IMG/VR virus record: IMGVR_UViG_3300020577_006271
Location: 98,684-162,683 of that record
Source of the DNA: a virus
Lineage: Duplodnaviria; Caudoviricetes
Strand: one strand, 5' to 3'
DNA: 64,000 nucleotides
The notes under the pieces are model-generated. The model saw nothing but the letters and a program-made list of their open reading frames with translations. It did not search any database and was not told the origin of the DNA. The position numbers and the translations under genes are program-made. This document shows, one piece after another, positions 1-64,000 of the stretch; positions within the stretch are counted from its first letter, which is position 1; each line of letters starts with the position of its first letter.

Positions 1-506
1 ACAATGTAAGCTGGCTCGCCATTATAAATTACATTTGTCTCAGTTTTAATGTAAGTATATAAATCATCGGATTTAATATTATTAATTCTATATATATAAC
101 CTGCAAATCTAAGACTATAATTTGCATTAGGTAGTATGAGTTTTGCCGATAATTTATTTAACTTAAATTCAGTTTGATCCGGCGAAGTTTCTAATATGGT
201 ACAAGCTGCAATGAAATTAAAAGTAGAAAATCCAAGCTTATAAGATCCATTGCTTATTGAGAATTTTTCAAATGTTGGTTTCAAATCGTATAAGATTTCA
301 CCAGATGATACATCCAATTTATATGCAGGTGAATCATCCGAACCTATATAATCTCCACGGTTTGTAAATATATTAATATTTGTAAAAACCGAATCATCGG
401 GGCTGAATTTAACATTAACCCAATTACTATTTTTATAGTCAGTTGTTACTCCAGCTATTGATTCATTAAATCCTAGTATCGATTCATAATTTATGTATTG
501 TTTCAT
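1..506 (-). CDS. Hypothetical virion/structural-region protein, runs off the window edge
   Basis: Open frame MKQYINYESILGFNESIAG... starting at an ATG that overlaps the stop of the upstream ORF; absent from the ORF track because it is truncated. Confidence 0.6.
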   Translation of the reverse strand, partial: MKQYINYESILGFNESIAGVTTDYKNSNWVNVKFSPDDSVFTNINIFTNRGDYIGSDDSPAYKLDVSSGEILYDLKPTFEKFSISNGSYKLGFSTFNFIAACTILETSPDQTEFKLNKLSAKLILPNANYSLRFAGYIYRINNIKSDDLYTYIKTETNVIYNGEPAYI

Positions 507-1306
507 GTAGTTGTCATTTTATATTCATATTCTGCTTGAGTTGCTTCAGCTTCTGCCTTTGAAGCTTCGGCTTCGGCAATTGCTGCTTCCGATGCGGCTT
601 TGGATGCTTCCGCGGTTGCCTTTGCAGCTTCAGCTTCTGCCTTTGAAGATTGAGCATCAGCTATAGCAACGTCCATAACACTATTTATTTGTTCTAATGA
701 ATCATTTAATAATGAATCAGCTGATGCTGCTGTACTGGACAACTCAGCATACTGTTCAGATATTGTCGTTAATTCCATATCTGGTGTCCATTCATTCTCC
801 TTAGATTCAAGTTTCGGCGGTGTTGATCCACCTCCACCTCCACCACTTGAAGCTTTTTTTACATCATCCTTAATCTTTATTTTCGATGACAGTGTGACAG
901 CAATAGGATTCTCAAGTGTTCCGTTTTTAAACGCAATAATATCAACTATTTCAGAATCTTCTAATCTTTTAATATTATCACGTGTCAATCCACGTTTAAA
1001 TAACAGTACATCTAATGTCTTAGCATTTGGAATTTCAACCGGTATTGAATTTTCTATAATATATGTTACATTATTATCATTAATGGCTGTAAATATATCT
1101 CCTTCGGATAATATATAAGGTTCATATATAGAAACAGTTGCGTCTGTAAAGAATATGAAAGCTTTAGGTTGATTAGGTTCAAAGGTCATTTCATAGTTTA
1201 TCTGACATTTGGTTTTTCCATTTTCATAAGACAAAAAATTACTATAATTCCGTTGCATAATATCATCGGAAATAATTAGTTGGTGTGTATCTGTTGTATA
1301 TTTCAC
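503..1306 (-). CDS. Hypothetical protein with Gly/Ser linker and Ala/Glu/Lys-rich helical tail
   Basis: 267 aa ORF coupled to neighbours; SSGGGGGGS linker; AEAAKA-type low-complexity repeats. Confidence 0.6.
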   Translation of the reverse strand: MKYTTDTHQLIISDDIMQRNYSNFLSYENGKTKCQINYEMTFEPNQPKAFIFFTDATVSIYEPYILSEGDIFTAINDNNVTYIIENSIPVEIPNAKTLDVLLFKRGLTRDNIKRLEDSEIVDIIAFKNGTLENPIAVTLSSKIKIKDDVKKASSGGGGGGSTPPKLESKENEWTPDMELTTISEQYAELSSTAASADSLLNDSLEQINSVMDVAIADAQSSKAEAEAAKATAEASKAASEAAIAEAEASKAEAEATQAEYEYKMTTT

Positions 1307-2325
1307 TGAATTAAGAAATTTAAATTATTATCGTAAATAAAATTGTCTTCATTGTATGTAATTCGTATTTGAATTGTATAATAGCGGTTAGGTATAATAT
1401 TAGAAGTATCAAATTTAATTACATATCCCATATTAGTTTTTTGAAGCCTCGTACCTATTTCGTTGAATGGCACCACTACCTTGCCTGTGACAGAATCAAC
1501 AATCTGAAAGAATGCTGTAATATTATATTCTGCAGGATTAAGTAGTGTCGAATTATAAGTTTTCGTGTCGACTAACTTAGTACATTTGACCTTAAATAAG
1601 ACAGTATCTAACCCAGATTGGTATCGTGGCTTAATATTTTGAACTGTTATATCATAATTCAACGGATCGAATTGCATTGTTGGATTAAATGGTCCTGTAT
1701 ATACTGCATCTGCATAGTATGATATCAGAGATGGTTCATAAATGCTCTGGGTGTCCGATCCGTAAAAGCGTATTTCATACTTAGTTGAATCGTTGTCTTC
1801 ATCGGCAAACGAAATCGCCAATCCTTTCCATTCTTCTGGATGTTCTATACCATAATTAATTAAATTTGATATATCAACATTAATTATATCGTCCGTTGAC
1901 TGAATAGTATGCAATAATGAATCTGCAGCAGATAAATATGGATTAGACCATATGGTACTACCTGTTGATATCCACGTTGCTCCTGAATTTACATGTGGAA
2001 AATCATTACGATTACCAAATCCTTCTTGCCAAACATCTAAAATTCGAGAAATTTTAATGTCAATTTGCTTTGACGTTAATTCAGTCATATTTGAAACATG
2101 CATAATCAATCTATGTTCACCTACAGATAGATTTGATATGTCAATATCTAATAAAATCCGTGATACCGAAGTAGTAGGCCATTCTTGGAATTCAAAACCT
2201 TGAGTAGGTATGATATCTCCAACCCGGTACTTAATTAATTCTAATTGTGGATCATTCCCCGCATTTAATTCGGGTAAATGTTGATAAATTGTAGTGTCTT
2301 TTGAAATTTTGCTAATATTAAACAT
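1303..2325 (-). CDS. Putative virion structural protein (DNRLRE-like beta domain)
   Basis: 340 aa; KDTTIY...SRIL...W.EG.G...GATW pattern; downstream of the baseplate wedge; late-promoter-like motif upstream. Confidence 0.5.
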   Translation of the reverse strand: MFNISKISKDTTIYQHLPELNAGNDPQLELIKYRVGDIIPTQGFEFQEWPTTSVSRILLDIDISNLSVGEHRLIMHVSNMTELTSKQIDIKISRILDVWQEGFGNRNDFPHVNSGATWISTGSTIWSNPYLSAADSLLHTIQSTDDIINVDISNLINYGIEHPEEWKGLAISFADEDNDSTKYEIRFYGSDTQSIYEPSLISYYADAVYTGPFNPTMQFDPLNYDITVQNIKPRYQSGLDTVLFKVKCTKLVDTKTYNSTLLNPAEYNITAFFQIVDSVTGKVVVPFNEIGTRLQKTNMGYVIKFDTSNIIPNRYYTIQIRITYNEDNFIYDNNLNFLIQ

Positions 2326-2374
2326 TCAGTCCTTGTTTTGGCACACCTGTCTAATAAATAGTTTTTTGGGAGAT

Positions 2375-2402
2375 AAAAAAAGAGTAACTTTTGGTTACTC
2401 TT
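2375..2402 (-). terminator. Intrinsic terminator
   Basis: AAGAGTAAC/GTTACTCTT stem with T-run on the minus strand; near-identical copy at 5210-5237. Confidence 0.75.
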
Positions 2403-2459
2403 ATTTATTGTTTAAATGCAACATGGATCAATTAATATGGAGATCCGGTTGTCGGTATA

Positions 2460-2823
2460 TTAGCTGTCTATTTTAAATTGTAATTTATTTCCTGATCTTC
2501 TAATATCTATCAACTTACTATACGTCCATTGCCATTTATTAATTTTCTTCTTAAATATGTCCATAAATGCAGACATCATATTAGTCTTTGAATCTTCATC
2601 ATAATCAATCATATTTAGGTTGTCGATAAGCTTATTAATTTCAACATTCAAAATTCATATCATATTTACTTCCACGCAATTCTTTGTAACGGGAAATTAA
2701 ATAATTATCATCAGCATCACTAAAATCCGGATTTCTCTGAGAGTCCGAATATCCGACTTCGTTGATTTTCTTAATTTTTCGATCAACAATGGTTTCTACG
2801 ATTTGCCTTAATTTTGTGCTCAT
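2460..2823 (-). pseudogene. Frameshifted MSTKLRQI-leader protein (putative internal head protein)
   Basis: Two overlapping short ORFs (2641-2823 and 2460-2651); N-terminus nearly identical to 5282-5737. Confidence 0.55.
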
Positions 2824-2912
2824 TTTGTTTTTTTTTTGTGACCTAATTTATACCACAAATATAAATGATTTTATTTAATAAATAGTTTAATTTTTGAAAA
2901 ATTAACTTTTCT

Positions 2913-4751
2913 TTAAATATTTATCGTTTTTCCTTTGATATCTCTATCAGGAAATTTAATTTCGAAAATTGATGGATCTAACGACGGATAAACAACTCCG
3001 TCGCGTGTTGCTGTTTTGATATCATAAATAACATCAGAATATCCTTTAGATATATCGTTTAAATTATAGATATCAATTTTCGAAACAGTTTGCACACCAT
3101 CTATTTTGTCTAATTCTGTATATAATTTCGATAGTATTATAGGTTCATTGATTTGCAGTGTATCTTGCGACAATAATTCTTTTAGTCGCGCTATACATCT
3201 AAGAATTATTTCATTTGAATTATACGATGGACGGCAAATAATCTCAAAATCAATTCCAATATTAATAATATACGGATCCATAATCTCAATTGCATCAGTT
3301 AACAATCTATAATTAGAAAGGTATTTTGCAATGTTGTTTTTCAATGCTGGATTGGCATAATTAAAGGTTCCATCATCAGCAGACGATAATATATATAAAT
3401 TTAATATATTCGTGTTCTTAAAATTATTTTCAATATAACATTTAGCTATTGAACCATATTTAGAAGGCATTGAATATATACGAAGAATATAATCCGCCTT
3501 AGTTACCGCCCGATTTTGTGCAGCAAATGTAGCTATAGCTTCATTCTTGATTAAATCTAAATTTTTATAATTTTGACCACCAAATGCTGGGTATTCATTG
3601 TTTATTTTTATACCCCTATCTATAGAATTTAATAATTCATCCACCGTTGCTGGGTTTAACCCACTAATCATGGAATATATTTCCATATTGTCGATAATCG
3701 TCAATGAATCGGCAGGAATATTATCCGTAATTCCGTCAGAAACCAAATATTTTACAGTCAATGTAGTATTTGATGGAGCTGATCCGTAGGTTTTCGTGTT
3801 AATAAAATTAACTGGATCCAACATCGTCTCCGAAAAACGTCTATAGTAATCAATACCCAGTCCAACATTAAAGGGATTAGGTACTATTTCTTCATCTGAC
3901 TCCAACCCAAGACCTGATCCAAATTGTATCTCTAATTTATTGTCTTTTCTGACTCTAGTTATATACCGTCGATCAGTTTTAAGATAGGTTAACAAATATG
4001 GCACTGAATCTTTATATTGATGTAGTGTAGATGAAGCATATTCGTCATTAAGTTTATCAGATGGAACTAAATCTTGGGACAAATAATCAACTTCATACCA
4101 TGATTCATTATCAGAATCAATGACTGATATAATTCTAGATACATTAATATCATCTAAGACTATTTTATCGTACCGTTTCGGAGATTCGAAATCAAAAGTT
4201 GCTGTTCGTATTTCCCCAGCTATAGCTCTGACTTTTTTTGATAATACAAAATAAGTTATTTCTCCGGTATTAGATATTTCATACACGGATATTTCTGTTG
4301 GATCAGCTGTATTGTTAACCGAAAAATTTAATGAATCTATTGTATAAAATTTTCTACCGTCTTTAGTTGACAATTGCATTCCAGATTTAATATGAAAGGC
4401 ATAATCCATATTTGGTTTATATGTGTTATCTTCGAATATAGCAGGAACTAATTGTAAGACGGTTACAATACATTGTGCGGGTACAACATTTGTTGGTTTA
4501 TATCCATAATTCTGTGCAAGATTAAATATATTCTTACGTTCACTTGCTAAATTTATAAAAGATTCTTGTAACTGGTGGTCACCATATATGGACAAAACAT
4601 CCCCCACGAATGCAGCCATTTCGACAAACATTAAGGCAGGAGAAGACTCGTTAAAATCCTTATAAGTATCTGGAAAATAATTCTTCGCATAATTTATTAA
4701 TGCTTCCCTGAATTGTCCAAAATCTTTATTTAAATATTTGACCTTACTCAT
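2913..4751 (-). CDS. Baseplate wedge subunit (T4 gp6-like / baseplate J family)
   Basis: N-terminal YLNKDF...LINYAKNYFPDTYKDFNESSP...EMAAFVGDVLS and AQNRAVTKADY motifs; adjacent to gp25-like gene. Confidence 0.85.
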   Translation of the reverse strand: MSKVKYLNKDFGQFREALINYAKNYFPDTYKDFNESSPALMFVEMAAFVGDVLSIYGDHQLQESFINLASERKNIFNLAQNYGYKPTNVVPAQCIVTVLQLVPAIFEDNTYKPNMDYAFHIKSGMQLSTKDGRKFYTIDSLNFSVNNTADPTEISVYEISNTGEITYFVLSKKVRAIAGEIRTATFDFESPKRYDKIVLDDINVSRIISVIDSDNESWYEVDYLSQDLVPSDKLNDEYASSTLHQYKDSVPYLLTYLKTDRRYITRVRKDNKLEIQFGSGLGLESDEEIVPNPFNVGLGIDYYRRFSETMLDPVNFINTKTYGSAPSNTTLTVKYLVSDGITDNIPADSLTIIDNMEIYSMISGLNPATVDELLNSIDRGIKINNEYPAFGGQNYKNLDLIKNEAIATFAAQNRAVTKADYILRIYSMPSKYGSIAKCYIENNFKNTNILNLYILSSADDGTFNYANPALKNNIAKYLSNYRLLTDAIEIMDPYIINIGIDFEIICRPSYNSNEIILRCIARLKELLSQDTLQINEPIILSKLYTELDKIDGVQTVSKIDIYNLNDISKGYSDVIYDIKTATRDGVVYPSLDPSIFEIKFPDRDIKGKTINI

Positions 4752-5184
4752 TTATAAATCCCGGCTTGTCATTGTTATTAAAGATTGTCAATATTTTATT
4801 CGCCCCGTATTCCGATGTTGAATATTCAATTCGAATGCCAATTGAATTAACCAAATCGTTAACAACATTAGATATTGAAATTTCGTATATTGTTATATAT
4901 GGTAACCATTGTGACGCTTGGGTTCTTATGACTGTATCTATCTCTGAGATTAGTTCAGTTGTGTTATTTTCGAATAAATAGTATTGTAATCCAATACCGA
5001 ACTCAGGCTGCATATAACGTTCGCCTTGTTTAGTTAATAACAAATTGACGAAATTAGAGATAGATTGTTCTTCTGTCGTGAATGACATATTGAAGACACC
5101 TCGACCATTTTTAGAATTCATAGGCAATTTTATTCCTATTAAACCGCGGGTTTTATCTTCTGGATATGATTTGAAATTTACCAT
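4744..5184 (-). CDS. Baseplate gp25/GPW-like protein
   Basis: NLLLTKQGERYMQPEFG...LFE and W-L-P-Y-I motifs. Confidence 0.85.
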   Translation of the reverse strand: MVNFKSYPEDKTRGLIGIKLPMNSKNGRGVFNMSFTTEEQSISNFVNLLLTKQGERYMQPEFGIGLQYYLFENNTTELISEIDTVIRTQASQWLPYITIYEISISNVVNDLVNSIGIRIEYSTSEYGANKILTIFNNNDKPGFINE

Positions 5185-5209
5185 AATATAATTAGTAAAT
5201 ACCAATCAT

Positions 5210-5237
5210 AAAAAAAGAGTAACTTTTGATTACTCTT
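5210..5237 (-). terminator. Intrinsic terminator
   Basis: AAGAGTAA/TTACTCTT stem with T-run on the minus strand. Confidence 0.75.
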
Positions 5238-5281
5238 ATATTTGTTTAATTTTGAATGAATATGGTTCTTGGCGCCTTGAA

Positions 5282-5737
5282 TTAAACCATCCAAGATCTT
5301 GGCAGTGCAATATATTCGCCTAACTTCCAAGATCTTATGAATAGTTCATCTTTTCCTAACTCTTTAATTTTCTCAATATCAAATTGTTTAATTAATTCAG
5401 CTAATTCTACATCAAGATCAAATATTTTTGTAAATTCCTGATGACTGCGTATTCTGGCAATTGCATCATCAACGGGTCTATTGAGATTTTCAAAGTTGCT
5501 TGCTATATTTTCGAGATTACTGTCTATGTGTCTATCAAGAGCTTTCCACATTTTGCTGAAAGTTTCATTAGACTTATTTATCCCAGCTATAGCTAATTTC
5601 GTGATATTACTTCTTTGTTTTGCGCCACGATATTGACTTTTACCGATTGCTGATTGATATGTATCCGGACTTAATTCTGTTAGTCTAAGTTTTCTATCAA
5701 CTATTGTTTCTATGATTTGTCTTAATTTTGTACTCAT
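5282..5737 (-). CDS. MSTKLRQI-leader protein (putative capsid-packaged internal protein)
   Basis: Own promoter and terminator; leader MSTKLRQIIETIVDRKLRLTE shared with 2641-2823. Confidence 0.55.
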   Translation of the reverse strand: MSTKLRQIIETIVDRKLRLTELSPDTYQSAIGKSQYRGAKQRSNITKLAIAGINKSNETFSKMWKALDRHIDSNLENIASNFENLNRPVDDAIARIRSHQEFTKIFDLDVELAELIKQFDIEKIKELGKDELFIRSWKLGEYIALPRSWMV

Positions 5738-5828
5738 CTTGTTTTTTTTTGGTTATACAATTAATATCACAAATGTAAATGATTTGTATTAATAATTAGT
5801 TAGTTCTTGAAAATTTAACATTTTTTTA

Positions 5829-6287
5829 TTATCTAACCGGCCTACCCTGCATCTTTTTGACTACATCACTGTAATCTCGAGTAACCGCTTCCATTATTGA
5901 ATCAGGTAATTCATCTACTTGATCGAGTATAGATTCGCCCATACCAATAGTATGCCCTTCGGATAGCGCTATATCATTTTTGATATTAATTTCATAAATA
6001 GTGATGTATGGCAACCATATTGCAGCTTGAAGTCTAATGACAGTATCAATTTCTGATAATAATTCTACAGTATTCTGTTCAAACAAATACCAAGGGAGAC
6101 CCACGCCGAATTCAGGCTGCATGAATCTTTCACCTTGTTTAGTCATCAATAAATTTACAAAGTTAGAAACCGATTGCTCTTCTGTATTGTATGACATATT
6201 GAAAAATTCACGTGATGTTTTGGAGTTCATTGGCAATTTAATACCAATTGTACCACCGAACCTATCTGCTGGATATGATTTATACAT
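5829..6287 (-). CDS. Chimeric second gp25-like copy with a foreign C-terminus
   Basis: First ~115 aa are paralogous to 4744-5184; the end (AVTRDYSDVVKKM...) resembles the end of 6313-6657 (AFTKDYSNLIKSM...). Confidence 0.65.
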   Translation of the reverse strand: MYKSYPADRFGGTIGIKLPMNSKTSREFFNMSYNTEEQSVSNFVNLLMTKQGERFMQPEFGVGLPWYLFEQNTVELLSEIDTVIRLQAAIWLPYITIYEINIKNDIALSEGHTIGMGESILDQVDELPDSIMEAVTRDYSDVVKKMQGRPVR

Positions 6288-6312
6288 TATATTAAATAGT
6301 TTAGGCCTTTAA

Positions 6313-6657
6313 CTATTTAACTGGAATCTTTGCCATGCTTTTAATTAAGTTAGAATAATCCTTAGTAAATGCATTATTTAAAGATTTCACAATCTTTTGT
6401 TCTGCTGGCGTAGCATCTTCATTAATTGTAATTAGTTCATTTTCTGCAGCCTGATGCTTATTAAGTTGGTCATGATCAACTATAGAATTAAGCCACTCTA
6501 ATGTATTTTCTTTTTTAATTGGGATTGGTGTTGGACTGACTGATTTTATGGGTGGCGTATTTACTTTTCTAATCTCTTTAATAAGAAATGGTATATAACG
6601 TTTAAATTCCGCTTGCACCACTGTTTGTATCATTGATTTCAAATCTTCAGGTGTCAT
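6313..6657 (-). CDS. Hypothetical protein
   Basis: 114 aa ORF within the baseplate operon. Confidence 0.6.
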   Translation of the reverse strand: MTPEDLKSMIQTVVQAEFKRYIPFLIKEIRKVNTPPIKSVSPTPIPIKKENTLEWLNSIVDHDQLNKHQAAENELITINEDATPAEQKIVKSLNNAFTKDYSNLIKSMAKIPVK

Positions 6658-6659
6658 AA

Positions 6660-7736
6660 TTATGGTTTTTTAAATTTAGTTGTAAAAGTTGTTTTGTGTA
6701 ATTTAGTCACATCGGCAACATTTGTTGCAGTTGATGTAGGTCCCATAGACGTTAAAAATTGTTTAGATCCGGTTGCCCATTGCCATAGTATTTTTGCCAT
6801 GTCATCAATATAATCCATTAGGTCATCGACCTGAACTTTATATTTGTTAGTTTGAAATAGAACTTTTTCTGATGTTAACATCGCTTCTTCTTTAGCAATT
6901 AACATTAATTTGTTGCTTTTCGCATTTAGTATGACTCGATCTGCATTTAACACTATTTGTGATCCATTATTCCAAGTAGCTGCTGTTTTAGCGTCCGTAT
7001 TTTTCATGAATCCAGCCTTAAACTTTTGCAGTTTTTGCGTACTGGTCAGATATATGGACGATTCGTCTTTCGCCAGGTCTTCTATAGTGTACTTATTAGT
7101 AAATGATTTAGATATCGATAATGCTGAGTCTAGTCGGTTTGCCGAATCAGTTGGTTTAATAACTCTAACGATTATCAATGGATCTCCATTAGCTTTACCG
7201 GCCCAGTTTGGTGCTTTATCATAAACAGATTTATCAGATTCAATTGATGTACCAAATCTAATAGATTGTCCAAATCTACCTTCGAAAATTTGGTCGCCTT
7301 CGAAGGGTTGAATATTATAAGTTTGTTTAATATCTTTTGATTTCACATAATTATAACCAATTTCTTTTTTATCTGCTTTAACCGTTGGAACTTTAGAATC
7401 ATAATGATTAGATCGTTCCCATAATTTTGGAAATTGGTGTAGTGATGCATCATCGGTAGAATTATACGGATCTATGTACATATAACCAGACGATGTTACT
7501 GAAGAAGCACTACGATCATGAACTGGTACTTGACATACCATAACATGTTCGCCTATAAATGGAATTCTGCGGCTGAAGCCAGCGGGACGTGCATAAAAGT
7601 TTTTAACTTGTCCTGATGTTGAGTTTGAATTCTGTCTAACTAGAATAGATCCTAATGGAAGTATATTTCCTTTATCATCTTTTTGACCAGCTTTAAAAGC
7701 GGTTTTTGTTTCTATGACTTCGCAAGAAAAATACAT
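6660..7736 (-). CDS. Baseplate hub/spike (gp5-like) protein
   Basis: P.IGEHV OB-fold-like N-terminus; EGDQIFEGRFGQSIRFG; SSIYLTSTQ; QIVLNADRVILNAK. Confidence 0.65.
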   Translation of the reverse strand: MYFSCEVIETKTAFKAGQKDDKGNILPLGSILVRQNSNSTSGQVKNFYARPAGFSRRIPFIGEHVMVCQVPVHDRSASSVTSSGYMYIDPYNSTDDASLHQFPKLWERSNHYDSKVPTVKADKKEIGYNYVKSKDIKQTYNIQPFEGDQIFEGRFGQSIRFGTSIESDKSVYDKAPNWAGKANGDPLIIVRVIKPTDSANRLDSALSISKSFTNKYTIEDLAKDESSIYLTSTQKLQKFKAGFMKNTDAKTAATWNNGSQIVLNADRVILNAKSNKLMLIAKEEAMLTSEKVLFQTNKYKVQVDDLMDYIDDMAKILWQWATGSKQFLTSMGPTSTATNVADVTKLHKTTFTTKFKKP

Positions 7737-8068
7737 TATATACCTTCATTAGTTTTAAATGAACTAAGTAATTCTACCAGTTCATTATGTGGGACATCAG
7801 TGTCTAATTTAGAATCTGGCGATTTAGGAACTTCAATAGTTCTTTGGATAATTTTAGTTAACTCGATTAATAGCTGAGTGTTTCTGATCTTATTCCCTAA
7901 CATGGCTCCAATCATTGGTGCTAAGACAGCCGCATCAGACGCATCCTTGACTAATACTGTTAATTGTTCAATAATATCAGAAATTTCCGATGCATTTATT
8001 GATTGTGCAGCATAAATTTCTTCATATAAATTTTCAATTGTTTTTCCTTTAAAGATCTGCTTTTTCAT
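7736..8068 (-). CDS. Hypothetical helical protein
   Basis: 110 aa ORF coupled to neighbours. Confidence 0.55.
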   Translation of the reverse strand: MKKQIFKGKTIENLYEEIYAAQSINASEISDIIEQLTVLVKDASDAAVLAPMIGAMLGNKIRNTQLLIELTKIIQRTIEVPKSPDSKLDTDVPHNELVELLSSFKTNEGI

Positions 8069-8759
8069 ATTCTCCTGTCAATTGAAACGTTTTTAAGTTT
8101 TCCAAATAATGTTGTTTTAAAACTGACATTATTTTTGTGATCGGTTGTGTTTTGTTTTCGAGACCAGTTTGTTCTCTTAAATAAATATAAAATAGCTTTT
8201 TATTATCTATATCCAATCCGGAATTAAATATATTTACAAAAGATGCGGCTATTGCCCGTTCACGTTTTGATTTAAATAGACAATCTATCTTGTTTTCTAA
8301 ATCATTTATCCAAGATCTATTAAATTCAATCTTATCATCAACGTAATCTCCACCAGTGACTTCAACCATAATATTTCTATTAGGATCAACCAAATCTAAA
8401 TTACCCACTTCAATTTGTGACTTCATTAAATCCTTCGACCGTTTAAATAAATAGTTTCTGGCCACAATTGTAAAATAACTAAAGGCTTTCGATCCAGTTT
8501 CTGGCCTATATTTACCCAATTGTTCAAATAGATATGTGACTGTATCAGCTTTTAGATCTGCATAGTTACTTTCATAATTATAAAATTTCCATTTATGAAT
8601 TATGTTCTCAACCAATTTATTAAGGGCTGGATAGATGATTCGATAAAATATAATATCTCGGTGTTGTTTGTCATCGCTGTTATTAAATTCTAAAATTGCA
8701 TCGTTTACTTCTTGGTCAAAATAGTTTTTTCCTTTACCCGGTTTTCTTCCTCGTGGCAT
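8049..8759 (-). CDS. Phage late sigma factor (gp55-like)
   Basis: KNYF...AILEFN...KLVENII...GSKAFSYFTIVARNY sigma region-2-like pattern. Confidence 0.7.
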   Translation of the reverse strand: MPRGRKPGKGKNYFDQEVNDAILEFNNSDDKQHRDIIFYRIIYPALNKLVENIIHKWKFYNYESNYADLKADTVTYLFEQLGKYRPETGSKAFSYFTIVARNYLFKRSKDLMKSQIEVGNLDLVDPNRNIMVEVTGGDYVDDKIEFNRSWINDLENKIDCLFKSKRERAIAASFVNIFNSGLDIDNKKLFYIYLREQTGLENKTQPITKIMSVLKQHYLENLKTFQLTGEYEKADL

Positions 8760-8771
8760 GTAGTTTAGTAG

Positions 8772-9056
8772 TTAGTCTTGTATAGTTATTTTAAATAGGT
8801 TTTCTACCTGTGTGTGTAAATCTACATATAATTTCCAGGCAATTCCAACCTGGTCTTCACTTTTAAATGATCCCTTTTTATCGATGGCTATAATATTACT
8901 GTAGATAGAGTTGAATATTTTATAGAATTCAACATATTCTTGCTTCATTCTAAATTCGCCTTCAATAATTAATTTCTCTGCTTGGCGTAGTTTCCTATAT
9001 AAATTTATTATCACATAAAATGATAGTAATAGAATAAACAATAGTAAATAAATCAT
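8772..9056 (-). CDS. Small membrane-anchored protein
   Basis: N-terminal hydrophobic helix. Confidence 0.55.
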   Translation of the reverse strand: MIYLLLFILLLSFYVIINLYRKLRQAEKLIIEGEFRMKQEYVEFYKIFNSIYSNIIAIDKKGSFKSEDQVGIAWKLYVDLHTQVENLFKITIQD

Positions 9057-9820
9057 AGATTGTCGAAATTTAACGGAGTAGTTTCTTTAGTAATTGGATT
9101 GTCAATGGTGTTTTTTATTTTTCGTAAGTTTTCCCATTCTGGAAGTGATGATAGATTAAATTTACCTGTTGCTTGAGCCCATCTTTCAAATTCAAATCTA
9201 CTGGCCATCATATCTGCGTGATGCATAATTATTGGCAACGTTGATTTCATTTTAGAATCAATATTAAATCCTGTATAATAGGACTTGTTGGCGTCATCAT
9301 ATACACCGTCGTGTATTTTGATAGTTAGATATTCATTAAGTGACATATCTATGCCGTAACGATGTAATATATACATGGTAGTGTCTGATATAGTTACATG
9401 TGGTAGGTTGCCATTATTTTCATATAATTTTCCTTGATTTTTAACATGCCAGTCACTCTTATTAAGAATATATTTATCTAAATTATCTCCAGGTAAACCT
9501 AGTTTCCCTAAATCATGATTTAAAGCTGAGAATATTAACTCTTCTTCGGTAAAATTATCTAAATACATTCCAGCCATTTTCCATAATTTGTAAGTTGCCT
9601 TAGCAAATTTAACCACCCTAAGAATATGATCACAATATCCACCTGGAAAGGCATTATGGAAATAATCATAACTACTTGCTGGAGCTGTTTTAAGCCTGAC
9701 TGAATAATCATCGTATAATTTGTTCAATCTAGCAGTACGTTCTCCAGTAAATTGGGTATTGATTATATCCCTGAATTCATTATAGTTTGACCTGACTTGA
9801 TCTATGGTTAAAATATCCAT
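9053..9820 (-). CDS. HD-domain phosphohydrolase
   Basis: HNAFPGG..DH, HDLGK, IHDG and HHAD motifs. Confidence 0.85.
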   Translation of the reverse strand: MDILTIDQVRSNYNEFRDIINTQFTGERTARLNKLYDDYSVRLKTAPASSYDYFHNAFPGGYCDHILRVVKFAKATYKLWKMAGMYLDNFTEEELIFSALNHDLGKLGLPGDNLDKYILNKSDWHVKNQGKLYENNGNLPHVTISDTTMYILHRYGIDMSLNEYLTIKIHDGVYDDANKSYYTGFNIDSKMKSTLPIIMHHADMMASRFEFERWAQATGKFNLSSLPEWENLRKIKNTIDNPITKETTPLNFDNL

Positions 9821-9861
9821 TATTGTTTTATATTATTTAAATTAAATGTAAGTAAATTATT

Positions 9862-10935
9862 TCACTTAACCAAATTTTTGAACTTATTTTTTAAAATTAT
9901 TTTATCAGACAATTCTTGCGACTGATTTATTTTTCTTTCTGGAAGTTTAAAGTCTTCAATTAATTGATCTATGGTTTTAGTTTCTTCTAGATTATTAGGT
10001 AGAGTTTCAGCAACATTATCTGTTTCCATTGGCATAATATTTTCTTCTGTTGGTGTAATTTGTATTTCAGACTCTTCATTAGATGGCTCGACATGTGTTA
10101 TTATTGAGTCTGTACTTAAATTTCTTTGATTAATTTTTAAGATTTCAATTCCTAAAATTAATAATGCTATAGCTAATGGATCAAAGACAAACACGATAAT
10201 CAATATTAAATAGTTGACAATAATATCAATATCCTGATTAGATATTTTTGCAATATACTTTAAAGGTCCTATATCTGCTACTGAATTTGAGTTTAGGCTC
10301 AAAGCATGTTTATTATTGCTAATTTTTTGTATTGAGTCATTAATAACACTTATTTTTGAATCAATATCATTAATCTTTTCATTATATTTAACTATTTGAT
10401 TATTAATTATTTGCTGAGATTTTAAATCATTTTTAATAATTAATTGTCCTGTCTTTTTATCAACTGTTTGATTAACTGTATTAATATTTTTAGTTAAATT
10501 TTCTAAATTTTTTATTATTCCATTTTTTTCATTTTCTTTAGAATCAATAATTTTTTGATAAGATTCAAGTTTTTTATCAAAGATTAAAATTTCAGATTCA
10601 TATATACTGTTTTTTACATACACATTTTGATATGCTGCTGATAAGAAACCATATATTCCCATTGAAGTAATCAGCATCAGTATTATTGTTGCTGGAACTA
10701 AGTAAATTCTTAATTTTAATGTTATGTCCTTCCAGAAAACCTTTAATGTTGCTGTTATAACCAATTTTGCCAATTCCAAAGTGGATGCCATTATGATAAC
10801 AGCTATAGCAGCACCTGAAAACAGTTTGCTTAAACCAATTATAGAATAAAATGCAGCAGTAATACTGACTATAATTCCTATTAATATTATTAATATTCCA
10901 TAATTTTTATAATTTATTTTATATTTTTCTTTCAT
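9862..10935 (-). CDS. Membrane protein with long coiled coil
   Basis: Three N-terminal TM helices, coiled coil, fourth TM with FVFDPLA. Confidence 0.7.
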   Translation of the reverse strand: MKEKYKINYKNYGILIILIGIIVSITAAFYSIIGLSKLFSGAAIAVIIMASTLELAKLVITATLKVFWKDITLKLRIYLVPATIILMLITSMGIYGFLSAAYQNVYVKNSIYESEILIFDKKLESYQKIIDSKENEKNGIIKNLENLTKNINTVNQTVDKKTGQLIIKNDLKSQQIINNQIVKYNEKINDIDSKISVINDSIQKISNNKHALSLNSNSVADIGPLKYIAKISNQDIDIIVNYLILIIVFVFDPLAIALLILGIEILKINQRNLSTDSIITHVEPSNEESEIQITPTEENIMPMETDNVAETLPNNLEETKTIDQLIEDFKLPERKINQSQELSDKIILKNKFKNLVK

Positions 10936-10975
10936 TTTTATAATTTATTTTTATAATTTATTTTTATAATTTATT
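10935..10975. repeat. AT-rich tandem repeat (TTTTTATAATTTA x3)
   Basis: 13-bp unit repeated three times; a related copy lies at ~10903. Confidence 0.6.
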
Positions 10976-11165
10976 TTATTAAATTTAAACTATATTTTCA
11001 GTCATTGTTGAAGTTACAACTTTTTTTTCACATTTCCAAATTTTTTCGAATTTATTTTTGAAAATATTTAAAAAATCTAACAGAATGATAGATCTATTAG
11101 AAGATATCTATTAATATATGATTTAATTTAGATAATATCTATTGTCAGATGATAAGTAAAATCAT

Positions 11166-11189
11166 AAAAAAAGCCTTATAATAAGGCTT
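11166..11189 (-). terminator. Intrinsic terminator
   Basis: AAGCCTTAT/ATAAGGCTT stem with T-run on the minus strand. Confidence 0.65.
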
Positions 11190-11205
11190 AATTTTAGACA
11201 AAGAT

Positions 11206-11520
11206 TTAAATTCCTAATTTTTCCCGTTTCCGCTGATTGTTATATGCAGTTTCAATAGTTTCTGCCAGTCTTAAATATTCAGGTCCGGTTAGTTCAATCC
11301 CATCTTTCCATTCATAATTTAATTTAGTATTAATACCACTTGGTTTGTTTTCGAAATATAATTCTTTTAATTCCTTAGAAGAAATCATAAATGTATTTTT
11401 ACCAATAGTCAGTTTACCTTTGCCGTTTAAATCAACGTATTCAATTGTATGAAACAATGGTCCAAAATGCTGAGTTTTCTTTGGATTAATAGCATAGTTA
11501 AGATTAACACTCATTTTCAA
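11206..11520 (-). CDS. Hypothetical protein
   Basis: 104 aa ORF. Confidence 0.55.
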   Translation of the reverse strand: MKMSVNLNYAINPKKTQHFGPLFHTIEYVDLNGKGKLTIGKNTFMISSKELKELYFENKPSGINTKLNYEWKDGIELTGPEYLRLAETIETAYNNQRKREKLGI

Positions 11521-12049
11521 TGATTATTTTGATGTAATTTAATGATTTATTAAAATTGATAGAAAAATTCAAATTATAATGTTTTAAATGATCTATCAGT
11601 TCTGTATAGTTTTGTGATTCTTTAATCAATATAATTAGTTTTCCAGAATTTGTAAATTTAATTAATTTAGGTATTAATATCGTATAAGGCTCATTAAATT
11701 TTTCATAATCTGAATCGATGAATATTGTATAATCGTGATTGATGTTGATAATTTCATCTTGATTTAACAAACATTCGTTATATGCAGGATATTTTTGTTT
11801 AGCTAAATCGTTATATCCCGTCTCCCTTGAGTTTATACCATGGTAGTTAATACTTTTATTATTAACCACACAAAAGTGCTTTAAATCTAACCTTAGGCAG
11901 TTTAAATCTAATAATTTACAGTTATCAACATTAACCAATGCAAATTTATATAATGAATCCATAGCAAAATTAGATTCAAACCCAATATATTGTGAATCTG
12001 ATAATTGATAGTCTGTTAATTTTACGCTAAACTCTGAAAGTCTTTTCAT
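11504..12049 (-). CDS. Degenerate class I methyltransferase-like protein
   Basis: KLLDLNC...DL...YHGIN resembles SAM motif I without its glycines. Confidence 0.35.
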   Translation of the reverse strand: MKRLSEFSVKLTDYQLSDSQYIGFESNFAMDSLYKFALVNVDNCKLLDLNCLRLDLKHFCVVNNKSINYHGINSRETGYNDLAKQKYPAYNECLLNQDEIININHDYTIFIDSDYEKFNEPYTILIPKLIKFTNSGKLIILIKESQNYTELIDHLKHYNLNFSINFNKSLNYIKIIIENEC

Positions 12050-13009
12050 TTACAATTTTTTAAGTTCTGCCATCAAGACTGGATGTGGATAAACATCTAC
12101 TTTATCTAATCTTACATTTGTATGTGACCAAATTCCACCTAATGAACTTCCATCGCGACATAGTGCAGAATTTAATTCTAACGCATCCCACGGATCTTTA
12201 GATTTTAATAAATAAGGTAGGCCTTTCTTAATATCAATATTTTCAGATTTTCCTATATCAATTATTAATTTAATTAATGAATCTATTTGTGCTTGAGAAT
12301 AAGCATGCCAGTGTTTAAATCCCCTAAATGCTTTTGAAAGGGTTATAACCTGAGATTTATCAACTTCAGTATTAACATAGGTATAAAATTTACCACTTTT
12401 TTCAGTTAACTGTCCAAATGAACATAACTCAATTGATATAGATTCAGTGGTTAGATTACTTGGTAAATTTCCACCTAGATGGTAGGCATGGTTTTTATGG
12501 TCAATTGCTTTTACAATTTCTCCATCATGGCGTCTGTCTCCAGTTTTTGCATTAATTCCCCCGATGACATAATGCGTGCCAATGGCACCCCGTGTGTCTT
12601 TATTCCAATCATCAACTACTGCATACGGATTACTCCATCCTGCAGTATGGTGAATGAATATTAATTTCTTTTTATTAGTCTGATTTATGTATTGCCCAGA
12701 ATTTAATTTATAATCTTTAATTTTACTGAATAATTCCATATAATCTGTGGTTATGTTTGGTATAATGACCACTTTATCCTCAATATAATTAGTTGGGGTC
12801 GCCGACTTAATGATATTCTCCGGCTCAGTTAATTCTATTCCGGTTCGTTTTTCTAAACGAGTTAAGGTTGAATCATCGATTATTCCAGATGGAAACAATC
12901 CACTTGTCAGTTGGAAATTTTTAAGTGCTGCTTTGGTAAATTTATCTAAAAATCCAGTCTGTGTGACTTTTAAAGCTTCTTGAACTTTGTTAATTGAAAA
13001 TTTTCTCAT
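12050..13009 (-). CDS. N-acetylmuramoyl-L-alanine amidase with peptidoglycan-binding domain
   Basis: IFIHHTAG, HAYHLG, SISIEL and SHTNVRLDKVD motifs; N-terminal TKAALKNFQ...GI PG-binding motif; likely start MRKFS at 13009. Confidence 0.85.
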   Translation of the reverse strand: MRKFSINKVQEALKVTQTGFLDKFTKAALKNFQLTSGLFPSGIIDDSTLTRLEKRTGIELTEPENIIKSATPTNYIEDKVVIIPNITTDYMELFSKIKDYKLNSGQYINQTNKKKLIFIHHTAGWSNPYAVVDDWNKDTRGAIGTHYVIGGINAKTGDRRHDGEIVKAIDHKNHAYHLGGNLPSNLTTESISIELCSFGQLTEKSGKFYTYVNTEVDKSQVITLSKAFRGFKHWHAYSQAQIDSLIKLIIDIGKSENIDIKKGLPYLLKSKDPWDALELNSALCRDGSSLGGIWSHTNVRLDKVDVYPHPVLMAELKKL

Positions 13010-13500
13010 GGTGTGGTTTTTAGTGAAGCGGAAGACCAAGGAATAGTAACGCCTGTATAATAATTTGTATAGGTCCCTGTCATGGTTACCATATGCACGG
13101 CCACAACTCCTTGAAGAATCGAAAGCCAAATATCAATATTATTATTTTCAACAACCGGAGGACCCTTAAAGACTCCAGTATTTGATATTATTACAGTGCC
13201 AAGCGATCCAACAATTGTTAATCCTGACCAGTAAGCTTTGATATATGGCGCAATATCATTAAAAAAATTGACACGCCTGTCACTTAATTTATTTTTTCTT
13301 AATATTGCTTCAATGCCCGAACGCAATACCGGAACTTTAACTGAAGATCCAATTACTTTGCCACCACCTGTAATGATATCGAAATGTCTTAAAACAAGTT
13401 TATCGTATGCAGAAGCTAATACACGAGCAACCTTTCGATCATCGTCATGTTGTTTAAATAATTTTAATTTTAATTCACTTTTAAATAATTGGTAAGACAT
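13006..13500 (-). CDS. Hypothetical protein
   Basis: 164 aa ORF coupled to neighbours. Confidence 0.6.
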   Translation of the reverse strand: MSYQLFKSELKLKLFKQHDDDRKVARVLASAYDKLVLRHFDIITGGGKVIGSSVKVPVLRSGIEAILRKNKLSDRRVNFFNDIAPYIKAYWSGLTIVGSLGTVIISNTGVFKGPPVVENNNIDIWLSILQGVVAVHMVTMTGTYTNYYTGVTIPWSSASLKTTP

Positions 13501-14180
13501 TATATTAAATCATAAAACGCAAACGGAATAACACTAATTAAATCAGCTGATATATCAATATTTTTTGCAGTATGTATTCCTTCAGTGAAATATGATTGGT
13601 TACTCATTGTACATCCAGTCACTTCGGCTGTTCCACCTATCATAGCGGTATCTTTAAGAATACAGTTCGTTACCTTGGCGTCTTTAATGATATACACACC
13701 ATCAGTCAGCAAACTATTTTTTACTTTCGCGTTTCCGAAAACCATTGCCGAATTAAATATTTTTGTTGATGTTACATTGGCATGACCTTTAACGATTGCT
13801 AAATCTGCAATCCACGAATCATCGACTACTGCATTGTCGAAAACTGTAGCATATCCACTTAGGTATGAATTTGATACCGTAGAGTTGCCAAATACTTTGG
13901 CTTGGTCAACAATCACTGCGTTGGTAACTTTTGCATTTCCCCAAACTTTTGCATTTCCTTCTACCCAGCTGTTACCTTCAAGATTATCTAATGATTCTAC
14001 ATATCCGCCAATTGTATGTTTTTCGATAAATACATTCGTCCATTCGTGTAGAACATTAATTTTATTCGGAACTGGTATTCGTATATTGATAGCTTTTGTG
14101 GATATTATCCGATAAAGCTTGATTGATTTATCGTTTTGTTTAATTGTAATTGAATCGTGCTCTAATAGTGCAATTTGCAT
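13500..14180 (-). CDS. Left-handed beta-helix (hexapeptide-like repeat) protein
   Basis: KLYRI...GGYVES..NL followed by repeated AKVWGN/AKVFGN units. Confidence 0.7.
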   Translation of the reverse strand: MQIALLEHDSITIKQNDKSIKLYRIISTKAINIRIPVPNKINVLHEWTNVFIEKHTIGGYVESLDNLEGNSWVEGNAKVWGNAKVTNAVIVDQAKVFGNSTVSNSYLSGYATVFDNAVVDDSWIADLAIVKGHANVTSTKIFNSAMVFGNAKVKNSLLTDGVYIIKDAKVTNCILKDTAMIGGTAEVTGCTMSNQSYFTEGIHTAKNIDISADLISVIPFAFYDLI

Positions 14181-14265
14181 TTTTATATTTTTTAGTCTAA
14201 AATAATTAGTTTAAAATTTGGTTATCTCAATATTTTTGTGTATATTAAGTTCAAAATTAAAAAAC

Positions 14266-14808
14266 ATGACATATAAACATTTAATGGTTGACATAGAAAC
14301 ATTAGGAACCACCACAGAAGCAGCAATGCTATCTATTGGAATTGTTCCATTTAATTCAATATTAGATATAGGACCAAAAGTTTTGTACGAGATATGTCTA
14401 AAGGATGCACTTCAATTTGGAAAGCTTTCTAGTGAAACATTACAGTGGTGGACTAATCAACCACCAGAACAATACAAAAAATTAATTACTTCAGGTAATT
14501 TAAAGACATTAGATGCTTTAAAGGGCCTTCAAGGTATTTGTGATTATCTAATGGTAGATGGATTTAAAATTTGGGCAAACGGTCCTGATTTTGACTTGGA
14601 AATAATTGAACATAAAATGAGCCAATTAAATATTACTCCACCGTGGACTCCATGGAATCAAAGATGTGTTCGCACTATTAAGGCAATTGATCCAACTTTA
14701 GCTAAATCATTTATTAATCTAGAAAAACATGACCCAGTCCAAGATTGTTTAGTTCAAATTAATCAAGTTTGCGCTATTAATGAAAAATACAAATTGAATT
14801 TAATTTAA
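14266..14808 (+). CDS. DEDDh 3'-5' exonuclease (DexA-like)
   Basis: MVDIETLG, WANGPDFD, RCVRT and HDPVQDC motifs. Confidence 0.85.
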   Translation: MTYKHLMVDIETLGTTTEAAMLSIGIVPFNSILDIGPKVLYEICLKDALQFGKLSSETLQWWTNQPPEQYKKLITSGNLKTLDALKGLQGICDYLMVDGFKIWANGPDFDLEIIEHKMSQLNITPPWTPWNQRCVRTIKAIDPTLAKSFINLEKHDPVQDCLVQINQVCAINEKYKLNLI

Positions 14809-14864
14809 ATAAATGTTAATTTTTTAAAAATGTAACTTTCATTAATTTAATTGTTGTATGTTTG
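14803..14864 (+). promoter_or_regulatory. TGTTAA-box / TAnnTTTG promoter
   Basis: TGTTAA at 14814; TATGTTTG at 14857 (43 bp offset). Confidence 0.65.
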
Positions 14865-14880
14865 TTGAAAATTTTTTAAA

Positions 14881-15171
14881 ATGAATTGGCGAAAAATTTT
14901 CTGTACATGTGCATTATCTTTAGTGATATTAACATCATGCCATAAATATGATGGACCAACAATTACGAAATATTTTGTAATATATTATGAGAATCATGTT
15001 GATACCATACAAGTCACCGGGGCAAGAATTGACACTAGAATAAGAGGATTCTTATCTGAAATTCGCAGATATCCTAGATCAGTTGATTCATGCTGTAAAC
15101 AGTATGATGTAATTATAGTGACACGTGGTGAAATTAGAGAAATTAATAAACAAGATATATGGCCAGAGTGA
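14881..15171 (+). CDS. Putative lipoprotein
   Basis: Signal peptide with LTSC lipobox. Confidence 0.55.
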   Translation: MNWRKIFCTCALSLVILTSCHKYDGPTITKYFVIYYENHVDTIQVTGARIDTRIRGFLSEIRRYPRSVDSCCKQYDVIIVTRGEIREINKQDIWPE

Positions 15172-15620
15172 ACGTGGGTATTGATCCTAAGTGTATGACT
15201 GACCAACATCTTCTTGCCGAGTCAGTAGAAATAACCATGATAACTGGGCATTTAAGATCGCAAGGATATAAAATTAAGGGAAATATTCCAATGAAATTTT
15301 CATTAGGAAAAGGTCACGTGACATTTTTTAAAAATAAATTAACGTATTTGCAAAATAGATTATATGAAGTTAATTGTGAGCTGTTAAGACGGGGATTTAA
15401 CCCGTCTACTAATATTAATTTATCTGAATTCCCTAATCAATTGATAAATGACTGGAAGCCAAAGGTAGAAGATTCACATCTTGTTAGGATTAGAATGGTT
15501 GATAGAATAGTAAATCCGTTAAAGGCAACTAATAATTTTCATAAATTTAAACGGTCTGAAATTTATAATATGCAAGATTTCACTAATAATATTTTAACAC
15601 ATAAATTAAATTTTGTTTGA
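15159..15620 (+). CDS. denV: Pyrimidine dimer DNA glycosylase / endonuclease V
   Basis: RVN...DQHLLAE...F.LG.GHV.FF..KL.YL..R...E...RG. Confidence 0.85.
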   Translation: MARVNVGIDPKCMTDQHLLAESVEITMITGHLRSQGYKIKGNIPMKFSLGKGHVTFFKNKLTYLQNRLYEVNCELLRRGFNPSTNINLSEFPNQLINDWKPKVEDSHLVRIRMVDRIVNPLKATNNFHKFKRSEIYNMQDFTNNILTHKLNFV

Positions 15621-16022
15621 ATGAAAATGCAAACATTAACAAGATTACAATTAATAACACTTTACACCCAATTTAATTGTAATTTATGGAGATCTGAAAT
15701 AAAGACATTATTATCTGCAGATCCGTTGGCAACCGATGACACCGATATAGTAATACCACAGGCATTAATTGTTAAATTAAAACAGAAGGGTTTAAGTGTA
15801 CAATTAGATGCAGTAATGAAAATGGGAATAGAATTAGATGATGATCACACAATTATACCTGACGACGGTCAAACAATTCGTTTCCATGGTGCTCTACTGA
15901 TTGGACGGAGAATCAAAGGCATATATGTAGGCAAATCCTTTTTCCTGTCAGAAGACTTTAATTGGGAAATAAAGGAAGATGATGAAGGTGCAATGTGTCT
16001 AATACCAACTAAAAAGAAATGA
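15621..16022 (+). CDS. Hypothetical protein
   Basis: 133 aa ORF. Confidence 0.55.
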   Translation: MKMQTLTRLQLITLYTQFNCNLWRSEIKTLLSADPLATDDTDIVIPQALIVKLKQKGLSVQLDAVMKMGIELDDDHTIIPDDGQTIRFHGALLIGRRIKGIYVGKSFFLSEDFNWEIKEDDEGAMCLIPTKKK

Positions 16023-16285
16023 GGGTTTTAATATTTTTATCGTTAATGTTTGTAATTGCATGTGGTCAAAAACGTGCATGTACAAAAGATGCTTACCATT
16101 GTGAAACGTTCGTGGTATATTATCCCGATGAATATGATACATTGACTGTTAACTGCTGTGAAGCTTGGACACAATCCATTCATGGTATAACCCACATAAT
16201 GTATCGAGATAGTCTTGGCAAGATAGAGACTTTATATTCATCAATATCCACACCTGTTAAATCAATCAACTGTAATGATAACTAA
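16019..16285 (+). CDS. Putative lipoprotein
   Basis: VIAC lipobox; FVVYY...DT motif resembles 14881-15171. Confidence 0.5.
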   Translation: MRVLIFLSLMFVIACGQKRACTKDAYHCETFVVYYPDEYDTLTVNCCEAWTQSIHGITHIMYRDSLGKIETLYSSISTPVKSINCNDN

Positions 16286-16743
16286 AATTAATCTAGACCA
16301 AGTTACTTCAATTAATATCATCATACGGGGTGCTTTCCTTCAAACATGGACGTAATTTGCAAGGATGAATTTTTGTACATAGATTCAAATGTTGTATATT
16401 ATTTGCCACATATAGAATTTAGATTATCTGATGGAACTATACGCACTCAATACTTCAACACGTCCAATGAATTGGATCTTTTTCTACAATCTGAACAAAT
16501 GGTGAAAATTAATTGGTTAACACTTAACTAATAATTTTTTAAAAATAATCATTGAAAAATTTGGTTATTTGAAATATTTTTTGTATATTGTATAAAAATT
16601 AGGTTTTCAAGGAAACGTTGGGTTAAATTCGATGTGGATTATTGGCATATTTACTAAAGAACAATTATGCAACATCCATGATATCATTGTATATAGGATT
16701 TCGTGTTATGATAATATACAAACAAAATTAAATTTAATTTTAA

Positions 16744-17331
16744 ATGAAGCAACTAGAAAAAGAAAAGATAATCAATAAAGCAGCTAAAGAATATGCCAAA
16801 TTCATGGATGTGTTATTACCTGACTGGAAAGAAGATAAAAATATGGTTGATACTCCAATGCGAGTCTCCCGTGCATTTGTTGAAGATATATTCTCGGGAT
16901 TATATGATGACAATTTTAAAATCACAGCCTTTCCAAATGATGGTTATGATGGATTGGTGATGCAATGTAATATACCAGTCAAGAGTATATGCTCACACCA
17001 CCACCAGATAATCGATGGCATAGCTCATGTCGCATATATACCCGGCGATACAGTAATAGGATTATCCAAATTAAATAGAACGGTTGATTATTTTGCCAGG
17101 AGACCACAATTACAAGAAACATTAACTATTCAAATTCATGATTTTATAAGCAATATTTGTATAGGAAATGCTGGTGTAGCTGTAATTATTAAAGCGAAGC
17201 ATGCATGTTGTTCACACCGAGGGATCAAACACGATTCTGATATGCAAACGATTAAAATATCAGGTGCATTTAAAGATGATTCCAAAGTTAGAGAAGAATT
17301 TTACAGCTTGATTCAAAATGCTAAAAGGTAA
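16744..17331 (+). CDS. folE: GTP cyclohydrolase I
   Basis: DTPMRV, SICSHH, AYIP...IGLSKLNR, RRPQLQE and HAC..HRG. Confidence 0.95.
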   Translation: MKQLEKEKIINKAAKEYAKFMDVLLPDWKEDKNMVDTPMRVSRAFVEDIFSGLYDDNFKITAFPNDGYDGLVMQCNIPVKSICSHHHQIIDGIAHVAYIPGDTVIGLSKLNRTVDYFARRPQLQETLTIQIHDFISNICIGNAGVAVIIKAKHACCSHRGIKHDSDMQTIKISGAFKDDSKVREEFYSLIQNAKR

Positions 17332-17421
17332 TACGACAATGATGACATCCAAAATATCAGGGGCTTTTAAGACACAACCTGAAGTCAGGGAAGAATTTTA
17401 TAATTTTATTAAAAGATTGAA

Positions 17422-18582
17422 ATGATAAATGTAGGAATAATTGGATTAGGCAACTGCGCAAGTTCACTAATCCAAGGCATAGAATATTATACAATGTATC
17501 CAGAAAAACTTTCCGGATTAATGATGAAAGATATTGGTGGGTATTTACCAAAGGATATTAATGTTGTAGCGGCATTTGATATTGATAGTCGTAAGATTGG
17601 AAAACCAATCAAAGATGCAATTTGGGAGAAGCCTAATTGTACTATACAACTTTACAAAGATGTTAAAAACATGACTGTAATTGAAAAAGCTCCGGTTTTA
17701 GATGGTTATGCTAATATTATGGATGCATATCCGGAGTCAGATAGATTCTTAGTAACAGAAGAACTAAGAAATAATACAGATTTGGGCCGTAGTATAGCAT
17801 TGGATACAGATTATATCTTGGGTTTAAAAACAAGAATTATACATGTATTAAAAGAAAATAATGTAACCATATTAATTAACTATTTACCGGTTGGGTCACA
17901 AATAGCAACTGAATGGTGGGCCGAAATCTGCTTAGAAACGGGTATATCTTTTTTAAACTGTATTCCGGTTTTTATAGCATCTAATCCAGTTTGGGATCAA
18001 AAATTCAAAGACAAAAACATTCCAATTATTGGAGATGATATGAAAAGTGAATTCGGTGCATCGATAGTATCACAAATTTTGCAAGAATTAGCTTTTGCGC
18101 GTGGACATCACGTTAAGTGTCATATTCAACGAAATATTGGAGGTAATACAGATTTTTTAAATATGGAAGATAAATCCAGATTAAAATCTAAAAAAATATC
18201 AAAGGAAAATGTTATAAGATCCCAAAATGACATTCGTGGTATTTCAACCGAAAACACTTTTTTACATGCCGGACCTTCGGAATATATTTCGTATTTTAAA
18301 GATAATAAAGTTGCTAATTTTCACATAGAATTGGAAGGATTTATGGGTAGCCCAGTAATTTTAGATGCTCAATTATCAGTTCAAGATTCTCCAAATTCTG
18401 CTGGAGTAGTAATCGATGCTATTAGATATTTATCCGTGGCTCGAGAAATGGGTTTAAAGGGCTCATTAAAAGGCGCCAGCGCTTGGACGCAAAAAACCCC
18501 TCCAATTCAAATGACAAGCGAGCAAGCGCAAAAAGAATGCCAAACATTAGCTAATAGAGATAAAAGCTTTTTTACAAAATGA
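17422..18582 (+). CDS. ino1: myo-inositol-1-phosphate synthase
   Basis: GLGNCASSLIQG, YLPVGS, GDDMKS, GGNTDFLNM, RLKSKKISK and DSPNSAG. Confidence 0.95.
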   Translation: MINVGIIGLGNCASSLIQGIEYYTMYPEKLSGLMMKDIGGYLPKDINVVAAFDIDSRKIGKPIKDAIWEKPNCTIQLYKDVKNMTVIEKAPVLDGYANIMDAYPESDRFLVTEELRNNTDLGRSIALDTDYILGLKTRIIHVLKENNVTILINYLPVGSQIATEWWAEICLETGISFLNCIPVFIASNPVWDQKFKDKNIPIIGDDMKSEFGASIVSQILQELAFARGHHVKCHIQRNIGGNTDFLNMEDKSRLKSKKISKENVIRSQNDIRGISTENTFLHAGPSEYISYFKDNKVANFHIELEGFMGSPVILDAQLSVQDSPNSAGVVIDAIRYLSVAREMGLKGSLKGASAWTQKTPPIQMTSEQAQKECQTLANRDKSFFTK

Positions 18583-19202
18583 TCAAGATAGATTCGAATA
18601 TAAACATGAGAGAATATGGATCGCATTATTTTAATGGATTTTTAGATTTTCTTATGTTTGTTAATAAAAATATAAGAACTTGTAACACCATTATCGAAAT
18701 AGGATCATTTAAAGGAGAATATAGTTCATTAATCTTGAAGCATATTCATGGTAATCCAATATTATATTGTGTTGATCCATGGAATGACATGCCGGATAAT
18801 TCGGATATTTTACAAGGCATAAATTTTTCAAATATAGAAAAGATTTTTGACGAGACATTAATTAGTTTTAACAATTTTAAGAAAATAAAATCCACATCAG
18901 ACGAATTTATTCAAAGTAATACAATTAATTCGGTTGATTTGGTTTATATAGATGGATTACACACTTATGATCAAGTTAAAAGGGATATAGAAAACTATTT
19001 ACCATTAATTAAATCCGGTGGAATTTTAGCAGGTCACGATTATCATATACCAATACCGCATGAAGAATATCCCTTTTATTATGACATCGATAAACAACAA
19101 AAAATACGACATCAAGTTGGATTAGCAGTCGATGAACTTTTATTAAAAGATTATAAAATTTATACATTCGAAGATACATCATGGGCAATAATAAAAAAAT
19201 AA
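18579..19202 (+). CDS. Class I SAM-dependent methyltransferase (Methyltransf_24-like)
   Basis: IIEIGSFKG, CVDPW, DLVYIDGLHTY and GGILAGHDY. Confidence 0.9.
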   Translation: MIKIDSNINMREYGSHYFNGFLDFLMFVNKNIRTCNTIIEIGSFKGEYSSLILKHIHGNPILYCVDPWNDMPDNSDILQGINFSNIEKIFDETLISFNNFKKIKSTSDEFIQSNTINSVDLVYIDGLHTYDQVKRDIENYLPLIKSGGILAGHDYHIPIPHEEYPFYYDIDKQQKIRHQVGLAVDELLLKDYKIYTFEDTSWAIIKK

Positions 19203-20008
19203 TCATTTTATATAGTGGCGGATTAGATTCATTTATATTATATCATTGGACTAAACAAAAATATCCAAGTTACGAAATTAAATGTATTTATTATGATTAT
19301 GGAAATCCTGTTTGCCAAACTGAAATTTCTAAATTACCTGAATTTGTAATAGTTAAAAATATAGAGTGGTTCGACAATTCAGCAGAAAAATTAGTTGGCA
19401 AAAAAACAGAAAATCATAAAGGAAACATTTACATTCCAGGTAGAAATATGGTCTTCGCTGTGTTGGCAGCTGCACAAGAATTACCAGATTATATTTTTAT
19501 GGGTGGACTGTATGAAGAAGCACACCAGGCAGCAACAGACAAGAATGTTGAATTCATACATAAATTTAATGAATTAGTGAATTATGTATTATCTCCGTTT
19601 AAAGATAAAATTTTATTAGTATTCCCATTTGTCGACGAATCATACACTAAATCAATGGTAATAGATTGGGCGTTAACTAATGGGATAAGCCCTGATATAT
19701 TAGGAAAATTATACAGCTGCTTTAATTATTCGGAAAATGGATTACCTTGTGGAGAATGCCATTCTTGTATGCGTAGTTTTTCTTTCTTTTACAAAAAAGG
19801 AATCCCAATTAAATTTAATCGACACCCATTTTTTGAATCGAATTTTGGTATTAATTATTTACAACGATCAATCCAAATGTTAGAAGCATCACATTATGAC
19901 CGAATTTTACTTCAAGATTTAGATTATGGTGCAATTAAATCATTTTTAATTGATTACAATATTGATCAATTATTAGTTGATAGAATTGATAAATTTTTAG
20001 AAATATGA
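19181..20008 (+). CDS. queC: 7-cyano-7-deazaguanine synthase QueC-like
   Basis: PP-loop YSGGLDS, YIPGRN and Zn site C-x9-CGECHSC. Confidence 0.85.
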   Translation: MGNNKKIIILYSGGLDSFILYHWTKQKYPSYEIKCIYYDYGNPVCQTEISKLPEFVIVKNIEWFDNSAEKLVGKKTENHKGNIYIPGRNMVFAVLAAAQELPDYIFMGGLYEEAHQAATDKNVEFIHKFNELVNYVLSPFKDKILLVFPFVDESYTKSMVIDWALTNGISPDILGKLYSCFNYSENGLPCGECHSCMRSFSFFYKKGIPIKFNRHPFFESNFGINYLQRSIQMLEASHYDRILLQDLDYGAIKSFLIDYNIDQLLVDRIDKFLEI

Positions 20009-20346
20009 ATATTGGCTTTGATTTCGATGGAACAATAACTAAAAATCCATGGTTATTTAAACAATTAATTGACATGTTTAGATCAGTTAATGGTGTCAAT
20101 ACCGTATATATTATTTCTGGAACATCCGACAACGACAGATATAAATTATTAAATGAATTAAAATCTTTTAATATTACGGTAAATCCAGAAAATATTATTA
20201 CTAAGCCAGAATCGGGAAATATTTCCGATGTAACAATGTGGAAATATAATTTAGTAGACGAATTAAAAATTCGATTATATATCGAAAATCGAGAAGAAAC
20301 AGCAATAAAACTATCAGAATTATGCACAATTTTTAAAATTATTTAA
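20005..20346 (+). CDS. HAD-superfamily phosphatase (cap-less)
   Basis: IGFDFDGTI motif I; IISG motif II. Confidence 0.75.
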   Translation: MNIGFDFDGTITKNPWLFKQLIDMFRSVNGVNTVYIISGTSDNDRYKLLNELKSFNITVNPENIITKPESGNISDVTMWKYNLVDELKIRLYIENREETAIKLSELCTIFKII

Positions 20347-21551
20347 TGAAAAATTTTACATTTATCCCATCCATTTCGGCTGGATACTTATATAACGGAA
20401 TTGTTACTGATAAAACATTCTTGAATGGGATGCCTTACGATTATTATAATTACGAAGGAAAATTTAATTACCCATATTTTCTTATAACTGCAGGAAATTT
20501 TTACAAAAAAGATGTTTACGAAAAATCGAAATTCTTCAAGAATGAGAACGTTGAAATATTTGGCGACTCGGGTGGATATCAAATAGCAACTGGGACATTA
20601 AAATGGAATAAGGATATACGGCATACAATAATGACTTGGCTGGAAAGAAATTCAACCGTTGCCGCAAATCTTGATATACCACCAAGATCAAAATTATTTT
20701 CAACGACGGACGCAAGAGAAATATCGTATGACAATTTCAAGTATTTTCATGAAAATCAGTCGGGTAAAACTAAATTTTTGAATGTGTTACAAGGTAAAGA
20801 TTTAATTTCATATTCATCCTGGTATAATATGGTTAAAGAATTTACTGACTTTGAAGGATGGTGCATTGGCAACGTATCTACTATATCAAACATTATTACG
20901 TCAATATATGTGTTACTGAAGAACAAAGAGCATCTAAGATCTAAGGTAATACATTTTCTTGGTGCATCTAGTCCGGATTCATTTGTAATTATGTCACATT
21001 TTCAAAATGCGTTAAACAATGTTGGATTAGACGTACAAATATTTTCCGATTCGTCAAGTCCTAACTCAGCAAGATTTGGATATTACTATACTGACATTGA
21101 TTATAAGACTTTAGCCTGGAGGAATTTTCATATTCCATACATACGAGAAGAAAATATCGAAAATTTAGACAAATATAAATCAGAAATTTATAAATCAGAT
21201 TCAAATTCGATATTGCCATTGTACACAGATTTCGACAAAGAAATATTTATAAATTTATTCAACCACCAAGATTTACTTGATTATAATTCTAGATTTTGTA
21301 GTGCCTTAATATTAAGAAATATTCATGTCTATAAAGCACAAGTGGAAATTATCAATGAATTTGTCAAAGCTCCCGAATATTATAGAAAACATATTTTTCC
21401 AGAGAGTATTGCTAAATTAGGGTCAATGATAAACGAAATGGTAGAATCAACATCATCACAAATGATTGACTCAATATATAATAAATATTCTCCAATACTC
21501 AACAAATATAAAAGCTCAACCACGGCTGGAACCAATCAACAACTGTTTTAA
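20346..21551 (+). CDS. TGT-fold transglycosylase (DpdA-like, putative DNA 7-deazaguanine insertase)
   Basis: DSGGYQ, LDIPP, VLQG, GWCIG, IHFLG and SDSSS TGT motifs; immediately upstream of DNA polymerase. Confidence 0.75.
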   Translation: MKNFTFIPSISAGYLYNGIVTDKTFLNGMPYDYYNYEGKFNYPYFLITAGNFYKKDVYEKSKFFKNENVEIFGDSGGYQIATGTLKWNKDIRHTIMTWLERNSTVAANLDIPPRSKLFSTTDAREISYDNFKYFHENQSGKTKFLNVLQGKDLISYSSWYNMVKEFTDFEGWCIGNVSTISNIITSIYVLLKNKEHLRSKVIHFLGASSPDSFVIMSHFQNALNNVGLDVQIFSDSSSPNSARFGYYYTDIDYKTLAWRNFHIPYIREENIENLDKYKSEIYKSDSNSILPLYTDFDKEIFINLFNHQDLLDYNSRFCSALILRNIHVYKAQVEIINEFVKAPEYYRKHIFPESIAKLGSMINEMVESTSSQMIDSIYNKYSPILNKYKSSTTAGTNQQLF

Positions 21552-21552
21552 T

Positions 21553-23388
21553 ATGTATAGCAGAATCCATTACGATCGTAATAAAAACCTAATTCATTTA
21601 TGGGATGATGTAAACGGGTATTCGAATTTTGAATATCAGCCATATGCATATATCAGCGATGTTAACGGTGATAAAAAGACAATGTCTGGCATTCCAGTAA
21701 AACGCACCACTCGGTGGAATTCTACCGCTGAAGAGTTAGGTATTATATTTGAGGCAGACGTTCAACCAGAGATGCGTACATTAATTGACTTATATGGAAA
21801 TTCAGATGAAATTTCAAAACGATTAATCCTTTACGCTGACATTGAGGTTAGAAAAAATGAAAAATATTCAACGGTTGCTGAAGCTGCGAATGAAATCAAT
21901 GCAATAACTTATATCACTAATGAAACTGATATTTATACAGTTTTACTCTTGGATGAAAATAGTGCACCGAGAAACTATAGAACAACGGTACAAATTCCAA
22001 AAACAGAAATATTTGTAGAATGCAATATTAAAGTTTTTAATTCCGAAACAACGCTTTTAAAAGCATTTTTAAAGGATTTAAGAGAAATTGATCCTGTAAT
22101 ATTTACTGGCTGGAATACGGATCAATATGACATTCCGTATTTGCACAACCGTATTGAAAAGGTTTTAGGTTATGAATATAAATTATTACTAAGTCCAATA
22201 TCAATAGTTAGAACCAACGAATATGCAGGGAAAACTGAAATTAAAATAGCTGGGTTATATAATTTAGATTATTTAGATTTATACAAGAAATTCACTTATT
22301 CAGAAGAACCATCATATAAATTAGATTCGATTGCTATTAAAGAATTGGGAATTGGTAAGGTTGAATATGAAGGATCGCTGGATGATTTATGGCGGCAAAA
22401 TCCAGATAAATTTATTAGTTATGCAGTGATTGATGTCTGGTTAATAAAACAACTTGACAAAAAATTAGATTTCATCGACATTGCTTGTGGTATTTGCCAT
22501 AAAGGGCATGTACCATACTCGGACATTCAATTTACATCTAAATACCTTGAAGGTGCGTTGTTAACACATTTGCATAGAAATAATTTAGTTGCAATTTCAA
22601 CAGAGAAAACTAAACATCATGATACTGCTGAAGGTGCGTATGTCAAAGAACCAATTCCAGGAATTTATCGTTGGATTTATGATTTAGACTTGACGTCATT
22701 ATACCCTTGGAATATTATAAACTTAAATATTTCCCCAGAAACTAAATTTGGATTTATTGTAGACTGGAATCAGGAGAAGTTTTTAAAGGATATAGACCGT
22801 TCATGGAAATTGCTTAAAAAGGTAGATACATCAACGTATAAATTTTTCAAAGATCTTGATGAAATTAATGAAAATGAATTCAATTTTGCCACAACAATAG
22901 AATTCAAACAATTTATAATTGATAATAATTTATCGATTTCATCATCTGGTATTTTATATTCATTGGATACCCCTGGATTGATTCCAACTGTTTTGAAAAT
23001 TTGGTTTGCGGAACGGACAGAATATTCAAATCTTATGAAGGAATATGGACTATCTGGAGATTCAGAAACGGAACGATATTATGATAAAAAACAATTAGTT
23101 ACAAAAATTCTGTTAAATTCGCTATATGGTGTATTGTTGTTACCAACATTTCGTTTCTATGATCGTCAAAATGGGGAAAGCGTGACAACTGTTGGACAGT
23201 CTGTGATAAAATGGGCAACCGCAATAGCAGATAAGTTTTATCACAAAGAATTAGCAGAATTTAATTGTATTTATCGACTTGAAATGGAAAACGGTACGGT
23301 TAAAAGTTTACATGGATTCGATTTGATAAATACAAATTCTGGGAAAAAATATGTTTTCCAATTAACTCCTGATGATGAATTAATATAA
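21553..23388 (+). CDS. Family B DNA polymerase, N-terminal half (exonuclease plus motifs A and B)
   Basis: DIE, GWN...YD, DLDLTSLYP and KILLNSLYG; lacks motif C; likely start MYSRIH at 21553. Confidence 0.9.
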   Translation: MYSRIHYDRNKNLIHLWDDVNGYSNFEYQPYAYISDVNGDKKTMSGIPVKRTTRWNSTAEELGIIFEADVQPEMRTLIDLYGNSDEISKRLILYADIEVRKNEKYSTVAEAANEINAITYITNETDIYTVLLLDENSAPRNYRTTVQIPKTEIFVECNIKVFNSETTLLKAFLKDLREIDPVIFTGWNTDQYDIPYLHNRIEKVLGYEYKLLLSPISIVRTNEYAGKTEIKIAGLYNLDYLDLYKKFTYSEEPSYKLDSIAIKELGIGKVEYEGSLDDLWRQNPDKFISYAVIDVWLIKQLDKKLDFIDIACGICHKGHVPYSDIQFTSKYLEGALLTHLHRNNLVAISTEKTKHHDTAEGAYVKEPIPGIYRWIYDLDLTSLYPWNIINLNISPETKFGFIVDWNQEKFLKDIDRSWKLLKKVDTSTYKFFKDLDEINENEFNFATTIEFKQFIIDNNLSISSSGILYSLDTPGLIPTVLKIWFAERTEYSNLMKEYGLSGDSETERYYDKKQLVTKILLNSLYGVLLLPTFRFYDRQNGESVTTVGQSVIKWATAIADKFYHKELAEFNCIYRLEMENGTVKSLHGFDLINTNSGKKYVFQLTPDDELI

Positions 23389-23390
23389 AT

Positions 23391-23690
23391 ATGAAAGTTG
23401 AAAAAACCAAAGAAAGCGTAATATTAGAAATTCTTTTTGACGCTGGAGTCAAATTTGACAAAAATGATTTTGATCTATATAAAACCATATTCGATAATGG
23501 TTATTATTTTAAAACTTTATTAATGGAACAAACGTTATCAAAATTATTAAGATTCAAGGAAGAAATTCTAGAACAAAGAAAAATGTTAACCGAACCAAGA
23601 CCAGGAATATACTTAAAATATAATAACAGATTAGGTTGGAAAATTGTAATATATTGGTATAATAATAACATAGAAACAATTAATACATGA
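23391..23690 (+). CDS. Hypothetical protein between the polymerase halves
   Basis: 99 aa ORF tightly coupled to both halves; no recognisable nuclease motif. Confidence 0.55.
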   Translation: MKVEKTKESVILEILFDAGVKFDKNDFDLYKTIFDNGYYFKTLLMEQTLSKLLRFKEEILEQRKMLTEPRPGIYLKYNNRLGWKIVIYWYNNNIETINT

Positions 23691-24634
23691 AAATAAAAAG
23701 TATCAAGTCGTTGACAATCAATACGGAACATATTATATCTTTTTCTATATATACTGATACTGACAGTATATTCTATCCATTGGAACCATTAATGATAGCT
23801 AGATATGGGAAACAAAATTTCACTGACGAAGAGTTTATAGAAAAAGGGTTACCCTTAATTAATGAAATCCAAAATTATATTAATAAATCATATGATGTAT
23901 ATGCTAAACGATATCATAATGTATCTACCCATGGGTGGAATTTGAAACAAGAATTGTTGGCAAGAAGAGGATTCTGGTCGGGAAAGGTAGAAAAACCAAA
24001 AAAAGGGCAACTTCCAAATTCTATATCTACTGTTACTGGTGTTAAAAAACGCTATGCGCAGTGGATTGTAAATAAAAAGGGGGTTCCTAAAAATTACATG
24101 GATGTCAAGGGCCTTGAATCAGTTAGATCCAATTATCCTAAAATTTTTAGATCTAAACTTGCCCAGATATTTGAAAAATTATTACATGACTGCACTGAAG
24201 ACGAAATGAATAATTTTCTTAGGTCATTTAAAAAACAAATTAAAGAAATTGATATGTGGGATATTATGATCCCAACTTCAGTTAATTCAGTCGAAGATTA
24301 TTCAACCGGGGTTTTTGGTTCATATGGAAAAAAGACTCCAGCTCATGTTAAGGCAGCATTAAATTATAATTCTGTCATTGATTTACTAAAATTGGAAGTA
24401 CCTAAATTAACCGATGGTGATAAAATATTATGGTGTTATTTAACAAATAATCCATATTATTTTGATGCTATAGCAATTTCAAGAGAATCAAATCCTCCAG
24501 AATTAATAAATTTTGTCGAAAAACACATTGATCGAAATGCTGTCTTTGAAAATTTATTCTTAAATAAAGTTCAGGGTTATTATTCGTCAATTGGATGGGG
24601 AAAAATTCAAATTAATTCAAACTTTTTCTTCTAA
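23687..24634 (+). CDS. Family B DNA polymerase, C-terminal half (motif C plus thumb)
   Basis: YTDTDS, KKRYA, KGLESVRS and PAHVKAA. Confidence 0.9.
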   Translation: MKIKSIKSLTINTEHIISFSIYTDTDSIFYPLEPLMIARYGKQNFTDEEFIEKGLPLINEIQNYINKSYDVYAKRYHNVSTHGWNLKQELLARRGFWSGKVEKPKKGQLPNSISTVTGVKKRYAQWIVNKKGVPKNYMDVKGLESVRSNYPKIFRSKLAQIFEKLLHDCTEDEMNNFLRSFKKQIKEIDMWDIMIPTSVNSVEDYSTGVFGSYGKKTPAHVKAALNYNSVIDLLKLEVPKLTDGDKILWCYLTNNPYYFDAIAISRESNPPELINFVEKHIDRNAVFENLFLNKVQGYYSSIGWGKIQINSNFFF

Positions 24635-24684
24635 AAATTTGGAAATGTGAAAAAAATTTTGTATATTGTATAAACATTAAAAAA

Positions 24685-25416
24685 ATGCTAAAAGATAATA
24701 TTTTAAATTTCATAAACAAATATAATCTCGACTCAAGTAGCAGTCGGGGAGATACACCGGTGATAATAACTGCTTCTGATTCTAAATTAGCAGTACAATT
24801 TAAATCTGAAGATGCAACTATTTTAGGCAAGATCGTCGCCCAAAACATTGATTTGCCTGATGGGAAATACGGGGTGTTCAATACTAGCACACTGCTTGCA
24901 TTATGTAAATTGATGCAAAATGAATTTGACATTAATGTATTGCACGAAGGTGATGCTGCAAATATACCAACCAAATTGATATTATCTGATAGTTCATATC
25001 GTGCAGAATTTATATTAGCAGATTTAGATATTATACCTTCAGCCGAATCAAGGTTGTTAGCTCCAGAATATGATGTAGTGATTGAAATTACACCATCTAT
25101 TATAGACAGATACGTCAAATCATTAGCTGCCTTGCCCGCTCAATTTGTAGCATTCCGTTCCAAAAAAGGAAGATTGGAATTAATAATTAACTATTCCAGC
25201 CAAACATCTAATACGATTATTTTAGATTTAGGTCCAGACAATTCCAATGCGTTGATTGCGCCATTAGTATTTAATGCTTCCCGGTTAAAGGATATATTGT
25301 TAGCTAATAAAGATTTAATTGATGGTAAGATATCCTTCTGCCAAAATTTTGCAGAGCTGATTTTTAAAAGTGAAACCATAATGGCAAAATATTACATTTC
25401 ATCGATAATTGATTAA
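24685..25416 (+). CDS. Sliding clamp (gp45-like)
   Basis: 243 aa; follows the polymerase; GVFNT..LL and LAD..IIP patterns. Confidence 0.7.
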   Translation: MLKDNILNFINKYNLDSSSSRGDTPVIITASDSKLAVQFKSEDATILGKIVAQNIDLPDGKYGVFNTSTLLALCKLMQNEFDINVLHEGDAANIPTKLILSDSSYRAEFILADLDIIPSAESRLLAPEYDVVIEITPSIIDRYVKSLAALPAQFVAFRSKKGRLELIINYSSQTSNTIILDLGPDNSNALIAPLVFNASRLKDILLANKDLIDGKISFCQNFAELIFKSETIMAKYYISSIID

Positions 25417-25417
25417 C

Positions 25418-26179
25418 ATGAATACTAAAATAGAAGAAATCTTAGCTGAATCAGCAGCGTATGGGATGCGTAATGATGTTATTTCGTTAGCAATAAATTT
25501 GTCTAATGTTTATAAAAATTTCATGAAAACTAATTTTCCATCAAATGCAATATCTGAAAATTCCGAATCTTTTTACGAATTGGCTTATGATCTCCTAATA
25601 GGCGAAGAAGATGAATCTAATGAATTCGCAGTGCATGATCATGACAGTAATATTAAACCATACGGAAATGAATTAAATCTGTATTGTGGTCCAGAAGAAT
25701 ATCTAGAACGTCTGGATTTTGTTGCCACTGAAATTTCAATGAAAGATGAAAGTATGAATTGGAAACAAGCTCAAACTGGTAAACCGTTGTTTGAGAATGT
25801 ATTTATACTCACCGACGTTTGGTCTATGTTCACTTATTATGAACTATGTATATCAATGAATTTGTATGATTCTCCTAGACTAATCATTGCACCTGATTTG
25901 ATTACTAATCTACCTGAAATACCAGCCGGTTCTAACATATATGTTTTGTCATATCACAGGACCGATAAAAGTATAGGAATCATCGATGAATTATTAAAAT
26001 TTGGAATACATCCTTCGGACATAACCAGTATAGAAGTTTTGGGCCAACACACCATGACTCCATGCCAAACTATACCTTTGATTGCTATAACAGACAATAA
26101 TATACTAATTGATTGCTATGGATTAGGGAAACCAACTAAAGATGGAAAATACTCAGAAACATTAGGTATTTATTATTAA
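25418..26179 (+). CDS. Degenerate phosphoribosyltransferase (HPRT-like) fused to an acidic N-terminal domain
   Basis: C-terminus ILIDCYGL...GKYSETLGIY resembles the HPRT terminus; PRPP-binding loop not conserved. Confidence 0.3.
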   Translation: MNTKIEEILAESAAYGMRNDVISLAINLSNVYKNFMKTNFPSNAISENSESFYELAYDLLIGEEDESNEFAVHDHDSNIKPYGNELNLYCGPEEYLERLDFVATEISMKDESMNWKQAQTGKPLFENVFILTDVWSMFTYYELCISMNLYDSPRLIIAPDLITNLPEIPAGSNIYVLSYHRTDKSIGIIDELLKFGIHPSDITSIEVLGQHTMTPCQTIPLIAITDNNILIDCYGLGKPTKDGKYSETLGIYY

Positions 26180-26493
26180 TTTTTTAAAACAATTTCAAAA
26201 TGGAATTTATTTATCATGCTCTTGGTATATGTGGAGAATCACATGCCAATATTTATCACTTTTTAGCTGTTGGAGGTTTAATTTATGCGATTCAAAAGAT
26301 CAATTTTATACGACGTCGAAAGAAAGAAGGACAAGTTTACGAATCTGATGTATGTGTCAATACATAATAACGATTATGTATTTGTACAATTTAATGATCA
26401 GCTTAAATCGGAGTCGATAGTTAGATTAAACCGCCACGGTATTATATCAGCAAAATTGTCTTCACAACAATTTCAAATTTTAAAATTTAAAAA

Positions 26494-26925
26494 ATGACAT
26501 ATACAATTTCAAAAACATTTTTGGGCTATCCATTCGCCCATCGCCAGCCTAAACATGACGGACACTGTTCTTTAATTCATGGACATAACTGGGACTTCAC
26601 CATTGAGTTATCGGCTCCCGAAGGACAACTCGACGAAAATGATTTCGTTTATGATTTCGGCAAATTTGCTTGGTTGAAAACTTGGTTCACGGATATGTTT
26701 GACCATACATGTGTAATTAATGCGACTGACCCTCTAATTGAAAAATTTACTACAATGAATTCTGAAGGTCTAATTAATTTGAAAATTGTTCCGTCTGCAT
26801 CAGCTGAAGGATTAGCAAAACTGATTTATGACCATATATCTAAGCAAGATTTAGGTACAGATGTTACATTAGTATCGGTTACAGTTCATGAGGATTATAA
26901 AAACCAAGCTAAATATTCAATTTAA
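26494..26925 (+). CDS. queD: 6-carboxytetrahydropterin synthase
   Basis: AHRQ...HCSLIHGH, DFG, FDH and SAE motifs. Confidence 0.9.
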   Translation: MTYTISKTFLGYPFAHRQPKHDGHCSLIHGHNWDFTIELSAPEGQLDENDFVYDFGKFAWLKTWFTDMFDHTCVINATDPLIEKFTTMNSEGLINLKIVPSASAEGLAKLIYDHISKQDLGTDVTLVSVTVHEDYKNQAKYSI

Positions 26926-26981
26926 CACGTCAAATCTCGACGGTAGTCAATTTAAATTAAATAAACATACAAATACATATC

Positions 26982-27188
26982 ATGTCAGATCAAGCCTTTT
27001 ATAACGTTAGAACTCAACGAGAAGTTGAACAACCAAATGGTAAAATCAAAAAAGTTTCGGAACAATATCTGGTTAAAGCGGTATCTGTAACAGATGCCGA
27101 AGCTACAATAACAAACCATTTGAAAGATGAACCATTTGACTGGTTTGTAAAATCAGTATCGGAGACCAAAATTCTAGAAGTTGTATAA
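26982..27188 (+). CDS. DUF4494-like protein
   Basis: G..KKV.EQYLV.A.S.T.AEA...VKSVSETKI.EV. Confidence 0.7.
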   Translation: MSDQAFYNVRTQREVEQPNGKIKKVSEQYLVKAVSVTDAEATITNHLKDEPFDWFVKSVSETKILEVV

Positions 27189-28254
27189 ACGCAACACCAT
27201 TTATTTTATTGATAACCAAGTTCCAATAAGTAGGATCAATTCTGAGTGGCAGTTAATAAGTGCCATATTATATGAGATCTTTAAAAATATTGGACTTGGT
27301 GTCAAAATAATTAGTAATGAGTATAATGTACAATCGTTAGATTATGCTCAGCGTATAATTTATTCTGCTGAGATTAATAAAAAGTTATTTGATCTTATCG
27401 GATTTATTAAGCACCGTGATATATTAATATTTACCGACGCTAGATCTTCTTTGATTCATGATGTCTATGAATATTTCATCCTTAAGGGGATTAGACCATA
27501 TATTATTGGAATCTGGCATGACGGATATTGGAATGGAAGTTCCATCTATAAAAAAATGTACCAAAAACGAAATATTTCATATTCGCCAATTGAATATGAA
27601 CGAATGTTGGCAAAGATATTTGATTTAAATCTAATCACAAACCCAGTACAATATTCGTATTTCAAAACCCAGGTTTCAGCTAAATCAAAATTTGTCAATT
27701 TGCCATTTGCCTTGTTAAAGGATGCGTACGCAGTAACGGAATTATCAGATATATATTCCACGAAACTGGATACAATCTTAATTAACAGCAACGATATATT
27801 AGGCAAGGATACGGTACTGAAAAACAAGTATGATATCATGGTCAAGGAATTATCAGAATTTGATATTTTTGATATATCCGTCATAAAGACGCATAATTTA
27901 AAGGTCAATCTTCCTGCCTTTGGCAAAAGTAAAATTATGATAAATCTAAATTCAATGACAACTTCTCCGGTAGAAATATTTCATTGTCTCCAATTAGGAA
28001 TTTTAACAATTACTGTCGAAAATAAATATTTAACAGATATTGGATATCCTGAAGAATTGTTGTTAGAAAAACATGAAGTTAATACCGAGAAATTATATAA
28101 ATTTATTCGGTATTGCAGCACAATCAACGAAAAGTTGCAAATTGCCAACGAACGTTATACAGAATTGTTAGAACAAACTAAACAAATATTAGAGCCTGAA
28201 TATTCAGCCGAACCATTTTTAAAATTAATCAAAAATGTCAAAAATAGAAAATGA
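27181..28254 (+). CDS. Putative divergent glycosyltransferase
   Basis: 357 aa; LIFTD...GIWHDG.W pattern as in phage GT-B proteins. Confidence 0.4.
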   Translation: MYKRNTIYFIDNQVPISRINSEWQLISAILYEIFKNIGLGVKIISNEYNVQSLDYAQRIIYSAEINKKLFDLIGFIKHRDILIFTDARSSLIHDVYEYFILKGIRPYIIGIWHDGYWNGSSIYKKMYQKRNISYSPIEYERMLAKIFDLNLITNPVQYSYFKTQVSAKSKFVNLPFALLKDAYAVTELSDIYSTKLDTILINSNDILGKDTVLKNKYDIMVKELSEFDIFDISVIKTHNLKVNLPAFGKSKIMINLNSMTTSPVEIFHCLQLGILTITVENKYLTDIGYPEELLLEKHEVNTEKLYKFIRYCSTINEKLQIANERYTELLEQTKQILEPEYSAEPFLKLIKNVKNRK

Positions 28255-29173
28255 TTGGTGGGCGGAAAAATATCGCCCCAAAACAATTGAAGAATATTCA
28301 GGTAATACTGAAGTGGTAGATTATTTTAATCATTGCATTAGTACCAATACATTAAACCACTTGCTTTTATATAATGCAAAATCTGGAACGGGTAAAACTT
28401 CAGCAGCCAAAATATTAGCAAATTCATTAGATTCAGATGTAATGTACATTAATGCTTCTGATGAAAACTCTGTCGACACTGTCAGAGATAGAATAAAAAC
28501 TTTTGCTTCAGCAAATTCGTTTAAAAGATGGAAGATTATTATATTAGATGAATTTTCATATTTTACACCAAATGCTCAAAGTGCCTTGAATGCCATAATG
28601 GAAACATTTAGTAAATCAACACGGTTTATTCTAACTTGTAATTATGTTGAGAAGGTCCTCCCGTCAATACAGAGCAGATGTACATGTTTCCATTTAGAAT
28701 CGCCATCAAAACCATTGATTGCAAAACGCATAGTGCATATTCTTAAAACTGAAGGGATAACTTTTAAACCAGAAGATGTTGCTACCATGGTCAATCGAAA
28801 TTATCCGGACCAACGGAGTATCATTAATGAAGTGCAGCGGGCAGCAATAACTGGAAGTTTGATAGTACCAACATCAACAGCATTGAATTCGGATTCATAC
28901 ATGTCTAAATTATTAGACGTTTTATTAGAGACTAAAAAATCTAAGAAGGAAACATTTACATCGTGCCGACAAATAATAGCCGATTCAAAAGTTCGAACCT
29001 TTGAAGATTTATATCGTTTTCTTTATGATAATTCAGAAAAATTATCTCCAACTAACCAGGCAGCACTAATCTTAGAAATTTCAACTTATGCACAGCGTGA
29101 CACGCAGGTGCTAGATAAAGAAATAAACGCCATGGCGCTTTTAATCCAAATTATAAACTTAATTAAATCATAA
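28235..29173 (+). CDS. Clamp loader large subunit (gp44/RFC-like AAA+)
   Basis: WAEKYRP, GTGKT, INASD, IILDE and SRC. Confidence 0.95.
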   Translation: MSKIENDWWAEKYRPKTIEEYSGNTEVVDYFNHCISTNTLNHLLLYNAKSGTGKTSAAKILANSLDSDVMYINASDENSVDTVRDRIKTFASANSFKRWKIIILDEFSYFTPNAQSALNAIMETFSKSTRFILTCNYVEKVLPSIQSRCTCFHLESPSKPLIAKRIVHILKTEGITFKPEDVATMVNRNYPDQRSIINEVQRAAITGSLIVPTSTALNSDSYMSKLLDVLLETKKSKKETFTSCRQIIADSKVRTFEDLYRFLYDNSEKLSPTNQAALILEISTYAQRDTQVLDKEINAMALLIQIINLIKS

Positions 29174-29469
29174 TGTCAGAATTAAACCCAATGTTACTCA
29201 AGGGATCGGAACGCCTTAGTTGTCAATCCTGTTCAGGTATATTTTTTAATCAATATTTGGTATTTCAAAAGATTTCAAAGTTTAAAGTTGGCGCACCTAC
29301 GGATGTCATTGTACCTATGCCTATACACCGTTGTGCAGATTGTGGCACACCAATCCAAGAAGATTTGGATTTACTAAATGATTTAGTTGCGTCGGTGCCA
29401 TATTCTCCTGAGCTCGAAGATAACAAAATTAGAAATTTAAAACCTAACAGCACCATAATAACACACTAA
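29173..29469 (+). CDS. Zinc-ribbon protein
   Basis: CxxC...CxxCG. Confidence 0.6.
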   Translation: MSELNPMLLKGSERLSCQSCSGIFFNQYLVFQKISKFKVGAPTDVIVPMPIHRCADCGTPIQEDLDLLNDLVASVPYSPELEDNKIRNLKPNSTIITH

Positions 29470-29924
29470 TGGCAGTAATCAAGACAAAAAGCTTGTTTGA
29501 TCATTTAAAGGATCTTCATACAAAGGAAACAAAATGGGATAACTTAACTGAATCTGACAAAAAGACTTTTTCGGTTTATATGGTTAACAGATTTTTGTCA
29601 ATGAATCCCGATTATATCGATATTATTAATGAATTACAACCAGTTATAACAAATGTCGAGCCACGGTTCGCCTACATAATTTACCAAACAATCTTACCTA
29701 AATCTCGGGGGTTTTTTAGCAAATACATCAAGGCGGTAGCAACACGCAATTATACCAAAGAATTAATTGATTTAATTAGTTCTCAGACTGATACTGCAAC
29801 ATATGAAGTAATTGATTTTCTTGATATATTACCTGATATAAATAGGTTGCATGATTTCGTGAAATCATTTGGTAAATCAGAAAAAGAAATTGAAAAAATT
29901 TTAAAAACGAAAAATGAAGAATGA
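29469..29924 (+). CDS. Clamp loader small subunit (gp62-like)
   Basis: LFDHL...YMVNRFLSM...INELQ...KYIK. Confidence 0.75.
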   Translation: MAVIKTKSLFDHLKDLHTKETKWDNLTESDKKTFSVYMVNRFLSMNPDYIDIINELQPVITNVEPRFAYIIYQTILPKSRGFFSKYIKAVATRNYTKELIDLISSQTDTATYEVIDFLDILPDINRLHDFVKSFGKSEKEIEKILKTKNEE

Positions 29925-30861
29925 AACATACATATCAGACATTTTTAAATTTCAACCAATCGAACTGGCGAAGGATGACAAAATAGTTTCGTATTCACAA
30001 TTTTCTAAATTTAAAACTTGTCCACGGTCATGGTATTTAAATTATGTTAGAAAAATTAAGGATGATAAACCATCTATTTATTTGGTTTTTGGAAATGCAA
30101 TGCACGTTTGTATTCAATATTGGTTAAGAAATTTATTCACTAAAGGTGAAAAATTTACTAACGCATTAGACTGGGCAACTATTCTTAAGAATATTCTTAA
30201 AGACGAATATATGAAGGCTTATAATCAATATAAGTACCATTTTTCAAGTCCAGCTGAACTTACAGAATATTTTTCTGATGGGTTTGAAACTTTTGAATAT
30301 TTGCGTAAAAAACGAAGTTCTTATTTTTCATTAAGAGATACTGAATTGGTTGGGATTGAAATCCCAATAAATTATCCGCCAACTGAAAACCATCAATTTA
30401 GATTTTATGGATTTATAGATTTCGTTTTGTATAATAAATCGGATAAAATTTACACAATTTATGATTTAAAGACTTCGAAGAAAGGTTGGGGAAAATACGA
30501 TAAAGAAAATAAAACAAAGATATCACAAATTATAGCTTATAAAAAATATTTCTCTGAGCAATATCAAGTTCCTGAGCATGCTATCAATGTTGAATATATA
30601 ATCTTGCGCCAAAAGATAGATCCTAACTCCGTGTGGCCAGTAGCAAGGATACAAGAATTTAAACCAACTTCCGGATCCAGAACATTAAAAAGTTTAGATC
30701 TTGATATTAAAAAATTTATAGCTGCAGCATATGGAAAAAATGAATTTGAACAAAGTATTAATGACTTTCCCGCAATTGCAGGGAATAATGGATGGAATTG
30801 TACTTTCTGTCCATATAAAGATCATGAATTATGTAATCCGGCGGATAGAAAATGCGAATAG
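29914..30861 (+). CDS. PD-(D/E)XK Cas4/RecB-like exonuclease
   Basis: SYSQ...CP, FG..MH, GFID, DLKT and C-terminal CTFCPY...C. Confidence 0.85.
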   Translation: MKNETYISDIFKFQPIELAKDDKIVSYSQFSKFKTCPRSWYLNYVRKIKDDKPSIYLVFGNAMHVCIQYWLRNLFTKGEKFTNALDWATILKNILKDEYMKAYNQYKYHFSSPAELTEYFSDGFETFEYLRKKRSSYFSLRDTELVGIEIPINYPPTENHQFRFYGFIDFVLYNKSDKIYTIYDLKTSKKGWGKYDKENKTKISQIIAYKKYFSEQYQVPEHAINVEYIILRQKIDPNSVWPVARIQEFKPTSGSRTLKSLDLDIKKFIAAAYGKNEFEQSINDFPAIAGNNGWNCTFCPYKDHELCNPADRKCE

Positions 30862-31256
30862 GAATAATTTGTTCGGAACCATTCATCAAATTTTCAGATA
30901 TACGAAAAATTATGCGCCGAATTTACGAAGACATCGGACCAACCAATTGTATCATACTAAGTGCTGCCCACAGTCTGGGAGATAACCATGTGAAGATGGA
31001 AGCAATTAAACATGAATTAACCTATCTAGAATACAATCCAGCATATACTGGTAAAAACATGTTTAGCGCAGAAACTCATTCATACTATGCTAATAAAAAT
31101 TGGCATTATAGCCAAATTATGCATCGATATCAACGCCTATTTCAAGCAGCAGACAAATTATTTATCTTTAGAAAAATTAATGATAGTGACAAAACCATCG
31201 ACTCGGCTATCAAATTCATACCAAAAAAATTAAAACATTCCATAATTTACACATGA
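30852..31256 (+). CDS. SLOG/YspA-like protein
   Basis: MRIGII start and SLOG-like spacing; degenerate. Confidence 0.4.
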   Translation: MRIGIICSEPFIKFSDIRKIMRRIYEDIGPTNCIILSAAHSLGDNHVKMEAIKHELTYLEYNPAYTGKNMFSAETHSYYANKNWHYSQIMHRYQRLFQAADKLFIFRKINDSDKTIDSAIKFIPKKLKHSIIYT

Positions 31257-32452
31257 AAATATTATTGCTTTCTGATCATATTAATAAACCAACTGGAGTT
31301 GGAAAGGTATCAAGAAATTTGATAAAATATAGCTCAGCTGAAACTGAATGGGTGCAGTTGGGTGGTGCTTGGACACACGTTGGAGCTCCAGAAGATATTA
31401 ATATTGACGGAGTTAAGTCTGTCAAGGTTTACCCTGCGTATGATTATGGTTCCGAAGCAATGCTTTTAGGAATTTTAGAAATTGAAAAGCCGGATGTTAT
31501 TTTACATTTTACTGATCCAAGATTTTGGATTTGGCTTTATCGGATGGAATTTAGAATTAGAAAAATCATGAAAATTCCGTTAGCATATTATTCAATTTGG
31601 GATAATTACCCAATTCCTAAATTCAATGCGCCATATTATAATAGTTGTGACATGTTGATTGCAATTAATGACATTAGTTATAACATACATCGAAATCTGG
31701 CCCCAAAATCAATGCACAGAAAGGCGCCACATGGTGTTGATACTGATGTTTTCTTCCCAATTAATTGGGCTGAATTGTCAGATTTACGTTCTGAGTTTAG
31801 ATTAGCCCATTCATGTGATCGAGTATTATTTTGGAATAACATCAACATGAAAAGAAAGAATCCATTACAATTAATGGAAGCCTTCGCCGAGTATTATCGA
31901 ACACACGATAACCGATGTTGCTTATTAATGCACACCGATCCATTGGATTCCGCCGGCGCAAATTTAATTTCTGCGAAACATCAATTGTATGATGATTGTA
32001 ATATTGTATTTTCACCTAACAAGGTCTCCGACCAATACATGAACGTACTTTATAATATTTCGGATGGTGTGATATCAATATCATCTAATGAAGGATTTGG
32101 ATTGAGTATTTCTGAAGCTGCTGCAGTTGGGCTTCCTGCAATTGTATTAGATACTGGTGGACTAAAGGACCAAGGACGGCGATATAATTCAATTACAATA
32201 GATCCTAAAGTTCAAATTCTTTCTGGTAGTCAATTGGTACCCTACATATATCAGGATTTCGCATCGACGGCTAGCATTGTTAGTAAATTGAAAATCTGGA
32301 AGATTTTAATTAATAATAAAAAAGCATTAAATCGTATTCCACATCCAAGTTTACATAAGGCTCAGAAAATGGCTTATCAGGTTGAAACTTCATTAATTCA
32401 TTGTGTGGATGCTTTTAGAAATTTACCAAAATCAACAATTACAATTATATGA
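31253..32452 (+). CDS. GT-B (family 4-like) glycosyltransferase
   Basis: PTGVG, PHGVD, NxxRK and NEGFGL...EA. Confidence 0.9.
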   Translation: MKILLLSDHINKPTGVGKVSRNLIKYSSAETEWVQLGGAWTHVGAPEDINIDGVKSVKVYPAYDYGSEAMLLGILEIEKPDVILHFTDPRFWIWLYRMEFRIRKIMKIPLAYYSIWDNYPIPKFNAPYYNSCDMLIAINDISYNIHRNLAPKSMHRKAPHGVDTDVFFPINWAELSDLRSEFRLAHSCDRVLFWNNINMKRKNPLQLMEAFAEYYRTHDNRCCLLMHTDPLDSAGANLISAKHQLYDDCNIVFSPNKVSDQYMNVLYNISDGVISISSNEGFGLSISEAAAVGLPAIVLDTGGLKDQGRRYNSITIDPKVQILSGSQLVPYIYQDFASTASIVSKLKIWKILINNKKALNRIPHPSLHKAQKMAYQVETSLIHCVDAFRNLPKSTITII

Positions 32453-33498
32453 AAATATTAGTAATAGGACCAGCATATTCTATATCCGGATATGGTGAGA
32501 GAACCAGACAACTGATTTATGATTTACAAAAATTATCATATTCAGTAGATATTCAAAGTTCGTCTTGGGGAAATACCATTAATGACGAATTCACATTTGA
32601 TTGTGGGGCATATAATCCAAATCAAACCTATGATGTGGTTTTTTATGTTGGAATGTTAGATGAAGTTCCATTACCACCAATCAATACCAAAAAATATATT
32701 GCTGTTACTGCTGGTATAGAAACTGATACAATGTATGCATTTTCAAATACGGCTGATTTAATCTTAGTATCATCCGAACATTCGAAGTCATTGATACCTG
32801 AATCTAAGGTTTTGCCAGAATCTATTAATGGATTTGCGAAACGTGATAGTAAAACTATCGAACAAAAACGAATATTAATTTCTGGAGCCTGGATTGGCGG
32901 ACAAACTATAGGCGAAGACAGAAAGAACATCCCATATTCTGTATATAAATTGTTGGAAATTATTGGTCAAAGTGCTGACCCAAGTTGTTATGAAATTGTG
33001 TTACATACATCAATGGGTACTTATTCAGAACTTGAACGGTATGAAATAACCAATTTCATAACACACTTAAAGGATAAGACTCAAACTCCAGTTAGAATAG
33101 AATTTCATCATGGCATATTAACACACACCGAATTAACCAATTTATATCATTCGTGCCAATACATGTTTACGTTGACACACGGGGAAGGTTTCGGACGACA
33201 TATAGCTGAATTTATGGCAACTGGTGGACGAATTATAGCCCCTAATTATTCAGGTTACCTAGATTTTGCCAACACTTCGGATAATATTATGTTACCAGTT
33301 AATCTGGTAAATATTCCAACTTCAATGATTAATAAATGGCTATTAAAGGAATCTAAATGGGCAGAAGTAGAAGATACCGCCCTTAAGGAATTAAATTTAG
33401 ATAATCTAGATTACAGTATATCCGAAACTAATATACTAAGTATTGAAGAAAACAATAAAAAATCGTTATCCATACTTTCTGAAATACTAATTATTTAA
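32449..33498 (+). CDS. GT-B glycosyltransferase
   Basis: SGYG, AGIET, DRKN and HGEGFGR..AEF. Confidence 0.85.
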   Translation: MKILVIGPAYSISGYGERTRQLIYDLQKLSYSVDIQSSSWGNTINDEFTFDCGAYNPNQTYDVVFYVGMLDEVPLPPINTKKYIAVTAGIETDTMYAFSNTADLILVSSEHSKSLIPESKVLPESINGFAKRDSKTIEQKRILISGAWIGGQTIGEDRKNIPYSVYKLLEIIGQSADPSCYEIVLHTSMGTYSELERYEITNFITHLKDKTQTPVRIEFHHGILTHTELTNLYHSCQYMFTLTHGEGFGRHIAEFMATGGRIIAPNYSGYLDFANTSDNIMLPVNLVNIPTSMINKWLLKESKWAEVEDTALKELNLDNLDYSISETNILSIEENNKKSLSILSEILII

Positions 33499-33516
33499 AA
33501 ATTAAGGACATAATTT

Positions 33517-34011
33517 ATGAAATTTTTCAACGCTGCATTTCTAAAAAAAATATTATCTCAATATGGAGATTTTAAAATCTTTGTTGATAAAGAATATATT
33601 TCGTTGATAGATAATTTTGATATTAATGGAATACAAGGTACCGGAGTTAAAGCTGATGGGAGAATGGTTAGATTTAATTACATTAATATTGAACATATCA
33701 AAATTGGAGAAGACATGTTGACAAAAGATATGTTAAATCCAGAAGAAAAACCCGAAGATGAAAAAACTAAAAAAGGATCATCGAAACCTGCTGACGAGCC
33801 AGGAGATGCAAAGGAACCTGAGCCTAAAAAAGAAGAAGGGTATGTACCCGGAGCTCGGGTGACTGTATTATCTGAGTGGTTAGGCTTTCGAAAGGGAATT
33901 GTAGAAAGTTCTAATGATCAATTTATTTATGTTCGCATCTTTAATCCAAAAACCGGAAGCTTCAATTTATTTGAAGTAAAAAATTCTGAAATAATTGAGG
34001 AGACATTGTGA
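33517..34011 (+). CDS. Hypothetical protein
   Basis: 164 aa; late-promoter-like ACTAATTAT upstream. Confidence 0.55.
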   Translation: MKFFNAAFLKKILSQYGDFKIFVDKEYISLIDNFDINGIQGTGVKADGRMVRFNYINIEHIKIGEDMLTKDMLNPEEKPEDEKTKKGSSKPADEPGDAKEPEPKKEEGYVPGARVTVLSEWLGFRKGIVESSNDQFIYVRIFNPKTGSFNLFEVKNSEIIEETL

Positions 34012-34427
34012 GTTCAATTGAATTTAAAGTAAGGAATAATATATTAACCGTTATATATTCAACACAGATTGGAAAAACTGTATTACATTCAGAAATTATT
34101 GATGGTCATAAATCATTTGAAACATTAATTAAGCAAGCATTAAACCAAATAAACATTGAACACATTAAAAATTGACAATGCTTGCAACAAATGTAAAGAT
34201 AGTTCGTATGAATTGAAAACTGACCTGGTGGATGTTCCCATAGTGTTGAATATATTGTTGAATTCTGGTATTATATTTGCCGAACAAGCTGAACAAATAA
34301 AAATGTTGAATTCGTTTAACAATAAAAAGACTATACTTAAATTTGGTAAAGAGTCTATTAATGAAATTACCCAAATTTTAATTAAACATCAGTTTTCAAA
34401 ATTTATAATAGTTAAAACAATTCTAAA

Positions 34428-34727
34428 ATGATATATTTAATAATATATGCAGTTATTGCATATGCAATAACTGTGATTGTTACCGAATCATATATTTTTT
34501 CTTGGCTTAGAAGTTTATTAAGTAAGATAAAAATATTGGGGATATTTATTACATGCCAGGTCTGTATTTCGGTCTGGGTTGGTGCATTTTTGTCACATTT
34601 CTGGTTCAGTCCATTGCAATATATTCAAGCTCCAATGTTCCAATTTCCATTATTAATGGATTCACTGTTAACTACCGGCTTGGTACTATTTTTGTATTAT
34701 ATTGAAACATTTTTAACTTCAAAATAA
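34428..34727 (+). CDS. Membrane protein (DUF1360-like)
   Basis: TM helices; C..C.SVW motif. Confidence 0.55.
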   Translation: MIYLIIYAVIAYAITVIVTESYIFSWLRSLLSKIKILGIFITCQVCISVWVGAFLSHFWFSPLQYIQAPMFQFPLLMDSLLTTGLVLFLYYIETFLTSK

Positions 34728-34733
34728 TAAATT

Positions 34734-35288
34734 ATGCCATTATGGTTTAATAAGAAATTGAATTTAACCGAAGATGAAATTAGAACGGTAATGGAAATTG
34801 GCACCAGCCAGGAGAACATGGCACAATTATTAGGAGTTTGTCATGAAACATTCGCAAGATATACTAAAAATATGGTGGATCCAGAAACCGGATTAACTCT
34901 TCAAAAATTGTCAACAATTATAGGAAAACGAAATAAAAAGAAGTTGAAAATGGAAACTAAAAGGCAAAAAACCGAGAATTTCAAGAAAATATCGATATCT
35001 GCTATTTTGGCTGGTAAACATCCAACATATAACCGCACTAAACTTAAAGCCAGATTAATATCCGAAGGGATATTTGAAGAAAAATGTCAAATTTGTGGAT
35101 TTGAAGAACGCCGAATACTTGATTTTCAGGTTCCATTGATATTGTTATTCAAAGATGGAAATAAACAAAACCATCTATTTGAAAATTTAGAATTTTGTTG
35201 TTATAACTGTTTCTTTTTAAATTATAACGATTTAAAAATAAAAACTGATAATTATACGTTGAACCGCTTGTATAAGGTTAATATATGA
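34734..35288 (+). CDS. HNH-like zinc-binding protein with N-terminal HTH
   Basis: CQICG...D...N...NL.F.CYNC. Confidence 0.6.
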   Translation: MPLWFNKKLNLTEDEIRTVMEIGTSQENMAQLLGVCHETFARYTKNMVDPETGLTLQKLSTIIGKRNKKKLKMETKRQKTENFKKISISAILAGKHPTYNRTKLKARLISEGIFEEKCQICGFEERRILDFQVPLILLFKDGNKQNHLFENLEFCCYNCFFLNYNDLKIKTDNYTLNRLYKVNI

Positions 35289-35762
35289 ATTGGATGGAAT
35301 GGATAGGTTCACTTACATTACCAATTACCGAAGACGAATCTAGAACTCTAAATTTTTTCAAAGAACATATTGAAGTTATGCAAAACTTAGAACCAACTAT
35401 AAATTATAAATATTATTTAAATGAAATCAATAAATTATTGTATGAACCCATCAATTGAAGAATTTTTATCACATCATACCGAATTATTTACCGAATATGG
35501 TAAACTTATTTTTTCTGCACATTTACTTGAACAAAATTTATTCAAAATACGAGCAGATATAGCTTTGCTCGAAGAAAAATTAATTAAACAATATGAAACA
35601 AATGACGACGATTTGGGTTCCGGAGGCGACACCCATGAATAGCAAACCATTAATGTATAGTGTAACCAAGCCAGAAGATATTGGATGGAAACCAATCATT
35701 GTTGATGTAGATACATTGGCTGAATGGAGAAACGAACCTGTTAAAGATAAATTATTATTAGG

Positions 35763-36242
35763 ATGAATTGGGAAAAATATAAATCATTAGCAGCAAGAAC
35801 TATGCTCGATCGTGGAAAAGAACATAATTTTCTACACATGAACGCTGGTATAGGCACTGAACTTTTTGAACTTATGGATATATTTAAACGTAATTATGCA
35901 TACGATAAAGATGTTGATCTAATACATGTGTCTGAAGAAATCGGTGATACGTTTTGGTATGAAGCAAACCGCGAAAGATTATTTCCGGAATTAACATTTG
36001 ATGTTAAAGAATATCAATTCAATTCTATAGAAGATATTATGTACAGTATTATTGATTTTAATATAATGGAAGGTTCGGCAACTCCATTATTAATGGCCAT
36101 GATAGATTATTTTGAATTAGATTTAGATCTTATTTTAACTAAGAATATAAAAAAATTAAAGGGTCGATTTCCTGATAAATTTAATACAGTCGACGCATTA
36201 AACAGAAATTTAGATAACGAACGCAAAATATTAGAATCATAA
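35763..36242 (+). CDS. MazG-like nucleotide pyrophosphohydrolase
   Basis: E..EL.D..K...EEIGD.FWY and N..KL..RFP. Confidence 0.8.
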   Translation: MNWEKYKSLAARTMLDRGKEHNFLHMNAGIGTELFELMDIFKRNYAYDKDVDLIHVSEEIGDTFWYEANRERLFPELTFDVKEYQFNSIEDIMYSIIDFNIMEGSATPLLMAMIDYFELDLDLILTKNIKKLKGRFPDKFNTVDALNRNLDNERKILES

Positions 36243-36829
36243 TGGAATTTACCAACTCATATTCGAATTTAGTACAAACCATATTATTCTCCGGTTATGA
36301 TTACCCAGATCCAAACCGGTCAGGAATATTTAGAAAGGAAGTATTCCCAGCGGTTATAGTACATGACATGCAAGGATCCTTTCCATTGTTGGCATCCAAA
36401 AAAATATTCACTAGGGGAGTATTTTATGAATTGAAATGGATGTTATTAGGTAGAACCGATTTAAATTTCTTAAGAGATCATGGAATAAAAAATATCTGGG
36501 ACAAGGATGCCTATAACCACGCGTTAAGAAATAAATTCCATGGTACTATGGAAGAATTTCTGTCGGATGTTGATAATGGAAATGTATTTTCTTTGGGGCC
36601 GATTTACGGAAAACAGATGCGGAATTGGAACGGTACCGACCAATTGTTAACCGTAGTAAATAAATTGTTAGATCCAAAACAACGATATTCAAGTGAGCTT
36701 ATTATAAGTTCCTGGAACGTTTCAGATTTAAATATTATTGATTACCGATCTGACGATGTATTATATCAAGCATATTTAAATGAAATTAAATGGAATGTAC
36801 CTGAAGACAACGATATCGTGATTAAATAA
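36242..36829 (+). CDS. thyA: Thymidylate synthase, N-terminal half
   Basis: FPLL..KK, ELKWML.G, IW, LGPIYGKQ.R and SSWN. Confidence 0.9.
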   Translation: MEFTNSYSNLVQTILFSGYDYPDPNRSGIFRKEVFPAVIVHDMQGSFPLLASKKIFTRGVFYELKWMLLGRTDLNFLRDHGIKNIWDKDAYNHALRNKFHGTMEEFLSDVDNGNVFSLGPIYGKQMRNWNGTDQLLTVVNKLLDPKQRYSSELIISSWNVSDLNIIDYRSDDVLYQAYLNEIKWNVPEDNDIVIK

Positions 36830-36836
36830 CATTATA

Positions 36837-36883
36837 TTTCTCCATTACTTACTATATATTAAATATAATAAACAATGGAGAAA
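36837..36883 (+). promoter_or_regulatory. Late promoter enclosed in a translation-repressing hairpin
   Basis: TTTCTCCATT (36837-46) / AATGGAGAAA (36874-83) flank ACTATATATTAAAT just upstream of the HNH start. Confidence 0.6.
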
Positions 36884-36887
36884 ATTA

Positions 36888-37592
36888 ATGAATTATGAAA
36901 AAATCTACAATCAAATTATTGAACGAGCAAAGACGCGAGCATTGCAAGGTTATGGCGAAAATCATCATATTATACCAAAATGTTTAAATGGCACTAATCA
37001 TCCGGAAAATATAGCAAGATTAACCGCCAGGGAACATTTTTTAGCACATTGGCTTCTACATGAAATGTATCCAAATAATTCCGATTTACGATATGCGTTT
37101 TGGTGTATGTTTAGGAATTCAATCGGCCAGGAACGATATGTGCCATCTTCAAGAGTGTATGAATACGCTAAGATTAAGATGATTGAAGTTTGGCATAAAA
37201 TAAAGAAAACTCCGGCTGAAATAGAATCACTTAAAAAAAGATTTACTGGCACAAAATGGTATCACAATTTAGATGGTTTTAATTTTAGGGTGTTTGATGA
37301 TGATACGCGTATATTAACTGAAGGCTGGATTCCTGGTAGATTTGATGGCAAAACTATATCGAAACATGCTAATAATATAAAAGAACTTCAATATGCTGAA
37401 GGGAAACGCAGACCTGAAACGTCTAATAAAAAATGTTCAATTGATGGTAAACTGTTTGATTCGGCAAGTGAAGCCGCAAGGGAACTCGGTATAAACCAAT
37501 ATACTTTAAGATGGATTTTACAAGGCAGATTTTCGCCAAAACAAAAAGAAAAATACAAAAATTGGTATTACATAATTAATAAAAATGTTTAA
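36888..37592 (+). CDS. Free-standing HNH homing endonuclease (MobE-like)
   Basis: MNYEKIY...ENHHIIP.C..G....N...LTAREHFLAHWLL; C-terminal NUMOD1-like HTH. Confidence 0.9.
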   Translation: MNYEKIYNQIIERAKTRALQGYGENHHIIPKCLNGTNHPENIARLTAREHFLAHWLLHEMYPNNSDLRYAFWCMFRNSIGQERYVPSSRVYEYAKIKMIEVWHKIKKTPAEIESLKKRFTGTKWYHNLDGFNFRVFDDDTRILTEGWIPGRFDGKTISKHANNIKELQYAEGKRRPETSNKKCSIDGKLFDSASEAARELGINQYTLRWILQGRFSPKQKEKYKNWYYIINKNV

Positions 37593-38142
37593 CATGAATG
37601 AAATATTATCTAAAGAAGAATTCTTAGAAAAGTTAAAAACCGACAATAAATTTAATGCTAAATATGGAAGAAAGCATAAATATAAGGTAGCTCTTCATCC
37701 TTGTCATCATGAGATACAATTTAATTGCCGCCCAGGACAAAACGGAGAACATTATTTAGATCTACAATTTTCAATGCGCTCATCTGACGTTATATTGGGT
37801 CTTCCTTGGAATTTTGCATTTTATGGAATGATGCTTGAAATAATTGCTAATATTACAAATCTAATACCAGGTAAATTAACTTATTTTGGTAAGAAGGTGC
37901 ACTTGTATGACAACCAGTTTGATGCTGCCAAAGAACTCATTAACCGGACCAGCCATCGTCGCGATTTAATGTGTGAACCAAAAGCTGAAGTATATATAGA
38001 TGCAGAGCTTAAATGTGAATCATATGATTCTGCGAGTTTAACACAATTAATTAATAGTTTAAATTTAGATACTATCAAATTTTCAAATTATAAAAATTTA
38101 GGCGACCTAGAAAACCAGCCGACAATGCTAGCATATAGTTAA
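37585..38142 (+). CDS. thyA: Thymidylate synthase, C-terminal catalytic half
   Basis: ALHPCH, RSSD..LGLPWN and HLYDNQ. Confidence 0.9.
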   Translation: MFNMNEILSKEEFLEKLKTDNKFNAKYGRKHKYKVALHPCHHEIQFNCRPGQNGEHYLDLQFSMRSSDVILGLPWNFAFYGMMLEIIANITNLIPGKLTYFGKKVHLYDNQFDAAKELINRTSHRRDLMCEPKAEVYIDAELKCESYDSASLTQLINSLNLDTIKFSNYKNLGDLENQPTMLAYS

Positions 38143-38198
38143 CAATCTGTTAAATATTATTTTTTAATTGGTAATATCAACTTATCATTGTATATTTG
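38137..38198 (+). promoter_or_regulatory. TGTTAA-box / TAnnTTTG promoter
   Basis: AGTTAA 38137, TGTTAA 38148, TATATTTG 38191. Confidence 0.7.
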
Positions 38199-38221
38199 TG
38201 ATGTAATTAAAAAATAATATA

Positions 38222-38512
38222 ATGACAATATCAGAATTAACTCCAGGTTTTGTATTTTATACAGCAACGATTACTGGTTTTAATTGGTATGAGTATGTAG
38301 CTCCAATGCCAGTTAAACCGTTGACATCCCAAAATAAGTATTTTATCTTAATTGATAAACAAACTGAACGACCAATTCGTATGTATCACGTTGAATTACA
38401 ACGTTTATTGGATCAAAATTTGTTTACATTGAAAGGTTGCTTAAAAAGACAGCTTGAGTTAGCAAAAGATTGGGTTAGTTTTTTAGAGTCTGAAATTAAT
38501 AAACATGAGTAA
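38222..38512 (+). CDS. Hypothetical protein
   Basis: 96 aa ORF after the promoter. Confidence 0.55.
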   Translation: MTISELTPGFVFYTATITGFNWYEYVAPMPVKPLTSQNKYFILIDKQTERPIRMYHVELQRLLDQNLFTLKGCLKRQLELAKDWVSFLESEINKHE

Positions 38513-39200
38513 ATTATTTATCACAAGCGACACACATTTTTATCACAAGAATATAACGACCGGACTTTCCGACTGGACCGATGGTGGCCAACGAGATTTT
38601 CCAGATGAAATTAGTATGACAACCCACTTAATTAATAATATCAATGCCCAAGCAGGCAAAGATGATATTATTAGGCACGGCGGTGATTGGTCATTTGGTG
38701 GGATTAATATGTTTGTTGAAGCTAGACTTCGTATTATATGCGATGACATTCGTATTTCATTTGGTAATCATGATCATTTGTTAATGCAAAATAGGCCAAT
38801 ACCACCACAGTATAGAGATGAATGTCAAGATAGATTTGGGTTTAAATGCCATAAATTGCAGGACTTGTTCACGCAAGTTACTTTAAAACAATCATTTAAA
38901 ATTAACGGTATTCCTGCTACTCTTTCACATTATGCCGAGCGAGTGTGGGATAAATCACACGACAAAGCTATACAATTGCATGGTCATAGTCATGCCGGGT
39001 TGGAACGTATAGAACAATATTTTGGGCATAATCCTGGAGGTTTGCATCCAATTAATGAGTTCTATAATAAATATAGGACACTCGATGCAGGCATCGACAA
39101 TGCATTTAGAATTAAAGGTGAATATGTAATGTTTACCGAAGATGATATATATGAAATTTTGAGCCCACGACCATCTCTTACATTATTAGATCACCATTAA
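38505..39200 (+). CDS. Calcineurin-like metallophosphoesterase
   Basis: SDTHF.H, GD, GNHD and LHGHSH. Confidence 0.9.
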   Translation: MSKLFITSDTHFYHKNITTGLSDWTDGGQRDFPDEISMTTHLINNINAQAGKDDIIRHGGDWSFGGINMFVEARLRIICDDIRISFGNHDHLLMQNRPIPPQYRDECQDRFGFKCHKLQDLFTQVTLKQSFKINGIPATLSHYAERVWDKSHDKAIQLHGHSHAGLERIEQYFGHNPGGLHPINEFYNKYRTLDAGIDNAFRIKGEYVMFTEDDIYEILSPRPSLTLLDHH

Positions 39201-39590
39201 ACTTTTTAAGATGGGTAAACATGAATTTTTATTTTGGACCAAACTAATATTTAAATACCTGATATTAGGTATGGTCACATGGTGGACTTCTAATCATATA
39301 CATCCTATATTCCTATATATAGGATTTATGATAGCAGTGTATATGATTAACGATGACCTAATAGGCCCCAATTCAGAGTCTGGAATTAGCAATATTTATT
39401 CTTAATCTAAACCCATAGCATTGAAAGTAACTTTCTTTGGTAAATCAACCATTTATTGGTGTGTTAATCTGCTTATATTATATCTGGTTTGGCCAGATAA
39501 CTTCGTAAAGGTCTTTACAGTAATGTATGCAGTATGCCTTATATGTTTAAGTCTGTTAATTTATTTTGTAATATTTAAAAATCATTTAAA

Positions 39591-39932
39591 ATGAAAAAAT
39601 TTTTAATTTTTTCTCTATTTTCTCTTTTTTCTCTTCTTTTTGTTGGGTGTGAAGCTGTCGAACCCCTTAGTTATGGAGTTAAATACGATCCTTGTTCTTC
39701 AACCTTGTCTCGCGATAATCTAACTGTTGTGTATGGCAAATTTAATATGTGTGGAGCTTGCTGTGAAGTATCGGACTTTCCATCAACACCGCAGGTTTTA
39801 AAGATTTTGTCAGCCAACTCCGAATATTTTAGGGTGTCCGCTGGCATTGCACCTAACGTATGGTGCTATGAGCAGGTTTGCCTTGCAGAAATGTTCAAGT
39901 TACCGAAAATGTTTTGGCAAACCTGCTCATAG
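39591..39932 (+). pseudogene. N-terminal part of an SPFH/band-7 lipoprotein interrupted by an 800-bp insertion
   Basis: Lipobox FVGC; the frame rejoins ORF 40604-41287 if 39825-40624 (bounded by a TCCGAA direct repeat) is removed. Confidence 0.7.
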
Positions 39933-39944
39933 CACGTGTTATAG
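39851..39944 (+). repeat. attC-like site 1
   Basis: ACCTAAC...GTTATAG ends; perfect 20-bp inverted repeat 39863-82 / 39916-35. Confidence 0.75.
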
Positions 39945-39994
39945 CCAGTACGGTTTATTTAATTTAGAAATATTTATATATAAACATAAACAAA

Positions 39995-40423
39995 ATGAGC
40001 AAAGAAATACGAGATATGATTGATAAGGTTAAATCATTCAATCAATTTGTAAATGAAAATATAAAACGAGATGTTTATATTTATCATGGAACAGGTAAAG
40101 GACAAGCATTAAATATTCAAAGAGATGGTTATATGAAACCTAATAGAACTGGTGAAGAACAACCATCAATTAGTTTTACAAACGATTTAGATTATGCTAA
40201 ATACTATGCTAAATCAAAAGGTGGAATTAGTAAAATGTGTATTTTGAGAACAAAATTAACTGATGATTATCAACTATCACCACGAATAGTAAATAATAAA
40301 GGTGATGAATACATTACGTTCAAGAATGTACCTTCATCAGATTTGGAAGTAATGACTATGGATGGTGGTTGGCAACCATTAGATAGTTGGAATGTAATCT
40401 TTGATGAACCACAAAATGCTTAA
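39995..40423 (+). CDS. ADP-ribosyltransferase-fold (H-S-E / Tpt1-like) protein, cassette-borne
   Basis: YIYHGT...I..DG..P, SISFT.D...A..YA and EYI. Confidence 0.65.
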   Translation: MSKEIRDMIDKVKSFNQFVNENIKRDVYIYHGTGKGQALNIQRDGYMKPNRTGEEQPSISFTNDLDYAKYYAKSKGGISKMCILRTKLTDDYQLSPRIVNNKGDEYITFKNVPSSDLEVMTMDGGWQPLDSWNVIFDEPQNA

Positions 40424-40446
40424 TCGAAGCACTTCCGTAGTATTGG

Positions 40447-40543
40447 CTATAACGGACGGGGCTATGAGCAGGTTTGCCTTGCAGAAATGTTCAAGTTACC
40501 GAAAATGTTTTGGCAAACCTGCTCATAGCCCCGTCCGTTATAC
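40447..40543 (+). repeat. attC-like site 2
   Basis: CTATAAC...GTTATAC ends; perfect 31-bp inverted repeat; 69-bp core identical to site 1. Confidence 0.75.
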
Positions 40544-40603
40544 GCTGGCACGGTAAATTCAGTAGAAACTTAAATTGAAACACAAAACAAAATTTTTATT
40601 AAA

Positions 40604-41287
40604 ATGAGCGAGGCAGAATCCGAAACATCCGAAGCCAATAGTCATTTTACTGTACCAATTGGTACATCTTCTGTAGAATTTGATTATAATATTGAATTTC
40701 AGATAAAAAGTGAAGAAGATGCGAAAAAATGTTTTATGTCGTGTAAGGCCGGGAAGGATTTTAATTCGTATGTAAGAAATAACATGAAAAACAATCTAAG
40801 AGACATCTTTAAAAATGTAATGCGTAATTTTAAATCTCCAGAAGCTTTAATTGATTCAACTGGAAAATTTGAAACCTTATGCTTTATTGAAATTGAAAAA
40901 CGTCTTGCTGAAGATGGGATCACTGCGAGCCGAGCAAACCTTATTAACAACTTTCGATGGCCAGCAAACGTAGCAAAAACATTAGAAGAAATTATAACAA
41001 TAAAAGCCAAAACCATGATGGCCGAATCACAAGCCAGGGCAGCCGAGCTAGAATCAAAGGCTAGAATGATACAATCTAAAGCAAACAGTGAAGCGGATAT
41101 CATAGAAGCAGAAGCAAAAAGAAAGATTGCTGAAATTAATGCAGATATCAAGGCAACCGAAATCAAAAAAATCAATTTGTCATTGACGCCACAGTATCTT
41201 AAGATGTTAGAGATTGAAAATTATACTTATAAGACTGAATTAGTGACACCACAAGGTGTCTATCGGATCAGTCAAACAGAAGATTAA
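40604..41287 (+). CDS. SPFH/band-7 domain protein, C-terminal part with a cassette-derived start
   Basis: Prohibitin-like core, AEA-rich coiled coil and SLTPQYL; first residues MSEAE come from the insertion. Confidence 0.7.
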   Translation: MSEAESETSEANSHFTVPIGTSSVEFDYNIEFQIKSEEDAKKCFMSCKAGKDFNSYVRNNMKNNLRDIFKNVMRNFKSPEALIDSTGKFETLCFIEIEKRLAEDGITASRANLINNFRWPANVAKTLEEIITIKAKTMMAESQARAAELESKARMIQSKANSEADIIEAEAKRKIAEINADIKATEIKKINLSLTPQYLKMLEIENYTYKTELVTPQGVYRISQTED

Positions 41288-41295
41288 ACAAAATT

Positions 41296-41329
41296 AATTG
41301 CCATCAGTTGGAATATATTGATGGCAATT
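41296..41329 (+). terminator. Hairpin / probable terminator
   Basis: AATTGCCATCA / TGATGGCAATT. Confidence 0.55.
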
Positions 41330-41349
41330 CTAAACAATTTATATAAACT

Positions 41350-42375
41350 ATGTATTTCTACAAATATCCATCTATAGAAAACTTTCAAAATTTTATTAAA
41401 ACCTATAAAGGGAAACAAACCTTTGTTGGACTTACTGAAGATAAGCAACCAATATTTAAACAAAAAACATTAGATTCGGTTACATTAATTGGAACTATTA
41501 AATTGCATGGTACTAATGCTGGAGTAACTGTATTGCCTGATGGCACAATTTACATTCAGAAACGGTCCGATTCAATGTTATTGGATCCAAAATTAGGACA
41601 TATACATTTTGGATTCATGCAATTTGTTTATGAAAACAAACAGTGGTTTATTGATTTAGCTAATCAAATAGACGATAACCGGAAAGACCCAATTACATTT
41701 TTTGGAGAATGGTGTGGCCCAGGTATTCAAAAAGGTGTTGGTATATCACAAATTGATGTAAAGCGTTTTTTTATTTTTGCTATCCAAATGCAAGGAGAAT
41801 CTCCAAGTTGGCTAGATTTTTCTAATATACCATATAAAAGACCAAACGAACGTATCTGGTTTATAAATATGTTCGGAAAATATACGTTAAATGCTAATTT
41901 TAACGACGCTGTTACACTTTTACAACAATTGGATGCTATAACACTTGCTGTAGAAAATGAATGCCCTGTTGCTAAGGAATTTGGGGTATCGGGCATTGGG
42001 GAAGGCGTGGTTTGGAGTGGTAGAGATTCAGATGGAATGCATATTCAATTTAAACACAAAGGAACTAAGCATCAAAAACCAAAAGGACCAAGATCAAGCA
42101 ATCCTGATGTCAAGATTGGAAATCCGAATATTCAAAAATTTATTGATACCATTGATATCGATAACCGTTTACAACAATGTTACCATGAATTATATGAAAA
42201 TTCAATACCATCACGAAAAGAAACATCCGCCGTATTAAATTGGGTGTATGGAGATATTTGCAAAGAAGAATCTCATTTAATACAAGAATTGAGTCTAGAA
42301 CTTATAAATTTACGGCCAGCATTAATGGAAGTAATTCGAAATAAATTTTTTGATGACATAAATAATTCATTATAA
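41350..42375 (+). CDS. RNA ligase (Rnl2-like)
   Basis: KLHGTN motif I, FGEWCG, F.IF, GEGVVW and FK.KG. Confidence 0.85.
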   Translation: MYFYKYPSIENFQNFIKTYKGKQTFVGLTEDKQPIFKQKTLDSVTLIGTIKLHGTNAGVTVLPDGTIYIQKRSDSMLLDPKLGHIHFGFMQFVYENKQWFIDLANQIDDNRKDPITFFGEWCGPGIQKGVGISQIDVKRFFIFAIQMQGESPSWLDFSNIPYKRPNERIWFINMFGKYTLNANFNDAVTLLQQLDAITLAVENECPVAKEFGVSGIGEGVVWSGRDSDGMHIQFKHKGTKHQKPKGPRSSNPDVKIGNPNIQKFIDTIDIDNRLQQCYHELYENSIPSRKETSAVLNWVYGDICKEESHLIQELSLELINLRPALMEVIRNKFFDDINNSL

Positions 42376-42412
42376 TAGTGTGGTTTTGAAAATTAATAAC
42401 TATATATTAAAT

Positions 42413-42493
42413 ATGAAACATTTTTATCAATTAATATTTACACTATCGACACCGAATTACGATCGACACAAGGGCATTATAATGAAAAGCTAA
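42413..42493 (+). CDS. Putative attenuator leader peptide (26 aa)
   Basis: MKHFYQLIFTLSTPNYDRHKGIIMKS; late-promoter-like motif upstream; overlaps the antiterminator segment. Confidence 0.6.
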   Translation: MKHFYQLIFTLSTPNYDRHKGIIMKS

Positions 42494-42560
42494 TTTGAAT
42501 AATTAATTTTAACTTTTAAATGACCCTTATATAATTAAATTTGTGTAAGGGTTTTTTATT
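42470..42560 (+). terminator. Terminator with competing antiterminator
   Basis: GACCCTTATATA (42522-33) / TGTGTAAGGGTT (42542-53) plus T-run; AAGGGCATT (42470-78) can pair instead with AATGACCCTT (42519-28). Confidence 0.7.
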
Positions 42561-42622
42561 TGTTAATTTTTTGTTAATGGTGTAAAAATATTATAATATT
42601 AAATTTAAATGCTGTATATTTG
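42561..42622 (+). promoter_or_regulatory. TGTTAA-box / TAnnTTTG promoter
   Basis: TGTTAA 42561 and 42572; TATATTTG 42615. Confidence 0.7.
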
Positions 42623-42639
42623 TGACATAATTATTTAAT

Positions 42640-42876
42640 ATGCGTTGGCAGAAGAATTTTAAACAATGGTTAAATCAAAAAGTTGATATAACAATAAAGG
42701 ACCAAACATATAAAGGACGAATTTTAAAATTTGTTGGAATTAATACTTTCAAACATAAGGTAATAATTACCGGAGGACAATGTATATTTTATGTTGACAA
42801 CTGGAATGAGTTAAACATTGTTCCATTTGTAGATGAACGAATTTTTAAAGATCAAATATTTTCAGAAGAAGAATGA
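42640..42876 (+). CDS. Hypothetical protein
   Basis: 78 aa ORF after the promoter. Confidence 0.5.
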   Translation: MRWQKNFKQWLNQKVDITIKDQTYKGRILKFVGINTFKHKVIITGGQCIFYVDNWNELNIVPFVDERIFKDQIFSEEE

Positions 42877-42942
42877 TTTAAAAATTTTTAAGAAAGGGTT
42901 GAACCGAAAGTTGAAAATATTTTGAAAATAAATCCAGAAAAG

Positions 42943-42974
42943 TTTGGTAGACTGAAAAATAAGTCGTATATTTG
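42943..42974 (+). promoter_or_regulatory. Canonical Bacteroidota sigma70-type promoter
   Basis: TTTG-N20-TATATTTG. Confidence 0.7.
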
Positions 42975-43303
42975 TATTGTAATTAAAAAATAAATGTTAT
43001 GAGTACTAAAAAGAAAGGAATTTTGTGTTCCTGTAAGGAATGGGCAAAACACTTAAGAAACAAAAAGCCATTTTGGTCTTCACACAGTCAACCGCAATAT
43101 TAATTCAACCGTTTTAGGTTACATTGCAGGAGTAAACGGGTATTGAGCTGCCGTAAACCAAGCAATTATCGGACCTAAAATAGGACGTGTAGATCCAATC
43201 ATGAAGGTGGTTGTGAAGCGTTATAACAATTTGCAATTATTAATATCTTAAATGATAGTTGCTACCTTTAATATAAATGTTCTTTGAAATGCTGGAATGA
43301 AAT

Positions 43304-43385
43304 GCCGAAGTAACCGAGCTCGTCTTCGAAACGAGTATTTCCGTAATTGGAGTTGCAAATGTAGGTTCGAATCCTACCTTCGGTG
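43304..43385 (+). tRNA. Non-canonical tRNA-Arg(UCG), D-armless with long variable arm
   Basis: Acceptor GCCGAAG/CTTCGGT; anticodon arm CTCGT-CTTCGAA-ACGAG; T-arm GTAGG-TTCGAAT-CCTAC. Confidence 0.55.
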
Positions 43386-43393
43386 CTAAATAT

Positions 43394-43477
43394 TACCAAG
43401 TGGTGAAACTGGGAGACACTCCGGTCGTGGGACTGGATCATTAAGTTGAGTATAGGTTCGAATCCTACCTAGGTTAA
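43394..43477 (+). pseudogene. Degenerate tRNA
   Basis: D-arm GTG..CAC and T-arm GGTTCGAATCC present; acceptor and anticodon arms imperfect. Confidence 0.4.
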
Positions 43478-43571
43478 GAAAAATGACTTTAAGTAAAATA
43501 TATCGAAGTGATCATACGAATATTTGAAAGATGCTAACGGTTCAAATCCCCTATTGCCCACTATTTTTTAA

Positions 43572-43646
43572 CTCGGCGTAGGCTCCTTGGTGGAGAACTT
43601 GTCTGTCACACAAGTAAAATTGACGGATCGTAACCGTTCGTCGGGG
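43572..43646 (+). tRNA. tRNA-Asp(GUC)
   Basis: CTCGGCG/CGTCGGG acceptor; CTTGT-CTGTCAC-ACAAG. Confidence 0.8.
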
Positions 43647-43729
43647 CTAATGTTTATAACTGGTAAATGTGTGTTCGAAATGTTCGATATTAATTCGAAT
43701 GTTACTATTTATTATAAAGGTTGTAAATT

Positions 43730-44349
43730 TTGTTTTATTATGTATATAAAATTACAAATCTTGTCAATAATAAATTTTATATTGGAATGCACCAAACCCA
43801 AAATCTAGATGATGGTTACATGGGTTCTAGTAAAAAATTAAAATTTGATATTGAACTATTTGGTCTGGACAAATTTAAAAAAGAAATACTTTTTAATTTT
43901 GACAATTTCGAAGATATGCGTTTGTGTGAAAAGCGAATTGTTAATGCCGAATTTGTTGACCGAATTGATACTTACAACTTAAATGTTGGTGGTGGAATGG
44001 CATACCATTATATTAATAAACATAAACTGAATAATATCTGCGGACAATGTTATATTGTAAGCCGGAAATTAAAAGCATGTCCAATATATAGAAAATGGTA
44101 TTCTGACCAAGTTAAAGCAGGATTAAAAAAAGTTAATTTTCAACATAATACATTTTCAAATAAAACACATTCAGAAGAAACAAAAATGAAAATGTCATTA
44201 AACGCAAAACTGACAAATAAATCAAAGGGTGAAAAAATTCACAATTTGGCACGATGTGGATAACTAACGGTAAAGAAACCAAGAAAATAAAAAATACTGA
44301 CCTTATACCTGATGGGTATAAAAAGGGTAGAAAATATATTGCGGGATAG
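43730..44349 (+). pseudogene. GIY-YIG homing endonuclease, frameshifted near the C-terminus
   Basis: YVYKITN..N.KFYIG.H...Y.GS; the NUMOD3-like tail continues in another frame (NSQFGTMWITNG) after the A-run at ~44232. Confidence 0.75.
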
Positions 44350-44412
44350 TGTAGAGGAGACACGTGGGGCTCATAACCCCAAGGACACGGGATCGTCGGC
44401 CCGTTCCCGCTA
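44340..44412 (+). tRNA. Initiator tRNA-fMet(CAU)
   Basis: TGGGG-CTCATAA-CCCCA anticodon arm; unpaired 1:72. Confidence 0.8.
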
Positions 44413-44438
44413 CTTTTTATTTTTAATTACAACATTTC

Positions 44439-44690
44439 AGGACTAGGTTGATTCGTAGTCTTGAGATCTATTCCGGAAGATTGTTGGTGGTATATCGGCG
44501 CTAACAACCATTTAAATGCGTTAAAACTTCGAATAACACGCAACTGATATTTTAAGTTACTTAAATCGACGACCCTAAGCTATGCTGCAGCATGCCGCCA
44601 ACGGGTGTGTTTAAATATCGTACAATTAGTAACTTTATTTGGAAAGTTTGCAGATTGTGTTTAAAAACCAAAATGGTTCTTTCCTTTTTA
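44439..44690 (+). ncRNA. tmRNA-like remnant
   Basis: GATTCG near the 5' end, PK1-like segment, AATAAC-N-GCA resume-like site; SYAAA one frame off; no 3' T-arm. Confidence 0.3.
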
Positions 44691-44694
44691 ATAT

Positions 44695-44765
44695 CGAGAT
44701 GTAGCTTAATGTAGAGCACGCGGTCTGGGGCCGTGTAGGTAACCGTTCAAGTCGGTTTATCTCGA
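44695..44765 (+). tRNA. tRNA-Pro(UGG)
   Basis: CGAGATG/TATCTCG; CGCGG-TCTGGGG-CCGTG. Confidence 0.75.
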
Positions 44766-44812
44766 CTTTATTTTATTAAGGACAAAAATACTATTTATGT
44801 GTAAATATACAT

Positions 44813-45236
44813 ATGAAAATTTGTCCTAAATGTAGTGAATTTCACAATAACAATGGTAGATTCTGTTCTAGACGTTGTGCCAATGACAGATCCGGAGTTG
44901 AACTAAAAACAAAATCAATACTTTGTCAATGTGGTAATACTTTTTTTTGGAAAAAAGAATGTAGCCAAATCAAAATGCGATAAATGTAAATATCCAGAAC
45001 GATTTTGCAAAAAATGTAATATAAAATTTACCGCTACGAAAGGTTTAATGTATTACTGTTCATTTACATGCAGGAATAGCCGAACATTCACACAAGAAAG
45101 TAAAAATAAAAAATCACAAGCAAATAAATTATTTAACAAGTTATACCCAGAGAATAGAATCAAACATTCCGAACGCTTAAAAAAAACTGGAGCACCAAAT
45201 AAATTTATTGCTCCTACAAGAAATAATAGAACTTAA
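44813..45236 (+). pseudogene. Zinc-finger N-terminus of an HNH-type endonuclease, frameshifted and truncated
   Basis: MKICPKC...FCSRRCAN; frameshift in the T-run at ~44940; cut by the R-M insertion. Confidence 0.6.
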
Positions 45237-45848
45237 AAATGCAAACCAATGATTAAGGATTTCGAAGATTGTATCGACTCAGTTCGCATACCTGCAAAGA
45301 TAAACAAGAAAGATTTTCTTGTAGAAGGTACATTTCCTATCATCTCACAGGAAGAAGATTTTATAAATGGTTATTGGAACAACGAAAGTGACGTAATTAG
45401 AATTCAAAAACCCGTTGTCGTTTTTGGTGACCATACGAAAATATTTAAATACATAGATTTTGATTTTGTTCAAGGTGCTGATGGTGTAAAGGTATTGTCA
45501 CCTAAAGATTTTTTATTGCCAAAATATTTTTATTACCAGTTGCTTTCATTGCCACTTGAAAGTCTTGGTTATGCAAGGCACTATAAAATGCTAAAGGAAC
45601 AAAAAATTTATGTCCCAAATAAAGAAACTCAAATAATTATCATTGAGCAATTGGATAGAATATTTGAAAGGATTAAAACTGCTAAGGAGAACATAGAAAA
45701 GCAAGAATTATTAATTAATGAGTTTGAAACCTCTATATTGATAAATTCATTTAAACCTGAAACAGTGTGATTTTTAACATAAATCATTTAGATGAACGAA
45801 ACCGAAACAAGAGCAGAATATATTGACCCTGCATTAAAAGCAGCAGGA
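45211..45848 (+). mobile_element. Captured fragment of a type I R-M operon (probable hsdM end, hsdS, hsdR start)
   Basis: LLQEIIELKNANQ* overlaps the hsdS ATG; MNETETRAEYIDPALKAAG at 45792-45848. Confidence 0.7.
45249..45770 (+). CDS. hsdS: Half-size type I R-M specificity subunit (single TRD)
   Basis: FGDHT..FKY.DF.F..GADG.K.L...GY.RH plus conserved P...Q..I helix. Confidence 0.8.
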   Translation: MIKDFEDCIDSVRIPAKINKKDFLVEGTFPIISQEEDFINGYWNNESDVIRIQKPVVVFGDHTKIFKYIDFDFVQGADGVKVLSPKDFLLPKYFYYQLLSLPLESLGYARHYKMLKEQKIYVPNKETQIIIIEQLDRIFERIKTAKENIEKQELLINEFETSILINSFKPETV

Positions 45849-45908
45849 GAAAGTTTGGTGCAAATCCAAACCAAACGGCGAGTAGGTTTATAAATTCTCC
45901 TTCTCCAC

Positions 45909-46063
45909 GCGGTATTGGTGAAATCGGTTAGACACCTTAAAGTTTGAATCGTTTAATAATTGTATAATAAAAACGACGATACTTCTTGTAAGGAATTTTA
46001 ATAAAATGGTTTAGCGGCCAATAATAAAATAAATTCTTGCAGGTTCGAATCCTGCATATCATT
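45909..46063 (+). other. tRNA-like element with ~70-80 nt internal insertion
   Basis: Leu/Ser-type D-arm at the 5' end; GCAGG-TTCGAAT-CCTGC and acceptor strand at the 3' end. Confidence 0.4.
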
Positions 46064-46429
46064 CTAAAAGAATTACAGAATATGAGTTACAAAGAAGAAT
46101 TTTATAATAAAGTTGGTAAGTTTAATATAGATGAGCTTAAATTGTTTTTTGAAAAAGAAAAATATACCTTTGTTGATTTTAGAAACGAATACCAAAGTTG
46201 GAAATCTGAAGAAGAACAGTATAAAAAAAGATTGAATAATTTAGATAAAATAAAACAATAATAAAACACATTATGAATTTAGAAGAATTAGCCGAAATCA
46301 AGCTTGGCAAAAATACCTGAATTATATTATATTGAATATGATGGTTGTCCAGTTATGTTATCTTCTGGTAAGACAGCTTGGCATGCCATCAGACATGCTA
46401 AGGCAGCATTAAATAATGAATTTGGCTAT

Positions 46430-46501
46430 GGGTCTTTAGTGAAATTGGCATCACGTCTGATTGTTAATCAGTTATTATGGGATCGTACCCCGTAGGACCC
46501 T
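46430..46501 (+). tRNA. tRNA-Asn(GUU)
   Basis: GGGTCTT/AGGACCC; CTGA-TTGTTAA-TCAG. Confidence 0.75.
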
Positions 46502-46620
46502 CAAATGTTCATTTGCTTTTTCTAAAAGACAGCCTTGCCTTACTTGCTAAAGGGTGTAGGGGATATAGAATTAAATTGTATGCAGCAAGGTACCGCGATG
46601 GATTTGGACATTTTTAATTT

Positions 46621-46694
46621 GCTTCATATGCTGATACGGTGCAGCGCCGCTCTTGTAAAGCGGAATAGAGAGTTTTCGAGTAACTCATGAAGCT
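46621..46694 (+). tRNA. tRNA-Thr(UGU)
   Basis: GCTTCAT/ATGAAGC; CCGCT-CTTGTAA-AGCGG. Confidence 0.75.
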
Positions 46695-46702
46695 CGAAAG
46701 AC

Positions 46703-46777
46703 GGGCGAGTAGCTCAATAGGTAGAGTGGCCGACAAGGTGTTCGGCAGGATGACGGTTCGAATCCTTCCTGGTCCGT
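46703..46777 (+). pseudogene. tRNA of undetermined identity (8-nt anticodon loop)
   Basis: Canonical TAGCTCAATAGGTAGAG D-arm and GGTTCGAATCC; loop CAAGGTGT. Confidence 0.45.
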
Positions 46778-46813
46778 CTTTAATTAGCCGCTTAGTGTAA
46801 TGGCTCAGCATAA

Positions 46814-47227
46814 ATGTGTTACATACCATCAGCAAATGTAAAGTTTTCATATGATAAGATTTACAAACAGATAATTGAGTTTAGAAAAGAAAATCCATTA
46901 GATAAAGATCAATACGGAGAAAATCATCACATTATTCCACGTTCACTTGGAGGTCCAGATGATAAAAATAATTTAGTAAGATTGAGTGCAAGAGAACATT
47001 TTATTTGCCATATGTTACTTGCTGAAATGTATCCCAAAGAAACGTTCGAGTGGTATAAAATGAATCATGCTTTTATGCAAATGAAAGCCACAAGTTGCGG
47101 AAGACCAAGATACATGAACAATCGTTACTATGATTTGAAACGAAAGGATTTTTGCAGGTCAATGAAGCAAAGTAGCAACGAAGGCAGTTTATGCATCTGT
47201 AGCTCAATTGGTAGAGCGCCTGGTTGA
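46814..47227 (+). pseudogene. Truncated HNH homing endonuclease (paralog of 36888-37592)
   Basis: YGENHHIIPRSLGG...NLVRLSAREHFICHMLL; both ends fused to tRNA fragments. Confidence 0.7.
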
Positions 47228-47263
47228 AGCTGGGATGCGGGATCTCGGAATTCTCCATTACCA
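47193..47263 (+). pseudogene. Chimeric tRNA-Phe(GAA)-like
   Basis: Intact 5' half with TTGAAGC loop; non-matching 3' end. Confidence 0.4.
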
Positions 47264-47273
47264 CTTTTATAAT

Positions 47274-47345
47274 GCGATGTAAGAATTGATGCATATTCGC
47301 CAGTCTTCCAAACTGGAGTACTCGGATGGTTACCGGGATATCGCT
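47274..47345 (+). tRNA. tRNA-Gly(UCC)
   Basis: GCGATGT/ATATCGC; CCAGT-CTTCCAA-ACTGG. Confidence 0.75.
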
Positions 47346-47359
47346 CTAAAATTAATTCG

Positions 47360-47683
47360 ATGAACAGAATACCACCAGTAGATGAATTTTTTATGGAATA
47401 TTTGGGTGTAGATTGTGATTTTATGGAATCCATGAGAAACCAGTTAGATAAATGTTCAGGATTTGATTTTGGTACTATAACTGATACCATGTTAGAATTT
47501 ACCAAACTTCACGTTGAAGCTGCATTAAAGGAAGCGAGTGAAAAGGCCTACGCCCAGGGAATTGGAAGTAGTTTGACGACCAAAGATAGTTGTTTCAAAT
47601 GGACATTTGCCGGATCTATAGGTGATATAGAAATAAATAAAGCTTCAATTTTAAATTCTTATCCCTTAGCTAATATATGTTAA
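47360..47683 (+). CDS. Hypothetical protein
   Basis: 107 aa; EF.KLHVEAALKEASEKA...SILNSYPL.NI pattern. Confidence 0.6.
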   Translation: MNRIPPVDEFFMEYLGVDCDFMESMRNQLDKCSGFDFGTITDTMLEFTKLHVEAALKEASEKAYAQGIGSSLTTKDSCFKWTFAGSIGDIEINKASILNSYPLANIC

Positions 47684-47699
47684 ATTTTGATTTTTACCT

Positions 47700-47995
47700 T
47701 AGGTAGGGAACTTGCAAAGGATTTGCCGTTGGACCCGATAATAATCTCCTGTTTAAGAAGTCTACTATATCGTGTACATAAAGATACTAACAGAATGTTA
47801 GATAGGTTGAAGAAAGGATATTTGACATTCTAAATAAGTTCCAAGCAAGTGGGTTATAGTAGTCGTCAAGGTAATTCTTGCTTCAAGATAACTTGTACCC
47901 ACACGACCCTACTCTTGCTGAATATTAAGATTGATGGCCTACATTTATTGTAAAAACCTAGAGTTCTTTTTATTCAGTAAGAAAGAGGGTGCTAA
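47700..47995 (+). ncRNA. Candidate structured ncRNA
   Basis: ORF-free; nested helices 47707-13/47836-42, 47792-803/47820-31 and 47913-24/47971-82. Confidence 0.4.
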
Positions 47996-48024
47996 AATTA
48001 TAAATTTTCAGGATCGGTGGGTAT

Positions 48025-48086
48025 AGTTAATTTTTTGTTAAAGTCATTTTTAATTACTGAACTTTCAATTATTTGTTGTACATTTG
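48025..48086 (+). promoter_or_regulatory. TGTTAA-box / TAnnTTTG promoter
   Basis: AGTTAA 48025, TGTTAA 48036, TACATTTG 48079. Confidence 0.7.
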
Positions 48087-48241
48087 TTGAGTAATTAAAA
48101 ACAAAAGAAAAATGATAAATCCACAATTTTTAATCAGTGTAGATAAGGATACTAAAATATATCCTAATAAGAAAGGAAAGATACGATGAAAGTATTACTT
48201 AGAATAGAAAAGGCTTTAACCGAAGTAGAAAATAAAATATC

Positions 48242-48580
48242 ATGAAGTTAACCAATATTCAAAGAAAAGTCTTCATTAAATCAATGATTGCTACTTCAGA
48301 TAAATGGGCGCTTAGAGCCTTGCAAGTTGTTTATGATAACCAAACTTCTGAAGAGCAAGTTAGAAGAACAACTGAAGACCAAAATGGCATTGGATTTACT
48401 CAGGCAGATGCAAGATTAATGGCAGTATTTGCACAATTATTGAAGACCAAAGCTTTGACTGAGAATCAAATCACTCAGGTAAAATTGAAAATGCCTAAAT
48501 ACTGGAAGCAGATACTTCAAGCGTCAAATGTCATTAAACTAGATAATTTAATCATTCAAACAAAATTGAAAACAGCATGA
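48242..48580 (+). CDS. Conserved-looking phage hypothetical protein
   Basis: RAL..VY..QT.EEQ....T...NG.GF...DA...KY.KQ pattern. Confidence 0.65.
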   Translation: MKLTNIQRKVFIKSMIATSDKWALRALQVVYDNQTSEEQVRRTTEDQNGIGFTQADARLMAVFAQLLKTKALTENQITQVKLKMPKYWKQILQASNVIKLDNLIIQTKLKTA

Positions 48581-48750
48581 TTCACGAAACTTTAACCGCA
48601 GATACTCTACATGAAGTAGTTGCACTCAAAGATTTATATTTCAGAAATTATAATCCAGCTGGATACGGAACAACATCTACTGAACCTAAGATTATTAAAG
48701 ATAAATGGACAATTACAGTTTCCAGATTCAATTCGTGTGATTAATTACAT

Positions 48751-48824
48751 GGCCCGGTAGCCCAATAGGCAGAGGCAACGGTCTTAAACGCCGTATAGTG
48801 TAGGTTCGAGTCCTACTTGGGCTA
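48751..48824 (+). tRNA. tRNA-Leu(UAA) with short variable loop
   Basis: ACGGT-CTTAAAC-GCCGT; 5-nt variable loop; GTAGG-TTCGAGT-CCTAC. Confidence 0.75.
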
Positions 48825-48940
48825 CTCTATTTAAGCTAGTTTATGAACAGCCTAGATATTCGGTGCGATGCCGATTAATACGATTTTTATTTTTAATGAT
48901 GCAAACTTATCAGTAAGGTTAAACTGAATTCAATATTAAA

Positions 48941-49003
48941 TGTCGCAGTAAATTCATTGGGTTGATACCCCAAATGTTCCAGGTGCAAATCCTTGGTGGA
49001 CCA
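48941..49003 (+). pseudogene. tRNA-Ile(GAU) remnant
   Basis: GGG-TTGATAC-CCC anticodon arm and T-arm; 5' part lost. Confidence 0.4.
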
Positions 49004-49186
49004 AACGAGAGTCTGTAGAATTAAACATTTATAAAGATTAATCCAGAAACGTAGCATTAATATAATTTAATAGATAAACAATTAATTAAAAAGGCTGGTT
49101 ATGTCACTCATAAGAAGTAGGCGGAAGCTCTGAAATCAGAAGGTGTAACCGAAAATATTGTCACATTGAACCAGCCTTTGTTTAAT

Positions 49187-49258
49187 TGAAATGTAGTGTA
49201 ATGGTTAGCACATGAATTTTTGAAATTCATAGTTGTGGTTCGAATCCATGCATTTCAA
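49187..49258 (+). tRNA. tRNA-Gln(UUG)
   Basis: TGAAATG/CATTTCA; TGAAT-TTTTGAA-ATTCA. Confidence 0.8.
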
Positions 49259-49314
49259 CGGTATTGATACAGTGAAGACCTGTTGGTGGAATTAGAAAAA
49301 ATAAATAATTACAT

Positions 49315-49388
49315 GGTGTTTGTAGCTTAATTGGTAGAGCGCTAGGTTGTGAGTTTAGAAGGTGCCGGATCATTCCCGGTCAAACACC
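49315..49388 (+). tRNA. tRNA-His(GUG)
   Basis: G-1; GTGTTTG/CAAACAC; loop TTGTGAG; C73. Confidence 0.8.
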
Positions 49389-49566
49389 CCGAAAATAAAA
49401 ATTATGAAAAATATATTACAAACGGTGGCAAATCGAATAGTGTATATGTTACAAAATGCAAATTCAATTGAAGATGCTAACAAATTTTATCGAATGGGAT
49501 TAAATTTTGATAATTTTTGTATTAGCAGTTTTGGTCATTTTTTAGATTAATTCTACTAATTATTTT

Positions 49567-49918
49567 ATGATAAAACTTAGATCATTATTAACTGAACGGT
49601 ATGTCAATTTGTTTAAAACTGACATTGTGAAATATATTGATGAAATTTGGGAGATTCTACAAAAATCATATGCCCCTATCGGCGGATTTTATGAAAATGA
49701 TTCAGGAAGATATTAAGTTTAGCAGGTCCTGGGCAGAAGTATCCGGAGCAATGGAGCATATTTTAAGAAAAAATGGCGCTGAGCCGATTCCTAATTATAT
49801 GGCCAAAGAGCTTACTGGTAAAGATATTCTGAAATTTAATCCAGACGGATATCATTATACTCGGATGATAGCGGGTGAACCACATGAAAAAATAATATTC
49901 GGTACCGTCAATAAATAA
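49567..49918 (+). pseudogene. MIKLRSLLTE-leader protein broken by an internal deletion/frameshift
   Basis: N-part MIKLRSLLTERYVNL...QKSYAPIGGF continues in another frame as IQEDIKFSRSWAEVSG. Confidence 0.55.
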
Positions 49919-49977
49919 CATTTTATTGACACAATTATTGAATTAATTTATGTACATTTGTGAGTAAATAATTAAAT

Positions 49978-50238
49978 ATGTTAATTTATATAGCTGGGTT
50001 AAATTCAACCAAAAAGGATTGGATTGACTTAAAATTGAAAGAGTTTTCAAATGATACCTATTATTATTTCTTATTAAATGATGACATTCCGGATATAACT
50101 GAAGATGCAGTGATAATAGCCCATTCAATGGGATGCTTAAGCGCCATGCGTCTATGGGATATATATCCAGATAAGATTAAGACAATTCAATTAATCAATC
50201 CAACTAACCAAATTTTTGATTTTAATAAATTTCAATAA
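49978..50238 (+). CDS. Truncated alpha/beta hydrolase-like protein
   Basis: IIAHSMG nucleophile elbow; only 86 aa. Confidence 0.5.
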   Translation: MLIYIAGLNSTKKDWIDLKLKEFSNDTYYYFLLNDDIPDITEDAVIIAHSMGCLSAMRLWDIYPDKIKTIQLINPTNQIFDFNKFQ

Positions 50239-50246
50239 ATAAACTT

Positions 50247-50510
50247 ATGGCAAAACCGATATTTATTATAGGACTTCCTAGGGAAGAAGCCACTAAACAA
50301 CTTGATGAGTATTATGATTCTGTTCGCAAAAGTTTAGAACAGAAACTTGCACAATATTATGTCTTGGTATATTATTCAAATTCAGATGACATGGAATTCA
50401 AATGCTTTAACGATGCTGATTTCACTGATATTAAATTTGAAGAATTGAAAGCCATGATTAAAAATGAGATAATTAACCAAAACCCCGTTGACAATATTCC
50501 AGTGATATGA
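50247..50510 (+). CDS. Hypothetical protein
   Basis: 87 aa ORF. Confidence 0.55.
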   Translation: MAKPIFIIGLPREEATKQLDEYYDSVRKSLEQKLAQYYVLVYYSNSDDMEFKCFNDADFTDIKFEELKAMIKNEIINQNPVDNIPVI

Positions 50511-50700
50511 TTTTAATAGAAACCAACATTGAAATCGGCAGGTTTATACAAACATCTGCTAATGGCAATTCTGTTCGTATGATAAATGCTATAGATCTAA
50601 CTAATTTAAATTTAGGTGAGTTTGAATTAATACATTCAATGACAGATAGTCCTGAGTTTCGACTTGCCCAAACAATGATATTGAATAAATTAATGAAAAA

Positions 50701-50762
50701 TGTTAATAAAATGTTAATTCCACCACAGATCATAAATAATTGAAAAATATGTTATATATTTG
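50701..50762 (+). promoter_or_regulatory. TGTTAA-box / TAnnTTTG promoter
   Basis: TGTTAA 50701 and 50712; TATATTTG 50755. Confidence 0.7.
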
Positions 50763-51032
50763 TTGAGTAATTAAAACAATAAATATTATGACAACTTTTA
50801 AAGTCGGCACTGAAATTGAAATCAGAGAGAATCACAAACCTTTATACCAGATATTTGGTAACAAAGGTAAGATTAAAGCAATAAATACCACGTGTCAACA
50901 GTATAATCAGACTGAACGGACTGAATATTATGATGTCGAAGTTATTTCATTGCTTTCAAGAAAGATGGAAGTGATGCCAGTCAAAAAAATACATGTTATA
51001 CCACTTAAAGGGGTGGCGATACACCAAATATA

Positions 51033-51491
51033 ATGGTTGGAATATTAATTATTGATCCACCGGATGTAACACGGAAACATAATAAGCAATCCAGCTGGAA
51101 ACGAACAGCCATATTGCAATTTCCTGGAGACGAAACTGATAAAATGTGGCGTTGGTATATAAAGAAACGATATGGGTTAGAATTAAACCAACCATTAAGG
51201 CAATGCCACATAACAATTGTCAATGATAGATATCAGGACACTGCAAAATGGAATGAATTTAAAAGTAAATTTAACCATACTAACATTAATATTGATGTTA
51301 GTCGGGAACTTCGCAGTAATGGAGAACATTGGTGGTTAAGAGTTGATGAAAATGAAGAAATTAAAGCCATTAGGACATTTTTAAATTTAGGCGAGCCCTT
51401 TTTTAAATACCATTTGACTATTGGTCTAGCAAACTCCAGAAATATTAAACATTCAGAATATATTTTAAGACAAATTTTAAATTATTATTAA
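51033..51491 (+). CDS. 2H phosphoesterase-family protein
   Basis: Two HxT motifs (CHITIV, YHLTIG). Confidence 0.7.
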   Translation: MVGILIIDPPDVTRKHNKQSSWKRTAILQFPGDETDKMWRWYIKKRYGLELNQPLRQCHITIVNDRYQDTAKWNEFKSKFNHTNINIDVSRELRSNGEHWWLRVDENEEIKAIRTFLNLGEPFFKYHLTIGLANSRNIKHSEYILRQILNYY

Positions 51492-51492
51492 T

Positions 51493-51807
51493 ATGCAAAC
51501 GTTTATAATCGTCGTAGTTGCAGTTTTTGCTTTAGGAGCATTAATTAATGAATTATTATCAGCTTTCAACATCAGTAAACCATATCCAGAGATTTTTGGA
51601 ACTTTGTTTTTTACTATATCGACTGTCTTAGGAATTTTAGTAATTTCTAAATTAATGTTCGTATTGTTGGCACTGGCATTTGTACACCAGGAAAATAAGT
51701 TACACTGGGATAAATATGCATCATATCGCACATTTGATTATACGGTTTGTATATTAGGGTTTGGTTATCAATTATATTCGATTTATCAATATATCTATTC
51801 TTTATAA
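51493..51807 (+). CDS. Membrane protein
   Basis: Three hydrophobic helices. Confidence 0.55.
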   Translation: MQTFIIVVVAVFALGALINELLSAFNISKPYPEIFGTLFFTISTVLGILVISKLMFVLLALAFVHQENKLHWDKYASYRTFDYTVCILGFGYQLYSIYQYIYSL

Positions 51808-51829
51808 ACGGCAACTTTACTAATATGGT

Positions 51830-51905
51830 CGGGTACTCAATATTGAATCTCGAGTTAGGTCTGCAAAACCTAATTAATGTGAGTTTGAATTTCACCCCGG
51901 CTTCA
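51830..51905 (+). pseudogene. tRNA-Cys(GCA) remnant
   Basis: TAGGT-CTGCAAA-ACCTA and T-arm; acceptor halves do not pair. Confidence 0.45.
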
Positions 51906-51915
51906 AAAGTCAATC

Positions 51916-51990
51916 GCATCTGTGGCGCAACGGTTTAGCGCAATTCACTCATAATGAAGAGGTTCTGGGTTCGAATTCCAAATTTCCTAC
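51916..51990 (+). pseudogene. Chimeric tRNA-Met/Ile2(CAU)
   Basis: D-arm and TTCA-CTCATAA-TGAA present; 3' acceptor strand does not match the 5' strand. Confidence 0.45.
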
Positions 51991-51991
51991 T

Positions 51992-52372
51992 ATGATTAAA
52001 TTCAAAAATATATTAACTGAATCAAAAACTATTCAGCAAATTATAAAAGAAATACCTAATTATATTGATAATTTAGAATGTGACGGAGCTACAAGAGACA
52101 TACATTATATTTTAGATAAAAATAATATAAACCATTCTGTATTTACTGGAAAAGTTGAACATAAAGGTGAAACTGTAATACCATTGCATTATTGGATACA
52201 ATTACCTTCAATGCAAATAATAGATTTTAAAGCAAGAATGTGGGTAGGAAATAAAGCCCCGAACGGATTATTTAATGACGGAACAACTAATTATAATTAC
52301 ATTGGCAAGAAAATAAATATGCCGATGAATGATATGTTATTTATGATATTGACAGGAAATATGTATGATTAA
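51992..52372 (+). CDS. Transglutaminase/papain-like protein with MIKFKNILTE leader
   Basis: C...HYW...D triad-like spacing. Confidence 0.5.
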   Translation: MIKFKNILTESKTIQQIIKEIPNYIDNLECDGATRDIHYILDKNNINHSVFTGKVEHKGETVIPLHYWIQLPSMQIIDFKARMWVGNKAPNGLFNDGTTNYNYIGKKINMPMNDMLFMILTGNMYD

Positions 52373-53570
52373 GTTTAAAGATATATTATCAGAATCGAAA
52401 TTAGGAGACTGTTTTGATGCTGCATATAATTATGTAACTCGAAAAGATAACGAGGCAACATTGGTTCACGGGTTCGTTTCCGGACAACGGAGTTTGAGTG
52501 GGGTCAGATATACACACGCTTGGAATGAAAAAGGCAATGATGTAATTGACAATTCAAATGGAAGAAGTATCAAGGTTCCTAAAGAATTATATTATGCTAT
52601 AGGTAATATTAAAGAATCTGAATGCAAATATTATAACATTGATCAGGTCAATAAAATGTCGCTTAAATTTAGACATAAGGGTCCATGGGAAATTAAAAAT
52701 ACAAACTTCAAAGAATCTAAAATTAGAGAAGCAATAGTAGATCCGGTTTCAGACACATTGTCGGATATTTTCCAATCTTCTGGTAAATTAAAACCCATTG
52801 TCAAAAATACAATAGAGAAGAATATAAAAGCAATTTCAGACAAATTTCCTGAAGTTGAAGTCAATGATTATATTTTAGTTGGTGCGGCAGCAACGTATCA
52901 ATATGATGATAGATCTGACATTGACGTTTCGGTGTTCATTAAACCTGATATTGACAAGACTATTTTCAAACAGGCAGATAAATGGATCGAAGCTAATATT
53001 GATAATAAATTCTACTTCGGTAAACGGCCGTATCAATTCAAATTGACAGTAGGTAATAGAAATCAATTGTCCAATGTAGAATCTGCTTTCGATGTAAAAC
53101 TTAATAAATGGATTAAAGAACCTGATAAAGCTAAAACAGCTGAACTCTATAAAAATAATTTAGATTCTCCAGACTCAAAAGCTTTGAATTTGTACAAACA
53201 AATTGAAAATTTAATTCAACCGTCGGTTATTAGATTGGGTAAGGTTTTACATTCTGTGGTAGAATCTTCTGCAGACGATCTGGTAAAACAGCATATCATT
53301 TCTGCATATAATCGATACGATAAAGTAATCAAGCCACTTAGAGCAAAAGCATTCAGTTCAGATACTGCCGGATTACCAAGTCAAAATTGGAATACCGGAA
53401 ATATTATTTATAAGATGTTGGACAGAGAGGGGTATAATTCAATTTACATGATGATGAAAACCATGGTTAAAAATGATGACTATTCAACTTCAAATTTGCA
53501 ACAGTTAAAAACCAGAATAGACGATATACTTCCACAAGAAATTGGGTTCGTTAGAAAATCAAACTATTAA
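52365..53570 (+). CDS. Transglutaminase-like domain fused to a nucleotidyltransferase, MIKFKDILSE leader
   Basis: GDC...VHG...HAW...ID, then VGAAATYQY...SDIDV (Pol-beta NTase). Confidence 0.65.
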   Translation: MIKFKDILSESKLGDCFDAAYNYVTRKDNEATLVHGFVSGQRSLSGVRYTHAWNEKGNDVIDNSNGRSIKVPKELYYAIGNIKESECKYYNIDQVNKMSLKFRHKGPWEIKNTNFKESKIREAIVDPVSDTLSDIFQSSGKLKPIVKNTIEKNIKAISDKFPEVEVNDYILVGAAATYQYDDRSDIDVSVFIKPDIDKTIFKQADKWIEANIDNKFYFGKRPYQFKLTVGNRNQLSNVESAFDVKLNKWIKEPDKAKTAELYKNNLDSPDSKALNLYKQIENLIQPSVIRLGKVLHSVVESSADDLVKQHIISAYNRYDKVIKPLRAKAFSSDTAGLPSQNWNTGNIIYKMLDREGYNSIYMMMKTMVKNDDYSTSNLQQLKTRIDDILPQEIGFVRKSNY

Positions 53571-53632
53571 TGTTAATAATTTGTTAATGACCGTCAAATA
53601 ATCCGAAATTAATTAATTTCTTTGTATATTTG
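53571..53632 (+). promoter_or_regulatory. TGTTAA-box / TAnnTTTG promoter
   Basis: TGTTAA 53571 and 53582; TATATTTG 53625. Confidence 0.7.
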
Positions 53633-53650
53633 TTTGTTAAATAAAAAGGA

Positions 53651-54172
53651 ATGAAGAAATATGTAGTTTTAGATGTTGAAGGGGATGGTCCAGTTCCAGG
53701 TTTGTTTTCAATGGTTTGTTTCGGAGCAGTAATTTACTCTGATAAACTTGACAAAACATTTTATGGAAAGACAAAACCAATTGTTGACAACTTTAAAGAA
53801 AGTTCATTAGCAATTTCAGGTTTTACAAGAGAGGAACATGAAGGGTTTGATGATCCGGAAACTGTAATTAGAAACTTTGCAAATTGGTTAATTGAAAACG
53901 GAATCACTGAACCGGTTTTAATAAGTGACAATCCAGGTTTCGACGCAGCATGGATGAATTACTACTTTCACAGATACTTAGGTTATAATCCATTCGGAAG
54001 TACTTCGAGGAGAATAGGAGATTTGTTTTGTGGAATGGAAAAGGATATGAGATTTGATTGGAAGCAGTACAGAAAAACAATACACGATCACAATCCGGTA
54101 AATGATGCAATTGGTAACGCAGAAGCATTATTAGTACTTGAAAAGAAGTACGGAATGATTAACTTAAAATAA
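53651..54172 (+). CDS. DEDDh 3'-5' exo(ribo)nuclease
   Basis: DVEGDGP, SDN.GFD and HNPVNDA.GNAEA. Confidence 0.8.
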   Translation: MKKYVVLDVEGDGPVPGLFSMVCFGAVIYSDKLDKTFYGKTKPIVDNFKESSLAISGFTREEHEGFDDPETVIRNFANWLIENGITEPVLISDNPGFDAAWMNYYFHRYLGYNPFGSTSRRIGDLFCGMEKDMRFDWKQYRKTIHDHNPVNDAIGNAEALLVLEKKYGMINLK

Positions 54173-54182
54173 TTTTATATTT

Positions 54183-54254
54183 GGCCTTATCGTTTAATTG
54201 GAAAGACGCAATTCTTCTAAAATTGAGTTAGCTGTACAAATCAGCTTGGGGCCA
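54183..54254 (+). tRNA. tRNA-Arg(UCU)
   Basis: GGCCTTA/TGGGGCC; CAATT-CTTCTAA-AATTG. Confidence 0.75.
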
Positions 54255-54452
54255 CTAAATAATTTAACTTATGAAAATTAGAAATACCGATGGTGAACTA
54301 CACATTATGCCATCTTCATCTATTAACTGCAACAATGAAAAATTAGTTATGTATGGTGAATCATTATTAGATTTTCAGATTATTGCCGAAATAATAAAAT
54401 TGATTAATAATCCGAAAAATACAACTCAATTCATCTTACAAAAATTAGAATC

Positions 54453-54908
54453 ATGCAATTCAGGATCTTAGATTCACAATTTAAGATAGATGATGGTATT
54501 TCATATATCAAAAATTATATTGCTGCTAATCCAAACCTTATAGTGAGTATTGGATGTGATTCACAGAATTTTAGAAAATACTGTGCTTATGTCACTGCGA
54601 TAGCTCTTCGTACTCCAAAAGCAGGTGCACATGTAATTTATCAGTCGCAGTTTGTACCAAAAATCAAAGATAAATATTCTAGACTTTGGAGAGAAACAGA
54701 AGAATCAGTATCATTAGCTAAAATTTTAATTGACCATGGAATAAACATTGGTTTAATTGAATTAGATTTTAATAAATCGAAAACAGCCGGATCGAATATG
54801 ATGATTGCACCATCCGTTGGATATGTAGTAGGATTAGGATTTACCCCGTTGACCAAACCAGACGAATTGATAGCTGTTAGAGCTGCAGACTGCATATTGA
54901 AAAGATAA
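54453..54908 (+). CDS. RNase H-like YkuK/DUF458 protein
   Basis: IGCDSQ, RLWRE...S, ELDFN and KP...A..AAD. Confidence 0.8.
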   Translation: MQFRILDSQFKIDDGISYIKNYIAANPNLIVSIGCDSQNFRKYCAYVTAIALRTPKAGAHVIYQSQFVPKIKDKYSRLWRETEESVSLAKILIDHGINIGLIELDFNKSKTAGSNMMIAPSVGYVVGLGFTPLTKPDELIAVRAADCILKR

Positions 54909-55054
54909 AATTCATAAACGCGACCAAGCGGGCAGTAGGGGTCGATGAATTAAATAAATTGTGTAATAAGCAAAAAATGGTCAACTCGAGATAAGACCAA
55001 AGTATTGTACGAAAGGAATATCCGCAAGGAGAATAACGAAGCCCATTTAAAATT

Positions 55055-55116
55055 TGTTAATGATTTGTTAATTATTGTTATAAATCAAAATAATCAAAAA
55101 ATATGTTGTACATTTG
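55055..55116 (+). promoter_or_regulatory. TGTTAA-box / TAnnTTTG promoter
   Basis: TGTTAA 55055 and 55066; TACATTTG 55109. Confidence 0.7.
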
Positions 55117-55142
55117 TAGGGTAGTAATTAAAAATAATTAAA

Positions 55143-56243
55143 ATGAATTTAACATTAAACACACAAGACATTAGATCCATAACTGTTATGGCATCTGATA
55201 TTAAAATTAAGTCTAACGAAGTTATTATCGTTAAAGGTACTCGAATGCCAATGGCCACCGAAGCCTTTGAAGATATATTAGATTTAGCAGGAATTGGAAA
55301 GAAGACCATTACTCATTTAAATGATACAATGGATAACACTTCAGGATATACATTGGTGCAAATGGTCATGAACCACTTAGCAACCAAAAGACAATTGAAA
55401 TTAAAAATAATTGTAGACTTGGCATCACAAAAAGTAATTCGAGTAGCTGATGAGTCAACATTAGTTAATGCAATTTCACTTGATTCTTTTGAAAAATTAA
55501 TGGAATTAATTCAACGCGATTCTTCAAAAATTGTATTCTTAGACCCAGTAATGATGGAAAGTGGAACAAAGGTTTCAGTTCAAGTTAAATGGGATCAATC
55601 TATTCCACTTACATTTAAAGGCGAAGATATTGCTTTAGGTAAGCAATTTACTTACGACATGTTTGGTGCTATGACGGTTGAAGATTTAGTTGAAAGGCAA
55701 ATTTGTACAAACGGCATGACCGGTATTGTTCCAGCATACGCAAAAGAATTGACATCTGGAAATGATCCAGGAGAATGGTATAAGCAAATAATTCAGGGAT
55801 TAAGAACTCCAAACCAGGATTTTATAAAAACCTACGAAAAATATTTGTTGGCAGCAAAACAGTCAAATTTATCTGTTTCTGAATACAATACAATTAAGTA
55901 TCAGATGATGCATTGGAATAAAGATCCAGAAATCATTCGAAGATATTTGGGGACTGAAGATTGGAAACTTGATTACGAAAAACGAGGAATTACGTTATCC
56001 GAGTTAACTAAAGACCAATTAAAGAATTGCCCGACTCCTGTGAACAAATGGGATGCAATTAATCTTATGACCGATTTGAGTTCACATATTTATAATTCCC
56101 ATGTAGACGGAAAAACAATGAGAGATACTCAGCAACTGGCTGGTAAGTTTTTAAGACGACCAGCAGACGAAGATAGGTTTGTATATAACGTCCCAGTATA
56201 TCGCAACAGAGTTGTATTCGATGAATTACAAACCATAGATTAA
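55143..56243 (+). CDS. DUF932-like protein
   Basis: RQICTNGM and WDAIN..T..SSH. Confidence 0.55.
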   Translation: MNLTLNTQDIRSITVMASDIKIKSNEVIIVKGTRMPMATEAFEDILDLAGIGKKTITHLNDTMDNTSGYTLVQMVMNHLATKRQLKLKIIVDLASQKVIRVADESTLVNAISLDSFEKLMELIQRDSSKIVFLDPVMMESGTKVSVQVKWDQSIPLTFKGEDIALGKQFTYDMFGAMTVEDLVERQICTNGMTGIVPAYAKELTSGNDPGEWYKQIIQGLRTPNQDFIKTYEKYLLAAKQSNLSVSEYNTIKYQMMHWNKDPEIIRRYLGTEDWKLDYEKRGITLSELTKDQLKNCPTPVNKWDAINLMTDLSSHIYNSHVDGKTMRDTQQLAGKFLRRPADEDRFVYNVPVYRNRVVFDELQTID

Positions 56244-56273
56244 TTTTATTTTTAATTACACATATTTTATTTT

Positions 56274-56302
56274 AAAGGCCCGTAGCAATACTGGCCTTTT
56301 TT
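56274..56302 (+). terminator. Intrinsic terminator
   Basis: AAAGGCC...GGCCTTT plus T-run. Confidence 0.75.
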
Positions 56303-56363
56303 GTTAATGATTTGTTAATGGCGTCAAAAAAAGTGAATGGTATTTAAAATACCGTTATCTTTG
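56302..56363 (+). promoter_or_regulatory. TGTTAA-box / TAnnTTTG promoter
   Basis: TGTTAA 56302 and 56313; TATCTTTG 56356. Confidence 0.7.
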
Positions 56364-56392
56364 TTAGGTAATTAAAAATAAAATAAACGAAT

Positions 56393-57565
56393 ATGATTTA
56401 CTTAATGACAGTTGCAAATGTTGACAGCCTTGAAGGAGCTGTGGTAACAAGATTAGATGGTACAGAAGTTCCATTTATAATCACCGATACCAAACATTGG
56501 GCGTATTTTATTGAAGTAGAAGGATCCGAATTTAAGGTTAGGCCTTATGCTATTGTTTCAGCCTATCAGGGCGGCACTAAACTAAGGCTTGATACCACTT
56601 CTACAAAAATACGCCAAATGACTAATGAAAAAATCGCCGAGATGACTTCCATTAAAACACGTGATGTTGACAATAATGAAGAAGAATTGACTGAAATTGA
56701 TCTAGATATCATACCAACGTATCTTAAAGATATTACTTGGGATCCTAAAATGTTCGAGCCAAATCTTACCGGTACATTCTTAGATAAGTTTGTTTCAACA
56801 AAAGGTGGATGGCTGCCAGCTACTAATATTATGGTCACCGGAGATCCGGGTATTGGAAAGTCTAGTAATATGATAGAGACACTTGTTAGAGTTAAAGCAA
56901 CCAATCCTAATAAAACTGTTGCATATATTTCGGCTGAAATGGAAGCTGAAGATTTCGAAGAATTTAAACAATTTTATCCTGGGTTGGATGAGATTCCAAT
57001 ATTGTTTTTAGGTGAATATTTACACGAAGATAAATATCCGATTTGGCAGGTAGTTTCCAGTTTTTTAAATACTGGTTATGATTTAGTGGTTTTGGATTCA
57101 ATGATTGAAATTCAAATGATGATACAAGAAGAGTTGAGCTTACCGCAAAAGAAGGGTGAAGCCCACATGTTAAAATTGATGAGAAGACATAATAAAGGTT
57201 TTAATAAAAGCAATTCATATACATGTTTCCTTTGTATTCAGCAAAAAAATAAATCAGGTCAGTATGTTGGATCTAAAAGGTTAGAGCACATGACAACTGC
57301 CTTTCTGCAATTTTTATGGGATCCAAAAGAAAAAGGTAAACGATATATGATTTTTGAAAAGAATCGTAAAGGTTCAGTTAAAAATCGTTTATATTATTCC
57401 TTTGCCCCAACTGGGATTGAATATGATGAAAAACGGTATGCCCAAGAGAAAGAATTGTTTGAATTGACTGGTATAACTGGCAAGGACGCAGATGAAATTG
57501 CAGAATTAGGCCTGGCAGAATTTGAAGCCATGTTTAAGGCTCCAAAGAAAGACATAACTGATTAA
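56393..57565 (+). CDS. RadA/Sms-like RecA-family ATPase
   Basis: GDPGIGKS, YISAE, VVLDS, G...LEH and KNR.G. Confidence 0.8.
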   Translation: MIYLMTVANVDSLEGAVVTRLDGTEVPFIITDTKHWAYFIEVEGSEFKVRPYAIVSAYQGGTKLRLDTTSTKIRQMTNEKIAEMTSIKTRDVDNNEEELTEIDLDIIPTYLKDITWDPKMFEPNLTGTFLDKFVSTKGGWLPATNIMVTGDPGIGKSSNMIETLVRVKATNPNKTVAYISAEMEAEDFEEFKQFYPGLDEIPILFLGEYLHEDKYPIWQVVSSFLNTGYDLVVLDSMIEIQMMIQEELSLPQKKGEAHMLKLMRRHNKGFNKSNSYTCFLCIQQKNKSGQYVGSKRLEHMTTAFLQFLWDPKEKGKRYMIFEKNRKGSVKNRLYYSFAPTGIEYDEKRYAQEKELFELTGITGKDADEIAELGLAEFEAMFKAPKKDITD

Positions 57566-57577
57566 TCGGAATTATTA

Positions 57578-57624
57578 GAATTAAAGTAGTATATCTCGAT
57601 GCTGTGCTACTTTAATTCGTTTTT
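57578..57624 (+). terminator. Intrinsic terminator
   Basis: GAATTAAAGTAG / CTACTTTAATTC plus T-run. Confidence 0.65.
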
Positions 57625-57766
57625 AATACAAATACACTAATAAATTATTTAACACCATTAAAAACGAAATATGGACGCCGTAATTAATTTTTCAATAATG
57701 CTAGTTGTTACAATGATGACTTTAGTAACATTAGTTAACATTTTAATTAAAGAATAAAAATTATTT

Positions 57767-58057
57767 ATGATTTCATATCCACATCCACACGATATAAAAG
57801 AAAACTATCGTGTATTAGCATATATTACTTCGGCGCCATTAAACAGTTCCAGAATTGCTCGAGTTCACAGAGTCAAACGTTTAAGTGACAATTTACGAAT
57901 TGAGCGTGGCGAAATCGTATTGTTTGGTAATGAACGATGTCGAGTTATTAGATTCGTTGAATTCCCTGATGATTTAGGGGTCGAACTTAAAGTATTGAAT
58001 AAACTTAATACTATTATTGATGCACGTTGCTCACAACTAACTGAATTCATACCATGA
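57767..58057 (+). CDS. Hypothetical protein
   Basis: 96 aa ORF. Confidence 0.5.
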   Translation: MISYPHPHDIKENYRVLAYITSAPLNSSRIARVHRVKRLSDNLRIERGEIVLFGNERCRVIRFVEFPDDLGVELKVLNKLNTIIDARCSQLTEFIP

Positions 58058-58326
58058 CACCATATTTAGAAATTACAGAGACGGAAATGCTAGATATCAT
58101 TGATAAATGCAATGACAATGAGAATGCATATAAAGAATGCATCATTATATTATACGGATCGTTTTATCATCTAACATTATTTGGTTCTACTAATAAATTG
58201 ATACTCGGTTCCATGATATATAATCGGATAATTTTGAATAATAACAGAAGATTTGAAATGGCCATAGCCAAACCAAGTTCATCTAGATTATCCGATTTTA
58301 ATAAAATACCATTATGCCGAATTTAA
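58054..58326 (+). CDS. Hypothetical protein
   Basis: 90 aa ORF coupled to the previous gene. Confidence 0.5.
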   Translation: MTPYLEITETEMLDIIDKCNDNENAYKECIIILYGSFYHLTLFGSTNKLILGSMIYNRIILNNNRRFEMAIAKPSSSRLSDFNKIPLCRI

Positions 58327-58347
58327 ATTAAACAATGCCCCTGTATT

Positions 58348-59688
58348 ATGATAAATGTAATAAGTGAGATTCTTCAGGAAATAAATCAAGAAAACGGATC
58401 AAATTGGAAGTTGTCCGTTCTTAAAAAATACAAAGACAATGATCTATTAAAGCGTGTCTTGAAAATGACTTATGATCGTGTAACCTTTACATATGGTATC
58501 AAGAAATTGTTATCAACCGATCAAGCTAATGGATTAGTTGACTTGACAACATTTTTAAATTTTATTGAACGAAATATTGTATCACGAGAAGTTACTGGGC
58601 ACGATGCGTTGAATTTACTTAAAGCCCAAATGAATTTATTATCCGAATCCGACCAATTGATCGCTCGGGGAATTCTAAATCGTGACCTTAGACTAAACTT
58701 GGGACGAACAACTATTAATAAAATTTGGCCTGATTTAATTGTAAAGCCGCCTTATATGAGATGCGGAGTCTACTCGGAGAAGACAGCATCTAAAATAAAC
58801 TTTCCAGCAATTATAGAATTGAAAGCAGATGGTACTTTTCGGTATGTTATTAAAGAAGATGATAAGATAACATTTATGACTAGGTCTGGAGAAGAATCAA
58901 CTTATCCAATATTGGAAGCCGAATTTAAAAATGATATATTCTTAAATGGTGTCTATGTTGGCGAAATGTTAGTTGCTAATTGTGAAACCAGACAAAAATC
59001 AAATGGATTAATTAATTCGGATAATCCACCACATGAAGATATTATTTTGCAATGTTGGGATTTCATATCCTTAGAAGAATTTGCCGATGCGAAACATCAG
59101 AGAACTATTCCAAGGACTCCTTATTCTGCAAGATTTGCCACATTATGCGAAATAACACGAAAGTATGTCGGAGTTAATTTACAATCGCATGTTTCGGAAA
59201 TTCCAAATAGAATTGTTAATAACATTCAAGAAGCATTAACAATTTGCTCGCAATGGATGAATGAAGGTTTCGAAGGGGCTGTTCTGAAAGACATTAATAA
59301 TGTATTTAAGGACCACACTTCCCCGACGCAATTGAAATTGAAATTGGAAATTGATGCCGACGTAAGAATAATTGGATTTTCTGAAGGAACTCCTGGAACA
59401 AAACGAGAGAAGACATTTGGTGCCATAATGTATGAAAACGATGAAGGTACAGTTAAAGGTCAATGTTCAGGATTTACCGATCAGCAGTTAGAAGATTTCA
59501 ACTCCAGAAGAACTGAACTAATTGGCAAGGTTATGACTGTTCAATTTAACGATTTAACAATAGCCAAAAACTCTGAGACATACGCATTAAACCATCCAAG
59601 GTTTATTGAGCTTAGAAATGACAAAGACGAAACGGATAGTTTGGAAAGACTATTTGAATTGAAAAACATGGCAATGCAATTGATATGA
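58348..59688 (+). CDS. ATP-dependent DNA ligase (T4 gp30-like)
   Basis: ELKADG, GEML, WD, EGAVLK, KLK, SGF and HPRF...R.DK. Confidence 0.95.
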   Translation: MINVISEILQEINQENGSNWKLSVLKKYKDNDLLKRVLKMTYDRVTFTYGIKKLLSTDQANGLVDLTTFLNFIERNIVSREVTGHDALNLLKAQMNLLSESDQLIARGILNRDLRLNLGRTTINKIWPDLIVKPPYMRCGVYSEKTASKINFPAIIELKADGTFRYVIKEDDKITFMTRSGEESTYPILEAEFKNDIFLNGVYVGEMLVANCETRQKSNGLINSDNPPHEDIILQCWDFISLEEFADAKHQRTIPRTPYSARFATLCEITRKYVGVNLQSHVSEIPNRIVNNIQEALTICSQWMNEGFEGAVLKDINNVFKDHTSPTQLKLKLEIDADVRIIGFSEGTPGTKREKTFGAIMYENDEGTVKGQCSGFTDQQLEDFNSRRTELIGKVMTVQFNDLTIAKNSETYALNHPRFIELRNDKDETDSLERLFELKNMAMQLI

Positions 59689-59877
59689 CAGATACATTTA
59701 CAGAGTCTGAAGTAATTGCATTGATGACCAGGGCATTTAATTTAGGATTTAACAAATATGAAGTTGTAGATGCTGGCCTAGAAGGTCGTGAAACTGATAC
59801 TGAAATTCGATGGATTTTAGAACTTTATAAACGTAAACGCACTAATGAAAACCCATCATAACCAGTGAAGGTTCACA

Positions 59878-59933
59878 TTAACAAAAATTTAACATTAATA
59901 ATTTGAATATTTGATTTACATACCGTATCTTTG
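59878..59933 (+). promoter_or_regulatory. Canonical promoter with an inverted TTAACA-N5-TTAACA box
   Basis: TTAACA 59878 and 59889; TTTG 59902; TATCTTTG 59926. Confidence 0.6.
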
Positions 59934-59960
59934 TATTGTAAATAAAAATAAATAAATAAT

Positions 59961-60209
59961 ATGTCACTTCAAGAACAAATCAACAAATTAGATGCTTTAA
60001 TAGCAACTAAACCACAAGTCTTACAAGCGTATAAAGATGCTAAATTAATTGGCAACAAATCCATGATGGAAATATGCAAAAACCAACTTGTTCAAATTCA
60101 AGAAGCTCCAGCCGAAAAGGTAAAGTTACTAAATAAATTTGAACAACGAATCCAGCATGCTGGAGCTAGAATGGAATTTGGCGGATTTACAATTACAGAA
60201 ACCTTTTAA
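59961..60209 (+). CDS. Hypothetical protein
   Basis: 82 aa ORF after the promoter. Confidence 0.55.
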   Translation: MSLQEQINKLDALIATKPQVLQAYKDAKLIGNKSMMEICKNQLVQIQEAPAEKVKLLNKFEQRIQHAGARMEFGGFTITETF

Positions 60210-60219
60210 AAATAATATC

Positions 60220-60552
60220 ATGGGATTTATAAATAGATTAAGAGACAAACTTGGCAGATTCATAAGTTCAAGCGACCTTGACATAACACCTATACCACCT
60301 ATAGAACAGGCTGTCGCGGATGCTTCAAGCGCTCTAACTCCTGAATTAGTAACATCGATTCAGACTAAAATTTTCATCAATGATCAAGAAATTGATTTAA
60401 CGAATTTAACGGAAGATGATGCTTTGGTATTATTACATTTTGGAATTTTACGTCCTGAACATTTCAGGGCGATTCAGCAAATGGAAGGATGGGATCAAAA
60501 TTCTAATGGTGAATACGATGAGTATGACGAAGATGACGAAGACGACGATTAA
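60220..60552 (+). CDS. Hypothetical protein with acidic tail
   Basis: RDKLGRF motif; EYDEYDEDDEDDD end. Confidence 0.55.
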   Translation: MGFINRLRDKLGRFISSSDLDITPIPPIEQAVADASSALTPELVTSIQTKIFINDQEIDLTNLTEDDALVLLHFGILRPEHFRAIQQMEGWDQNSNGEYDEYDEDDEDDD

Positions 60553-60577
60553 TAAGTAAACAATTAAATTTTTTATA

Positions 60578-61102
60578 ATGAGAACATTTATTTTCTTTAT
60601 TGCATTTGCCTTTATGGCCATTACTTTACCTGCTCAAAATTGTGACCAAATTATTGAAGAAAATCTTCAACTGCGGCAAGTAAATTATGAACTGGTAAGT
60701 GATTATAACCACTTGGTGAGAACTGAATCAAAACAAAACGATTCGATGTTAGTTTTACTGAACACTTTGAATGATAAGTTTAACCGAGAGCCGTCGGAAT
60801 TCAACCTAGGTTTTGGTGTAGCATATCATCAAACGAATGTTATTGATTTTTCGGCTTCCATTTATATCAGTCAGAATTATTTGAATTTTGGATATATTAC
60901 AGATAAACGTTTTAAATTTGGGGTAGGCCAGGTATTCACAAACAGATGGGCAGCAGATATAAATATAACATTGCCAGCATCAGACAGTGCTCCAGCAGCA
61001 TTTCAAACTAATATACGATACCGGGTTGTTGATAATTTGCAAGTTTCCTTAGGTACTGACACTAAGTCAGGATATACAGTTGGATTAAATTATAATATCT
61101 AA
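60578..61102 (+). CDS. Secreted / outer-membrane beta-strand protein
   Basis: Signal peptide, coiled coil, amphipathic strands ending VGLNYNI. Confidence 0.5.
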   Translation: MRTFIFFIAFAFMAITLPAQNCDQIIEENLQLRQVNYELVSDYNHLVRTESKQNDSMLVLLNTLNDKFNREPSEFNLGFGVAYHQTNVIDFSASIYISQNYLNFGYITDKRFKFGVGQVFTNRWAADINITLPASDSAPAAFQTNIRYRVVDNLQVSLGTDTKSGYTVGLNYNI

Positions 61103-61455
61103 TTGACATCTAATTGTATGAATAGGTTAGAAGAATTTCTTGAAGAGATAAAGGAGTTATCAGATATCGACACGATAAACGATTCCCAAGAGATGCAAGA
61201 CAGGTTAGAAGATATCCATGACCTAGTTGACAATTTCATGGTTGACATTTTTGATATTGGTACAACTGATGAAGACGAGTAGAGTCGTTTATATTCCTAG
61301 ATTTACTGGAACTGAATGGGTGCCGTGGCAAACTGTCAGGCCAACCCCGGAACAATTTGACAAATGGAATTCACATCCAAGATTAGATTATAATAATATT
61401 TTTACGGATGTGAATTCTTGCCAAACTTTTATTGATACAACATATAATATTCCAA

Positions 61456-62286
61456 ATGCCAAAAATTAATACCAATAAACTTTTAATATCTGAGATTTTT
61501 TATTCAGTTCAATGCGAAGGACTTTCGACTGGTATTCCGTCAGTATTTATTCGGTTAGCAAACTGCAATTTATCTTGTGGGTTTTCGCCTAAGTTTGTCA
61601 ATGATTTTAAAAAATCCGAAACAACGACGGCGGCCGGAGACATTGTTGGGGATTTAATGTTGGATAATAAAGCCACTTGGTGCTGCGACACAATGCCAGT
61701 CTGGATCAAGGGTAAGGAATGGGATTTTCAAGAAGTAATTGATTGGTTTAAAGAGCAAGGAATTTATGATGATATTCTCGGTGGGCTAATTCATATTATT
61801 TGGACGGGTGGAGAACCAACAATACCGGCTCACCAAGAATCGATTGAAAAATTTACTAGATATTGGTCATTAAACACCATTGAAAGTCTTAGGTCAGTTT
61901 TTTATGAAATTGAGACCAATGGGACTATTTCATTTGATGCTATATTTGAGCTTATTGATCAGGTTAACTGTTCTCCAAAATTATCAAATTCTGGAATGCC
62001 ACCCGTCCAACGTTTAAGGCCTGAAGTCATTAATTCTATTATGACTCATCCTAATTATCAATTTAAGTTTGTTATTTCTACAGAAGACGACATTTTCGAA
62101 ATGTTTGATACATACATAAATCCATTAAATATACCACTTAATAGGGTGGTGTGTATGCCAGGATTAGATTCACAAGAAAATTTCCATGAACGAACCAGAT
62201 GGGTTTTAGAAATGGCGAAAAAATATAAATTTATCGGAATGACTAGGTTGCATATCTCGGCTTGGGATAAGACAACTGGAGTTTAA
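61456..62286 (+). CDS. queE: 7-carboxy-7-deazaguanine synthase (radical SAM)
   Basis: ISEIFYSVQ.EG, FIRL..CNL.C...CDT, TGGEP, IETNG, SPKL and RLH. Confidence 0.9.
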   Translation: MPKINTNKLLISEIFYSVQCEGLSTGIPSVFIRLANCNLSCGFSPKFVNDFKKSETTTAAGDIVGDLMLDNKATWCCDTMPVWIKGKEWDFQEVIDWFKEQGIYDDILGGLIHIIWTGGEPTIPAHQESIEKFTRYWSLNTIESLRSVFYEIETNGTISFDAIFELIDQVNCSPKLSNSGMPPVQRLRPEVINSIMTHPNYQFKFVISTEDDIFEMFDTYINPLNIPLNRVVCMPGLDSQENFHERTRWVLEMAKKYKFIGMTRLHISAWDKTTGV

Positions 62287-62306
62287 TTACTGTTAAAAAT
62301 AATATA

Positions 62307-62516
62307 ATGAACATACATATTTTTAATATTTTAATATTAATTTTTGGATATTTACTTATCCGTTTTGTAATTTGCAAGGATGATTTTAAAGAATCTAGTC
62401 CATCAATGTATGGACCCACGATAGATTTAGGAGGATGTCTTGGTTATACCGTAATGCTAATCTGGACATTTATATTTCTAATTGTGTTTTATGTATTTGA
62501 TTTGAACTTATTATAA
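62307..62516 (+). CDS. Small membrane protein
   Basis: Two TM helices. Confidence 0.5.
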   Translation: MNIHIFNILILIFGYLLIRFVICKDDFKESSPSMYGPTIDLGGCLGYTVMLIWTFIFLIVFYVFDLNLL

Positions 62517-62535
62517 TTCTAATAAAATTAATGAC

Positions 62536-62718
62536 AAAAACAATTTATTGAAAGATGGTGTATATCGATACCTTTCACAAACTGAAATTGAAAAACTACA
62601 AACACTACCTATTGGCTACACAAAAATATTGTCTTACGATGAAGCGTATGATTGTATAGGAGATGGGTGGACAGTTGATATTATTGCACACATTCTGTCT
62701 TTTGCGGAGTGGTCATAG
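62536..62718 (+). pseudogene. 3' fragment of a C5-cytosine DNA methyltransferase
   Basis: RYLSQTEIEKLQTLP.GYT...IGDGWTVDIIAHI (motifs IX-X); no 5' part. Confidence 0.75.
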
Positions 62719-62724
62719 TATTGC

Positions 62725-62859
62725 CTGTAACGTTCCGACAGCTTGGCGAAGAAGCGGATTTAAAAGAACTAAAGTATCAAATATGCACAACACTCAATTA
62801 AAAGCACAACTGTTCGGACTACCACCATAGCCCGCTTTTTTGCCAAACCCGTGTTATAT
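62725..62859 (+). repeat. attC-like site 3
   Basis: CTGTAAC...GTTATAT ends; TTGGCGAAGAAGCGG / CCGCTTTTTTGCCAA stem. Confidence 0.65.
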
Positions 62860-62963
62860 GAAGGTGGGATTTCACGCACTACACTTTCATAGAAGCACGT
62901 AAAAAGAAAAAGAAAAAATGAGTGTGGAAAACTTTAAAAACATAATTTAAAAATGATAAACTA

Positions 62964-63701
62964 ATGACAAAAGAAGAAGTATTACAGCAATGCACGGTTG
63001 AAGGTAACGTAGTTAAATTACCAAACACACAACTTGACCGCAATGAGTATTTAGAAGTAAAAAAAGCACTTGAATTGATTGGTGGTAAATGGAAAGGTGG
63101 CAAAGTGTTTGGATTTGTTTTTGCAACTGACCCGACTGAATTACTTGCAGAAATCGCCAACGGTGAAAAACGAAATCTTAAAAAAGAATTTCAGTTTTTT
63201 GCAACTCCTGAAAAACTTGCAGATGAGTTGGTTTATTTGGCTGACCTTAAACAACACGATACAATTTTAGAGCCAAGTGCTGGACAGGGAGCAATTGTAA
63301 AGGCAATAAACAAGGTTTGTAATGTTGTACCTGATTGCTTTGAATTGATGGAAGTAAACACCATTATTTTAAACAAAAGCGGATTACTTTTCAATTTGAT
63401 TGGTGATGATTTTTTTAACCATAATGGGAAAACTTACAGCAAAATAATTGCAAACCCACCATTTACCAAAAACCAAGATATTGACCATTTAAAAGAAATG
63501 TATGAATGCCTTTCTCGTGGTGGTAGATTAGTTTGTATTACTTCTGAAAGTTGGGTAAACGGAAACCAAAAAAAGCAAGTTGAATTTAAAAACTGGCTTG
63601 ATGAAATTGAAGCGGAAGTAATTGACATTGAGAAAGGTGCTTTTAAAGATAGCGGAACAATGGTAGGGGGTAAAATAGTAGTGGTGAACAAACCTTTATA
63701 A
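62964..63701 (+). CDS. Amino (N6/N4) DNA methyltransferase-like, cassette-borne
   Basis: QFF.TP, ILEPSAGQG and IIANPPF. Confidence 0.85.
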   Translation: MTKEEVLQQCTVEGNVVKLPNTQLDRNEYLEVKKALELIGGKWKGGKVFGFVFATDPTELLAEIANGEKRNLKKEFQFFATPEKLADELVYLADLKQHDTILEPSAGQGAIVKAINKVCNVVPDCFELMEVNTIILNKSGLLFNLIGDDFFNHNGKTYSKIIANPPFTKNQDIDHLKEMYECLSRGGRLVCITSESWVNGNQKKQVEFKNWLDEIEAEVIDIEKGAFKDSGTMVGGKIVVVNKPL

Positions 63702-63786
63702 GTTTGAAAAACTTAAAGCGGGTGGGGCTTTTATTTTTTCTTTCAATTACGCAGAAAGTTTAAAACGAAGCACTTCCCCCGCTTGC

Positions 63787-63881
63787 TACTAACGGTGGGT
63801 GCTATGAGCAGGTTTGCCTTAGACAGACTTTCAATTTAGCGCAAATGTTATTGGCAAACTTGCTTATAGCACGTGTTATAC
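63787..63881 (+). repeat. attC-like site 4
   Basis: TACTAAC...GTTATAC ends; same GTGCTATGAGCAGGTTTGCC arm as site 1. Confidence 0.75.
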
Positions 63882-63942
63882 GCTGGCACGGTTGATTAAA
63901 CGATAAACTTGAATTGAAACACGAAACAAAATTTTTATTAAA

Positions 63943-64000
63943 ATGAGCGAGGGCAAAAAAGAAATATTATTAGGAGATTGTTTGGAACTTATGAAGGATA
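63943..64000 (+). CDS. Beta-class DNA methyltransferase, N-terminus (runs off the window)
   Basis: MSEGKKEILLGDCLELMKD. Confidence 0.7.
   Translation, partial: MSEGKKEILLGDCLELMKD

Follow-up and report, generated by a model that had tools for sequence, protein, structure and literature searches.

In fractured genes, the two halves of a split intein are separated by a free-standing homing endonuclease gene of the Vsr-like or GIY-YIG type (Dassa et al., 2009; PMC2677866). The intein halves zip together through two long, charged antiparallel strands, and one SbcD-like fracture that lacks an intein carries unexplained inserts of 25 and 9 residues (PMC2677866). In Aeh1, insertion of the endonuclease gene mobE splits a ribonucleotide reductase into NrdA-a and NrdA-b, whose element-derived tails are essential for activity (Crona et al., 2011; PMC3045599). 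These tails are needed for higher-order (dimer-of-heterodimer) assembly, not for heterodimer formation; they had no database matches, and an origin from a degenerate split intein was speculated (PMC3045599). A split gp43 (gp43A/gp43B) has been reported in T4-related Aeromonas phages (Petrov et al., as cited in PMC2677866 and PMC3045599).

The locus analyzed here lies in a 64,000-nt stretch (the window) of the viral record IMGVR_UViG_3300020577_006271, and all features are given on the plus strand in window coordinates. A family-B DNA polymerase (PolB) of a T4-like phage is encoded as an N-half, a 99-aa ORF, and a C-half, in three different frames. The N-half (611 aa, 21553–23388) contains the exonuclease domain, motif A, the fingers with motif B, and a C-terminal tail. 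Its frame is open from 21466, which gives a 640-aa ORF, with ATG 21553 as the likely start; a protein identical to the 611-aa form is present in a public collection. Only 2 nt separate the N-half stop codon (23386–23388) from the start of the middle ORF, and an ATGA overlap joins the end of that ORF to the start of the C-half (315 aa, 23687–24634), which carries motif C, the rest of the palm, and the thumb.

The N-half matches Pfam DNA_pol_B_exo1 (1.8e-21) and DNA_pol_B (2.6e-21), and the C-half matches DNA_pol_B (2.6e-7). Against the PHROG profile phrog_262, the N-half (3.7e-117) reaches profile position 564, at residue 594 of the 640-aa ORF, and the C-half (5.5e-45, positions 572–840) resumes at position 572 from its own residue 18. 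Thus, almost the whole enzyme is accounted for. Motif C (23747–23767), as read from the sequence, lies wholly on the C-half with its catalytic Asp pair intact and aligns with 80 relatives. The polymerase gene is uninterrupted at the break point in all of the related IMG/VR loci examined (80/80). Since it is contiguous in these relatives, the extra pieces can be set at 40 aa for the N-half and about 15–20 aa for the C-half, and both sit just before motif C. The ORFs and the 80 contiguous genes confirm the preliminary description in its claim that the polymerase is split just before motif C with extra peptides at both new ends.

The middle ORF (23391–23690), which that description had left as unknown, is a decayed Vsr-type homing endonuclease gene. 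Its last 19 codons (23631–23687) still match: the C-terminus is identical at 14 of 19 residues to that of a Vsr-like endonuclease encoded at the same spot in a relative, L087 (E = 1e-8), and the DNA aligns too. These 19 residues are the sole matching part, as the catalytic core is gone, and no homologue of the entire 99-aa ORF was found. The ORF may now be limited to coupling translation of the C-half. A single-sequence search of viral contigs with the L087 endonuclease found no match, but a profile search did.

Close relatives carry intact Vsr-like genes of 204–280 aa at the break spot. The cassette-bearing relatives that were compared have nearly the same PolB sequence and fall in the same 90% protein cluster. 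At this position, L087 has a 243-aa ORF and a 280-aa Vsr-like gene, L088 and L089 have a 229-aa ORF with a Vsr-like gene of 224 or 204 aa, L085 and L086 have a GIY-YIG gene and a 60-aa ORF, and L106 has only a 22-codon endonuclease remnant. The last ~20 endonuclease codons are kept in every variant. The break point is a hot spot of endonuclease cassettes; neither this nor the nature of the middle ORF had been recognized in the preliminary description. The N-halves of the window and L087 are identical in their first ~1500 nt and show 70 differences in the last ~330 nt, and the C-halves follow the same divergence pattern at their 5′ ends. These blocks flanking the break look like conversion tracts. 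In L087 and L088, frame-breaking insertions lie inside motif C.

The 40-aa tail of the N-half (23266–23385) is absent from the 80 contiguous polymerases. Sequence comparisons support its homology to the final ~40 residues in one family of split N-inteins, as a remnant running from the block B region to the natural N-intein C-terminus. A canonical member of this family, L112, is a split intein on a DEAD-box helicase that has Cys1 and the T-x-x-H of block B. Over its whole length, the window tail can be aligned to the C-terminal 38–40 residues of L112-type split N-inteins. An HMM built solely from six genuine split N-inteins gave the window tail 22.0 bits (none of 2000 shuffles scored as high), and individual PolB tails ranged from 22 to 30 bits; the six N-inteins had been retrieved with the tail profile, and their E-values already allow for database size. 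A widened tail profile matched intein-bearing proteins (Pfam Hint/Intein_splicing, PF01079/PF14890) with E-values of 4.5e-6 to 6.6e-4, and in an exhaustive profile search every occurrence of the tail was at the C-terminal end of an N-fragment encoded by a split gene. Looking in other split phage genes, as had been suggested, proved informative, as the same tail occurs on split PolB, DnaE, and ribonucleotide reductase (RNR) genes of other phages.

The N-terminal extension of the C-half (23687–23746) is basic and consists of about 15 non-native residues followed by the native strand that leads into motif C. The non-native part is missing from the contiguous relatives (n = 80). Its start, M-K-I-K-x-I, is invariant in seven variants and also begins the C-inteins of L107, L110, and L112; the canonical L112 C-intein, 35 aa long, and the window extension have almost identical first residues. 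This resemblance supports the identification of the extension as a remnant of the first strand of a C-intein like that of the L112 family, as had been proposed from the sequence. The two new ends differ in charge, with a pI of 4.1 for the end of the tail and 10.3 for the start of the extension (first 8 residues).

Inteins of the PolB type gave no such signal for the tail and a weak one for the extension. Sixteen IMG/VR loci, as well as Aeromonas phage Aes123, had split inteins of this type, arranged as in fractured genes. In HMM and hhalign comparisons built from 13 split N-inteins of the PolB type located next to Vsr endonucleases, the tail scored 0.5–1.4 bits, which is null level. The extension scored 4.5–5.2 bits against PolB-type intein models, where the null maximum was 6.0 (hhalign P 0.16). 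A reading of the peptides as not intein-like, which came from the PolB-type HMM, was overturned by the later family-specific searches. Comparison of the tail profile with PDB sequences returned IF1, at E = 1.4, as the sole match, and the phage's own genome contained neither a second copy of the module nor an intein. We also considered whether the first tail residues could be a degenerated copy of the native strand of motif C, as suggested by the same three residues in relatives. This was set aside, since N-inteins align with the tail over its full length and the three residues differ in L087 and in P0007.

In a phage DnaE (L108), tail and extension occur naturally as one unsplit unit. This copy is 31% identical to the window tail, and its model has five strands (pLDDT 81.5), the fifth being the equivalent of the extension; the underlying alignment has no rows over this fifth strand. 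When the model was compared with 48,161 representative chains, the top 25 all belonged to the HINT superfamily (Z 7.5–3.2), with an rmsd of 2.0–3.2 over 54–60 residues that cover the central half of the domain only. The matched ranges cross the split or endonuclease site (Npu DnaE 48–115, gp41-1 40–104, PI-PfuI 75–429). Thus, the predicted fold of tail plus extension is HINT-like, as tested on the unsplit homologue from L108 rather than on the window pair. Together with the HMM score and the profile matches to intein proteins, this bears out the earlier view of the tail as intein derived. A predicted complex of the window tail and extension peptides scored 0.13, below the mark of 0.32, a value that bears on binding in neither direction.

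The model that we favor, and consider fairly probable, is that an endonuclease cassette fractured the gene and that the inner ends of a split intein were retained, no longer splice, and probably dock the two halves. A free-standing homing endonuclease cassette would have broken the polymerase gene just upstream of motif C, bringing with it the last ~40 residues of an N-intein and the first ~15 of a C-intein, and the endonuclease would later have decayed to the 99-codon ORF in the window phage. Block A, most of the block B chemistry, and blocks F and G, which are the outer and catalytic parts of an intein, are missing. Protein splicing therefore cannot take place, and PolB would work as two polypeptides. 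The retained pieces are those that meet across the split site of the HINT domain. The C-half would probably contribute its basic first strand to the acidic, four-stranded tail, and the resulting small sheet would dock the halves and set the motif C hairpin beside motif A. We infer, from conservation, charge complementarity, the pairing of strands predicted for the unsplit homologue, and the precedent of Aeh1 NrdA, that the tail binds the extension and that this aids assembly or activity, in the way of the palm-rebuilding, non-covalent clasp that the preliminary description had proposed. Since the Aeh1 NrdA tails are not needed to form the heterodimer, clasping the halves together could be the wrong role.

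The strongest alternative, although unlikely, is that both peptides are passive and tolerated hitch-hikers and that the halves assemble through the native palm interface alone. The peptides would then be the flanks that any endonuclease cassette needs in order to provide a stop codon, a ribosome-binding region, and a start codon. Consistent with this idea, both lie within conversion tracts that travel together with the cassette, the central residues of the extension are hypervariable, and the retention of the last ~20 endonuclease codons in all variants points to a cis-acting role of the DNA in expression. However, a stop codon alone does not need a folded 40-residue unit, and the AF2 model of the tail has four strands with a pLDDT of 89.6. 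Selection on the tail is relaxed relative to the polymerase, with dN/dS values of 0.26–0.55 over its 40 codons (not significantly below 1 for the L087 pair) compared to 0.03–0.09 for adjacent polymerase sequence. Nonetheless, tail length and strand pattern are constant across PolB, DnaE, and RNR hosts at 29–57% identity, every PolB tail is exactly 40 aa, and the tail is retained after endonuclease loss in L106 and L108. Between the window and P0021, it is conserved at least as well as PolB itself (57.5% versus 49.6% identity), although a cassette that had spread horizontally in recent times, and not constraint, could explain why the tails of distant PolBs are so similar.

It is very unlikely that the gene is simply broken, with the phage using another polymerase or the contig being a dead variant. 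The record is a metagenomic contig with an estimated completeness of 88%, and the frame-breaking motif C insertions in L087 and L088 would fit decay, but in the window motif C is intact, and no second PolB was found in the 162.7-kb record. Moreover, both halves are under strong purifying selection in the exchanged tracts, where dN/dS is 0.03–0.09, the same split with the same tail occurs on a PolB that is only 50% identical, and the split recurs in at least six independent samples.

Even less credible is trans-splicing by an unusually small or three-piece intein, with the middle ORF as its possible missing middle. Atypical split inteins exist, and 40 + 99 + 20 residues approach the size of a mini-intein. 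The preliminary description had stated that no block A Cys is properly placed; the first residue of the window tail is in fact a Cys, but this residue is Lys in the near-identical relatives L087 and P0007. Block A itself is absent, with roughly 50–60 N-terminal intein residues gone. When the tail is aligned with bona fide members, the block B Thr and His columns read His and Asp (H..D). Blocks F and G and the terminal Asn or His-Asn are absent, and the extension runs directly into the native motif C strand. Scans of the tail, middle ORF, and extension with Pfam and NCBIfam yielded no intein match at E ≤ 10, while the Aes123 controls matched. In particular, neither NCBIfam intein_Cterm nor Pfam Intein_splicing matched the window at that threshold, where the Aes123 control scored 2.3e-8. 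Since blocks A, F, and G are absent and block B reads H..D, splicing by the retained pieces is excluded as judged from their sequence, and the catalytically dead state proposed earlier is supported. We dropped the middle ORF as part of an intein, as its C-terminus is an endonuclease remnant and the ORF is absent or replaced in relatives. Removal of the interruption as a group I intron, or its bypass by the ribosome, has precedents in the introns of T4-like polymerase genes and in T4 gene 60 but negligible likelihood here, since no Rfam intron family matched at E ≤ 10 over 22800–24200, an ORF with tight start/stop coupling fills the gap, each half has its own start or stop, and no G occupies a usable 3′ splice position beside motif C.

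Endonuclease-fractured essential genes, odd terminal tails, and the suggestion of a degenerate-intein origin were already known. What is new is that a tail is linked measurably to inteins by sequence and structure, which holds for no earlier tail. Its recurrence on several replication enzymes offers a concrete route from a split intein to a non-splicing heterodimerization module. For phage biology, it would mean a polymerase active site assembled from two chains at motif C, and the natural pair of 40 and ~15 residues is a candidate for an orthogonal, scar-tolerant protein docking tag. More tentatively, the N-intein end, endonuclease gene, and C-intein start could together be a portable element with its own splicing-independent docking module, a possibility to which we give somewhat less than even weight. 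Such an element would land in PolB, DnaE (two sites), and class I RNR, and fracture of an essential gene would be immediately tolerated. It would also enter complete inteins just after block A (L107 and L110) and could persist as an unsplit, in-frame insert of 50 residues once the endonuclease was lost. If so, it would represent a natural non-covalent substitute for protein splicing.

Compared with known systems, the locus resembles gp43A/gp43B in that a T4-like PolB functions in the form of two subunits, whose cistrons are in some cases separated by an endonuclease gene. The break points differ, as gp43 of Aes123 is split (gp43A/B1) before the fingers and motif B and the window gene just before motif C, and no intein-derived tails were described for the split gp43, unlike the window. 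As in Aeh1 NrdA, an essential replication enzyme is split by insertion of a homing endonuclease, and the new ends carry unprocessed, unique, oppositely charged tails. In contrast to Aeh1, intein homology of the window tail is measurable.

L112-type split inteins, with gp41-1 and Npu DnaE as structural counterparts, have Cys1 and block A, T-x-x-H, blocks F and G, a terminal Asn, and a +1 Cys. The window lacks all of these, while its extension can be aligned to the start of the L112 C-intein. Unlike PolB split inteins, the window keeps only the inner ~55–60 intein residues, so splicing is impossible; its break lies about 7 codons upstream of the site at which PolB inteins insert (D-T-D|S), and its remnant belongs to an intein family other than the PolB type. 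As in fractured genes, the N-part, endonuclease ORF, and C-part are co-oriented and tightly packed, and the endonuclease between the halves is a remnant in the window and intact in relatives. The endonuclease family of close relatives, the host gene, and the motif C region are the same, and the peptides at the window's break are homologous to the ends of split inteins. The inserts of the SbcD-like fracture and the window peptides may be the same phenomenon, and an origin as intein remnants may likewise account for inserts of unexplained origin where other genes have been fractured.

The split polymerase locus occupies 21466-24634, where three co-oriented ORFs each lie in another frame. Pfam and PHROG profiles placed the exonuclease domain, motif A and motif B in the PolB N-half (likely start 21553, stop 23386-23388) and motif C, the remaining palm and the thumb in the C-half (23687-24634), leaving only ~8 profile positions unmatched between the halves. 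A 99-aa ORF (23391-23690) lies between them. Since its start is separated from the N-half stop by a 2-nt gap and its stop overlaps the C-half start, the three ORFs are probably translationally coupled. The 162.7-kb record holds no second PolB, leaving the split gene as the sole copy. In all 80 related IMG/VR loci compared, an uninterrupted polymerase crosses the break point. Relative to these, the N-half gains 40 residues at its C terminus (the tail, 23266-23385), while the C-half gains ~15 non-native residues (the extension) followed by a native strand leading into an intact motif C (23687-23767). Layout, profiles and contiguous relatives thus confirm the preliminary description of a PolB split just before motif C with extra peptides at both new ends. 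Its exclusion of a group I intron also held, as Rfam detected no intron between the halves.

In public assemblies, we compared phages that share the 90%-identity protein clusters of both polymerase halves with the window but carry other DNA between the halves. The inserts contain a 243-aa ORF and a 280-aa Vsr-like endonuclease (locus L087), a 229-aa ORF and Vsr-like genes of 224 or 204 aa (L088 and L089), a GIY-YIG endonuclease and a 60-aa membrane ORF (L085 and L086), or only the final ~22 codons of an endonuclease (L106). The PolB break point is an endonuclease hot spot. For the 99-aa ORF, previously described as unknown, we found no homologue of the whole protein. It is nevertheless a decayed endonuclease, because the relatives' Vsr-like genes match, at their 3′ ends, both its final 19 residues and the DNA encoding them. 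The 229-243-aa ORF beside the Vsr-like endonuclease (L087:5730-6461, L088:5847-6536) belongs to no known family and carries a Walker-A-like G-K-T-T stretch. At L109:2320-2865, where PolB is 50% identical, the ORF between the halves is Methyltransf_24-like (1.5e-5) and not an endonuclease.

Comparison of the window with L087 revealed no differences up to ~1500 nt into the N-half, then 70 in the last ~330 positions, with the mirror-image pattern in the C-half. Such a distribution appears to mark co-conversion tracts flanking a mobile cassette. Polymerase codons inside the tracts have dN/dS of 0.03-0.09, so the split enzyme is under selection.

A profile of the Vsr-like endonuclease reached 16 viral loci, all with the arrangement of Aeromonas phage Aes123: a complete split intein breaks PolB at motif C, and the endonuclease lies in the gap. 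Models from the inteins of these loci gave null scores with the window tail and a weak signal with the extension, general intein models did not match the window peptides, and a PDB sequence search returned nothing useful. The reading after these first models, that an intein origin was unsupported, was overturned by later tail-profile and family-specific searches.

An exhaustive HMMER search with a tail profile found the tail solely at the C termini of split-gene N-fragments: beyond the window, two PolBs (P0022 and P0021, the latter only 50% identical to the window PolB), two DnaE (Pol III alpha) fragments, one P-loop protein and one ribonucleotide reductase (RNR). Widened to nine sequences and run against 5.8 billion sequences, the profile picked up proteins bearing Pfam Hint or Intein_splicing domains (E 4.5e-6 to 6.6e-4). 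Their tail-like segment forms the C-terminal ~40 residues of an ordinary split N-intein that has both Cys1 and a T-x-x-H block B. At locus L112, the N-part of a DEAD-box helicase with a ~100-aa N-intein is followed by a nuclease-like ORF and a 35-aa C-intein that ends in Asn ahead of a +1 Cys; the start of the window C-half is nearly the same as the first residues of this C-intein. An HMM built solely from six such bona fide N-inteins gave 22.0 bits for the window tail (best of 2000 shuffles, 11.8), 27.9 bits for that of L087 and 30.2 bits for that of L088.

The phage DnaE at L108 (4722-4877; P0025 residues ~408-459) carries an unsplit, in-frame copy within a conserved DnaE segment, with the tail fused straight to an extension-like strand. 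P0025 also ends in a split copy, and 45 nt on a C-part opens with the extension; neither L108 site contains an endonuclease gene. AlphaFold2 predicted five strands for the 63-residue unsplit stretch (mean pLDDT 81.5), the fifth being the extension equivalent; the window tail modelled alone forms the first four (pLDDT 89.6). With the L108 model, the best eight Foldseek matches were all inteins (TM 0.65-0.71, rmsd 1.3-2.5 Å), and a separate scan of 48,161 representative chains returned exclusively the HINT (intein fold) superfamily in its top 25 (Z 7.5-3.2). The matches cross the split or endonuclease-insertion site (Npu DnaE 48-115, gp41-1 40-104, PI-PfuI 75-429). Thus, both sequence and structure support the proposed intein origin.

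A splicing HINT domain needs ~125 residues or more. Because the window retains only ~55-60 intein residues, exactly where two split-intein fragments meet, protein splicing is excluded. The peptides lack block A, blocks F and G and the terminal Asn, and His and Asp occupy the block B Thr and His columns of the six-N-intein alignment, in keeping with a catalytically dead remnant. The claim that no Cys1 is properly placed held in part: a Cys does sit at the first tail residue, yet it is not conserved.

The module occurs directly in host proteins without other intein blocks (PolB, DnaE), as an unsplit insert in DnaE, and just after block A in otherwise complete inteins of RNR (L107:2405-6458) and the P-loop protein (L110:305-1250). 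The latter inteins are broken by tail, (endonuclease) and extension, with blocks B, F and G in the C-parts, which amounts to an atypical split site made by the module. These three contexts suggest that the endonuclease and its two intein stubs can travel together to new sites. The L107 RNR also has a second, contiguous intein.

Other features were observed in this window and its relatives. In L087 (7351-7440) and L088 (7233-7330), which carry intact Vsr-like genes, motif C codons are interrupted between D-T and D-S by 5 and 10 nt, each with an in-frame stop; the same truncated 261-aa gene call occurs on two further contigs. In L087, the Thr codon ACG precedes TGA and a second ACG 5 nt on restores the frame, the pattern of a possible short ribosomal hop; the insertion further yields a GTGA in which stop and start overlap. 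L088 lacks both a matched landing codon and a nearby start. These insertions could reflect endonuclease self-immunity (cf. T4 mobA/gene 60), a dead allele or assembly error. The window thymidylate synthase (36242-38142) is likewise in two parts, broken beside its active site: a free-standing HNH endonuclease (36888-37592) separates the N-half (36242-36829) from the C-half (37585-38142), and both new termini carry additional residues. The tail profile did not match this split. Directly upstream of the polymerase (18579-21551) are a methyltransferase, QueC, a small HAD-like ORF and a TGT/DpdA-like ORF, with QueD downstream (26494-26925); together they resemble a 7-deazaguanine DNA-modification gene set that includes some unusual extra members. 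Pfam tags identify the relatives' upstream gene as inositol-1-phosphate synthase.

We have moderate confidence that tail and extension form a non-covalent docking module, which would make the clasp function of the preliminary description plausible. This reading draws on opposite charges (tail end acidic, pI 4.1; extension start basic, pI 10.3), a length of exactly 40 residues in four PolB variants (window/P0005, L088, L087 and P0007) and in P0021 and P0022, and survival of the tail where the endonuclease is lost (L106, L108). Between the window and P0021, the tail is also as conserved as the polymerase itself (57.5% versus 49.6% identity). However, dN/dS is relaxed in the tail (0.26-0.55), the mid-extension stretch is hypervariable, and the cassette may have spread horizontally recently. 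The halves of split inteins are zipped by two long antiparallel strands with the same acidic/basic pattern (Dassa et al., PMC2677866). A further precedent is phage Aeh1, in which mobE insertion into nrdA made tails essential for activity; as a caveat, these tails are dispensable for heterodimer formation (PMC3045599). The Aeh1 authors speculated, without a database match, that the NrdA tails might be degenerate intein remnants (PMC3045599). Fractured genes and element-derived tails are both known phenomena, and the window locus is an evidence-backed variant of both rather than a new category.

Follow-up and report, generated by a model that had tools for sequence, protein, structure and literature searches.

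In Aeromonas phage Aeh1, the gene of ribonucleotide reductase is divided into nrdA-a and nrdA-b by mobE, and the products of these 'genes-in-pieces' carry C- and N-terminal tails that are reported to be essential (Crona et al. 2011, PMC3045599; the split nrdA also appears in Friedrich et al. 2007, as quoted in citing papers). The heterodimer of the two Aeh1 halves reportedly forms without these tails, whereas the pairing of two heterodimers into a dimer requires them. According to the same literature, the RBS of mobE is sequestered by an RNA hairpin (PMC2988022), and the endonuclease gene overlaps the downstream nrdA half (PMC3045599, Figure 1 legend). Other split phage genes associated with endonucleases are T4 gene 39/60 (mobA) and gene 43A/43B of Aeromonas phage 25 (PMC2988022). 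The Discussion of PMC3045599 notes tail-like extensions on the pieces of other split phage enzymes, states that such tails were predicted elsewhere but are hard to find, and leaves the origin of the Aeh1 tails open. Aeh1 NrdA is the sole endonuclease-split enzyme on record with tested tails, and the wording of a 2023 paper is still 'in at least one instance' (PMC10448857).

Here we describe a thymidylate synthase (TS) locus in a 64,000-nt stretch of viral DNA (the window), where a mobile MobE-like cassette cuts a TS gene in two and the enzyme is probably put together again from two polypeptides, with no splicing of RNA or protein. As far as the Aeh1 papers describe nrdA, the two loci share a free-standing MobE-family HNH gene that adjoins active-site residues of an enzyme of nucleotide metabolism, overlaps the downstream half and has its RBS sequestered by an RNA hairpin; both have new termini with tails that are missing from contiguous homologues and tend to opposite charges, and neither has an intron or an intein. 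The preliminary description of this DNA had named the intron-free splitting of nrdA by MobE as a precedent, and that precedent is real in the accounts given by PMC3045599 and PMC2988022. The loci differ in that the host gene is TS, not NrdA; in that the polarity reported for Aeh1 is reversed, the N-half tail being acidic and the C-half tail basic; in that the TS tails are not confined to one phage, as in the Aeh1 account, but make up a pair that is conserved and portable, occurring at several positions with HNH, GIY-YIG or no endonuclease genes; in that the origin of the TS C-tail can be traced to a small-domain segment, the point that PMC3045599 leaves open for Aeh1; and in that the tails are reported as essential in Aeh1, whereas the TS tails are proposed to have a function.

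With the T4 td intron, an intron in a TS gene, and its endonuclease I-TevI, the locus shares, in the accounts available, a homing endonuclease gene placed in a conserved, functionally critical part of a phage TS and an RBS-sequestering hairpin that restrains endonuclease translation (PMC2988022, PMC8351571). Unlike td, it has no detectable ribozyme, and two polypeptides replace RNA splicing. The insertion in td is located downstream of the catalytic Cys. 'Fractured genes', as outlined by Dassa et al. (2009, PMC2677866), likewise have an endonuclease gene between the halves of an essential gene and short, oppositely charged modules on the new termini that are proposed to unite the halves; the TS locus differs from them in having neither a Hint/intein domain nor conserved junction nucleophiles, and its products should remain two chains. 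T4 39/60 and phage 25 43A/43B are likewise essential enzymes whose coding sequence is divided, with a free-standing endonuclease gene between the pieces, but they are other enzymes, and for these a shared portable tail family is not known.

A literature search (TS with homing endonuclease and splitting; split or fragmented TS) returned no description of such a locus in the titles and abstract beginnings of the matches listed. The TS locus adds a second enzyme and, with it, a family of intact, split (with two nuclease kinds), endonuclease-lost and re-fused alleles. With alleles of this range one can test whether the tails are a portable assembly module, what their source is, and by what route a selfish element that uses neither intron nor intein gains access to the best-conserved region of a gene that is essential. 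Protein engineers, too, would be interested in a short peptide pair from nature that rescues an enzyme split at any of several sites.

Anatomy of the split TS locus

One ThyA-type TS is encoded in two ORFs, an N-part of 195 aa (36242-36829) and a C-part of 185 aa (37585-38142), which match PF00303 at positions 2-154 and 140-255 (E 1.1e-24 each) and combined account for positions 2-255 of its 266. The HNH gene parts the halves directly ahead of the catalytic Cys (Table 1). Exactly 58 nt (36830-36887) lie between the N-half stop and the HNH ORF, and the C-half start ATG at 37585, followed by a second ATG at 37594, is placed 8 nt within the HNH ORF; after its 30-aa extension the C-half continues with HKYKVALHPCH. 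An uninterrupted TS, a single 316-aa ORF reading ..NSWNVSDLHKMALPPCHHEIQF.., is encoded by a near-isogenic viral contig (L004:4001-4951), where the intact site reads ..AGCTGGAATGTCTCGGACTTGCACAAAATGGCT... The insert is thus a presence/absence polymorphism, and its limits can be set at about 36731-37674 because of this intact allele. The preliminary description had reported a TS split by an HNH gene, with the SSWNVSDL...ALHPCH stretch broken, both halves extended, a 58-nt gap and an overlap of the HNH gene with the C-half start; each of these features is present in the sequence, and the ORFs, the PF00303 matches and the intact allele bear out the split itself.

Table 1. Features of the split TS locus (positions in the window).
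Feature	Position	Strand	Evidence or remark
TS N-half, TS-homologous part (aa 1-163, end ..SSWNVSDL)	36242..36730	+	PF00303; 87% aa identity to intact relative aa 1-164
N-tail, 32 aa NIIDYRSDDVLYQAYLNEIKWNVPEDNDIVIK + stop codon; acidic	36731..36829	+	Absent from the 6 closest intact relatives
RNA hairpin pairing GGAG and AUG of the HNH gene	36830..36890	+	dG -17.6 kcal/mol
Free-standing MobE-like HNH homing endonuclease gene (putative), 234 aa	36888..37592	+	phrog_655; T6 MobE similarity
Basic C-tail (MFNMNEILSKEEFLEKLKTDNKFNAKYGRK, 30 aa), its new start codon overlapping HNH stop	37585..37674	+	Without counterpart in intact relatives
TS C-half, TS-homologous part (HKYKVALHPCH.. to stop), catalytic Cys40	37675..38142	+	PF00303; 95% aa identity to intact relative
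Upstream co-conversion tract, foreign TS sequence arriving with the cassette	36340..36730	+	DNA identity drop
Short downstream co-conversion tract	37675..37760	+	74.4% identity in bin 37671-37760

The intact relative P0001 scores 151.9 bits with TIGR03284 (cut-off 108.35), and its best PDB match is T4 TS (1TIS, 9.4e-40). Residues 33-183 of the C-half model can be superposed on the C-terminal halves of TS with solved structures (2aaz: Z 11.6, rmsd 2.2 A, 133 aligned); these residues were the only part aligned in the structure search, in which the C-tail matched nothing. No second PF00303 gene was found in the phage genome, the record of which is 88% complete.

The inserted HNH gene and recent arrival of the cassette

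The MobE kinship proposed for the inserted gene held up: its product is 46% identical to T6 MobE over 103 aa (E 3e-26), matches the phrog_655 homing endonucleases (1.8e-44) and contains the HH..N..N..H motif, and the DNA is 67-70% identical to the 5' ends of T-even mobE genes. Residues 178-207 give a sub-threshold match to PF20987, the I-TevI DNA-binding domain (24.4 bits, cut-off 27), and the protein is 60% identical to the HNH protein of L044, which is located at a second TS site. The hairpin ahead of the gene is strongly folded (z -6.26; 0 of 200 shuffles fold as well), and similar hairpins precede the endonuclease genes of L034, L040, L044 and L100. Rfam miRNA-like matches at the same place were set aside as merely this RBS hairpin. 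In its RBS- and AUG-sequestering hairpin and its overlap with the downstream half, the regulation of the HNH gene resembles that of mobE. The protein is a putative endonuclease, and homing the presumed mechanism of its spread.

Between 34000 and 36339, each of the 26 bins (90 nt) has a DNA identity of 97.8-100% to the near-isogenic relative; the values from 36340 to 36699 are 85.7, 71.1, 78.9 and 70.7%. Downstream of the insert, the identity is 74.4% in 37671-37760 and 93-100% in the next six bins. This fall, confined to the surroundings of the insert, reads as the mark of recent homing with co-conversion. A window-like N-half, HNH gene and C-half are also found in a 16,065-nt DNA contig of run X2, with about 94% identity over 36257-37844 and unlike flanks; the tail of its C-half (P0014) is identical to that of the window, and the body lowers the overall identity to 77%. 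The TS bodies that hold a window-type cassette are 63-97% identical (P0013-P0016). Two runs labelled RNA-Seq (X10 and X17, 'probably DNA') were considered as splicing evidence and rejected, the joint from 36730 to 37708 being the intact allele of a relative: this sole joint across the insert consists of 27 letters reading HKMALPPCH between these positions, on a contig that differs from the window by about 9%.

Immediately ahead of the catalytic Cys, the TS gene is thus interrupted by a cassette that lies between the ..SDL codons and those for HK(M)ALPPCH and comprises five parts: an N-tail segment with a stop codon, the RBS-sequestering hairpin, the HNH gene of MobE-like type, a new start codon and a C-tail segment. 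We propose that it was most likely brought in by homing, a recombination initiated by the endonuclease, with a co-infecting phage as the donor, in an event that would also have converted about 390 nt of TS sequence upstream and at most 90 nt downstream. Two polypeptides would result, an N-half with an acidic tail and a C-half preceded by a basic helix-turn-helix tail, and these would reassemble non-covalently into the TS fold, no splicing step of either kind being involved. The tails travel with the cassette and are kept by selection on their amino acid sequence; the split TS would require them in order to assemble or to be active, which would make the insertion harmless, a role that would parallel the one reported for the tails that NrdA-a and NrdA-b carry in Aeh1.

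Distribution of the tails and selection on them

The N-tail is recognised by the motif ..DYRSDDxLYQxYL.. and the C-tail by ..LTKEEFLEKLKTDxxFNxKYGRK... The same tails were found in about 30 protein clusters and in another 8 viral loci, the ones among 80 examined that are split with these tails, flanking HNH genes, GIY-YIG genes or no endonuclease; wherever such a further locus includes an N-half ORF (7 cases), the N-tail motif is present. Seven loci have both halves on the contig, two with HNH genes, two with GIY-YIG genes and three free of endonuclease (L035, L036 and L059), the last three still keeping tails. Both tails are present in L059, where the halves are just 20 nt apart, and L037 has its halves joined again in one reading frame, with the C-tail retained. 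The tails occur at up to four split positions, in TS genes that are just 32-41% identical; the C-tail is conserved on the C-halves of lineages with 34-40% TS identity, and 30 of the 59 cluster representatives matching a C-tail profile carry the C-tail at the N-terminus of the TS C-part, at four positions. The P0088 site, with the tail ahead of GDLGPVYG, rests on one truncated protein, and its relatives on viral contigs are intact TS only.

The contiguous relatives P0001-P0005 and P0007 lack the tails; the N-tail is present in P0006. A scan of viral contigs with an N-tail peptide pattern gave 0 matches, and the 2 matches obtained in metagenome contigs were discarded as chance occurrences in unrelated genes. 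In a collection of cultured phages, the best 30 of 2,834 matches were all without the tail and started at query residue 33, the nearest cultured match among those listed being the intact TS of the Flavobacterium phage immuto group (53%); the TS halves of the window itself found nothing above 39% there. Taken together, these distributions indicate that the tails are part of the cassette and not of this TS, and that they are portable between TS lineages and insertion sites.

Conservation of the tail exceeds that of the TS body in 15 of 15 pairs for the N-tail and 14 of 15 for the C-tail. In three independent pairs, the tails gave pS 0.85, pN 0.16 and pN/pS 0.19 (Fisher p 5e-17), with the codons of the search patterns removed, although locating the motifs by regular expression adds some ascertainment bias; the N-tail alone gave pN/pS 0.23 (p 1e-5), and all 5 of its invariant residues are encoded by more than one codon. 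These values point to selection on the tails at the amino acid level. The net charge in the window is -4 for the N-tail (31 aa scored) and +4 for the C-tail (36 aa scored); across loci, 6 of 8 N-tails have a negative net charge and 7 of 9 C-tails a positive one, so that charge complementarity is a tendency only. AF2 predicts two helices in the C-tail, at 10-19 (pLDDT 88) and 21-27 (pLDDT 76).

A model of the complex of N-half and C-half scored 0.91, the best of 3 controls scoring 0.00; the mark applied was attained with 116 of 157 solved complexes and with 2 of 215 mismatched pairs. At least 86% of contacts are common to the runs, and partner pLDDT is at least 85, a pass that may reflect likeness to solved TS only. 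Confident contacts end at N-half residue 165 and begin at C-half residue 32, and neither tail is placed, which denotes uncertainty and not absence. The clasp role envisaged in the preliminary description is still conjectural: neither tail makes a confident contact in the complex model. A model of the re-fused TS of L037 was too weak for tail placement (mean pLDDT 74.6, tail region 48-72).

The tails might instead be passengers, neutral relics that supply only a stop and a start codon while the halves associate by the ordinary TS fold. We consider this unlikely. It would agree with a complex model in which the bodies alone form the fold, with the co-inheritance of anything lying between homologous flanks with the endonuclease gene, and with a charge complementarity that is not universal; however, the tails retain their residues although their synonymous sites are almost saturated, the tails outlast the endonuclease at three loci and one of them persists in a re-fused gene, the same tails recur at different split positions, and in the sole tested precedent they are reported to be essential (PMC3045599).

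Conservation of TS motifs in the split halves

The C-half in the window has HPCH, MRSSD, GLPWN and HLY, invariant in 28 of 28 rows of alignment A9. PCH, RSxD, GxP[FWY]N and H[LIV]Y are kept by all 17 split C-halves, and the TS motifs checked in the N-half by all 7 split N-halves. Characteristic of ThyA-type TS are the catalytic Cys-His of PCH, RSxD and the Asn of GLP(F/W)N. With these motifs kept in every split half and the gene re-fused in L037, the split TS genes look alive. Before the SAWN strand, this TS lineage, intact members included, reads RYSS(E/S)LII, versus DSRRLMV in other TS; the region of the Arg pair is RYSSELIISSWN in the window, RYSSSLIINSWN in intact relatives and PDSRRLMVNAWN in other split lineages. 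The Arg-Arg before SAWN binds the dUMP phosphate from the partner subunit, and, with this pair missing, the exact chemistry of this TS is not certain.

If the split had killed the gene, the ORFs would be a recent pseudogene in a phage that uses host dTMP, a reading that the recent arrival of the cassette in this lineage and the missing Arg pair would fit. Because of this recent arrival, the long-term survival of the split is shown by the relatives and not by this genome. In those relatives the conserved motifs persist in every split half and the window-type cassette sits in diverged TS bodies; moreover, selection on the tails is sensible only with products that matter, intact relatives are also without the Arg pair, so that its loss is unrelated to the split, and the genome has no other TS gene. 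A dead gene is therefore quite improbable, and we retain the reading of a TS rebuilt from two chains.

Absence of a detectable intron or intein

An Rfam scan of 36400-38000 at E<=10 found no intron family, and 7 related loci gave 0 gathering-level matches. Since Rfam models can miss ribozyme cores interrupted by a large ORF, evidence at the peptide level weighs most against an intron. Relative to the intact allele, the insert outside the endonuclease gene amounts to about 157 nt on the 5' side and about 82 nt on the 3' side, and the earlier argument that 58 nt leave no room for a ribozyme is unsound in view of these lengths; its conclusion, an intron-free split, stands on other grounds, namely the Rfam result, tails that evolve as peptides, and the 20-nt gap of L059.

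A group I intron carrying the HNH ORF, with the extensions as intron sequence open by chance, would find some room in these two segments, which are near the core size of T4 phage introns, and TS genes are classic intron hosts. Such an intron is nevertheless very improbable, given the Rfam scans here and in the related loci, flanks that both evolve as proteins and are kept in L059 with so little between the ORFs, a C-tail that in L037 stands in frame within one ORF, and the homology of the C-tail to a TS protein segment. Intein splicing requires Cys/Ser/Thr junction nucleophiles. Trans-splicing of the TS by a very small split intein formed by the tails, which 'fractured genes' with free-standing endonuclease genes between split-intein halves would suggest (outlined in PMC2677866), is hardly credible at all, as the tails are just 30-32 aa long, Pfam finds no Hint or intein domain in either TS half, the N-tail begins with N or P across loci, which also show no conservation of Cys, Ser or Thr directly past the C-tail, and the C-tail is TS-derived.

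Origin of the tails

Compared with phage TS profiles by hhalign, the C-tail matches a segment of the TS small domain with 92.4% probability (E 5e-7). The C-half at site 2 can be aligned with a contiguous TS in unbroken order, beginning with the tail itself and interrupted by a single gap of 13 aa (51% over 138 aa, E 2e-44), and the same small-domain segment is also present in the N-half of that locus. The C-tail thus derives from a TS small-domain segment, which underwent duplication in a different TS lineage and at a different split site. The short tail match went unreported when one C-half was compared with intact TS by BLASTP, and it was the profile comparison by hhalign that reported it. 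A search of the PDB with the C-tail profile gave 12 chance matches (best E 0.049), among them neither the L. casei TS nor any TS. Of the resemblance to the small domain of L. casei-type TS claimed earlier, the homology to the TS segment stands, then, and the specific link to L. casei finds no support. The duplicated subdomain proposed in the same place is correct as a duplication of a TS segment, but the segment was not copied from the phage's own TS (here ..TMEEFLSDVDNGNVFSLGPIYG..) and was imported with the cassette. No origin within TS was detectable for the N-tail, and a candidate duplicate of the strand after the catalytic Cys, taken from HMMER read-through, was rejected (hhalign, 0.9% probability).

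More tentatively, and with somewhat less than an even chance, the tails may be a self-contained heterodimerisation module, a 'split-protein clasp', that is carried as an antidote by endonuclease cassettes and began as a piece of the enzyme duplicated at a first break. If so, one cassette could cut an essential enzyme at several positions (up to four in TS), and in distant alleles, without killing. The TS split had also been described as independent of the PolB split in the same genome, in agreement with which each tail is found only once in the genome.

Organization of the split thymidylate synthase locus

The ThyA-type thymidylate synthase (TS; PF00303) is encoded in two halves flanking an HNH gene, and the three-ORF layout of the preliminary description is present in the sequence as described. 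The HNH ORF, which starts 58 nt past the stop codon of the N-half and runs 8 nt into the C-half from its ATG, matches phrog_655 'homing endonuclease' (1.8e-44) and T6 MobE (46% identity over 103 aa, E 3e-26); its C-terminal end matches an I-TevI-type DNA-binding domain at 24.4 bits, below the cut-off of 27. Upstream of it lies a hairpin (dG -17.6 kcal/mol, z -6.26, 0/200 shuffles as good) whose predicted fold pairs the GGAG and AUG of the HNH gene. Comparable hairpins precede the endonuclease genes in four related viral loci (L034, L040, L044, L100), and the loop of that in L034 contains TATAAATA, the T4 late-promoter consensus. The same hairpin arrangement over the ribosome-binding site is described for I-TevI and Aeh1 mobE (PMC2988022).

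Features of the split TS locus and its surroundings
Feature	Position	Length	Remarks
PolB, two ORFs	21466-24634	640 aa + 315 aa	both phrog_262
ORF	23391-23690	99 aa	separates the two PolB ORFs
Two glycosyltransferase-like genes	31253-33498		upstream of TS
Second free-standing HNH gene	34734-35288		phrog_14736, 8e-14; 1 kb upstream of TS
MazG-like pyrophosphatase gene	35763-36242		end coincides with TS start codon
TS N-half	36242-36829	195 aa	PF00303 positions 2-154, E 1.1e-24
Insert relative to intact allele	~36731 to 37674
Hairpin	36830-36890
HNH ORF	36888-37592	234 aa	between TS halves
TS C-half	37585-38142	185 aa	PF00303 positions 140-255, E 1.1e-24
Differences from near-isogenic relative	38214-38492 and 39797-40612
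ORF	38222-38512	96 aa	missing from near-isogenic relative
ORF	39591-39932	113 aa	298-aa lipoprotein-like ORF in near-isogenic relative

An intact allele and the recent arrival of the cassette

A viral contig, L003/L004, matches the window at 97.8-100% identity in 26 of 26 bins of 90 nt over 34000-36339, and its TS is one 316-aa ORF reading ..NSWNVSDLHKMALPPCHHEIQF.., relative to which the window carries the insert. Identity to this allele drops to 85.7, 71.1, 78.9 and 70.7% within 36340-36699 and to 74.4% in 37671-37760, and then returns to 93-100%. Such an asymmetric patch of foreign TS round a presence/absence polymorphism is the expected trace of co-conversion in endonuclease-driven homing, the mechanism that we infer. 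A 16,065-nt DNA contig from another sequencing run (X2) has the N-half, HNH gene and C-half at ~94% identity over 36257-37844 between unlike flanks, and the C-tail of its C-half (P0014) is identical to that of the window in a protein only 77% identical overall; the cassette therefore occurs in more than one genomic background.

The extensions travel with the cassette

Neither the 32-aa extension of the N-half (N-tail) nor the 30-aa extension of the C-half (C-tail) is present in the six closest intact relatives (P0001-P0005 and P0007, 316-321 aa). The same N-tail as in the window is found in P0006 (191 aa, 65% identical), and the C-halves of TS lineages that share no more than 34-40% identity with that of the window all start M..L(T/S)KEEFLEKLKTDxxFNxKYGRK... 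Among the loci examined, the best 80 of 510 relatives, eight are split with these tails, six before the catalytic Cys (L034, L035, L036, L038, L040, L059) and two ~65 residues earlier, between WRNWNGK and GIDQI (L044, L100). Both halves are on the contig in seven of the eight, and between them lies a MobE-like HNH gene in two, a GIY-YIG gene (Pfam) in two and no endonuclease in three. Conservation of the tails exceeds that of the TS body in 15/15 pairs for the N-half and 14/15 for the C-half.

A C-tail profile (E<=1e-3) matched 59 of 1.84 billion cluster representatives, which were assigned to classes by reading the sequences. The C-tail precedes ..LPPCH in 17 of the 59, ..IDQI in 10, ..ELSCQLYQR in 2 short fragments and GDLGPVYG in 1; the other matches are natural internal TS segments (7), proteins ending just past such a segment (8), small non-TS proteins (9), fragments not placed in a class (4) and a false match (1). 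Judged from these sequences, the tails are part of the cassette and not of this TS lineage.

The HNH protein of L044 is 60% identical to that of the window, and the L040 GIY-YIG protein has its C-terminal DNA-binding region in common with the window HNH protein (E 2e-7). L034 and L040 carry GIY-YIG in place of HNH at the TS site of the window, with the same tails, a pattern that indicates natural exchange of the nuclease domain on a single targeting module.

In the nine small non-TS proteins (84-211 aa; P0091, P0101, P0102, P0107-P0109, P0113, P0114, P0116) a TS small-domain-like segment (..KEEFINKCKTDSEFSEKWG) is joined to ..LKIEERELSLEER...IPTKLITITYNN.., a stretch similar to the insert after the catalytic strand in the same phage TS clade; these proteins may have arisen from peripheral TS elements that became stand-alone. 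P0087 (56 aa), with the C-tail fused straight to the final residues of an HNH protein (..FSIRWILQGRGRSQKHKEKYKNWFYIN), is probably a cassette deletion product. In L100, from a related phage, a second HNH ORF (4747-5427) follows TS, and its end repeats roughly the final 13 residues of TS (..ENYQSHPKIVAPLSN; TS itself ends ..LNYQSHPKINFPLSN); the 3' end of the host gene was apparently duplicated by this insertion.

Intron and intein alternatives

A group I intron carrying the HNH ORF was weighed as a serious rival to an intron-free split. The preliminary description had dismissed it because 58 nt could hold no ribozyme core; measured against the intact allele, however, ~157 nt before the HNH ORF and ~82 nt after it belong to the insert, which roughly equals the core size of T4 introns. 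Four results speak against an intron. First, an Rfam scan of 36400-38000 detected no intron family at E<=10, its notable matches being only miRNA-like and on the hairpin, and seven related loci gave no gathering-level hits. Second, both extensions are kept as peptides while synonymous sites are near saturation: three independent pairs gave pS 0.85 and pN 0.16 (ratio 0.19, Fisher p 5e-17), with the codons of the search pattern removed before counting; the N-tail alone, which had no role in locating the loci, gave pN/pS 0.23 (p 1e-5), and 5/5 of its invariant residues are encoded by more than one codon. These ratios indicate that the tails are under purifying selection. Third, the two TS ORFs of L059 carry both extensions yet lie only 20 nt apart with no gene in between, and L037 (3500-4492) has the C-extension in frame within a single 330-aa TS ORF, just before the catalytic Cys (..NAWNVSNIPKADDFMTNEPLTKEAFLEKLKNNKEFNLKYGKRLKPGRNPMALPPCH..). 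Fourth, the C-extension is homologous to a TS protein segment. All four agree with the split without an intron that had been proposed. That the tails belong to a split intein is unlikely, as Pfam found no Hint domain in either half, the tails span just 30-32 aa, and the junctions lack conserved nucleophiles. The L037 gene looks like a re-fused, once-split TS, and its predicted model is weak around the C-tail.

Origin of the extensions

The C-tail profile aligned with the small-domain segment of intact phage TS (LTKEEFIKQIKTDEEFAKKWGELGPIYGKQ) with 92.4% probability (E 5e-7, hhalign); for the N-tail, no TS similarity was detected. The C-half of L044, split at the upstream site, aligns collinearly from its tail through IDQISELI.. 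with a piece of contiguous TS (51% over 138 aa, E 2e-44), with one 13-residue gap at the place of KIYGYQWRNWDGR, and the L044 N-half retains the segment as well (46% identity over 24 aa, E 9e-5), which together suggest that the C-tail began there as a duplicated TS piece. At the same position the window TS has a different sequence (..TMEEFLSDVDNGNVFSLGPIYG..), so its C-tail was imported and not self-duplicated. We propose that the piece would have been duplicated at an L044-type site and, presumably later, carried by the cassette to the site in the window. The duplicated TS subdomain of the preliminary description thus stands as homology to the small-domain segment, but not as a copy of the window's own TS, and a profile search of the PDB did not confirm the likeness to L. 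casei TS.

Possible function of the two-piece enzyme

Indirect evidence suggests that the split TS may be active. PCH, RSxD, GxP(F/W/Y)N and H(L/I/V)Y are kept in 17/17 split C-halves, ELxW in 7/7 split N-halves and (I/V/T)YGxx(W/M/Y)R in 6/7, and in related loci the split outlasts loss of the endonuclease. In the AlphaFold2 model of the C-half (mean pLDDT 84.7), the stretch 33-183 can be overlaid on solved C-terminal halves of TS (Z 11.6, rmsd 2.2 A over 133 residues), and the C-tail forms helices 10-19 and 21-27 (pLDDT 88 and 76) on a low-confidence linker. Complex modelling of the two halves, a check suggested earlier, came out positive, scoring 0.91 against 0.00 for the best of three controls, at a mark reached by 116/157 solved complexes and 2/215 mismatched pairs; at least 86% of contacts are shared between runs, with partner pLDDT at least 85. 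This pass may reflect only likeness to solved TS structures. Confident contacts stop at N-half residue 165 and start at C-half residue 32, so the model places neither tail and is uninformative on both.

By analogy with Aeh1 NrdA, the tails should help assembly or activity of the split TS. Each active site of the obligately dimeric TS takes residues from the partner subunit, which makes a role like that of the Aeh1 NrdA tails plausible. Those tails are reported to be indispensable both to activity and to the dimer of heterodimers, whereas the heterodimer does not require them (PMC3045599). Net charge is negative for the N-tail in 6/8 loci and positive for the C-tail in 7/9. That one tail pair recurs at several cut sites speaks for a self-contained module and against packing specific to each site.

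Among known systems nrdA-a/mobE/nrdA-b of Aeh1 comes nearest, and the window locus has every sequence-level feature of it that was tested. The locus differs from Aeh1 in its host enzyme, TS, in tails that are portable and conserved as a family, occurring at several sites and alongside two nuclease types, and in the traceable origin of one of them, the C-tail. In the literature searched no published description of a split TS of this kind was found, and a 2023 paper puts the cases in which a gene split by an endonuclease keeps its function at 'at least one instance' (PMC10448857).

Genome setting and the reaction catalysed

The window spans positions 98684-162683 of an IMG/VR virus record that is 162,683 bp long and 88% complete (CheckV), with GC ~31% and T4-like replication and baseplate genes in the window; among the matches listed, the nearest cultured TS relatives are from Flavobacterium phages. 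No second PF00303 gene is present in this 88% complete record. In the TS lineage, among intact and split members alike, the Arg pair preceding SAWN, which binds the dUMP phosphate, is missing: 36650-36710 of the window and P0001-P0008 read RYSS(E/S)LII(S/N)SWN where other TS, other split lineages included, have PDSRRLMVNAWN. The intact relative passes the NCBI TS equivalog model and its top 60 PDB matches are all TS, which supports TS identity; the exact reaction is putative, and the product could be either dTMP or a modified nucleotide. A MazG-like gene lies directly upstream of TS and two glycosyltransferase genes farther upstream, an arrangement reminiscent of phage DNA base-modification gene sets.

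The family-B DNA polymerase (PolB) is also in two ORFs. The TS tails are not on its ends and each occurs only once in the genome, so the PolB split uses different ends. The near-isogenic relative without the TS cassette encodes an identical protein to the second free-standing HNH gene, and two more differences separate it from the window, with a 96-aa ORF found in the window and a 298-aa lipoprotein-like ORF of the relative represented by a 113-aa ORF.

Follow-up and report, generated by a model that had tools for sequence, protein, structure and literature searches.

At positions 42398-42560 of the window, which is the whole 64,000-nt stretch of viral DNA that was analyzed, the plus strand carries a compact unit composed of a late-type promoter motif, a 26-codon open reading frame (ORF), and an intrinsic terminator. 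We favor reading this unit as a ribosome-sensing transcription attenuator, which would act on a probably leaderless late transcript at the head of a tRNA module, and put the case for this reading at about evenly balanced. Computational analysis of the window and of related phages establishes the elements of the unit, their conservation, and two folds of nearly equal energy. What looks like the anatomy of an attenuator holds across four lineages, in that the length of the ORF, the position of its stop codon, and the pairing of its 3′ end with an arm of the terminator are all kept.

The window corresponds to bases 98684-162683 of a 162,683-bp IMG/VR virus record (88% complete), with a G+C content of about 31%. 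Because the record encodes tail sheath, tape measure, and baseplate wedge proteins, the phage can be classed as a myovirus. Minus-strand structural genes occupy the first part of the genome, and a plus-strand block contains the replication and nucleotide-metabolism genes, the gene of an RNA ligase 2, and then the tRNA region. The sequence points to a host of the Bacteroidota type. Genes are preceded by −7 elements of the form TAHHTTTG, which is the −7 promoter consensus of Bacteroidota (PMC6847099), 8-mers of the TGTATATTTG type are enriched upstream of genes, and GGAGG or Shine-Dalgarno motifs are absent ahead of the gene starts that were inspected. A further pointer to such a host comes from the public sequencing runs whose contigs contain the stretch 41900-43300, as they sample wastewater, activated sludge, and fresh water. 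Four wastewater or aquatic runs show 100% identity in the leader and thus provide no new variants. In the window, as in the related contig L050, the last gene before the unit codes for an RNA ligase 2-type enzyme (41350-42375, plus strand; Pfam PF09414, E 3e-11), whose phage homologs are annotated as RNA ligase 2, and in L004, L007, and L048 an extra gene of 178 aa lies between the ligase and the unit. A conserved metallophosphoesterase gene is found a few genes upstream of the unit, and together with the adjoining ligase it makes an RNA-repair setting plausible.

Contigs of relatives were collected by homology to two proteins, the RNA ligase and the 78-aa protein encoded downstream of the unit. 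Four lineages carry the unit: the window with L001, a 99%-identical strain whose leader is identical; L050 (L050:2605-2765), with the same gene order as the window; L004 (L004:5593-5753); and the pair L007/L048 (L007:4284-4449 and L048:2290-2456). The RNA ligases of the other lineages are 57-63% identical to that of the window. L002, L003, L008, L049, L051-L053, and L059 were left out, either because the contig stops short or because its genes are ordered differently, and scans of IMG/VR for further relatives (by protein, by protein alignment, and by two DNA patterns) returned only a near-identical contig. A preliminary description of the unit had pointed to similar leaders with covarying stems in related phages as a way to assess it. 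The layout is indeed kept in all four lineages: in each, the late motif and the ATG open an ORF of similar length that has a CCG codon and, among its last codons, a G-rich patch; the stop codon is part of an AU-rich hairpin, and the terminator is followed by a pair of TTGTTAA boxes and by a host-type promoter. The peptide and the sequence of the pairing differ. The conserved terminator hairpin has three compensatory pairs between clades. The upstream neighbor of the unit varies among lineages; its downstream company does not, and consists of the host-type promoter, small basic-protein genes, a gene of 70-78 aa, and tRNAs.

In two other contigs, L005 and L006, a 52-nt deletion between AGCATAA repeats (L005:5590-5620 and L006:2850-2880, compared with L007:4230-4310) removes the late motif and the ATG of the leader and makes the 178-aa gene three codons longer. 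From the terminator onward nothing is changed, and these variants are apparently viable.

The late-type promoter motif, AACTATATATT, is found at 42398-42408, and its 8-mer TATATATT ends 4 nt before the ATG. The label "late-type" was proposed at the outset from the motif, and the genomic distribution bears it out. The motif family AACTA[AT][AT]TA[TA] has 39 copies in the 162.7-kb genome, against 15.7 expected, mostly ahead of minus-strand structural genes, including those for the tail sheath, the tape measure, the baseplate wedge, and a head-decoration-like protein. The motif of the leader is kept in L050, L004, L007, and L048, at a distance of 4-5 nt from the ATG. This distance equals the spacing between the −7 element and the transcription start in Flavobacterium johnsoniae (PMC6847099), and hence the late transcript probably begins at, or adjoining, the A of the leader ATG, which would make it leaderless. 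Some structural genes, with the motif only 2 nt from the ATG, do not fit the geometry of F. johnsoniae. A near-copy of the late motif (ACTATATATTAAATATA) is found at 36851-36867, just ahead of an HNH homing-endonuclease gene (36888-37592, PHROG 655) that splits the thymidylate synthase gene according to the initial reading; late expression of this endonuclease would recall T4.

The leader ORF (42413-42493, plus strand) has 26 codons, from the ATG at 42413 to the TAA at 42491-42493. As originally described, it has no run of a single residue, since 15 different residues occur in it and CTA, TCG, CCG, CGA, and ATA are among its codons. The corresponding ORFs have 25 codons in L050 (L050:2620-2697), 23 in L004 (L004:5608-5679), and 24 in L007 and L048 (L007:4299-4373 and L048:2305-2379). 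The ATG is invariant across the four lineages, and the bodies of the ORFs are almost unalignable. The peptide is conserved neither in sequence nor in character, as it is hydrophobic in the window, acidic in L007, and polar in L050. The leaders of L007 and L048, of about 120 nt, show 10 differences, as against four in the preceding 2 kb; the reading frame is open in both, and the terminator is identical. The ORF accounts for nine substitutions, about seven of which are nonsynonymous, and dN/dS carries no information on purifying selection here. Hence, the body of the ORF appears free to vary, and its frame, its end, and the flanking signals are kept. A kept frame with an unconserved peptide fits an ORF that would act in cis. 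Within the ORF body, the four lineages share a single codon, the proline codon CCG (42452-42454), a minority codon that represents 13% of the proline codons and that lies 15-17 nt upstream of the antiterminator strand (see following); a YCCGRA patch in the ORF is also conserved. The CCG codon is a candidate stall site, and a ribosome paused there would leave the G-rich strand at the end of the ORF free.

The intrinsic terminator (42522-42557, plus strand) is present as reported, with a 13-bp stem (arms at 42522-42534 and 42541-42553), a 6-nt loop, and a T6 run at 42552-42557. Its folding energy is −17.7 kcal/mol (z = −6.3), and none of 200 shuffled sequences folds as well. The genome contains about six clear terminators, and this one is alone among them in having a late motif within 300 nt upstream. 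Between the ORF and the terminator lies the inner AU-rich hairpin (42486-42510), with the stop codon (42491-42493) in its 5′ strand. A search of 38000-58000 with cmscan against Rfam 15, at E values up to 1, gave no match at 42398-42560, the matches in this range being tRNAs and chance hairpins.

Two TTGTTAA boxes (42559-42580, plus strand) directly follow the terminator and are kept in all relatives. The succession of a terminator, two TTGTTAA boxes about 13 nt apart, and a TAnnTTTG promoter 40-60 nt further on recurs on unrelated Bacteroidota-like metagenome contigs, for example L014, L017, L021, L025, L026, L031, L037, and L042. A DNA-pattern scan of metagenomes found 32 contigs with this layout, the boxes being required by the pattern itself, and none of the 32 carries the leader of the window. 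The boxes may be an upstream promoter element or the site of a regulator. In runs X15 and X16, which come from different studies, contigs break exactly after the U-run (42559/42560, and also at 42595) and continue into unrelated sequence that is richer in G+C; in other strains, the site behind the terminator thus appears to be a point of insertion or a junction between mosaic segments. Similarly, L007 and L048 are mosaic from L007:4475 onward, directly after the terminator, the boxes, and the promoter, which suggests that conserved regulatory modules may serve as recombination junctions.

The central feature of the unit is the complementarity between the 3′ end of the ORF and the terminator. 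The best RNAduplex site in the ORF for pairing with the 5′ arm of the terminator corresponds to codons 20-22 (AAGGGCATT, 42470-42478; −10.0 kcal/mol), and its partner (AATGACCCTT, 42519-42528) overlaps the first 7 nt of this arm. The pairing that had been proposed for these codons thus exists in the form of 9 bp with one bulged A (AAGGGCAUU / AAUGaCCCUU), and it is better than expected from shuffled sequences (p = 0.002) or from random genome segments (p = 0.046). Each of the four lineages has its strongest match to the 5′ arm of the terminator 56-61 nt after the ATG, within the last 4-8 codons. The pairing is nevertheless realized in three different registers, as L050 (AUAUuGGGGUC / GACCCUuAUAU; −12.8 kcal/mol, p 0.008), L004 (GGAUUAAG / CUUAAUCC), and L007/L048 (GGAaAGGG / CCCUUaaUCC) use another part of the arm or another register. 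Duplex energies range from −9.1 to −12.8 kcal/mol, with p-values of 0.008-0.05 for each lineage against random genome segments, which are not independent and should not be multiplied because the lineages share ancestry. Three of the four lineages simply retain a GGG/CCC core; the re-creation of the pairing in different registers, on the other hand, argues for selection. As the MAFFT alignment of the leaders is noisy in the ORF body and the helix registers differ, each lineage was analyzed separately. Another pairing, of 8 bp between the start of the L007 ORF and the 3′ arm of the terminator, was attributed to chance; it is lost in L048.

When the nascent RNA is cut before the 3′ arm of the terminator, the minimum free energy (MFE) fold contains the outer helix and the inner hairpin in all five sequences, always with the stop codon in the 5′ strand of the inner hairpin. 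It had been suggested that a ribosome reaching the stop would mask the pairing strand. With an assumed ribosome footprint, masking at the stop codon eliminates the outer helix in L004, L007, and L048 but only weakens it in the window and in L050, so that the suggestion holds fully for the former and in part for the latter. In the window, the masking is partial because the stop codon is 13 nt beyond the pairing strand. A ribosome placed at codon 10 leaves the outer helix intact. The preliminary description had also called for folding both conformers, and these turn out to be nearly equal in energy: the gap between the non-terminator and the terminator folds is +5.5, +5.1, +1.7, −1.7, and +1.2 kcal/mol in the five sequences, as computed for 37 °C, from which the growth temperature of the host may differ. 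No 1:2 anti-antiterminator pairing with the G-rich strand was found in these folds, some of which have small hairpins near the CCG codon. Hence, the untranslated RNA is predicted to read through by default.

The promoter, the ORF, and the terminator also make a complete unit by themselves, as one would expect of a stand-alone small late gene, the alternative that survives best. Its product would be an RNA of about 145 nt ended by a constitutive terminator, either noncoding or coding for a fast-evolving micro-protein such as a counter-defense peptide. The terminator would also close the RNA ligase operon and shield the next promoter, and the alternative pairing would form only in passing while the RNA folds and would regulate nothing. 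The length of the ORF is kept while its peptide diverges fast, as in arms-race peptides, the unit can be lost (L005/L006), and the terminator fold wins the full-length MFE in four of the five sequences. However, the peptides are alike in neither sequence nor character, and a small gene leaves unexplained that a complement of the terminator arm has been re-created in three registers at the same place, that the stop is always in the inner hairpin, and that the two folds are nearly equal in energy. We regard a small late gene as unlikely, although it deserves real weight.

Chance is a further alternative, with an ordinary terminator ending the upstream operon, an accidental ORF, and a coincidental complementarity of G-rich and C-rich segments. 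About 19% of the nongenic ATGs of the window phage genome open an ORF of at least 23 codons, only 4.2% of the nongenic ATGs giving one of 23-26 codons; the other reading frames of the leader spacer are also fairly open. The single duplex p-values are only about 0.01-0.05, upstream shuffles of the same sequence pair nearly as well in L007/L048 (p about 0.2), and the lineages are related. Yet the ATG spacing, the ORF length, the stop in the inner hairpin, and the position of the pairing are jointly kept in four lineages whose ORF body has diverged almost to randomness, and L004 pairs through another part of the arm. If random genome segments are substituted for the sequence upstream of the terminator, the energy gap between the folds is 7.0-10.5 kcal/mol, and all five observed gaps fall within the lowest 0-4% of this null (p = 0.043, 0.020, 0.015, 0 of 400 draws, and 0.028). 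These joint regularities make chance improbable.

Least probable of all is a switch with an incidental ORF, set not by the ribosome but by a phage or host protein that binds RNA, by a small ligand, or by a factor of processive antitermination that acts at the late promoter, as lambda Q does at PR′-tR′. In its favor are the two well-supported folds, a conserved YCCGRA patch that could be a binding site, and the short distance of about 150 nt within which the late promoter meets a strong terminator, in a way that resembles lambda PR′/6S RNA/tR′. Against it, no Q-type family (PF06530, PF03589) is found in the 162.7-kb record, which is 88% complete and in which controls matched, the unit has no Rfam match at E values up to 1, and the invariant ATG, the kept ORF length, and the placement of the stop go unexplained.

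If the unit is a ribosome-sensing attenuator, for which we infer where transcription starts, that the ORF is translated, and which way the switch responds, it could work as follows. Late in infection, the RNA polymerase would start at the late-type promoter, on or next to the A of the ATG, and a ribosome would load on the leaderless RNA once its 5′ end emerges. As the RNA grows, the G-rich last codons (42470-42478) would pair with the first half of the terminator (42519-42528). The inner hairpin with the stop codon would hold this antiterminator helix, and the resulting fold would compete with the 13-bp terminator. A ribosome translating smoothly to the stop would cover the G-rich strand and melt the inner hairpin, after which the terminator could form and an RNA of about 145 nt would be released. 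In the absence of a ribosome, or if it were delayed in the first 14-17 codons, the antiterminator would persist and transcription would read through to the small genes and to the tRNA region beyond them. Transcripts that originate in the RNA ligase operon would be subject to the same switch.

The tRNA region (43296-54255, plus strand) is the presumed target of read-through. It contains 12 tRNA genes (ARAGORN, Rfam), with homing-endonuclease and other genes interspersed, among which Pfam identifies GIY-YIG and HNH endonucleases. The first tRNA (43296) is about 740 nt past the terminator, from which it is separated by two genes for small proteins and by two host-type promoters. These promoters had been noticed early on, and both match TAHHTTTG: the −7 element TATATTTG is found at 42615-42622, before the 78-aa gene (42640-42876), and a second time at 42967-42974, before the 34-aa gene (42999-43103) and the tRNA region, both on the plus strand. 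Because these two promoters follow the terminator, the tRNAs do not depend on read-through, and with promoters and small genes ahead of the tRNAs the switch could govern only late or upstream-derived transcription.

The preliminary description went further and took depletion of tRNAs, for example by host anticodon nucleases, as the signal sensed. This specific claim finds no direct support. Codons that the phage tRNAs read are not significantly overrepresented in the leader (12 of 26, versus a baseline of 36.5%; p 0.20), and its residues are not matched to these tRNAs at the amino-acid level either (p 0.13-0.5). In addition, the leader is unchanged in L001 although this strain carries a tRNA-Glu and a tRNA-Tyr that are missing from the window. 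The host-type promoters of the downstream genes and the loss of the motif and the start codon in L005/L006 likewise lend the claim no support. Because it has no run of regulatory codons, the leader would report the general speed of translation. One may then conceive of a sensor of translation failure in general, in which defenses that cleave tRNAs or block ribosomes would slow the leaderless test ORF, and read-through would resupply tRNAs and the products of neighboring genes, alongside repair by the RNA ligase and the phosphoesterase. We consider this extension of the attenuator quite unlikely.

The tRNA array differs between close relatives. In L001, the tRNA-Glu(TTC) and tRNA-Tyr(GTA) genes directly follow the 34-aa gene (L001:5750-5960) and are absent at the corresponding place in the window (43085-43100), and the C-terminus of the 34-aa protein differs between the two, in what looks like a recent deletion or insertion within the array. 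ARAGORN also predicts a tRNA with a four-base anticodon (aggt) at 46702-46778 and an unusually long tRNA-Arg(TCG) of 91 nt at 43296-43386, to which Rfam gives only 38 bits; these two tRNAs may be aberrant or specialized. Upstream of the unit, a long and nearly perfect hairpin of about 90 nt (40450-40540), with chance-level Rfam matches to miRNA precursor models, is one of the paired hairpins around 39825-40624 that were initially read as attC-like.

If the unit is an attenuator, the phage would monitor the decoding capacity of its host in late infection and adjust the transcription of its tRNA module, which would bear on current studies of the defense systems that target tRNAs and of the reasons why phages carry tRNAs (for example, PMC10264068 and PMC11555353). 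It would also provide a compact switch of about 150 nt usable in Bacteroidota genetics. Should the unit be no more than a small late gene and its terminator, there is nothing unusual about it.

That ribosomes mediate attenuation in amino-acid operons and in some resistance genes is textbook knowledge. In the published literature, we found no ribosome-mediated attenuator in a phage, before tRNA genes, or on a leaderless late transcript in a Bacteroidota system. The general model, attenuation mediated by the ribosome on a leader peptide, is set out in PMC1183508. Like trpL, hisL, thrL, ilvL, and pheL, the phage unit has a short ORF ahead of an intrinsic terminator and an antiterminator that uses the 5′ arm of the latter. 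As in the trp and his leaders, the stop is placed such that a terminating ribosome would block the antiterminator. The antiterminator of the trp attenuator is weaker than its terminator, and this is also the case in the window (about −10 versus −17.7 kcal/mol). Unlike the trp and his leaders, the phage leader has no run of regulatory codons; no 1:2 pause or anti-antiterminator hairpin was recognized in it, and its pairing strand is inside the ORF and not after it. It also differs from them in its late promoter, in its probably leaderless transcript, in a presumed host lineage, Bacteroidota, that does without Shine-Dalgarno sequences, and in being followed by genes for tRNAs and small proteins instead of biosynthetic enzymes.

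A second point of comparison is given by the leader ORFs mgtL and mgtP of Salmonella (mgtA, mgtCBR), which contain proline codons and whose translation selects between stem-loops (PMC3641672). The single conserved rare proline codon (CCG) of the phage leader is similarly well placed as a candidate stall, but it is one codon and not a cluster, and the sequences are unrelated. The arrangement of promoter and terminator has a parallel within phages. In lambda, the late promoter PR′ is followed about 150-200 nt further on by the strong terminator tR′, and the short 6S RNA is made unless Q overrides termination. The late promoter of our unit is likewise soon followed by a strong terminator, whereas the phage has no detected Q-family protein, its late structural genes are served by promoters of their own on the opposite strand, and the unit contains a conserved, translated-looking ORF and an antiterminator fold.

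The bmrB-bmrCD and vmlR leaders of Bacillus, found by Term-seq ahead of resistance genes, sense the inhibition of translation in general. Like them, the phage leader lacks amino-acid-specific codons, and an early slowing of the ribosome would favor the antiterminator. They differ in responding to drugs, in controlling resistance genes, and in belonging to firmicutes, whereas the unit described here is borne by a phage, stands before tRNA genes, and has no known stalling motif. By analogy, the logic of the unit thus seems closer to that of the leaders that respond to ribosome stalling in general than to that of the trp and his type.
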